A stretch of DNA of 27,322 bases from Paraphysomonas bandaiensis. Lineage: Eukaryota > Protista > Chrysophyceae. Position numbers and translations under genes: made by a program. Shown piece after piece: positions 1-27,322 of this stretch. Below the pieces are notes generated by a model. That model saw only the letters and a program-made list of their open reading frames with translations. It had not been told where the DNA came from and searched no databases. The DNA lies in contig CBFFRP010000600.1 of the NCBI GenBank assembly GCA_965644295.1, forward strand, positions 1 through 27,322. Direction: 5' to 3'. The first letter of the stretch is position 1; every line of letters starts with the position of its first letter.

Positions 1-15
1 GGTGGAAAATCTGCT
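1..15 (+). other. Putative primer-binding site, (T)GGTGGAAAATCTGC, possibly tRNA-Ala type
   Basis: The window starts GGTGGA, which with a preceding T is complementary to a tRNA 3' end ...UCCACCA, ~150 bp upstream of gag. The first T and the 5' LTR are outside the window. Confidence 0.55.
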
Positions 16-148
16 GGTGTGCTTAAATATAGAACCGTTGTGAGCGGAGCGCTTGATTTACTAGCGAACCCCACATTAGGCAATATATATATAATCACTG
101 TGTGGGTATATAAACTAAAGAGTGTAACAACAGCAACTAAGGTGGAAG

Positions 149-1966
149 ATGCAAACTCCCGTTGGTAGGAGTAGCCCTAAGAGCCAATCTGGTTCTGAAG
201 GCAGTGTTAAAGACAGTGTTAAGGAGGATCTAGAGCCTTCAATGCTCGAAATCATTCTTGCACGTTTCGATGCCTTGGAAAGGAAATTCGATACGAGAAT
301 AGATGACTTAACGTTGAGAGTCACGCGACTCGAAGAGCGAGCCTCACGTAGAGGTACACCTGTCGGCTCTAGAGCGCAGAGCCCCACGATTTTAAGGGAA
401 GATCAAAATATCCCAGGGGCAGATGAATCAGTTACGAAAGGAACACCTACAGTTCCTGACACGTTGCCGAAACCGGTAAAGAAACGTGATACAAGGAGAT
501 ACTCTACTCTGCATAATTTAGCGGAGCACTATCGCACTCCTTGGCGGGATGAGTCTGTAAGAGAACTGTTGGAGGAGGAAGATACTTCTACTGCTCAGTC
601 AAGTGGCAATGCTGAGGAGGATGGCGATCAGGTGGCTTCAGAATTCCCTACTAGAACTCAAGCTCTGTTAGGAGGCAAGAAACCAGGGAAGCTGTTCAGG
701 GAATTGAAAAAGAATGCCAACATTCCAAATGTGCAACAGACTGTTGTAATGCGTGAGGAAAGAACTTGCAAAGTTCGTATCAATGAACTTAAGCTTTCTA
801 AAGTGGCTAGAGCTGTCAAACAAATCTTGGATTTTCAAGAAGAGGAACAGACCACTGTGCGTCTACAAAAGGTTGTTTCTGGAGAATTAAGAGATCATCT
901 AAGAGAAGTATATCATCTCGGTCATGCGGAGATTTCAGAGATGGATTTGTCAGACTTACTGCGTGTAATTGCAAAGGAAACTCGGGTTTTTAATTGTGTG
1001 GGATTCTATGAGGAGCTACGAGATTCTCTTAGACACATAAAGATTATGGAGTGGAGGAAAGTGACAACTGTCACGTTCGAACAGTTTTACTTCCAACAGT
1101 TGAAACTTATTGATTTGTTTCGAACCATGTTATCCATAATGCTGGAGTTTAATAAGGATTGGTGTCCCAGAGTAGATGACAAAGAATATGGGCTCGTAAG
1201 ATTATTCAAAAACTTGAACGATAGGGATTATGTTCGTTATGTCTTTGGGTGCATGAATAAACTACAGTTTGACACGATGAACGAGTTCTTTGATGAATTT
1301 ACGGCCATTTTAGTAGATCATTATCAGATTTGCTTAGCAGCTCGTCAGTTACCGTTTGAGGCTAACATTGAGGCTAAAAACAAACTTGATGAGTACAACA
1401 AACGGAAAAGGGATTTGTTTTCCAAGAATAATGAGAAACATCCGTCTCCGATGCGGTCTACTTCTTACAAGGACTATGATCATCGGAATAACAGAGATTC
1501 ACATGCTCTCACTCACATTGATGGATATGTTTCTGATGATTCGGATTTTGATCGAGGTCCGGAGCAGATAAATCTCGAATACCCCAGTTCTTCAGATGAT
1601 GAAGAGGGTAACATTGATTTACGTCGTGGCTCAGCCAAGGACGTTACTTCATCGCAGGATCTGGAACCTGATCCTACAGCAGTTGTTAATGAGCAAGAGG
1701 TTTCTTTTATGGCTTCTTCTCAGGATAAACCTGCTGGTGATACGAGTTCGAGAGTTGAGAAATTCGGTTGCCTGAGGCAGATGTTGTATGGGAAATGCAA
1801 CAAGCCACAGTGCAAATACAACCACAATTCTCAGTGCTTGAGAACCTCGGCTGTTGAGATGAGGGATAAGCTCAATGCTTTCCTGAAAGCTGAGGATGGT
1901 TCCACGGGTAGAACCAATCCAACTTCTATCTTGAGAAGGGATCGCTTCGGCGATTCCCGACCTTGA
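149..1966 (+). CDS. gag: Gag-like protein (605 aa) with N-terminal coiled coil and C-terminal CCCH zinc finger
   Basis: Long ORF between PBS and pol. Heptad segment ILARFDALERKFDTRIDDLTLRVTRLE. C-x8-C-x4-C-x3-H at 1769-1825. Confidence 0.85.
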   Translation: MQTPVGRSSPKSQSGSEGSVKDSVKEDLEPSMLEIILARFDALERKFDTRIDDLTLRVTRLEERASRRGTPVGSRAQSPTILREDQNIPGADESVTKGTPTVPDTLPKPVKKRDTRRYSTLHNLAEHYRTPWRDESVRELLEEEDTSTAQSSGNAEEDGDQVASEFPTRTQALLGGKKPGKLFRELKKNANIPNVQQTVVMREERTCKVRINELKLSKVARAVKQILDFQEEEQTTVRLQKVVSGELRDHLREVYHLGHAEISEMDLSDLLRVIAKETRVFNCVGFYEELRDSLRHIKIMEWRKVTTVTFEQFYFQQLKLIDLFRTMLSIMLEFNKDWCPRVDDKEYGLVRLFKNLNDRDYVRYVFGCMNKLQFDTMNEFFDEFTAILVDHYQICLAARQLPFEANIEAKNKLDEYNKRKRDLFSKNNEKHPSPMRSTSYKDYDHRNNRDSHALTHIDGYVSDDSDFDRGPEQINLEYPSSSDDEEGNIDLRRGSAKDVTSSQDLEPDPTAVVNEQEVSFMASSQDKPAGDTSSRVEKFGCLRQMLYGKCNKPQCKYNHNSQCLRTSAVEMRDKLNAFLKAEDGSTGRTNPTSILRRDRFGDSRP

Positions 1967-4900
1967 TGGAAGGACCATTGCGTGCGGGGAGCGCAGGATG
2001 TCAGTGTAGTTAATGGGTGTGACGGGGATGACGATTGTTGCTTACAATTTGAAGAGTCTACATTCACGGCGGCATTGTGTTCTGTGCAAACCGAGGGGCA
2101 AGCTAAGCTGTATGCTTGTTTTCCTAGTACGCGAAAAATGACATCAGCACATACTGTAGCTAGGCTAATAATGAACAATAACTTGAGAGAGAATTCGGAA
2201 AAATTGATCACCGTACTTTGTGATACGGGAGCGCTTTCAGCTAACTACGTGTCTAGGGGTCTGGTTGAGAGTTTAATGCCAGAGCTAAACCCCGAATTTT
2301 TATACGATGCGAATCATAGAGTAGTATTGGCGGATAGTACTACTATAAAAACAGTCACACAAGGAGTCAGACTCAATCTTTTGTTGGCTGACCCTTATGG
2401 AAAACAGTATCAGTTCAAAGGGGATTTCCTAATTATTGACATGAAACATAATGATGTCATACTTGGATTGCCGGCACTTACTGGTACTTTGTATCCCTTT
2501 ATGTGTGAATTGATGAGGCATGCTTTTGAACAAACATCTTATGAGATAGAAAGTGATACCAAGAAGATTTCGACTCACGATGATTTGTCTGGTTTAGAGC
2601 ATGGACAAATAGTGGAACCATGGTCTAAAGCGAGTACTCAAATTGCACCGGAGGAAGAGGATTCCGAATTGCCGGTTCAATTTAAAGAAGCTTTGGTATT
2701 CTTAGGAAAGACTAGAGCGGAAGCTTTAAAAGACTATGAACAGTTGTTGGAGACCCATGTTAGTAGTGAGATGAAGGAACAAACAAATGTGATGCATCTC
2801 TTACGAACTAAAGCGGTTAAAGTCTTTGTACCAGATGAGTGGTCTGGTGTAAAGGGTGTTGAACCTTTAAAAATTAAGTGGAAAGATACACTTCCGGATC
2901 GGATCAAACCCAAGGCGAGGCCTATTAACCCGAAGCTATGGGAAGCCTCAGAGAAAGAATTTCGTCGTCTGTGTGGGTATTTTTACCGGAAGAGTAGATC
3001 GCCATGGGCTTCTTGTCTTGTAGTAGCGCCCAAGGCTACACCTCCTTATATTCGATTTTGTGGGGATTACGTTAAGATCAATGATCATATGCATGTGGGA
3101 AACTACACTATTCCCAATGTCAAACATGAACTTGACAAGATCATTAATTTTCCATATTATTTGGATATAGATCTTACAAATGCGTTTCATCAAATACCTT
3201 TAGATGAGGAAACTTCCGAAAAATTGTCCATTCAAACGCCATGGGGACAGTTTGCACCTAATTTCATGCCAGAGGGTATAGCGCCTGCTACTGGTGTTCT
3301 GCAAGAGGTTGTTCGGGAGATATTTGCCGATTTTTCAGACTGGGCTATCGTTATCTTTGATAATATGCTAATACTAGCCAACGATCCCCAGGATGCTTAT
3401 GAAAAGTTGGAACGAGTTATTGACAGATGTCTGGAGAGAAACATCAAGTTGAAAATGGCTAAGAGCTGGCTTGGTTTTAAGAAAGTTAATTTTTTCGGAT
3501 ATGTATGCAAACACAAATCGTATGAAGTGTGTCCGGATAAAAAGGAAGCGTTGGCAAACATACCTATGCCAACATCGACTAAACAAGCTAGATCTTTGAT
3601 AGGCAAGGGAGTTTTCTTTTCCAGCTTCACGCCAAAGTATTCTGACTTAGTAGGTCATTTAACGGACCTTACTAAGAAATCTTTCAATTGGAATAAATCT
3701 ACTTGGCGTCATGATTATGAAGCTGAGTACAAACGTTTCATAAAAGGTTTACAAGATGCTTGTGAGCTCTTCTACCCTGATTATGAGTTAGAGTGGATTT
3801 TACGGACTGATGCAAGTGAGCTAGGTATAGGTTCTGTACTACTACAACGGAAGATATTACCGTCAGGAGAAGCTCAATTGCAACCTATTGCCTTTATCTC
3901 TAAAAAGTTTTCAGAGCAAGCAATGAAATGGGCTACTATAGAGCAGGAGGGCTATGGTATCTACTATTCGGTTAAACAGCTAGCGTATTACTTAGTTGGA
4001 AAGCAGTTTACAATAGAAACAGACCATAACAATTTGCTCTGGATGGAAGCGTCTGAGGTACCAAAAATTGTTAGATGGAGAATATTCTTGCAATCATTCA
4101 ATTTTAAAATCCGACATATTTCGGGAGCACAAAATTGGTTAGCAGACTGGTTATCCAGGGTACACCAACTGGCTTATCTGTCGGGCATGTTCTTGGATGA
4201 TTCTATGTGGGATGATGCCAATTTTCTGGGAGAGGACTGTCAGGATTCTGAGTATTTCTCATTCCTAGGAAATTTTATGGACCCGTCGGATCTCAGTGAC
4301 CAAGAACAACCTTCCATGAATATATCTCGTGAGGAATGCTTGCGTGAGGTACACAACTCTCGCGTGGGTCATCTTGGAGGGAAAGCTACTTGGATTCGTC
4401 TCAATAAACGTTTTCCAGGGCATGGAATACCATATCAGGTAGTAGCAGAATATATATCCAACTGTCCAACTTGCGTGAAAACCCGGTTAGCCATGAAGGA
4501 AGCACTTATTCCCATAGTGCGCAACCTAAAACCACCGGGGGCTCGCAGTGCTATTGGAATTGATGCAGTGGAGATTACTCCACATGGCAAGGACGGTTAC
4601 ACTCATATCAATGTGATAGTGAACCTTCACACAAAGCTCGTTTTTCTGGAACCAGTAAAAGGAGTAACGGCTTTGAATTTAGCGAATACTGTTTGGAAGT
4701 ATTGGTCCTATTACGGTCACACGGACGTCGTGATTTCAGACCAGGGTCCGGATTTAACTTCGGATCTATTCCAACAGCTAACGGAGTACATGGGAATGCG
4801 CCATACGTTTAGTATAGCCAACCGACATGCGAATGGCTCAGAACGTATCATAGGTGAGGTAGTACGTCACCTACGAGCTCTAGTATATGATGCTAGCGAG

Positions 4901-5956
4901 CGTCAAGAGCGCAAGGATGTTTTTGAAGATCCTAGCTGGATCGCCAGTGTCCAACACATTCTTAACTCCGAAGTGTCATCTGAGACGGGATTCTCACCAT
5001 TCGAGTTGACTTTTGGATCGGAGGACAAGCGTTATTTTAACGTGGACACCGACTCTGTTTCCCAGGATGCGCATGCACGACTTAAACGTTTTAATGATAA
5101 CCTTCGTGAGCTCAGGGCAGCTTCGCATGCTTATCAACAGCGCCTTGTGCAAGAGCGGGCTAGCCAAGGTATACCGGCCGACAAGCAGAACAGATATCAG
5201 CCGGGAGATCTTGTTTTGTTCGACAAGGGTGCTAAAGTCCATCCTAAGATGTCTCACCGTTATATGGGTCCTTTCAAAGTCATATCTCAATACAAGAATG
5301 ACATTGATTGCAGACATTTGGTGACAGGACAAGTTATGAAAGTCGATGTGCGGGAGGTTAAACTTTTTGCGGGTGATCAAGACACAGCGTATAACATGGC
5401 TTGTAGAGACCATGAACAGCATGTGATTGACACGATTCTATACTACAGAGGTGATAGAGACATCAGAACCTCTCTAGTTTTTACTGTGAAATTTCAGGAT
5501 GGTGATGTTCGTGACATTCCATTCAGTAAGGATATTTTTGACTCTATTCCATACGCCGATTTCTGTTCTAGGAAAAGATATTTGTATCATCTTATTTATC
5601 CGGTTAAAGAGGCAAAGGAATATATTACAAAAATCCGTAAGCAGCCCATTACTAGTTTTCAACCAGGTGATGAGGCTTATATTGACTTAAGAGTTTTCGG
5701 GGACTTGTGGTATGAAAGCCTGGAGTTACCGGATTCTCATTTGATTACTTATGTTGCACGTTTTGTCTTCACACATTGGTATCACAAAAGTTCCAAACGG
5801 ATACTCTCAACTAAAAATGTGTTGACTAAACAAACTTTCCGACTTGATAATTACCATATCCATTGTTTCGCCCATAAAGAATTTGATTCTTCTACAATGG
5901 TCTTGGTAGACGAGGAATTTGCCAGCAAATTTCCACAAGTCAATCAGTCGGTATAA
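1967..5956 (+). CDS. pol: Pol polyprotein (aspartic protease, reverse transcriptase, RNase H, integrase, chromo-like domain, C-terminal extension); in frame with gag after a single TGA
   Basis: PR: LCDTGA and DVILG. RT: IRFCGDY, DLTNAFHQI, MPEG, VIFDNML. RH: TDAS, EQE, TDHNNL, ADWLSR. IN: H-H-CPTC zinc site, D..D..E (GIDAV, SDQG, GSER), GPF motif. Confidence 0.95.
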   Translation, partial: WKDHCVRGAQDVSVVNGCDGDDDCCLQFEESTFTAALCSVQTEGQAKLYACFPSTRKMTSAHTVARLIMNNNLRENSEKLITVLCDTGALSANYVSRGLVESLMPELNPEFLYDANHRVVLADSTTIKTVTQGVRLNLLLADPYGKQYQFKGDFLIIDMKHNDVILGLPALTGTLYPFMCELMRHAFEQTSYEIESDTKKISTHDDLSGLEHGQIVEPWSKASTQIAPEEEDSELPVQFKEALVFLGKTRAEALKDYEQLLETHVSSEMKEQTNVMHLLRTKAVKVFVPDEWSGVKGVEPLKIKWKDTLPDRIKPKARPINPKLWEASEKEFRRLCGYFYRKSRSPWASCLVVAPKATPPYIRFCGDYVKINDHMHVGNYTIPNVKHELDKIINFPYYLDIDLTNAFHQIPLDEETSEKLSIQTPWGQFAPNFMPEGIAPATGVLQEVVREIFADFSDWAIVIFDNMLILANDPQDAYEKLERVIDRCLERNIKLKMAKSWLGFKKVNFFGYVCKHKSYEVCPDKKEALANIPMPTSTKQARSLIGKGVFFSSFTPKYSDLVGHLTDLTKKSFNWNKSTWRHDYEAEYKRFIKGLQDACELFYPDYELEWILRTDASELGIGSVLLQRKILPSGEAQLQPIAFISKKFSEQAMKWATIEQEGYGIYYSVKQLAYYLVGKQFTIETDHNNLLWMEASEVPKIVRWRIFLQSFNFKIRHISGAQNWLADWLSRVHQLAYLSGMFLDDSMWDDANFLGEDCQDSEYFSFLGNFMDPSDLSDQEQPSMNISREECLREVHNSRVGHLGGKATWIRLNKRFPGHGIPYQVVAEYISNCPTCVKTRLAMKEALIPIVRNLKPPGARSAIGIDAVEITPHGKDGYTHINVIVNLHTKLVFLEPVKGVTALNLANTVWKYWSYYGHTDVVISDQGPDLTSDLFQQLTEYMGMRHTFSIANRHANGSERIIGEVVRHLRALVYDASERQERKDVFEDPSWIASVQHILNSEVSSETGFSPFELTFGSEDKRYFNVDTDSVSQDAHARLKRFNDNLRELRAASHAYQQRLVQERASQGIPADKQNRYQPGDLVLFDKGAKVHPKMSHRYMGPFKVISQYKNDIDCRHLVTGQVMKVDVREVKLFAGDQDTAYNMACRDHEQHVIDTILYYRGDRDIRTSLVFTVKFQDGDVRDIPFSKDIFDSIPYADFCSRKRYLYHLIYPVKEAKEYITKIRKQPITSFQPGDEAYIDLRVFGDLWYESLELPDSHLITYVARFVFTHWYHKSSKRILSTKNVLTKQTFRLDNYHIHCFAHKEFDSSTMVLVDEEFASKFPQVNQSV

Positions 5957-6106
5957 AGTGTTCCTACTCTTATTTTTACGATGTGAAATTTTCCAGTATT
6001 CTCCGAATTACATCTATAATATGATAATAATACTCCATGGTGGTTCGTTTTGATGGCTATTTCAAACCTAGTCCCATTGACATGTGTGCGACCATGGATT
6101 TCTCAC

Positions 6107-6127
6107 AAAAACGAGGGGGGGAGGCAG
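6107..6127 (+). other. Polypurine tract
   Basis: AAAAACGAGGGGGGGAGGCAG immediately before the TGTGAC LTR start. Confidence 0.85.
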
Positions 6128-7384
6128 TGTGACCACGTGGCATTTCCTATGCCCTATCTACGTGGCTATAGTACCAGAACTGCATGCATTGCCCACTCAG
6201 GACCCTATAATATTAGTTTAGGACCCTATATCAAGAACATTATATCATCAGGATCCTATACCATGTCTAGGATGCATATTCTATGTTATACTTATTAAGA
6301 GGGGGTAATGAGCTGTGATGTACCTACACACTGAATCAACGTTCAGGTGTGATGTCCACTTTATCTGCTGATGATGATGTACACTATGATCTGCTGATGG
6401 TGACTTCACGCAATGTGAAACCTGCCACAAATTTATAATAAAGTTATGTGGGTCAGTATTCCAGTGTAGCAGTTGCAGTGTATACTTCCATAGGAATACG
6501 TACTGGCATTACCCATACTACCCTATAGGGGTGCAAGTACATATATATCACATCAACGGAGAATGGATATTATATACTCGAGGTGCACGAGTGTTCATAC
6601 CAGACTCAGTGGGGAATCAATTGTGATATGCAATACCGGGTATGCAGGGTGGTATTTACGTATAACCTGGATATTAGGGATTTTGGGTTCTTGAATGCTA
6701 AAATACACCAAAGTGGCGGTATACTGTTTTTGTAAGGGAATTTAGGTAGAAAGTAAAACGTAGGATGTAGTGTACTATTAGTATGCGGTTATACGTTGCT
6801 CCTAGGTTGCTGTGTGTATTCAGTTTATAGAATAAACACGTTTCTGTGGGTGGTGGTGACGTTGCAGGGTGTTGTGATGTTGTTGAGGAGTAGGAGTGTG
6901 TGTAACATGTATGCTATGGTGTTATGCACTTGTTTAGGCTTAACCGAAGTGCTTGGTGCCAACGATCTTGTTGCACTGGCGGTGTTACCTGCGTGGTGAT
7001 TTCTGGCGGAAATCACTAACTGGGCATTAGGTTATTGCTTAGAGTAGTCATAGCATTAATAATACATTGTTCTTACACTTGCGTGTTTGTGTGGTATACC
7101 TGTACTGCGAGCCGTGATTCTGGTTATCAAACCGGGTTGCGTCATACTACAGTACCACTGACATAAAGAATATGTAGATGTAGATTAACATATTATTACT
7201 GATGTTGTTATTCGTGCACCAATACTGTGGTATAAATTAGCCTCACTCTACCAGACTAGTAAAGAGGCAACAAAGTAATAATCAGCCTTTCTTTCTTGTA
7301 ACCCTAACCCTACTGTAATCGAAATATTATGTTATTGCATTTCTGTTTCTTGTACACGCTGGATACCACGCAACTTCTGTCACA
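6128..7384 (+). repeat. 3' LTR (~1257 bp)
   Basis: Starts TGTGAC right after the PPT. A matching GTCACA at 7379-7384 gives a perfect 6-bp terminal inverted repeat. TATAAAT at 7231-7237. The right end cannot be confirmed without the 5' LTR. Confidence 0.7.
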
Positions 7385-7438
7385 CGTTGTGTTGTGCATA
7401 CTTCGGTTGGTTAAGATTTTTGTCCTCCACAGAATGTA

Positions 7439-7487
7439 TCAGAGTTCAAATTCAGTTGAATCATCGTTGTCATAATTGTCACCAAAT
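7439..7487 (-). CDS. Probable last exon: (V)FGDNYDNDDSTEFEL*
   Basis: Acceptor TTTTATCAG after a 60-bp intron. If unspliced, the protein stops at 7544 instead. Confidence 0.65.
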
Positions 7488-7547
7488 CTGATAAAAAGTA
7501 ATTATTGTTAAAATCACAAAATACATATTCGAGTTTTTTATCCTTAC

Positions 7548-8756
7548 ACTTCTTTGAATATGTCAGGCCATTCGAGCTCACTATCAGAGGAGAAATCCAT
7601 ATCTAGCAGATGCGAAACATTACTCACAGCACTGGAACCATCGGGTGCGGTATTGTGTTGAAGTGTGAGACTTGTTTTCTCAGCAGGTCGAAAATTACTG
7701 GAATCACCATATGAAGAATTTGAAACAGCAGCAGCATCTTCGGCATCTGTGTCAGCAGCAGCAATGAGATCAAGTTCAGTTGCTGGTAGAAGTGGGTCGA
7801 TGGTGGTATCGGGCCCCACTTCTACAATGGAGGGGAAATCATTCATGTGTCGCTGCTTATGGATAGTATGGTCACTGCTGGAGAGGTGACGGGGACTGTT
7901 TCCCTCTTCCGTGGCTACATGAGCACTATCAGTATTCAGATGCTGAGTTCCCTCCTCTCCAGGAACACAAGAAGGAGCAGGTGACACTAATGCTGGGCAT
8001 TGACCAACTTTATTCGAAATTCGCTCTTCAGCTTGATTTTTCCACGCGGAGAGATATTGGTATCCGACATACACTACAAGTAGCAACAGAAAAATGAAAT
8101 GTATGGGATGATTCCACATATACTGCCACATCATGATCAGAGATACTGCAAAGAGTGGCTGGAGAAGATGAATGATCATGCGCTGCCAAGTGCTGCTCAC
8201 TGCGCCGAGTTGTTGAATCAAGAGAGATAACAGAGCTATCACAGAGAAACGTCTCAAATACGTTCGACCTGAAGGTACCACTGCACCACTTCTATAGTAA
8301 AATTCACTTCTGTCTTTCCAATTCTTAGCCACTGCACCCGGATAAAGGCTGTGATAGGACCGCACAATTGCGCTCTCCAATTGATACGGGAAAAATTTGG
8401 CAACATTTACGGATACAAACGTATACTGAGGCGTATCAAGTATCAGATCGTTCGTTTCTTCTGACCTATTGCTGATACTTTCAATTGCATTGTAGAGTGC
8501 AGTTTGAGCAGCCATGACTTCATACCGGACTAAACTTGGAATGACAAAATGAATTATGGCAACTTCAGACGACTCATACAGCAAAATCTCAAATAGAAAT
8601 TGCAGTATGCATGCAAAAAGAAACATCATCTGCCACTCGAGTCCTCGTTGCAGACCTCGTAACATAGAGTAAAAAATAAAGCAGAGATTCAACAGCACAA
8701 CCAAAGCCCACATTATGCCTTTTAGAAACTTTGAAACAACGTAGGTGTGGCGAAAT
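7548..8756 (-). CDS. Exon: TM4, TM5, 2-3 further hydrophobic helices and a low-complexity cytoplasmic tail
   Basis: Acceptor TTTGCAG|A, donor GT|GTAAGG; overlaps ORF 7544..8773. Confidence 0.85.
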
Positions 8757-8829
8757 CTGCAAAACCACAACACAGCAAATATGAGATATCAGCAGTGGTT
8801 TATTAGTGTATCATTAATAGTCAACTCAC

Positions 8830-8872
8830 TCTTCCTCTGATTTCGTATCAAATATTTTGGCTGCCGGTGACG
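8830..8872 (-). CDS. 43-bp exon: ASPAAKIFDTKSEEE
   Basis: Acceptor TTTGTAG, donor GA|GTGAGT; phases fit. Confidence 0.8.
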
Positions 8873-8952
8873 CTACAAACACCAAGTAGGTAAGTATATT
8901 TATTGCGGTGAAGATTGGAATATCACATATGCAACATAAGAACGCTTTTTAC

Positions 8953-9134
8953 CTCTACCGAGGACATCCAGCACAAACATGTGGAGCAGCTCCAGACCAA
9001 TATATATGTCTTCAATTTGATTCAATTTATTCCGCTTGAGAGCCACTTCCTTTTTTACAAAGGCAAGGTGTTCCTTCAGTGTTTTCTCAATAATACTCGC
9101 ATACTCTGGCTTGAATTGATCATTACTTCCTAAG
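8953..9134 (-). CDS. Exon missed by the ORF track: ...IGLELLHMFVLDVLGR
   Basis: Acceptor TTGCAG, donor G|GTAAAA; phases fit both neighbours. Confidence 0.8.
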
Positions 9135-9189
9135 CTGCAAGAAACACATTAAACGCAACAAAATGAAGAACATCACATTATACACATAC

Positions 9190-9812
9190 CACCAGGCCAT
9201 CATAAACGCATCCTTTTGTCTAGTGGTTCTTAGGCATCTCATTTGCTCCGCAATATCAATGCACAGGTCTATATATAAATCATCCGTTGAGATGGACAGA
9301 ATAGTCGACGGAATTGCTGCCACTATATCCACTCCCTCGGACCGCCGGCTTACGGGACAGGGGCCGTAATAGGACTGAAAACTACTCGAATGTGGGTGAG
9401 GTGTACCCGTATTTCTGCTGATGCGCTGACTACGACTGGAACGACGTTCAATGATTTGTAAGGATGGATTTACTTCTGCGACGATACTGCCAAGCGAAGA
9501 TAGTGCCAACTGCTGGGCAGCAATACAAGAATATGGCAGGTGACGTGTGGTGGATTCAATCGATATGAAAGACGACGTTTTTCTCTTCCTCCCCACACTA
9601 CTCTTAAATTGATCAGATAAATTAGTAGTTATGGCTGACACTCGTCTGCCAAATTGAGCAGCACGCCGTTGGATCTGACCGTTTATTTGCTCAGCAGCAT
9701 TTTGCCTTGAGCAGCATGCAGTGGGAGCAGCTAGAATGTCGAATATAAAATCGACAATTGCATTTCCGAACATGCTGAAGATGGAGCATATAACAGAGGC
9801 AATCATGATAGC
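9190..9812 (-). CDS. Exon: TM3 and cytoplasmic loop
   Basis: Acceptor CATTAG|GCT, donor TG|GTATGT; overlaps ORF 9123..9806. Confidence 0.85.
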
Positions 9813-9876
9813 CTAATGAACACATACAGACGAGATGTAAAGACCAATGCTAATATGGAGAAAGGGGTCTATGTAC

Positions 9877-10041
9877 CTTCAGAGTAACCTCAGGGCTAAC
9901 AAATACACACGAGTATCCCCCAACCGTGTCATCATCTTCAACCCACTGACACACTTTCTGGGACGAATCTAGCATCGACTTCTCAGTTGCGCACTGTGAG
10001 GCAGTGATATGAGCCTCGCATTTTCCATTGTCTTCTGGATA
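9877..10041 (-). CDS. Exon missed by the ORF track: Cys-rich loop YPEDNGKCEAH...CQW...CVFVSPEVTLK
   Basis: Acceptor ATATAG preceded by a GCTAAT branch site; 55 open codons; donor AAG|GTACAT. Confidence 0.85.
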
Positions 10042-10091
10042 CTATATGAACGTCATTAGCATTACGAAAAACTATATTAATGCAACTATAC

Positions 10092-13000
10092 CTCAAAGTC
10101 ATACAACAACGCCAGGAAAAACATCAGCATAGAAAGTGTCGTTAACAGGTGCAGCAACACTCGAATTCTTTGGTTCACTGTATTCGTATAATCTTTTGAG
10201 AGAACTAAAGCTATGTAACGATGATGGCTCTTAAGCTCTCTCCACAATCGACTCCACGGCGATTCTGTGTTGTACACTGCCGGGAAAACTTCCTTTACAT
10301 ACGAATGAAGTCGCATTTTCATCGAGTCCGTGGTAATTGCATTTTGGGAAGCACTATTCACGTCTGGACTCGGGATTGTCGCACATTTTAATTTCTCCCT
10401 TTTGGAACCATACGCTGACGTTGCCAACATATAACACATTGCAAGGAATCCCATGCCCCAAACTGTCCCAAACAACAATACAACCAACAATACTGCTTGC
10501 AAGTCCTCAGGTGAATCGAACTCCTGAGCTAGAACAACAGTTGCAGAAAAGTCGCCAGCAACGTACTCTGACGTGCTCACGAGCTCCACATACCCCGACT
10601 CTCGCAGAATCACCTGCTCTTGTCCTGTCTCATCCACGCGTCGCTGAGAGGGAGAACGGTTTGTATCATACGATGACAGTTCATCACCTCCGAATTGATA
10701 TCCTATTGAAGTGAGCCGACACAAGCATGTGGTGTTCCACGCAGTATAAGAGTCAACAGTGCAGTTGAAGTTCCCTCTGGTAGACAAGACTCGGCAATGA
10801 GGTTCAGAGAAAATATCCGGACAATGTAGCCTTACTTCTGCGGCAGTGCCATTACAAGCGACGTTCACAGCTGACGGGCGACAGGGTACTATGTGAGTGG
10901 TGTACACATCATGATCACAAGTCACGTTAAATGTGGTATTGCTGGCGTGTACTCGGCCGTAGTAGATAGGATTATTATTTTGTATAATTATCTTGAAAGA
11001 ATCGTTGGTGTATATCGAGCCATCAATAGCCATTTGCAACACATCCGAATTGTAATTCCCATTGTCATAAAGCTTCGACCGAATACTACTCAATGAAACC
11101 TTTAAACTCCGCGAGGGGTGCCGTGTACTATTTCTATGAAATTGGAGAGACGAAGGCAGTAATCCAGCCGACGTCTTTGCAAATGACTGTGGTACTGCCA
11201 TTGAAATATCTTCATTATTAACTGAAGAGGTAAAAACTTCTGTGATTTGTTGAAATGACTTTCGTAAAATCCGGTTCCCGCGTTGGCCCTCAATCAGAGA
11301 TCTTCTTACACCTGACCCATACGTGTCCAGTGCGGACGCAACTCGGGACGCGATGAATGAGCTCTTGTTGAGGAGGAGGCTGCCGTGAGGATGAGTGATA
11401 CTCGACGAGGCCAATGAGGATGACAAAGTATTCATTGAAACAGTGGCAATGCTATCTACTGCTGTCAGAGTGTCACTATAATATGCCTCATATGCGTCCA
11501 CCGATAGCAGTGTAGAGTTCCTTAAAATCGCATCAGCAATATTGAGACCATGCTCTGCCCCCACTTCAGATAGTTCACTCGATTGTGTCGTAAGTGTAAC
11601 TAAAATTTGTTGCCACTCCAAAATCGACTCCACAGTTGGATCATCCACTCTAGTGACACCATCTAGCTCATTCAGATTGGCTTCTCTCATAATAGTGCGT
11701 ACTCTCGCCTCCTCGGCTGTATACTCACAAAACAAACCACTGAATCCTTTATCACATAGACACTTCGCCTCACATGAAGAGTCAATCAATAGACACTCGG
11801 ACACAGCAGCTCCGCTGTCACTGTCCTGAAGTATGCAAGTGCCTCGATGCGAGCAGTTGCCGGTACATGTCTTCCGAAGATAATCACAAACGGAGGGTGA
11901 CTCTGTAATCTTACAGTACTCCCATACACTGCAGTCATAGTCAGTGTCACAAATCACACCAGGAGAATGTGTTAACATATCGCTTTCAGGTACACAACCA
12001 TGGTTAGATGCACCCTCTTCTCCTACATACCCAGCCAAGCATGATCCACATGTATGATCAACACTAAAACACTCATGACGGTTCAGAGTGGTACAGTTGG
12101 GTGCTGAGGAGCAGTTCTTGGTATTCAGATAAGAACTGGACAATGAGAGGATTTGCTTCGTCAACTCAATATTGTTTCCACTCGATTCTAGTTCCAATCG
12201 AAACTTCTCACGTGCTAAAGTTGTCGAGAGGGCTGTATTAGAACGAACCACAACTGACGTCTGCAACCGAGAAGCTGCATCCAAACTATCCAGCACACGA
12301 ACATAACACAACAATGTGTATCCATTCATACTGTCCCCAGGTGGAAATGTGGAGCTGGCATAAGACATCTCCAACCGACTTCTCACAATCGGATAGTGGC
12401 CATCCTCCACATAACCCATTACATAGGACAATGGCAAGTCTTCATCAGACCAAGACTCCGCAATGAGCGTAAAGACTGTATCCCACGCTATACCTGAGGG
12501 AGGGAACACTGAAAGTAGACCAGGCTGAGGAGGAGTATTAAACATCACTGTCAATGATACTGTGGACGAGCCACAGGTAAGTGAAAATACATAGGGAACC
12601 GACCGACCAGGAATAGAGCCGGCACTAACAACCAAATTGACTGACTGTAGCCCTTTTGCTAGTAATACATACGTTGCCGTAGATGTGATAGAAGCCAGAT
12701 CAACAGATGGCTCGTTGATAGCCCAAAATGCTGATTGGGCCACACTTAATTGCGCAGTTCCCAGCAAAACCAGAGAAGACAAAGGGTTGACACCATTCGC
12801 TGCTCCGCTTCTCCTTATAGACACAATCGGAGCCAATGCTTCAGTCACTCGCACAACCACTGAGCTCTCCGCTTGCCTGCCGTCAGCAACACTAAGCACT
12901 TCCACACTTATCGAATACTCCGAGTGCTCCTTTGTCTTATTCGTTGTAAATATATGAAGTAAATGTGGAGTTGTGATAGCATTTGATTGTATATTCAAAT

Positions 13001-16000
13001 CATCACACCGCAGAAGGAGAGCTGGAAACAACTGCATACAAGTCCAGCGGAATTCAAACCCACTGCTCTCAGCTGGAGGGCGTAATTCGGGTGGAATATT
13101 TTTATCATAACTGCCAGATGCATCCAATAACACACTTCCGCCGATTCGCAATGATTGCTGTGATCCTCCCTCAATGATTGCCACAATATCGGACTGAACT
13201 ACTGACACGTATACAACTGTGGATGAGGACAGCCCCGACAGAGAGTTTGTCACAGATAACTTTATTTCGTAAACAGAACTTACGTTAAAAGAATAAGGTA
13301 GCAACTTAAATTTTCTCGGGTCACTCGACAACGACACTAACTCAAAGTGCTCCACTTCATCCTCGAATATTTTCCAATCATAGATTAAGTTGGAATACGA
13401 TGCAGAACCGTCGCATTCAGTTAAAAAAGCATTAGACTGCAGTACCAGAGGAGTGTAAGTGAATATCTGTCGAGAGAGTTGTCCCACCATAGAAACATAC
13501 GGCAGAATATCATTTACGGTTTTTATGATAGCTATGGCAGAGCTGCATTCACCGAAAAAATTGCACAGCCATAGCTCAAAAATGTACCTATAACCACCTT
13601 GAAATAATTGCGCTGGCATTGCAGGTGGTGGGCTAATCACGTAATTCTCTATAAGCCATTCCTGAACTGTATGGACGGTATCGCTAAAACTGGTCACAGT
13701 GATGTTGAAGTGTTTCCATGGTCGACCACCCGAACCAGAGGAGGCAGTAATATCGATCACAGGTCTGTCGCAGGGACCGGAGACTTTTGGGTGTGTCACA
13801 ACGAGGGTGGGTGAGATGGGGTCGTAGGGGGCAGCTAAAACCATCTCTGTCCTGTTCACAGTAGCCCAGCCAGTACACTCTGACGATGTGGAGGTGCATT
13901 GAGCTCTCAGTTTACCCCGCAGTAGCACCACACTATCACCCACTTCAGGTAGAAGAGGTCCTTTGAAATACACAGTAAGTGTGGTGGCCGAGGTCCAAAG
14001 GCAGTCCGACGATAAGGCCCCAGCTACATCCAGGAGACGAGAGCACTTGAAATATGAGGAATACTGCGCCTTGTCTGTAGGCGAATCAAATTTCAGGACA
14101 GCGGACTCACCACTCTTTGAGAACTGCGCTGACATTAAACGCGGGGTGCTGGGTTCTACTTCAGAGGGCTCTACAGTGAACGACTGCCCACTTCGGAAGA
14201 TTACATCATACTCCTGCTGCACTGCAAAATCCATCATAGTCACCTGTAGTGTGTACAGTCCCGGCGCACAGTTGGCGACAGTGAAGTAATGTGTCTTCGA
14301 CCATGAGGAACGTGTAACAGTCACAATGTCATCCAGAAAGGGGGATACAGTGTACGAACCACTGCTGTTTGACACCCCAGCAGATATCCACATACCACTG
14401 CTGGATGACGGAGCTGCCGAAAGGGTTACTACAACCATATTCCAGCCCACACTATTTTCTTGCAGTACAAACATATTCAAATCCACAAATATGCTCTTAC
14501 AACAGAGAGTTTCCCAAACGACTGCATTCGAGAGCATTTCTTCATACGAGGGAGCTAACAGGTGATTGTTTTGCGTGACACAATAGAGTGTGTAATTCGT
14601 GGACGGTGTTAGAGATGTTATTGTGATTGAGGCGTTAACAGAAGCATCGTCCACGTAGTCAAAATTGTTTGTAGAAATTACAGAATTTACAGAGTCGACG
14701 ATTACCATAGATTCAAAGCTTGCGCAATACACATAGCCTCTGTTAGAGAGCTGAATTGAAAGTGTAACGTGATCTCGATACACAGTCCAGTCCATATGTA
14801 ATATCTCAGGTAAACGTGCAACTGAAGGAGCATGCGTCGATGGAAAAATCGAATGTAGTTGTCCAGATGGCAGTGCAGTAGGTTGGACAAATGGTGGTGC
14901 TGTTGGTTCACCAAATGGCTGTCCTGTGGGTATTCGAGATGGTTGACTTGATGACGGTAGTGTTGGAATCCGAGATGGCTGTACTATAGGTTGTTCTGAT
15001 GGTAATCTAGAAGAAATTCCAGATGGTTGTCCTGTTGATTCACTTGATGGCAGTCCTGCTGGTTCACTAGATGGTTGCCCTGTTGGTACACTTGACGGCT
15101 GTCCACTAGGTTGACCAGATGGTTGTCCACTGGGTTGACCAGATGGCTGTCCAGTAGGGATCCCAGATGGTTGTCCACTAGGTTCACCAGATGGCGGTTC
15201 ACTAGGTAGGCCAGATGGTTGTCCACTAGGTTGACCAGATGGCTCACCTGTGGGTTCACTAGATGGCTGTCCAGTAGGGATCCCAGATGGCTGTCCTGTG
15301 GGTTCACAAGATGGCGGTTCACTAGGTAGGCCAGATGGTTGTCCACTAGGTTGGCATGATGGCTGCCCCGTAGGTTGCCCAGATGGCGGTCCACTAGGTT
15401 GACCAGATGGCTCACCTGTGGGTTCACTAGATGGCTGTCCAGTAGGGATCCCAGATGGTTGTCCACTAGGTTGACCAGATGGCTGTCCTGTCGGTTCACC
15501 AGATGGCGGTTCACTAGGTTGACATGATGGCTGTCCAGTAGGGATCCCAGATGGTTGTCCACTAGGTTGACATGATGGCTGTCCTGTCGGTTCGATTGAT
15601 GGCTGTGCACTGGGTTGACCAGATGGCTCACCTGTGGGTTCACTAGATGGCTGTCCACTGGGTTGACCAGATGGCTGTCCAGTAGGGATCCCAGATGGCT
15701 GTCCTGTGGGTTCACAAGATGGCGGTTCACTAGGTAGGCCAGATGGTTGTCCACTAGGTTGGCATGATGGCTGCCCCGTAGGTTGCCCAGATGGCGGTCC
15801 ACTAGGTTGACGAGATGGCTGTCCTGTCGGTTCACCAGATGGCGGTTCACTAGGTTGACCAGATGGCTGTCCAGTAGGGATCCCAGATGGCTGTCCTGTG
15901 GGTTCACCAGATGGCGGTTCACTAGGTAGGCCAGATGGTTGTCCACTAGGTTGGCATGATGGCTGCCCCGTAGGTTGCCCAGATGGCGGTCCACTAGGTT

Positions 16001-19000
16001 GACCAGATGGTTGTCCACTAGGTTGACGAGATGGCTGTCCTGTCGGTTCACCAGATGGCTCACCTGTGGGTTGACATGATGGCTGCCCAGTAGGGATCCC
16101 AGATGGTTGTCCACTAGGTTGACCAGATGGCTGTCCTGTCGGTTCACCAGATGGCTCACCTGTGGGTTGACATGATGGCTGTCCAGTAGGGATCCTAGAT
16201 GGCGGTCGACTAGGTTGGCCAGATGGCTGTCCTGTGGGTTCACAAGATGGCGGTTCACTAGGTAGGCCAGATGGTTGTCCACTAGGTTGACCAGATGGCT
16301 GCCCCGTAGGTTGCCCAGATGGCGGTCCACTAGGTTGGCCAGATGGTTGTCCTGTGGGTTCACTAGATGGCTGTCCAGTAGGGATCCCAGATGGCTGTCC
16401 ACTAGGTTGACCAGATGGCTGTCCAGTAGGGATCACAGATGGCTCACCTGTGGGTTGACATGATGGTTGTCCACTAGGTTCATCAGATGGCTGCCCAGTA
16501 GGGATCCCAGATGGTTGTCCACTAGGTTGACGAGATGGCTGTCCTGTCGGTTCACCAGATGGCTCACCTGTGGGTTGGCATGATGGCTGTCCAGTAGGGA
16601 TCCCAGATGGTTGTCCACTAGGTTGGCCAGATGGCTGTCCTGTTGGTTCACCAGATGGCTCACCTGTAGGTTGACCAGATGGTTGTCCACTAGGTTGACG
16701 AGATGGCTGTCCTGTCGGTTCACCAGATGGCTCACCTGTGGGTTGGCATGATGGCTGTCCTGTCGGTTCACCAGATGGTTGTCCACTAGGTTGGCCAGAT
16801 GGCTGTCCTGTTGGTTCACCAGATGGCTCACCTGTAGGTTGACCAGATGGTTGTCCACTAGGTTGACGAGATGGCTGTCCTGTCGGTTCACCAGATGGCT
16901 CACCTGTGGGTTGGCATGATGGCTGTCCTGTCGGTTCACCAGATGGCTCACCTGTAGGTTGACCAGATGGTTGTCCACTAGGTTGACGAGATGGCTGTCC
17001 TGTCGGTTCACCAGATGGCTCACCTGTGGGTTGACATGATGGCTGTCCAGTAGGGATCCCAGATGGTTGTCCACTAGGTTGACCAGATGGCTGTCCTGTT
17101 GGTTCGGTAGATGGTTGTCCACTAGGTTGACCAGATGGCTGCCCCGTAGGTTGCCCAGATGGCGGTCCACTAGGTTGGCCAGATGGTTGTCCTGTGGGTT
17201 CACTAGATGGCTGTCCAGTAGGGATCCCAGATGGCTGTCCACTAGGTTGACCAGATGGCTGTCCAGTAGGGATCACAGATGGCTCACCTGTGGGTTGACA
17301 TGATGGTTGTCCACTAGGTTCATCAGATGGCTGCCCAGTAGGGATCCCAGATGGTTGTCCACTAGGTTGACGAGATGGCTGTCCTGTCGGTTCACCAGAT
17401 GGCTCACCTGTGGGTTGGCATGATGGCTGTCCAGTAGGGATCCCAGATGGTTGTCCACTAGGTTGGCCAGATGGCTGTCCTGTTGGTTCACCAGATGGCT
17501 CACCTGTAGGTTGACCAGATGGTTGTCCACTAGGTTGACGAGATGGCTGTCCTGTCGGTTCACCAGATGGCTCACCTGTGGGTTGGCATGATGGCTGTCC
17601 TGTCGGTTCACCAGATGGTTGTCCACTAGGTTGGCCAGATGGCTGTCCTGTTGGTTCACCAGATGGCTCACCTGTAGGTTGACCAGATGGTTGTCCACTA
17701 GGTTGACGAGATGGCTGTCCTGTCGGTTCACCAGATGGCTCACCTGTGGGTTGGCATGATGGCTGTCCTGTCGGTTCACCAGATGGCTCACCTGTAGGTT
17801 GACCAGATGGTTGTCCACTAGGTTGACGAGATGGCTGTCCTGTCGGTTCACCAGATGGCTCACCTGTGGGTTGACATGATGGCTGTCCAGTAGGGATCCC
17901 AGATGGTTGTCCACTAGGTTGACCAGATGGCTGTCCTGTTGGTTCGGTAGATGGTTGTCCTGTAGGTTGACTAGATGGTTGTCCTGAAGGGAAAGGGGTC
18001 GGTGCTGATGTGGGCCTCAAGCATTCATGGTAACTGGTTTGTGTGAGGTAGAATGTTGTTAATTGAGTCATTGTGCATAGCTCGGAAGGGTAGACACCTG
18101 TGAACATATTGCCATCACCCCTTAGAACTCGTAATTTAGTTAGACTGGAAAAAGAGTCGGGGAGAGGACCCGTTAAGGAATTGTCATATAGATAGAGAAC
18201 ACTAAGAGAAGTCATCTGACCCAGTGATGAGGGGAGAGTACCCGTTAAGGAATTGTCACGTAGACGGAGATCACTAAGAGAAGTCATCAGTGATGAGGGG
18301 AGAGGACCTGTTAAGGAATTCTCAGATAGATAGAGTTCACTAAGAGAAGTCATCTGACCCAGTGATGAGGGGAGAGGACCCGTTAAGGAATTGTCATATA
18401 GTTCGAGTCTACTAAGAGAAGTCATCTGACCCAGTGATGAAGGGAGAGGACCCGTTAAGGAATTGACATATAGATAGAGTTCACGAAGAGAAGTCATCTG
18501 ACCCAGTGATGAAGGGAGAGGACCCGTTAAGGAATTGGAAGATAGACTGAGAACACTAAGAGAAGTCATCTGTCCCAGTGATGAGGGGAGTGTTCCGATG
18601 AGAGAGTTGACACCAATATTCAAATATGTCAATGCAGTCATATCGCTGATTGATGAGGGGAGAGATCCTGATATATCATCATCCCATAAGTCCACTCTGG
18701 TTATGTTCGATCCTGTGCAGGTGACTCCAGTGAAGCTGCACTTGTTCCCCACATCCGCACAGGTCCACTCAGACCATGCGGAGGTAACATCAGTCGCCTG
18801 AATGAAGTCACACAGCGCTGCCTCTTCCAAGTTAATTGTCGGTTGTCCTGAAGGGAAAGGGGTCGGTGCTGATGTGGGCCTCAAGCATTCATGGTAACTG
18901 GTTTGTGTGAGGTAGAATGTTGTTAATTGAGTCATTGTGCATAGCTCGGAAGGGTAGACACCTGTGAACATATTGCCATCACCCCTTAGAATTCGTAATT

Positions 19001-19052
19001 TAGTTAGACTGGAAAAAGAGTCGGGGAGAGAACCCGTTAAGGAATTGTCATA
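10092..19052 (-). CDS. Rest of the large exon: solenoid 7, Pro-rich stalk, FN3-like, REJ/PKD-like, EGF-like, GAIN/GPS-like, TM1-TM2
   Basis: FN3-like ITSLTPSTNYTLYC (~14580-14630). REJ-type motifs IDITASSGSGGRPW, LLDASGSYD, FRWTC, NTPP..G.LSV.P..G....T.F.L....WSDEDLPLSY (~12280-13830). EGF CSHRGTC...CLCDKGFSGLFC (~11720-11870). TM1 ~10421-10503. Splice donor GAG|GTATAG. Confidence 0.85.
14870..17990 (-). repeat. Coding minisatellite with a 12-bp unit (xQPS/xEPT tetrapeptides, roughly 260 units); mucin/extensin-like stalk
   Basis: Pro every fourth residue. Higher-order 840-bp tandem duplication (16269-17120 matches 17109-17960). Confidence 0.95.
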
Positions 19053-22000
19053 TATAGATAGAGATATCTAAGAGAAGTCATCTGACCCAGTGATGAGGGG
19101 AGTGTACCGATGAGAGAGTTGTAACCAATATCCAAATATGTCAATGCAGTCATATCACCGATAGATGAGGGGAGAGGACCCGTTAAGGAATTGGAATATA
19201 GATGGAGATTACTAAGAGAAGTCATCTGACCCGGTGATGAGGGGAGAGGACCCGTTAAGGAATTGGAATATAGATAGAGATATCTAAGAGAAGTCATCTG
19301 ACCCAGTGATGAGGGGAGTGTACCGATGAGAGAGTTGTAACCAATATCCAAATATGTCAATGCAGTCATATCACCGATAGATGAGGGGAGAGGACCCGTT
19401 AAGGAATTATAATGTAGACGGAGACTACTAAGAGAAGTCATCTGACCCAATGATGAGGGGAGAGGACCCGTTAAGGAATTGCCAAATAGATAGAGAACAC
19501 TAAGAGAAGTCATCTGACCCAGTGATGAGGGGAGAGGACCCGTTAAGGAATTGTCATATAGTTCGAGTCTACTAAGAGAAGTCATCTGACCCAGTGATGA
19601 GGGGAGAGGACCCGTTAAGGAATTGGAATATAGATGGAGATTACTAAGAGAAGTCATCTGACCCGGTGATGAGGGGAGAGGACCCGTTAAGGAATTGGAA
19701 TATAGATAGAGATATCTAAGAGAAGTCATCTGACCCAGTGATGAGGGGAGTGTACCGATGAGAGAGTTGTAACCAATATCCAAATATGTCAATGCAGTCA
19801 TATCACCGATAGATGAGGGGAGAGGACCCGTTAAGGAATTATAATGTAGACGGAGAACACTAAGAGAAGTCATCTGACCCAGTGATGAGGGGAGTGTTCC
19901 GATGAGAGAGTTGGAACCAATATTCAAAAACGTCAATGCAGTCATATCGCTGATAGATAAGGGGAGAGATCCTGATATTCCATCATCCCATAAGTCCACT
20001 CTGGTTATGTTCGATCCTGTGCAGGTGACTCCAGTGAAAGTGCACTTGTTCCCCACATCCGCACAGGTCCACTCAGACCATACGGAGGTAATATCAGTTG
20101 CCTCAATGAAATCACACAGCGCTGCCTCTTCCAGGATAATTGTCGGTTCACTAGATGGTTGTCCTGAAGGGAAAGGAGTCGGGGCTGATGTGGGTCTCAA
20201 GCATTCGTGGTAACTGGTTTGTGTGAGGTAGAATGTTGTTAATTTAGTCATTGTACATAGCTCGGAAGGGTAGACATCTGAGAACATATTGCCATCACCT
20301 CTTAGATATTGCAATTTGGTTAGACTGGAAAGAGAGTCGGGGAGAGTACCCGTTAAGGAATTGTCACGTAGACTGAGATATCTAAGAGAAGTCATCTGAC
20401 CCAGTGATGAGGGGAGAGGACCCGTTAAGGAATTGAAATATAGATGGAGATTACTAAGAGAAATCATCTGACCCAATGATGAGGGGAGTGTACCGATGAG
20501 AAAGTTGTGACCAATATCCAAATAAGTCAATGCAGTCATATCGCTGATAGATGAGGGGAGAGGACCCGTTAAGGAATTGCCATATAGATTGAGATATCTA
20601 AGAGAAGTCATCTGACCCAGTGATGAGGGGAGAGGACCCGTTAAGGAATTGTCATATAGTTCGAGTCTACTAAGAGAAGTCATCTGACCCAGTGATGAGG
20701 GGAGAGGACCCGTTAAGGAATTGGAATATAGTTCGAGTCTACTAAGAGAAGTCATCTGACCCAGTGATGAGGGGAGAGGACCCGTTAAGGAATTGGAATA
20801 TAGATGGAGATTACTAAGAGAAGTCATCTGACCCGGTGATGAGGGGAGAGGACCCGTTAAGGAATTGGAATATAGATAGAGATATCTAAGAGAAGTCATC
20901 TGACCCAGTGATGAGGGGAGTGTACCGATGAGAGAGTTGTAACCAATATCCAAATATGTCAATGCAGTCATATCACCGATAGATGAGGGGAGAGGACCCG
21001 TTAAGGAATTATAATGTAGACGGAGAACACTAAGAGAAGTCATCTGACCCAGTGATGAGGGGAGTGTTCCGATGAGAGAGTTGACACCAATATTCAAATA
21101 TGTCAATGCAGTCATATCGCTGATTGATGAGGGGAGAGATCCTGATATATCATCATCCCATAAGTCCACTCTGGTTATGTTCGATCCTGTGCAGGTGACT
21201 CCAGTGAAGCTGCACTTGTTCCCCACATCCGCACAGGTCCACTCAGACCATGCGGAGGTAACATCAGTCGCCTGAATGAAGTCACACAGCGCTGCCTCTT
21301 CCAAGTTAATTGTCGGTTGTCCTGAAGGGAAAGGGGTCGGTGCTGATGTGGGCCTCAAGCATTCATGGTAACTGGTTTGTGTGAGGTAGAATGTTGTTAA
21401 TTGAGTCATTGTGCATAGCTCGGAAGGGTAGACACCTGTGAACATATTGCCATCACCCCTTAGAATTCGTAATTTAGTTAGACTGGAAAAAGAGTCGGGG
21501 AGAGAACCCGTTAAGGAATTGTCATATATAGATAGAGATATCTAAGAGAAGTCATCTGACCCAGTGATGAGGGGAGTGTACCGATGAGAGAGTTGTAACC
21601 AATATCCAAATATGTCAATGCAGTCATATCACCGATAGATGAGGGGAGAGGACCCGTTAAGGAATTGGAATATAGATGGAGATTACTAAGAGAAGTCATC
21701 TGACCCGGTGATGAGGGGAGAGGACCCGTTAAGGAATTGGAATATAGATAGAGATATCTAAGAGAAGTCATCTGACCCAGTGATGAGGGGAGTGTACCGA
21801 TGAGAGAGTTGTAACCAATATCCAAATATGTCAATGCAGTCATATCACCGATAGATGAGGGGAGAGGACCCGTTAAGGAATTATAATGTAGACGGAGACT
21901 ACTAAGAGAAGTCATCTGACCCAATGATGAGGGGAGAGGACCCGTTAAGGAATTGCCAAATAGATAGAGAACACTAAGAGAAGTCATCTGACCCAGTGAT

Positions 22001-25000
22001 GAGGGGAGAGGACCCGTTAAGGAATTGTCATATAGTTCGAGTCTACTAAGAGAAGTCATCTGACCCAGTGATGAGGGGAGAGGACCCGTTAAGGAATTGG
22101 AATATAGATGGAGATTACTAAGAGAAGTCATCTGACCCGGTGATGAGGGGAGAGGACCCGTTAAGGAATTGGAATATAGATAGAGATATCTAAGAGAAGT
22201 CATCTGACCCAGTGATGAGGGGAGTGTACCGATGAGAGAGTTGTAACCAATATCCAAATATGTCAATGCAGTCATATCACCGATAGATGAGGGGAGAGGA
22301 CCCGTTAAGGAATTATAATGTAGACGGAGAACACTAAGAGAAGTCATCTGACCCAGTGATGAGGGGAGTGTTCCGATGAGAGAGTTGGAACCAATATTCA
22401 AAAACGTCAATGCAGTCATATCGCTGATAGATGAGGGGAGAGATCCTGATATTCCATCATCCCATAAGTCCACTCTGGTTATGTTCGATCCTGTGCAGGT
22501 GACTCCAGTGAAAGTGCACTTGTTCCCCACATCCGCACAGGTCCACTCAGACCATACGGAGGTAATATCAGTTGCCTCAATGAAATCACACAGCGCTGCC
22601 TCTTCCAGGATAATTGTCGGTTCACTAGATGGTTGTCCTGAAGGGAAAGGAGTCGGGGCTGATGTGGGTCTCAAGCATTCGTGGTAACTGGTTTGTGTGA
22701 GGTAGAATGTTGTTAATTTAGTCATTGTACATAGCTCGGAAGGGTAGACATCTGAGAACATATTGCCATCACCTCTTAGATATTGCAATTTGGTTAGACT
22801 GGAAAGAGAGTCGGGGAGAGTACCCGTTAAGGAATTGTCACGTAGACTGAGATATCTAAGAGAAGTCATCTGACCCAGTGATGAGGGGAGAGGACCCGTT
22901 AAGGAATTGAAATATAGATGGAGATTACTAAGAGAAATCATCTGACCCAATGATGAGGGGAGTGTACCGATGAGAAAGTTGTGACCAATATCCAAATAAG
23001 TCAATGCAGTCATATCGCTGATAGATGAGGGGAGAGGACCCGTTAAGGAATTGCCATATAGATTGAGATATCTAAGAGAAGTCATCTGACCCAGTGATGA
23101 GGGGAGAGGACCCGTTAAGGAATTGTGAGATAAATAGAGATGTCTAAGGGAAGTCATCTGACCCAGTGATGAGGGGAGAGGACCCGTTAAGGAATTGGAA
23201 TGTAGACGGAGATCATCAAGAGAAATCATCTGACCCAATGATGAGGGGAGTGTACCGATGAGAAAGTTGTGACCAATATCCAAATAAGTCAATGCAGTCA
23301 TATCGCTGATAGATGAGGGGAGAGGACCCGTTAAGGAATTGCCATATAGATTGAGATATCTAAGAGAAGTCATCTGACCCAGTGATGAGGGGAGAGGACC
23401 CGTTAAGGAATTGTGAGATAAATAGAGATGTCTAAGGGAAGTCATCTGACCCAGTGATGAGGGGAGAGGACCCGTTAAGGAATTGGAATGTAGACGGAGA
23501 TCATCAAGAGAAGTCATCTGACCCAGTGATGAGGGGAGTGTACCGATGAGAGAGTTGTGACCAATATTCAAATATGTCAATGCAGTCATATCGCTGATAG
23601 ATGAGGGGAGAGGACCCGTTAAGGAATTGGAATGTAGACGGAGATCATCAAGAGAAGTCATCTGACCCAGTGATGAGGGGAGTGTACCGTTGAGAGAGTT
23701 GCCACCAAGTTGCAAATATGTCAATGCAGTCATATCGCTGATAGATGAGGGGAGGGATCCTGATATTCCATCATCATGTAAGTCCACTCTGGTTATGTTC
23801 GATCCTGTGCAGGTGACTCCAGTGAAGCTGCACTTGTTCCCCACATCCGCACAGGTCCACTCAGACCATACGGAGGTAACATCAGTCGCCTGAATGAAGT
23901 CACACAGCGCTGCCTCTTCCAGGTTAATTGTCGGTTCACTAGATGGTTGTCCTGAAGGGAAAGGAGTCGGGGCTGATGTGGGTCTCAAGCATTCATGGTA
24001 ACTGGTTTGTGTGAGGTAGAATGTTGTTAATTGAGTCATTGTGCATAGCTCGGAAGGGTAGACACCTGTGAACATGTTGTTCTCACCCCTTAGAACTCGT
24101 AATTTAGTTAGACTGGAAAAAGAGTCGGGGAGAGGACCCGCTAAGGAATTGTCATGTAGATAGAGAACACTAAGAGAAGTCATCTGACCCAGTGATGAGG
24201 GGAGAGGACCCGTTAAGGAATTGGAAGGTAGATTGAGATAACTAAGAGAAGTCATCTGACCCAGTGATGAGGGGAGAGGACCCGTTAAGGAATTGTAATA
24301 CAGACTGAGACTACTAAGAGAAGTCATCTGACCCAGTGATGAGGGGAGTGTACCGTAGAGAGAGTTGTAACCAATATTCAAAAACGTCAATGCAGTCATA
24401 TCGCTGATAGACGAGGGGAGAGATCCTGATATTCCATCATAATATAAGTCCACTCTGGTTATGTTCGATCCTGTGCAGGTGACTCCTCTGAAGCTGCACT
24501 TGTTCCCCACACCCGCACAGGTCCACTCAGACCATACGGAGGTAACATCAGTCGCCTGAATGAAGTCACACAGCGCTGCCTCTTCCAGGTTAATTGTCGG
24601 TTCACTAGATGGTTGTCCTGAAGGGAAAGGAGTCGGGGCTGATGTGGGTCTCAAGCATTCATGGTAACTGGTTTGTGTGAGGTAGAATGTTGTTAATTGA
24701 GTCATTGTGCATAGCTCGGAAGGGTAGACACCTGTGAACATGTTGTTCTCACCCCTTAGAACTCGTAATTTAGTTAGACTGGAAAAAGAGTCGGGGAGAG
24801 GACCCGCTAAGGAATTGTCATGTAGATAGAGAACACTAAGAGAAGTCATCTGACCCAGTGATGAGGGGAGAGGACCCGTTAAGGAATTGGAAGGTAGATT
24901 GAGATAACTAAGAGAAGTCATCTGACCCAGTGATGAGGGGAGAGGACCCGTTAAGGAATTGTAATACAGACTGAGACTACTAAGAGAAGTCATCTGACCC

Positions 25001-25250
25001 AGTGATGAGGGGAGTGTACCGTAGAGAGAGTTGTAACCAATATTCAAAAACGTCAATGCAGTCATATCGCTGATAGACGAGGGGAGAGATCCTGATATTC
25101 CATCATAATATAAGTCCACTCTGGTTATGTTCGATCCTGTGCAGGTGACTCCTCTGAAGCTGCACTTGTTCCCCACACCCGCACAGGTCCACTCAGACCA
25201 TACGGAGGTAACATCAGTCGCCTGAATGAAGTCACACAGCGCTGCCTCTT
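17990..25250 (-). repeat. Nested LRR array: 7 capped modules starting at 25250, 24584, 23918, 22604, 21300, 20130 and 18826, with 4, 4, 13, 13, 11, 13 and 7 internal LRRs
   Basis: Module lengths 666, 666, 1314, 1304, 1170 and 1304 fit 378 + 72n (1304 = 1314 + 2 - 12). Confidence 0.92.
19037..21526 (-). CDS. Middle segment of the same gene: end of solenoid 4, solenoids 5 and 6, ending at the second identical frameshift
   Basis: The LRR register continues in the new frame directly after the AT insertion (DNSLTGSLPDSFSSLTKLRILRGDGNMFTG). Confidence 0.8.
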   Translation of the reverse strand, partial: YDNSLTGSLPDSFSSLTKLRILRGDGNMFTGVYPSELCTMTQLTTFYLTQTSYHECLRPTSAPTPFPSGQPTINLEEAALCDFIQATDVTSAWSEWTCADVGNKCSFTGVTCTGSNITRVDLWDDDISGSLPSSISDMTALTYLNIGVNSLIGTLPSSLGQMTSLSVLRLHYNSLTGPLPSSIGDMTALTYLDIGYNSLIGTLPSSLGQMTSLRYLYLYSNSLTGPLPSSPGQMTSLSNLHLYSNSLTGPLPSSLGQMTSLSRLELYSNSLTGPLPSSLGQMTSLSRLELYDNSLTGPLPSSLGQMTSLRYLNLYGNSLTGPLPSSISDMTALTYLDIGHNFLIGTLPSSLGQMISLSNLHLYFNSLTGPLPSSLGQMTSLRYLSLRDNSLTGTLPDSLSSLTKLQYLRGDGNMFSDVYPSELCTMTKLTTFYLTQTSYHECLRPTSAPTPFPSGQPSSEPTIILEEAALCDFIEATDITSVWSEWTCADVGNKCTFTGVTCTGSNITRVDLWDDGISGSLPLSISDMTALTFLNIGSNSLIGTLPSSLGQMTSLSVLRLHYNSLTGPLPSSIGDMTALTYLDIGYNSLIGTLPSSLGQMTSLRYLYLYSNSLTGPLPSSPGQMTSLSNLHLYSNSLTGPLPSSLGQMTSLSRLELYDNSLTGPLPSSLGQMTSLSVLYLFGNSLTGPLPSSLGQMTSLSSLRLHYNSLTGPLPSSIGDMTALTYLDIGYNSLIGTLPSSLGQMTSLRYLYLYSNSLTGPLPSSPGQMTSLSNLHLYSNSLTGPLPSSIGDMTALTYLDIGYNSLIGTLPSSLGQMTSLRYLYLYMTIP

Positions 25251-25392
25251 GAGAGGCTACTGAGGCAACTGTGAGTGTTATCTGAGACACAAACACACAG
25301 AGAATGAGTGGATTCATATACATACACACATGAGGGCATCTTGTGATGCATACGAGGGACTGTCGTGTGGTGGAACTAAGAGTCCATCTCAT
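21511..25392 (-). CDS. N-terminal part: signal peptide plus LRR solenoids 1-4, ending at a frameshift-induced TAA (would be a secreted LRR-only protein)
   Basis: Hydrophobic MNPLILCVFVSQITLTVASVA, then a Cys cap (WTC..C.F.GVTC) and 24-aa extracellular-type LRRs LxxLxLxxNSLTGPLPSSLGQMTS. Confidence 0.85.
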   Translation of the reverse strand: MRWTLSSTTRQSLVCITRCPHVCMYMNPLILCVFVSQITLTVASVASQEAALCDFIQATDVTSVWSEWTCAGVGNKCSFRGVTCTGSNITRVDLYYDGISGSLPSSISDMTALTFLNIGYNSLYGTLPSSLGQMTSLSSLSLYYNSLTGPLPSSLGQMTSLSYLNLPSNSLTGPLPSSLGQMTSLSVLYLHDNSLAGPLPDSFSSLTKLRVLRGENNMFTGVYPSELCTMTQLTTFYLTQTSYHECLRPTSAPTPFPSGQPSSEPTINLEEAALCDFIQATDVTSVWSEWTCAGVGNKCSFRGVTCTGSNITRVDLYYDGISGSLPSSISDMTALTFLNIGYNSLYGTLPSSLGQMTSLSSLSLYYNSLTGPLPSSLGQMTSLSYLNLPSNSLTGPLPSSLGQMTSLSVLYLHDNSLAGPLPDSFSSLTKLRVLRGENNMFTGVYPSELCTMTQLTTFYLTQTSYHECLRPTSAPTPFPSGQPSSEPTINLEEAALCDFIQATDVTSVWSEWTCADVGNKCSFTGVTCTGSNITRVDLHDDGISGSLPSSISDMTALTYLQLGGNSLNGTLPSSLGQMTSLDDLRLHSNSLTGPLPSSISDMTALTYLNIGHNSLIGTLPSSLGQMTSLDDLRLHSNSLTGPLPSSLGQMTSLRHLYLSHNSLTGPLPSSLGQMTSLRYLNLYGNSLTGPLPSSISDMTALTYLDIGHNFLIGTLPSSLGQMISLDDLRLHSNSLTGPLPSSLGQMTSLRHLYLSHNSLTGPLPSSLGQMTSLRYLNLYGNSLTGPLPSSISDMTALTYLDIGHNFLIGTLPSSLGQMISLSNLHLYFNSLTGPLPSSLGQMTSLRYLSLRDNSLTGTLPDSLSSLTKLQYLRGDGNMFSDVYPSELCTMTKLTTFYLTQTSYHECLRPTSAPTPFPSGQPSSEPTIILEEAALCDFIEATDITSVWSEWTCADVGNKCTFTGVTCTGSNITRVDLWDDGISGSLPSSISDMTALTFLNIGSNSLIGTLPSSLGQMTSLSVLRLHYNSLTGPLPSSIGDMTALTYLDIGYNSLIGTLPSSLGQMTSLRYLYLYSNSLTGPLPSSPGQMTSLSNLHLYSNSLTGPLPSSLGQMTSLSRLELYDNSLTGPLPSSLGQMTSLSVLYLFGNSLTGPLPSSLGQMTSLSSLRLHYNSLTGPLPSSIGDMTALTYLDIGYNSLIGTLPSSLGQMTSLRYLYLYSNSLTGPLPSSPGQMTSLSNLHLYSNSLTGPLPSSIGDMTALTYLDIGYNSLIGTLPSSLGQMTSLRYLYLYMTIP

Positions 25393-25490
25393 ACTAGTGG
25401 AACAAATACCGGAATACGATCTTCAGATGGATCACAGCAAGCACTGAGTACGTACAGCAGTATGAACAACAGACACCTCAGAATGGGGGC

Positions 25491-25504
25491 TTTTTATATA
25501 AAAA
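25491..25504. promoter_or_regulatory. Palindromic TATA-like element TTTTTATATAAAAA
   Basis: About 100 bp upstream of the first ATG of the receptor gene; reads TATATAAAAA on both strands. Confidence 0.45.
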
Positions 25505-26349
25505 ACACAGTATTTATACCCAAATATTGAAAAAGTGGTATATTCTTAAAAATAGACATAAAATCATCTATTTTCATGACTTTTTCACCTGAAGTCGAGT
25601 GTGTATGTCAGTATGGCAAGATCACTCAGTGTTGCTCGCACAGGCAGCTGGAGCCCCCGACAGACTCTCGAAGGGTCGCATATGAGTCCAGTAGACCATA
25701 ATTCACATTGCAGTCTCTCCTAACGACCTCGATAAGCGCATGTTGCAGCATCTCAATGAGGCAGCGAACCCCCCAACAAGGAGCATAAGGAGGCTGTGCA
25801 GGCCAGTATGGTCCGTAAGGGAAGATTAAGCGCAAGCTGGTTGGAGCTTGTTAGCGATGGAGCAGGAGGGTGTTTACCGGCTTCAGTTCCTATGAAGCGC
25901 ATGGTGAACCGGGCCCAGAGCACACTCCCCCCTCCTGGGAGCCTACTACTAGAGGCAGTCCACCCACGTATACCCACAAATGGAGGTAATGGTCTCTGGA
26001 TGCACTTTCTACCCGTGACCAGTGTATGCAGGGTCTGTGCAATACTTCCGATGCGGGTGTAAGGGTCTGCATGGCCTGTCTCCGACATACTGGTCGCTGA
26101 GGCTGGGTTGCCATGCTAGGAGTCCTATTCAATGCTGAAGAGCTGCAGTCAGAGTACTGGTTCAGGTATGAGAGAAGCTTGAGGCTTTAGTCATCGTGGA
26201 ACGAGTTCTTTACTTCTGTGTTTTGCTATGAATAATAATAATATGAGTGATTATTTGTTGTCTGCTGATGAATGCGTTATTAATAGTTAGTCGCGCTCTG
26301 CGCTTCCAAGCACAACATTATAGTCTTGAAGTATCACTTGTAATAACGC

Positions 26350-26394
26350 ACTATAGCCACGTAAGTAGGGCACGCGAGATGCCACGTGGTCACA
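26350..26394 (-). mobile_element. Diverged LTR 5' terminus related to the LTR at 6128 (solo-LTR or remnant, minus orientation)
   Basis: The reverse complement matches 6128-6172 at 39/45 positions, starting exactly at TGTGACC. No PPT is adjacent. Confidence 0.75.
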
Positions 26395-26609
26395 ACTCGC
26401 AATCAACATCAAGAACGGAAGTGGTCGCACCTTGGTGCTTGCGGCGACGCACAAGCAGCTTCTGTAGCGTTAAATAGTAGGATAATGGAATTTGTGCTGA
26501 TTAGTTATGGGTAGAGGTCTAACTAGTACGTCTAGCGTTCAACTAGCCACTATATTGGTACAGGTTTTTAACGCCTATTGCTAAATAAAAAGACTTTCAA
26601 TATATATAT

Positions 26610-27319
26610 CAGGCCCTGGTCACTAATAATTATATGACAGTTGTGGAAGTCACAGTTGGAGTATTTTATGTATTATCCATCCATTTTTTTAATTTTATAA
26701 CGCACTTTGTGGAAGTCATCCTATATTATCACTACATATCATAGTGACATACTTCATAGAAAAAAATTAGACATTTGCAACTGGATTCGTCCATGGAGGT
26801 TGGTGTACCCGACAGAAATAACGAGGACGAGAGTGAAGGAACTGATTTTTCACAGCGTGTTCTAGACAGCGCTGAGGTCACCAAGAGAGCTCGACTTGGT
26901 ACCTATGAGTCCAACTACCGCTGCTTGCTTCATATTGAAGCACAATCTAATGTTGTTGAGAGGCTCTTTAGTCGTGCAAAGTTGATTATGACACCTGAGC
27001 GTAGAAACATGAATCCATATCGTCTAGAATCGTTGCTATTCCTACGAGCCAATTACATGTTGTGAGATGTTTATACCTTCCATGAAGCCCTGCAAGAAGA
27101 TCCTGCTGTGCCAGTAGAGAGTGAGAAGTAGTTAAAATTTGTAGTCTGCTATTTAACTAAAAATTAGTAATTAAGGGAGCACAAAACTATCTATTATATG
27201 AGTGGTGTTATCTACTTTAAGTTAGATACTATAATTGCCGGGACTTTTTTCATTAATGCCATTATAATTGCCGGGAACTGGACTACCATTAATGGGCCAT
27301 TAATGGTTACCAGGCCCTG
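26610..27319 (+). mobile_element. Internally deleted, non-autonomous hAT DNA transposon (~710 bp)
   Basis: Imperfect TIRs CAGGCCCTGGTCACTAATAAT vs rc CAGGGCCTGGTAACCATTAAT (17/21), subterminal repeats and a transposase C-terminal fragment. TSD not supported by the 3 flanking bases visible. Confidence 0.7.
26775..27131 (+). pseudogene. hAT transposase C-terminal dimerisation-domain fragment
   Basis: SNVVERLFSRAKLIMTPERRNMNPYRLESLLFLRAN fits the hATC consensus S..ER.FS......R..L....LE.L.FL..N. TGA at 27063 sits where a Trp (TGG) is plausible, and the frame continues to 27131. Confidence 0.8.
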
Positions 27320-27322
27320 CTT

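What the first reader, a model, noticed from the sequence alone, without database searches (positions are those of the whole stretch)
17990..25250. Combinatorially hypervariable LRR cassettes on an invariant DNA scaffold: candidate VLR-like receptor diversification system in a protist
Seen: the main 72-bp unit is a near-constant 51 bp (AAT TCC TTA ACG GGT CCT CTC CCC TCA TCA CTG GGT CAG ATG ACT TCT CTT) plus a 21-bp window x1-x2-CTC-x4-CTA-x6-x7. Codons vary at x2 (AGT, TAT, GTT, GAT, CAT, AAT, AGA, GAA), x4 (AGT, AAT, TAT, CGT, CAT, GAA), x6 (TAT, CAT, CGT, TCT, TTT, CCT) and x7 (TAC, TCC, GAC, CAC, GGC, TTC, TAT, GTC, GAG). The same codons recur in new combinations (SVLYLHD, SVLRLHY, SVLYLFG, SVLSLSS; RYLNLYG, RYLSLRD, RYLYLYS; SRLELYD, SRLELYS), giving over 25 distinct faces with very few synonymous changes. 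Known: these are the concave ligand-binding positions, and they are Tyr/His/Arg/Asp/Ser-rich as in lamprey VLRs and plant LRR receptors. Inference: sub-repeat gene conversion or template switching plus diversifying selection generates a recognition repertoire (prey, pathogen or self). Unlike brown-algal one-exon-per-LRR shuffling, this occurs inside one exon.
Basis: partly seen in the sequence, partly recalled or inferred. Interest (0 to 1): 0.9.

Follow-up and report, generated by a model that had tools for sequence, protein, structure and literature searches.

The report
Hypervariable LRR heads on diatom receptors
A probable diatom carries a family of giant cell-surface receptor genes whose leucine-rich-repeat "heads" keep a near-constant framework and vary almost only at five ligand-facing residues per repeat; this looks like inherited, fast-evolving recognition genes of the plant resistance-gene type, not a lamprey-style system that rebuilds genes within an individual.

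Summary
On the minus strand, 57 units of 72 bp (about 65 counting cap-adjacent ones) share a near-constant 51-bp scaffold. They differ almost only at codons x1, x2, x4, x6 and x7 of xxLxLxx: 26 distinct units, 23 faces. Face codons show pN 0.50 against pS 0.13, and at least 31 nonsynonymous changes to 1 synonymous.

The array is not one solenoid. It is seven capped plant-type LRR domains in a signal-peptide, LRR×7, ~1000-aa Pro/Ser/Thr stalk, REJ, transmembrane gene. That gene carries two identical +2 frameshifts.

It belongs to a family: the scaffold core occurs 171 times in the genome, at least 60 LRR-head modules lie on about 14 contigs, and there are at least 50 REJ genes. Gene bodies 99% identical to this one carry different heads with mostly private faces.

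Shuffling with breakpoints in the scaffold is well supported. A breakpoint inside a face is clear only once. The near-independence of face positions fits recurrent single-base changes under selection.

Nothing supports VLR-like somatic assembly. Arrays are complete open reading frames, no orphan cassettes were seen among the listed hits, and the reads available were short contigs only.

My reading: an inherited, R-gene-like diversifying receptor family in a new architecture. Other scan notes cover this same stretch only, not other DNA.

The parts
25252..25392 (-). Start codon and signal-peptide-like N-terminus of the giant gene
   Evidence: ORF 21511..25392 begins here. The first 47 residues are 100% identical in the C526 paralogue.
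24637..25251 (-). LRR domain D1: Cys N-cap, first unit plus 3 scaffold units (faces SSLSLYY, SYLNLPS, SVLYLHD), C-cap
   Evidence: Pfam LRR_1/LRR_8/LRR_14.
23971..24585 (-). LRR domain D2, an exact copy of D1
   Evidence: 738 bp identical at a 666-bp shift (23847-24584 = 24513-25250).
22657..23919 (-). LRR domain D3 (12 scaffold units, internal 288-bp higher-order repeat)
   Evidence: PDB sequence hits to plant LRR-RK ectodomains GSO1, MIK2 and FLS2, E 1e-146 to 1e-136. AF2 pLDDT 76.9, with strands on x2..x7.
21341..22605 (-). LRR domain D4 (12 units), broken by a +2 frameshift
21524..21530 (-). Frameshift 1: TATAT lengthened to TATATAT (extra AT) in the last face (RYLYLY-D) of D4. A stop codon follows at 21511-21513.
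   Evidence: Sequence read directly. Paralogues are in frame at this place.
20183..21301 (-). LRR domain D5, a chimera: its start is like D4 and its last four units are like the end of D3
20723..20743 (-). Face SRLELYS, a within-face chimera. Its head matches the next face (SRLELYD) and its tail matches the previous face (SNLHLYS). The breakpoint lies in the shared CTATAT.
   Evidence: The order SNLHLYS, SRLELYS, SRLELYD is what a one-unit unequal crossover predicts.
18867..20131 (-). LRR domain D6, a copy of D4 including the frameshift (extra AT at about 19050-19056)
18574..20652 (-). Copy B of a 2,079-bp segmental duplication (copy A is 21048-23126; period 2,474 bp; one mismatch). The junction lies in a canonical scaffold.
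18003..18827 (-). LRR domain D7 (faces SVLSLSS, RELYLYV, SRLELYD, SELYLSE, one unit with a 6-nt deletion, SVLYLYD)
   Evidence: Its first 145 codons are nearly identical to the contig C584 fragment, after which the unit content differs.
15022..17990 (-). Stalk of about 1000 aa: 24-nt (8-aa, GQPSGEPT-like) repeats rich in Pro, Ser, Thr and Gly
   Evidence: period 24, 123 copies, with higher-order periods of 96, 120 and 168. Pfam PT repeat.
12224..13391 (-). REJ domain of the gene body
   Evidence: Pfam PF02010, E 1.9e-42.
7159..15021 (-). Gene body downstream of the stalk: REJ, Cys-rich EGF/GPS-like part and hydrophobic segments. The ORF ends at 10086, but homology to paralogues runs on to about 7159.
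   Evidence: 98.9-99.3% DNA identity to C566, C526 and C191.

Best explanation
This is one member, possibly a dead one, of a young, clustered, germline-encoded family of giant surface receptor genes in a silicifying marine protist that is probably a diatom. Each protein carries 1 to 11 capped plant-type LRR domains ('heads') on a long mucin-like Pro/Ser/Thr stalk. The stalk is anchored by a REJ/polycystin-1-like membrane body. Head diversity arises in the germ line over evolutionary time by four routes. (a) Homologous but unequal recombination or gene conversion occurs with breakpoints in the identical 51-bp scaffolds, caps and linkers. This duplicates, deletes and reorders whole units (72 bp), unit blocks (288 bp), domains (666-738 bp) and multi-domain segments (2.5 kb). 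It also moves heads between genes. (b) Rarely, a breakpoint falls inside a face. (c) Single-base changes occur at first and second codon positions of the five solvent-exposed beta-strand residues and are kept by positive (diversifying) selection. (d) Purifying selection, and probably conversion, keeps the scaffold constant. Shown here: the anatomy, the excess of nonsynonymous change, the recombination footprints, the family and the head/body discordance. Inferred: that selection comes from variable biotic ligands (gametes, bacteria, parasites or viruses), and that the protein is a surface receptor.
For: Architecture. Face-specific nonsynonymous excess: pN 0.50 against pS 0.13 in faces, and 0.0095 against 0.063 in the scaffold. 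Minimum changes are 31 N to 1 S, a per-site ratio of 6.4, with Fisher p = 5e-5. In the colinear comparison of W-D1 with C526-D1, face pN is 0.30, other codons have pN 0.034 and pS 0.046, and the upstream non-coding DNA is 1.9% diverged. Synonymous divergence of caps (0.03-0.19), scaffold (0.06-0.13) and faces (0.13-0.19) is of one order, so the scaffold needs no special DNA-level conservation. Recombination: exact duplications at 666-bp and 2,474-bp shifts with junctions in scaffolds; the D5 chimera and the SRLELYS within-face chimera; rare scaffold haplotype h08 joined to two unrelated faces, and face DDLRLHS joined to three scaffold haplotypes. Family: the 33-nt scaffold core occurs 171 times against 0 for the reversed control; 70 N-cap matches, at least 60 of them at 63% identity or more, on about 14 contigs; 52 REJ-body matches, 11 of them 80-99% identical. 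Bodies are 98.9-99.3% identical in DNA but heads differ in domain number (1-11) and share few faces. Two genes have REJ only 33% identical but N-caps 81-85% identical and scaffold cores matching at 32 of 33 nt, in single ORFs of 3,678 and 3,533 aa. Pseudogenes and fragments are common. The locus is held by runs from 13 studies. Silicon-transporter genes are present.
Against: This copy has two identical +2 frameshifts, so it may not make the full protein. I could not tell a real mutation from an assembly error. Expression was not examined. Positive selection is inferred from comparisons among paralogous repeats of 72 bp, where recombination and saturation distort dN/dS. The binomial test on minimum changes is only p = 0.02 for the window alone. 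Faces differ about 10 times more than neighbouring neutral DNA between 99%-identical genes, which is a lot for selection on point mutations alone. It may instead reflect older face lineages kept while the rest is homogenised, or a targeted process. The arrangement of units rests on one assembly of a 27-kb contig that is made largely of repeats.
Confidence: 0.65

Rival explanations
1. A VLR-like somatic system: individual cells assemble or edit the LRR heads by copy-choice from cassettes, giving clonally different receptors.
For: The heads are capped LRR solenoids with hypervariable concave faces. Many near-identical cassettes with 51-bp homology exist in the genome. One within-face template-switch-like chimera was found.
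Against: All listed scaffold hits lie in long in-frame arrays inside family genes, not in orphan partial cassettes around an incomplete gene. The duplications seen are ordinary tandem ones. Contigs from four differently labelled runs carry the same unit sequences with only a few single-base differences, although contigs cannot show rare variants. No somatic data exist.
Confidence: 0.03
2. Targeted germline hypermutation or very short-tract conversion is aimed at the face codons, so mutation rate rather than selection alone explains the contrast with the scaffold.
For: Faces differ by about 22% between colinear domains whose upstream flank differs by 1.9%. Identical rare scaffolds flank faces that differ at 6 of 21 nt. 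Face positions are nearly independent. Ser is AGT at face positions x1, x2 and x4 but TCN in the scaffold, recalling the codon bias of antibody CDRs (from my own knowledge).
Against: Third codon positions of the faces and the two Leu codons within the 21-bp window are as conserved as the scaffold (pS 0.13; CTC invariant; CTA in 21 of 23). A local mutator would not spare them. The pattern is what selection on amino acids predicts. A DGR-like adenine-specific process is excluded because the A of CTA and the many A's of the scaffold do not vary.
Confidence: 0.1
3. Decaying pseudogene array: the variation reflects relaxed constraint in a dead, repeat-rich gene and has no recognition function.
For: There are two frameshifts here. 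Frame breaks or stops also occur in the C566, C584, C191 and C124 copies.
Against: Relaxed constraint gives dN/dS of about 1 spread evenly. Here change is confined to 5 of 24 codons, with 31 N to 1 S, while the scaffold stays under purifying selection. Intact paralogues exist with ORFs of 2,796-6,091 aa. Apart from the two frameshifts no stop codons have accumulated, and the two copies of the duplicated segment differ at only one base.
Confidence: 0.1
4. Partly an assembly artefact: the order and number of units and domains, the 2.5-kb duplication and the frameshifts come from mis-assembly or long-read indel errors in a repeat-rich 27-kb contig.
For: The window is a whole short contig. Sister contigs end inside family genes. 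The frame breaks sit in simple runs: TATATAT here and an A-run in C584.
Against: Unit sequences are present at 95% identity or more in contigs of four independent runs, covering 26-30 of 30 bins. The face statistics do not depend on unit order. The same pattern is seen on long contigs such as C66, which is 553 kb.
Confidence: 0.12

Closest known systems
Plant LRR receptor-like proteins/kinases and R-gene clusters (e.g. Cf-9/Cf-4, Xa21; solved ectodomains FLS2, GSO1, MIK2)
   Same: Both have the 24-residue plant-type LRR (LxxLxLxxNxLxGxLPxxLGxxxx) with a Cys N-cap. PDB hits reach E 1e-146. Hypervariable xxLxLxx residues with dN above dS, clustered paralogues, unequal crossing-over, and birth and death with pseudogenes are textbook features of these plant families (from my own knowledge) and all are found here.
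   Different: There is no kinase or short RLP tail. Instead the gene has several complete capped LRR domains in tandem, a stalk of about 1000 aa and a REJ/polycystin-like body. The repeats within one gene are near-identical at the DNA level, unlike most plant LRRs. The organism is a stramenopile alga.
Ectocarpus LRR-ROCO and NB-ARC-TPR candidate immune receptors (exon shuffling; PMC3341825, PMC11378527)
   Same: Both are stramenopile families in which LRR units evolve under diversifying selection on the concave face, are shuffled between and within loci, and show high birth-and-death rates.
   Different: In Ectocarpus each repeat is its own exon and the shuffling is of exons, and the proteins are cytosolic GTPases. 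Here the array is intron-free, recombination uses the scaffold itself as homology, and the protein is extracellular on a REJ body.
Lamprey/hagfish variable lymphocyte receptors (VLR)
   Same: Both have a capped LRR solenoid with a variable concave face rich in Tyr, Ser, Asp, His and Arg, and many cassettes with short shared homology.
   Different: VLRs are assembled somatically into an incomplete germline gene from flanking partial cassettes. Here the germline genes are complete, and no orphan cassettes or somatic variation were seen.
[quoted passage not shown]
   Same: Both have an N-terminal capped LRR module, a REJ domain, a Cys-rich GPS-like region and membrane spans. In sea urchin suREJ the ligand-binding heads are reported to be under positive selection (cited in PMC4700764). 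An Ectocarpus REJ gene is a candidate gamete-recognition gene (PMC4700764).
   Different: No PLAT, PKD-repeat or channel domain was detected by Pfam. The heads are multiplied up to 11 times and hypervariable. A very long PT stalk is present.
TAL effector repeat arrays (repeat-variable diresidues)
   Same: This is an analogy only: DNA-level near-identical tandem repeats in which a few fixed positions per repeat carry all the specificity, and recombination between repeats creates new arrays.
   Different: The fold, ligand, organism and number of variable positions all differ. There is no homology.

Membership tests
Lamprey-type VLR diversification system | Incomplete germline gene with a non-coding intervening sequence in place of the LRR array | tested here: not met
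   The germline array is coding throughout: ORFs of 1,293, 802 and 2,961 aa, interrupted only by two 2-nt insertions. The C526 paralogue is a single 2,796-aa ORF.
Lamprey-type VLR diversification system | Banks of orphan partial LRR cassettes flanking the gene | tested here: not met
   The listed 100 of 171 scaffold-core hits all fall in 72-bp-spaced arrays within family genes or their fragments. The other 71 hits were not listed.
Lamprey-type VLR diversification system | Somatic, clonally different assembled genes | not testable with these tools
   Only Logan contigs of 65-200 nt could be laid. They cannot show rare variants or arrangements.
Lamprey-type VLR diversification system | AID/APOBEC-like cytidine deaminases linked to assembly | not tested
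   No search was made. Presence or absence in the genome would not be decisive.
Plant-type (PS) LRR ectodomain | 24-residue repeat LxxLxLxxNxLxGxLPxxLGxxxx forming a solenoid with beta-strands on xxLxLxx | tested here: met
   Pfam LRR_1/LRR_8/LRR_14, E 1e-98 to 1e-90. PDB hits GSO1, MIK2 and FLS2, E 1e-146 to 1e-136. AF2 strands have a 24-residue period on x2..x7.
Plant-type (PS) LRR ectodomain | LRRNT_2-type Cys N-terminal cap | tested here: inconclusive
   PF08263 scores 20.6 bits against a cut-off of 20.7, E 5.5e-4. The cap aligns to the GSO1 cap. The AF2 cap has pLDDT below 50.
PKD1 / REJ receptor family | REJ domain | tested here: met
   PF02010, E 1.9e-42, 145.9 bits.
PKD1 / REJ receptor family | GPS cleavage motif, PLAT domain and 11 membrane spans | tested here: not met
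   Pfam finds no GPS, PLAT or PKD_channel in the ORFs at 10086-11600, 9123-9806 or 7544-8773. A Cys-rich CLCRLTS stretch followed by a hydrophobic segment resembles a GPS plus first span (sequence only). Unmodelled introns could hide domains.
R-gene-like diversifying LRR receptor family | dN above dS confined to solvent-exposed xxLxLxx residues | tested here: met
R-gene-like diversifying LRR receptor family | Clustered paralogues, unequal crossing-over, sequence exchange, pseudogenes | tested here: met
   At least 7 family genes lie on contig C66. Duplications and chimeras. Head/body discordance. Broken copies.
Diversity-generating retroelement (DGR)-like mutagenesis | Variation only at positions that are adenine in a template repeat | tested here: not met
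   Face codons are mostly NNT or NNC, which resembles the DGR pattern. However, the A of the CTA Leu codon inside the window and the many A's of the scaffold are invariant. The neighbouring reverse transcriptase is an ordinary Gypsy element.

The most novel reading that the evidence does not exclude
The heads form a population-level hypervariable recognition repertoire for mating, self/non-self or parasite recognition in a diatom. Its faces would be renewed faster than selection on ordinary mutation allows, by a targeted process: very short-tract conversion among the ~170 or more near-identical units genome-wide, or local hypermutation. Such a process could also act within clonal lineages.
Probability: 0.12. 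Interest if true: 0.9.

Novelty: new variant of a known kind. Interest (0 to 1): 0.55.

Why it matters
Diatoms are major ocean primary producers, yet almost nothing is known about how they recognise mates, bacteria, viruses or parasites at the cell surface. This family gives concrete, testable receptor candidates. It has 1-11 plant-type LRR heads per protein, hypervariable at exactly the ligand-facing residues, carried on a stalk and a REJ/polycystin-like body. It also shows R-gene-style evolution, with diversifying selection plus repeat and domain shuffling, arising on a different protein chassis in a different eukaryotic supergroup and without the exon-per-repeat layout described for brown algae. 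I found no paper describing it.

Tried and rejected
(1) The exhaustive representative search with one LRR domain gave 126,200 hits, the best at 46% identity or less. The word-based search with residues 45-270 gave a best hit of 50%. Both were swamped by generic long LRR proteins from bacteria, plants and protists, so they say nothing about the family in other species.

(2) The REJ-body search found only unnamed relatives at 34% identity or less. The close subfamily therefore seems confined to this organism among the sequences held.

(3) Read laying on 21450-25400 with four runs gave only 65-200-nt contigs. It reported no indel at the frameshift, but coverage of that exact spot cannot be confirmed. 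The few variant letters may be cross-laid paralogous units. It gives no evidence on strain or somatic variation.

(4) The neighbour-chimera scan over 275 units found 2 hits, one of them trivial, against a shuffled mean of 0.37 (p about 0.06). Within-face recombination is therefore not shown to be systematic.

(5) Four-gamete incompatibilities are numerous. I rejected them as proof of recombination because pN is about 0.5, the alphabets are small, and all states are linked by single-base steps.

(6) DGR-like adenine mutagenesis was considered because face codons are NNT or NNC. It was rejected because other adenines are invariant.

(7) The idea that the scaffold needs special DNA-level conservation was rejected, because caps, scaffold and face third positions all show similarly low synonymous divergence.

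(8) Five literature searches found no description of a diatom LRR-REJ family.


Full report
WHAT IS THERE.

The finding lies on the minus strand of a 27,322-bp window that is a whole contig (C600) of a 62.5-Mb, 669-contig assembly. The genome holds several silicon-transporter genes, and earlier scan notes call the organism a marine protist, probably a diatom.

A giant gene starts at 25392 with a signal-peptide-like N-terminus. It then runs through seven separate LRR domains, D1-D7. Each domain has:
- a Cys-containing N-cap (..AALCDFIQATDV..GVTC..);
- a first unit of the ..SSISDMTAL type;
- 3-12 further 24-residue units;
- a C-cap (..LRGDGNMF..YPSELC..YHECL);
- a short PT linker.

After the heads come about 1000 aa of 8-residue GQPSGEPT-like repeats (15022-17990) and a REJ domain (Pfam E 1.9e-42). 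A Cys-rich region and hydrophobic segments follow. The ORF ends at 10086, but homology to paralogues continues to about 7159. A Gypsy-type retrotransposon occupies 149-5956 on the other strand.

Nearly all are 72 bp apart within each domain. With the cap-adjacent first units the total is about 65.
- There are 26 distinct units and 23 distinct faces among the 57.
- Among distinct units, the five face codons have pN 0.50 and pS 0.13. Scaffold codons 7-17 plus the two Leu codons have pN 0.0095 and pS 0.063.
- A conservative count of the fewest changes linking the observed codons gives 31 nonsynonymous to 1 synonymous in faces, against 2 to 6 in the scaffold (Fisher p = 5e-5).
- Face residues are S 26%, Y 23%, R 13%, D 10% and H 9%.
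- D3 matches plant LRR-receptor-kinase ectodomains (GSO1, MIK2, FLS2) at E 1e-146 to 1e-136.
- In an AF2 model of D3 (pLDDT 76.9), the beta-strands fall on x2..x7 of every unit. The variable residues are therefore the concave-face ones.

CORRECTIONS TO THE PICTURE.
- The scaffold is not a single sequence. Codons 1-6 exist in two DNA versions that differ at synonymous sites (pS about 0.5), and a third unit type (..DMTAL TYLDIGY) alternates with them.
- More than half of the units are exact copies produced by large duplications. D2 equals D1 (738 bp exact at a 666-bp shift). Positions 18574-20652 equal 21048-23126 (2,079 bp with one mismatch, period 2,474 bp).
- The frame is broken twice by the same extra AT in a TATAT run (at about 21524 and about 19050). 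Both breaks lie inside the duplicated segment.

IT IS A GENE FAMILY.
- The 33-nt scaffold core occurs 171 times in the genome with 2 or fewer mismatches, against 0 for the reversed control.
- The N-cap gives 70 matches. At least 60 of them have 63% identity or more, spread over about 14 contigs, with 1 to 11 heads per gene.
- The REJ body gives 52 matches. Eleven are 80-99% identical to this gene, and several lie in a cluster on contig C66.
- The bodies of the C566, C526 and C191 copies are 98.9-99.3% identical to this one in DNA over 4.1-7.8 kb. Their heads nevertheless differ in domain number and carry mostly private faces. C600 shares 1 face with C566, 0 with C526 and C191, and 4 with the C584 fragment.
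- Where heads are colinear (W-D1 against C526-D1), the upstream non-coding DNA differs by 1.9%. Non-face codons have pS 0.046 and pN 0.034, while face codons have pN 0.30.
- Conversely, two genes have REJ bodies only 33% identical to this one, yet their N-caps are 81-85% identical and their scaffold cores match at 32 of 33 nt, within single ORFs of 3,678 and 3,533 aa. Heads and bodies therefore have different histories, meaning head modules move between genes or are homogenised across them.
- Broken copies are common: C566 (head frame break), C584 (fragment next to an integrase ORF), C191 (stops in the body) and C124.

HOW THE DIVERSITY ARISES.

Synonymous divergence is similarly low in caps (0.03-0.19), scaffold (0.06-0.13) and faces (0.13-0.19). 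The scaffold is not specially protected at the DNA level. The whole head module is young or homogenised, and only amino-acid-changing positions of the faces have run ahead. That is the signature of diversifying selection rather than relaxed constraint or a local mutator. A local mutator would not spare the third positions and the Leu codons inside the 21-bp window.

Recombination with breakpoints in the scaffold is well documented:
- the duplication junctions;
- D5, which is a D4-start/D3-end chimera;
- rare scaffold haplotype h08, joined to two unrelated faces (DDLRLHS and SNLHLYF);
- face DDLRLHS, joined to three scaffold haplotypes;
- the C584 domain, which matches D7 for 145 codons and then switches to units found in D4.

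A breakpoint inside a face is clear once. The order SNLHLYS, SRLELYS, SRLELYD (20866-20672) is exactly what a one-unit unequal crossover within the shared CTATAT would produce. Across 275 units this is not significantly more than shuffling gives (p about 0.06).

Face positions are nearly independent, except for the adjacent pairs x1-x2 and x6-x7. However, with pN about 0.5, small residue alphabets and all codon states linked by single-base steps, recurrent substitution explains it without sub-face recombination.

WHAT IT IS NOT.

It fails the defining features of a VLR system that could be tested. The germline arrays are complete coding sequence, and the cassettes sit inside genes rather than in orphan banks. 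Somatic variation could not be examined. All runs holding the locus (20 rows from 13 studies) are kept as short assembled contigs. The four I laid show the same units with a few single-base differences and nothing more.

A DGR-like process was considered because face codons are NNT or NNC. It was rejected because other adenines never vary.

COMPARISON AND NOVELTY.

The evolutionary behaviour is that of plant LRR receptor and R-gene clusters. Among stramenopiles, it resembles the Ectocarpus LRR-ROCO genes, where diversifying selection on the concave face is combined with exon shuffling (PMC3341825). [quoted passage not shown]

The new elements are:
- multiple complete plant-type LRR heads, near-identical at the DNA level, on a long stalk and a REJ body;
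- shuffling without introns, using the scaffold as homology;
- the scale of the family in a probable diatom.

I found no description of this in five full-text searches. Searches for the family in other organisms were swamped by generic LRR proteins. The REJ body has only relatives at 34% identity or less in the protein collection.

VERDICT.

Most likely this is a germline, R-gene-like, diversifying receptor family (confidence 0.65). The window's copy is possibly a pseudogene or affected by assembly errors.

Interest is moderate to high for algal cell-surface recognition.

Noticed in passing
window 149-5956 (+): Gypsy-type LTR retrotransposon: a gag-like ORF, then a pol ORF with RT, RNase H and integrase. 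It lies just beyond the 3' end of the receptor gene. Sister contigs C566 and C526 end about where homology to the window stops (about 7159-7244).
   Followed up: partly
window 18000-25300 (-), codon usage: Ser is encoded by AGT at face positions x1, x2 and x4, but by TCC, TCA or TCT throughout the scaffold. From my own knowledge, this recalls the AGY/TCN split between antibody CDRs and frameworks. It may simply reflect mutational paths (AGT to AAT, CGT or AGA).
   Followed up: no
G000:C552:16184-23271 (-): A paralogue whose REJ body is 96% identical carries 11 LRR heads. Eight of them are spaced exactly 738 bp apart with identical N-cap scores, which suggests a very recent domain-level tandem amplification.
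   Followed up: no
G000:C366:14216-23011 (-) and G000:C66:253435-261891 (-): Two genes have REJ bodies only 33% identical to the window's, yet their N-caps are 81-85% identical and their scaffold cores match at 32 of 33 nt. Head modules appear to have been exchanged between distant subfamilies.
   Followed up: partly
L017 (G000:C584:1-4074): This 4-kb contig holds a family fragment (two LRR domains and the start of the stalk). It is frame-broken in an A-run and abuts an ORF with integrase-like sequence. Its last domain equals D7 of the window for 145 codons and then diverges by whole units.
   Followed up: partly
window 18255-18341 (-): One D7 unit has lost 6 nt of the scaffold (..SSLMTSL.. 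lacking Gly-Gln), giving a 66-bp unit and the 138-bp spacing seen between the scaffold hits at 18392 and 18254.
   Followed up: no
window 15022-17990: The stalk's 24-nt repeat has strong higher-order periods (96, 120 and 168 nt). Its G+C is 55% against about 45% elsewhere. It also keeps other reading frames open for 213-472 codons, as expected from the repeat composition.
   Followed up: no
runs X16-X20: Five marine metatranscriptome runs hold 5-10% of the sampled words of 10100-19999. This hints that this gene or close paralogues are transcribed in the sea.
   Followed up: no
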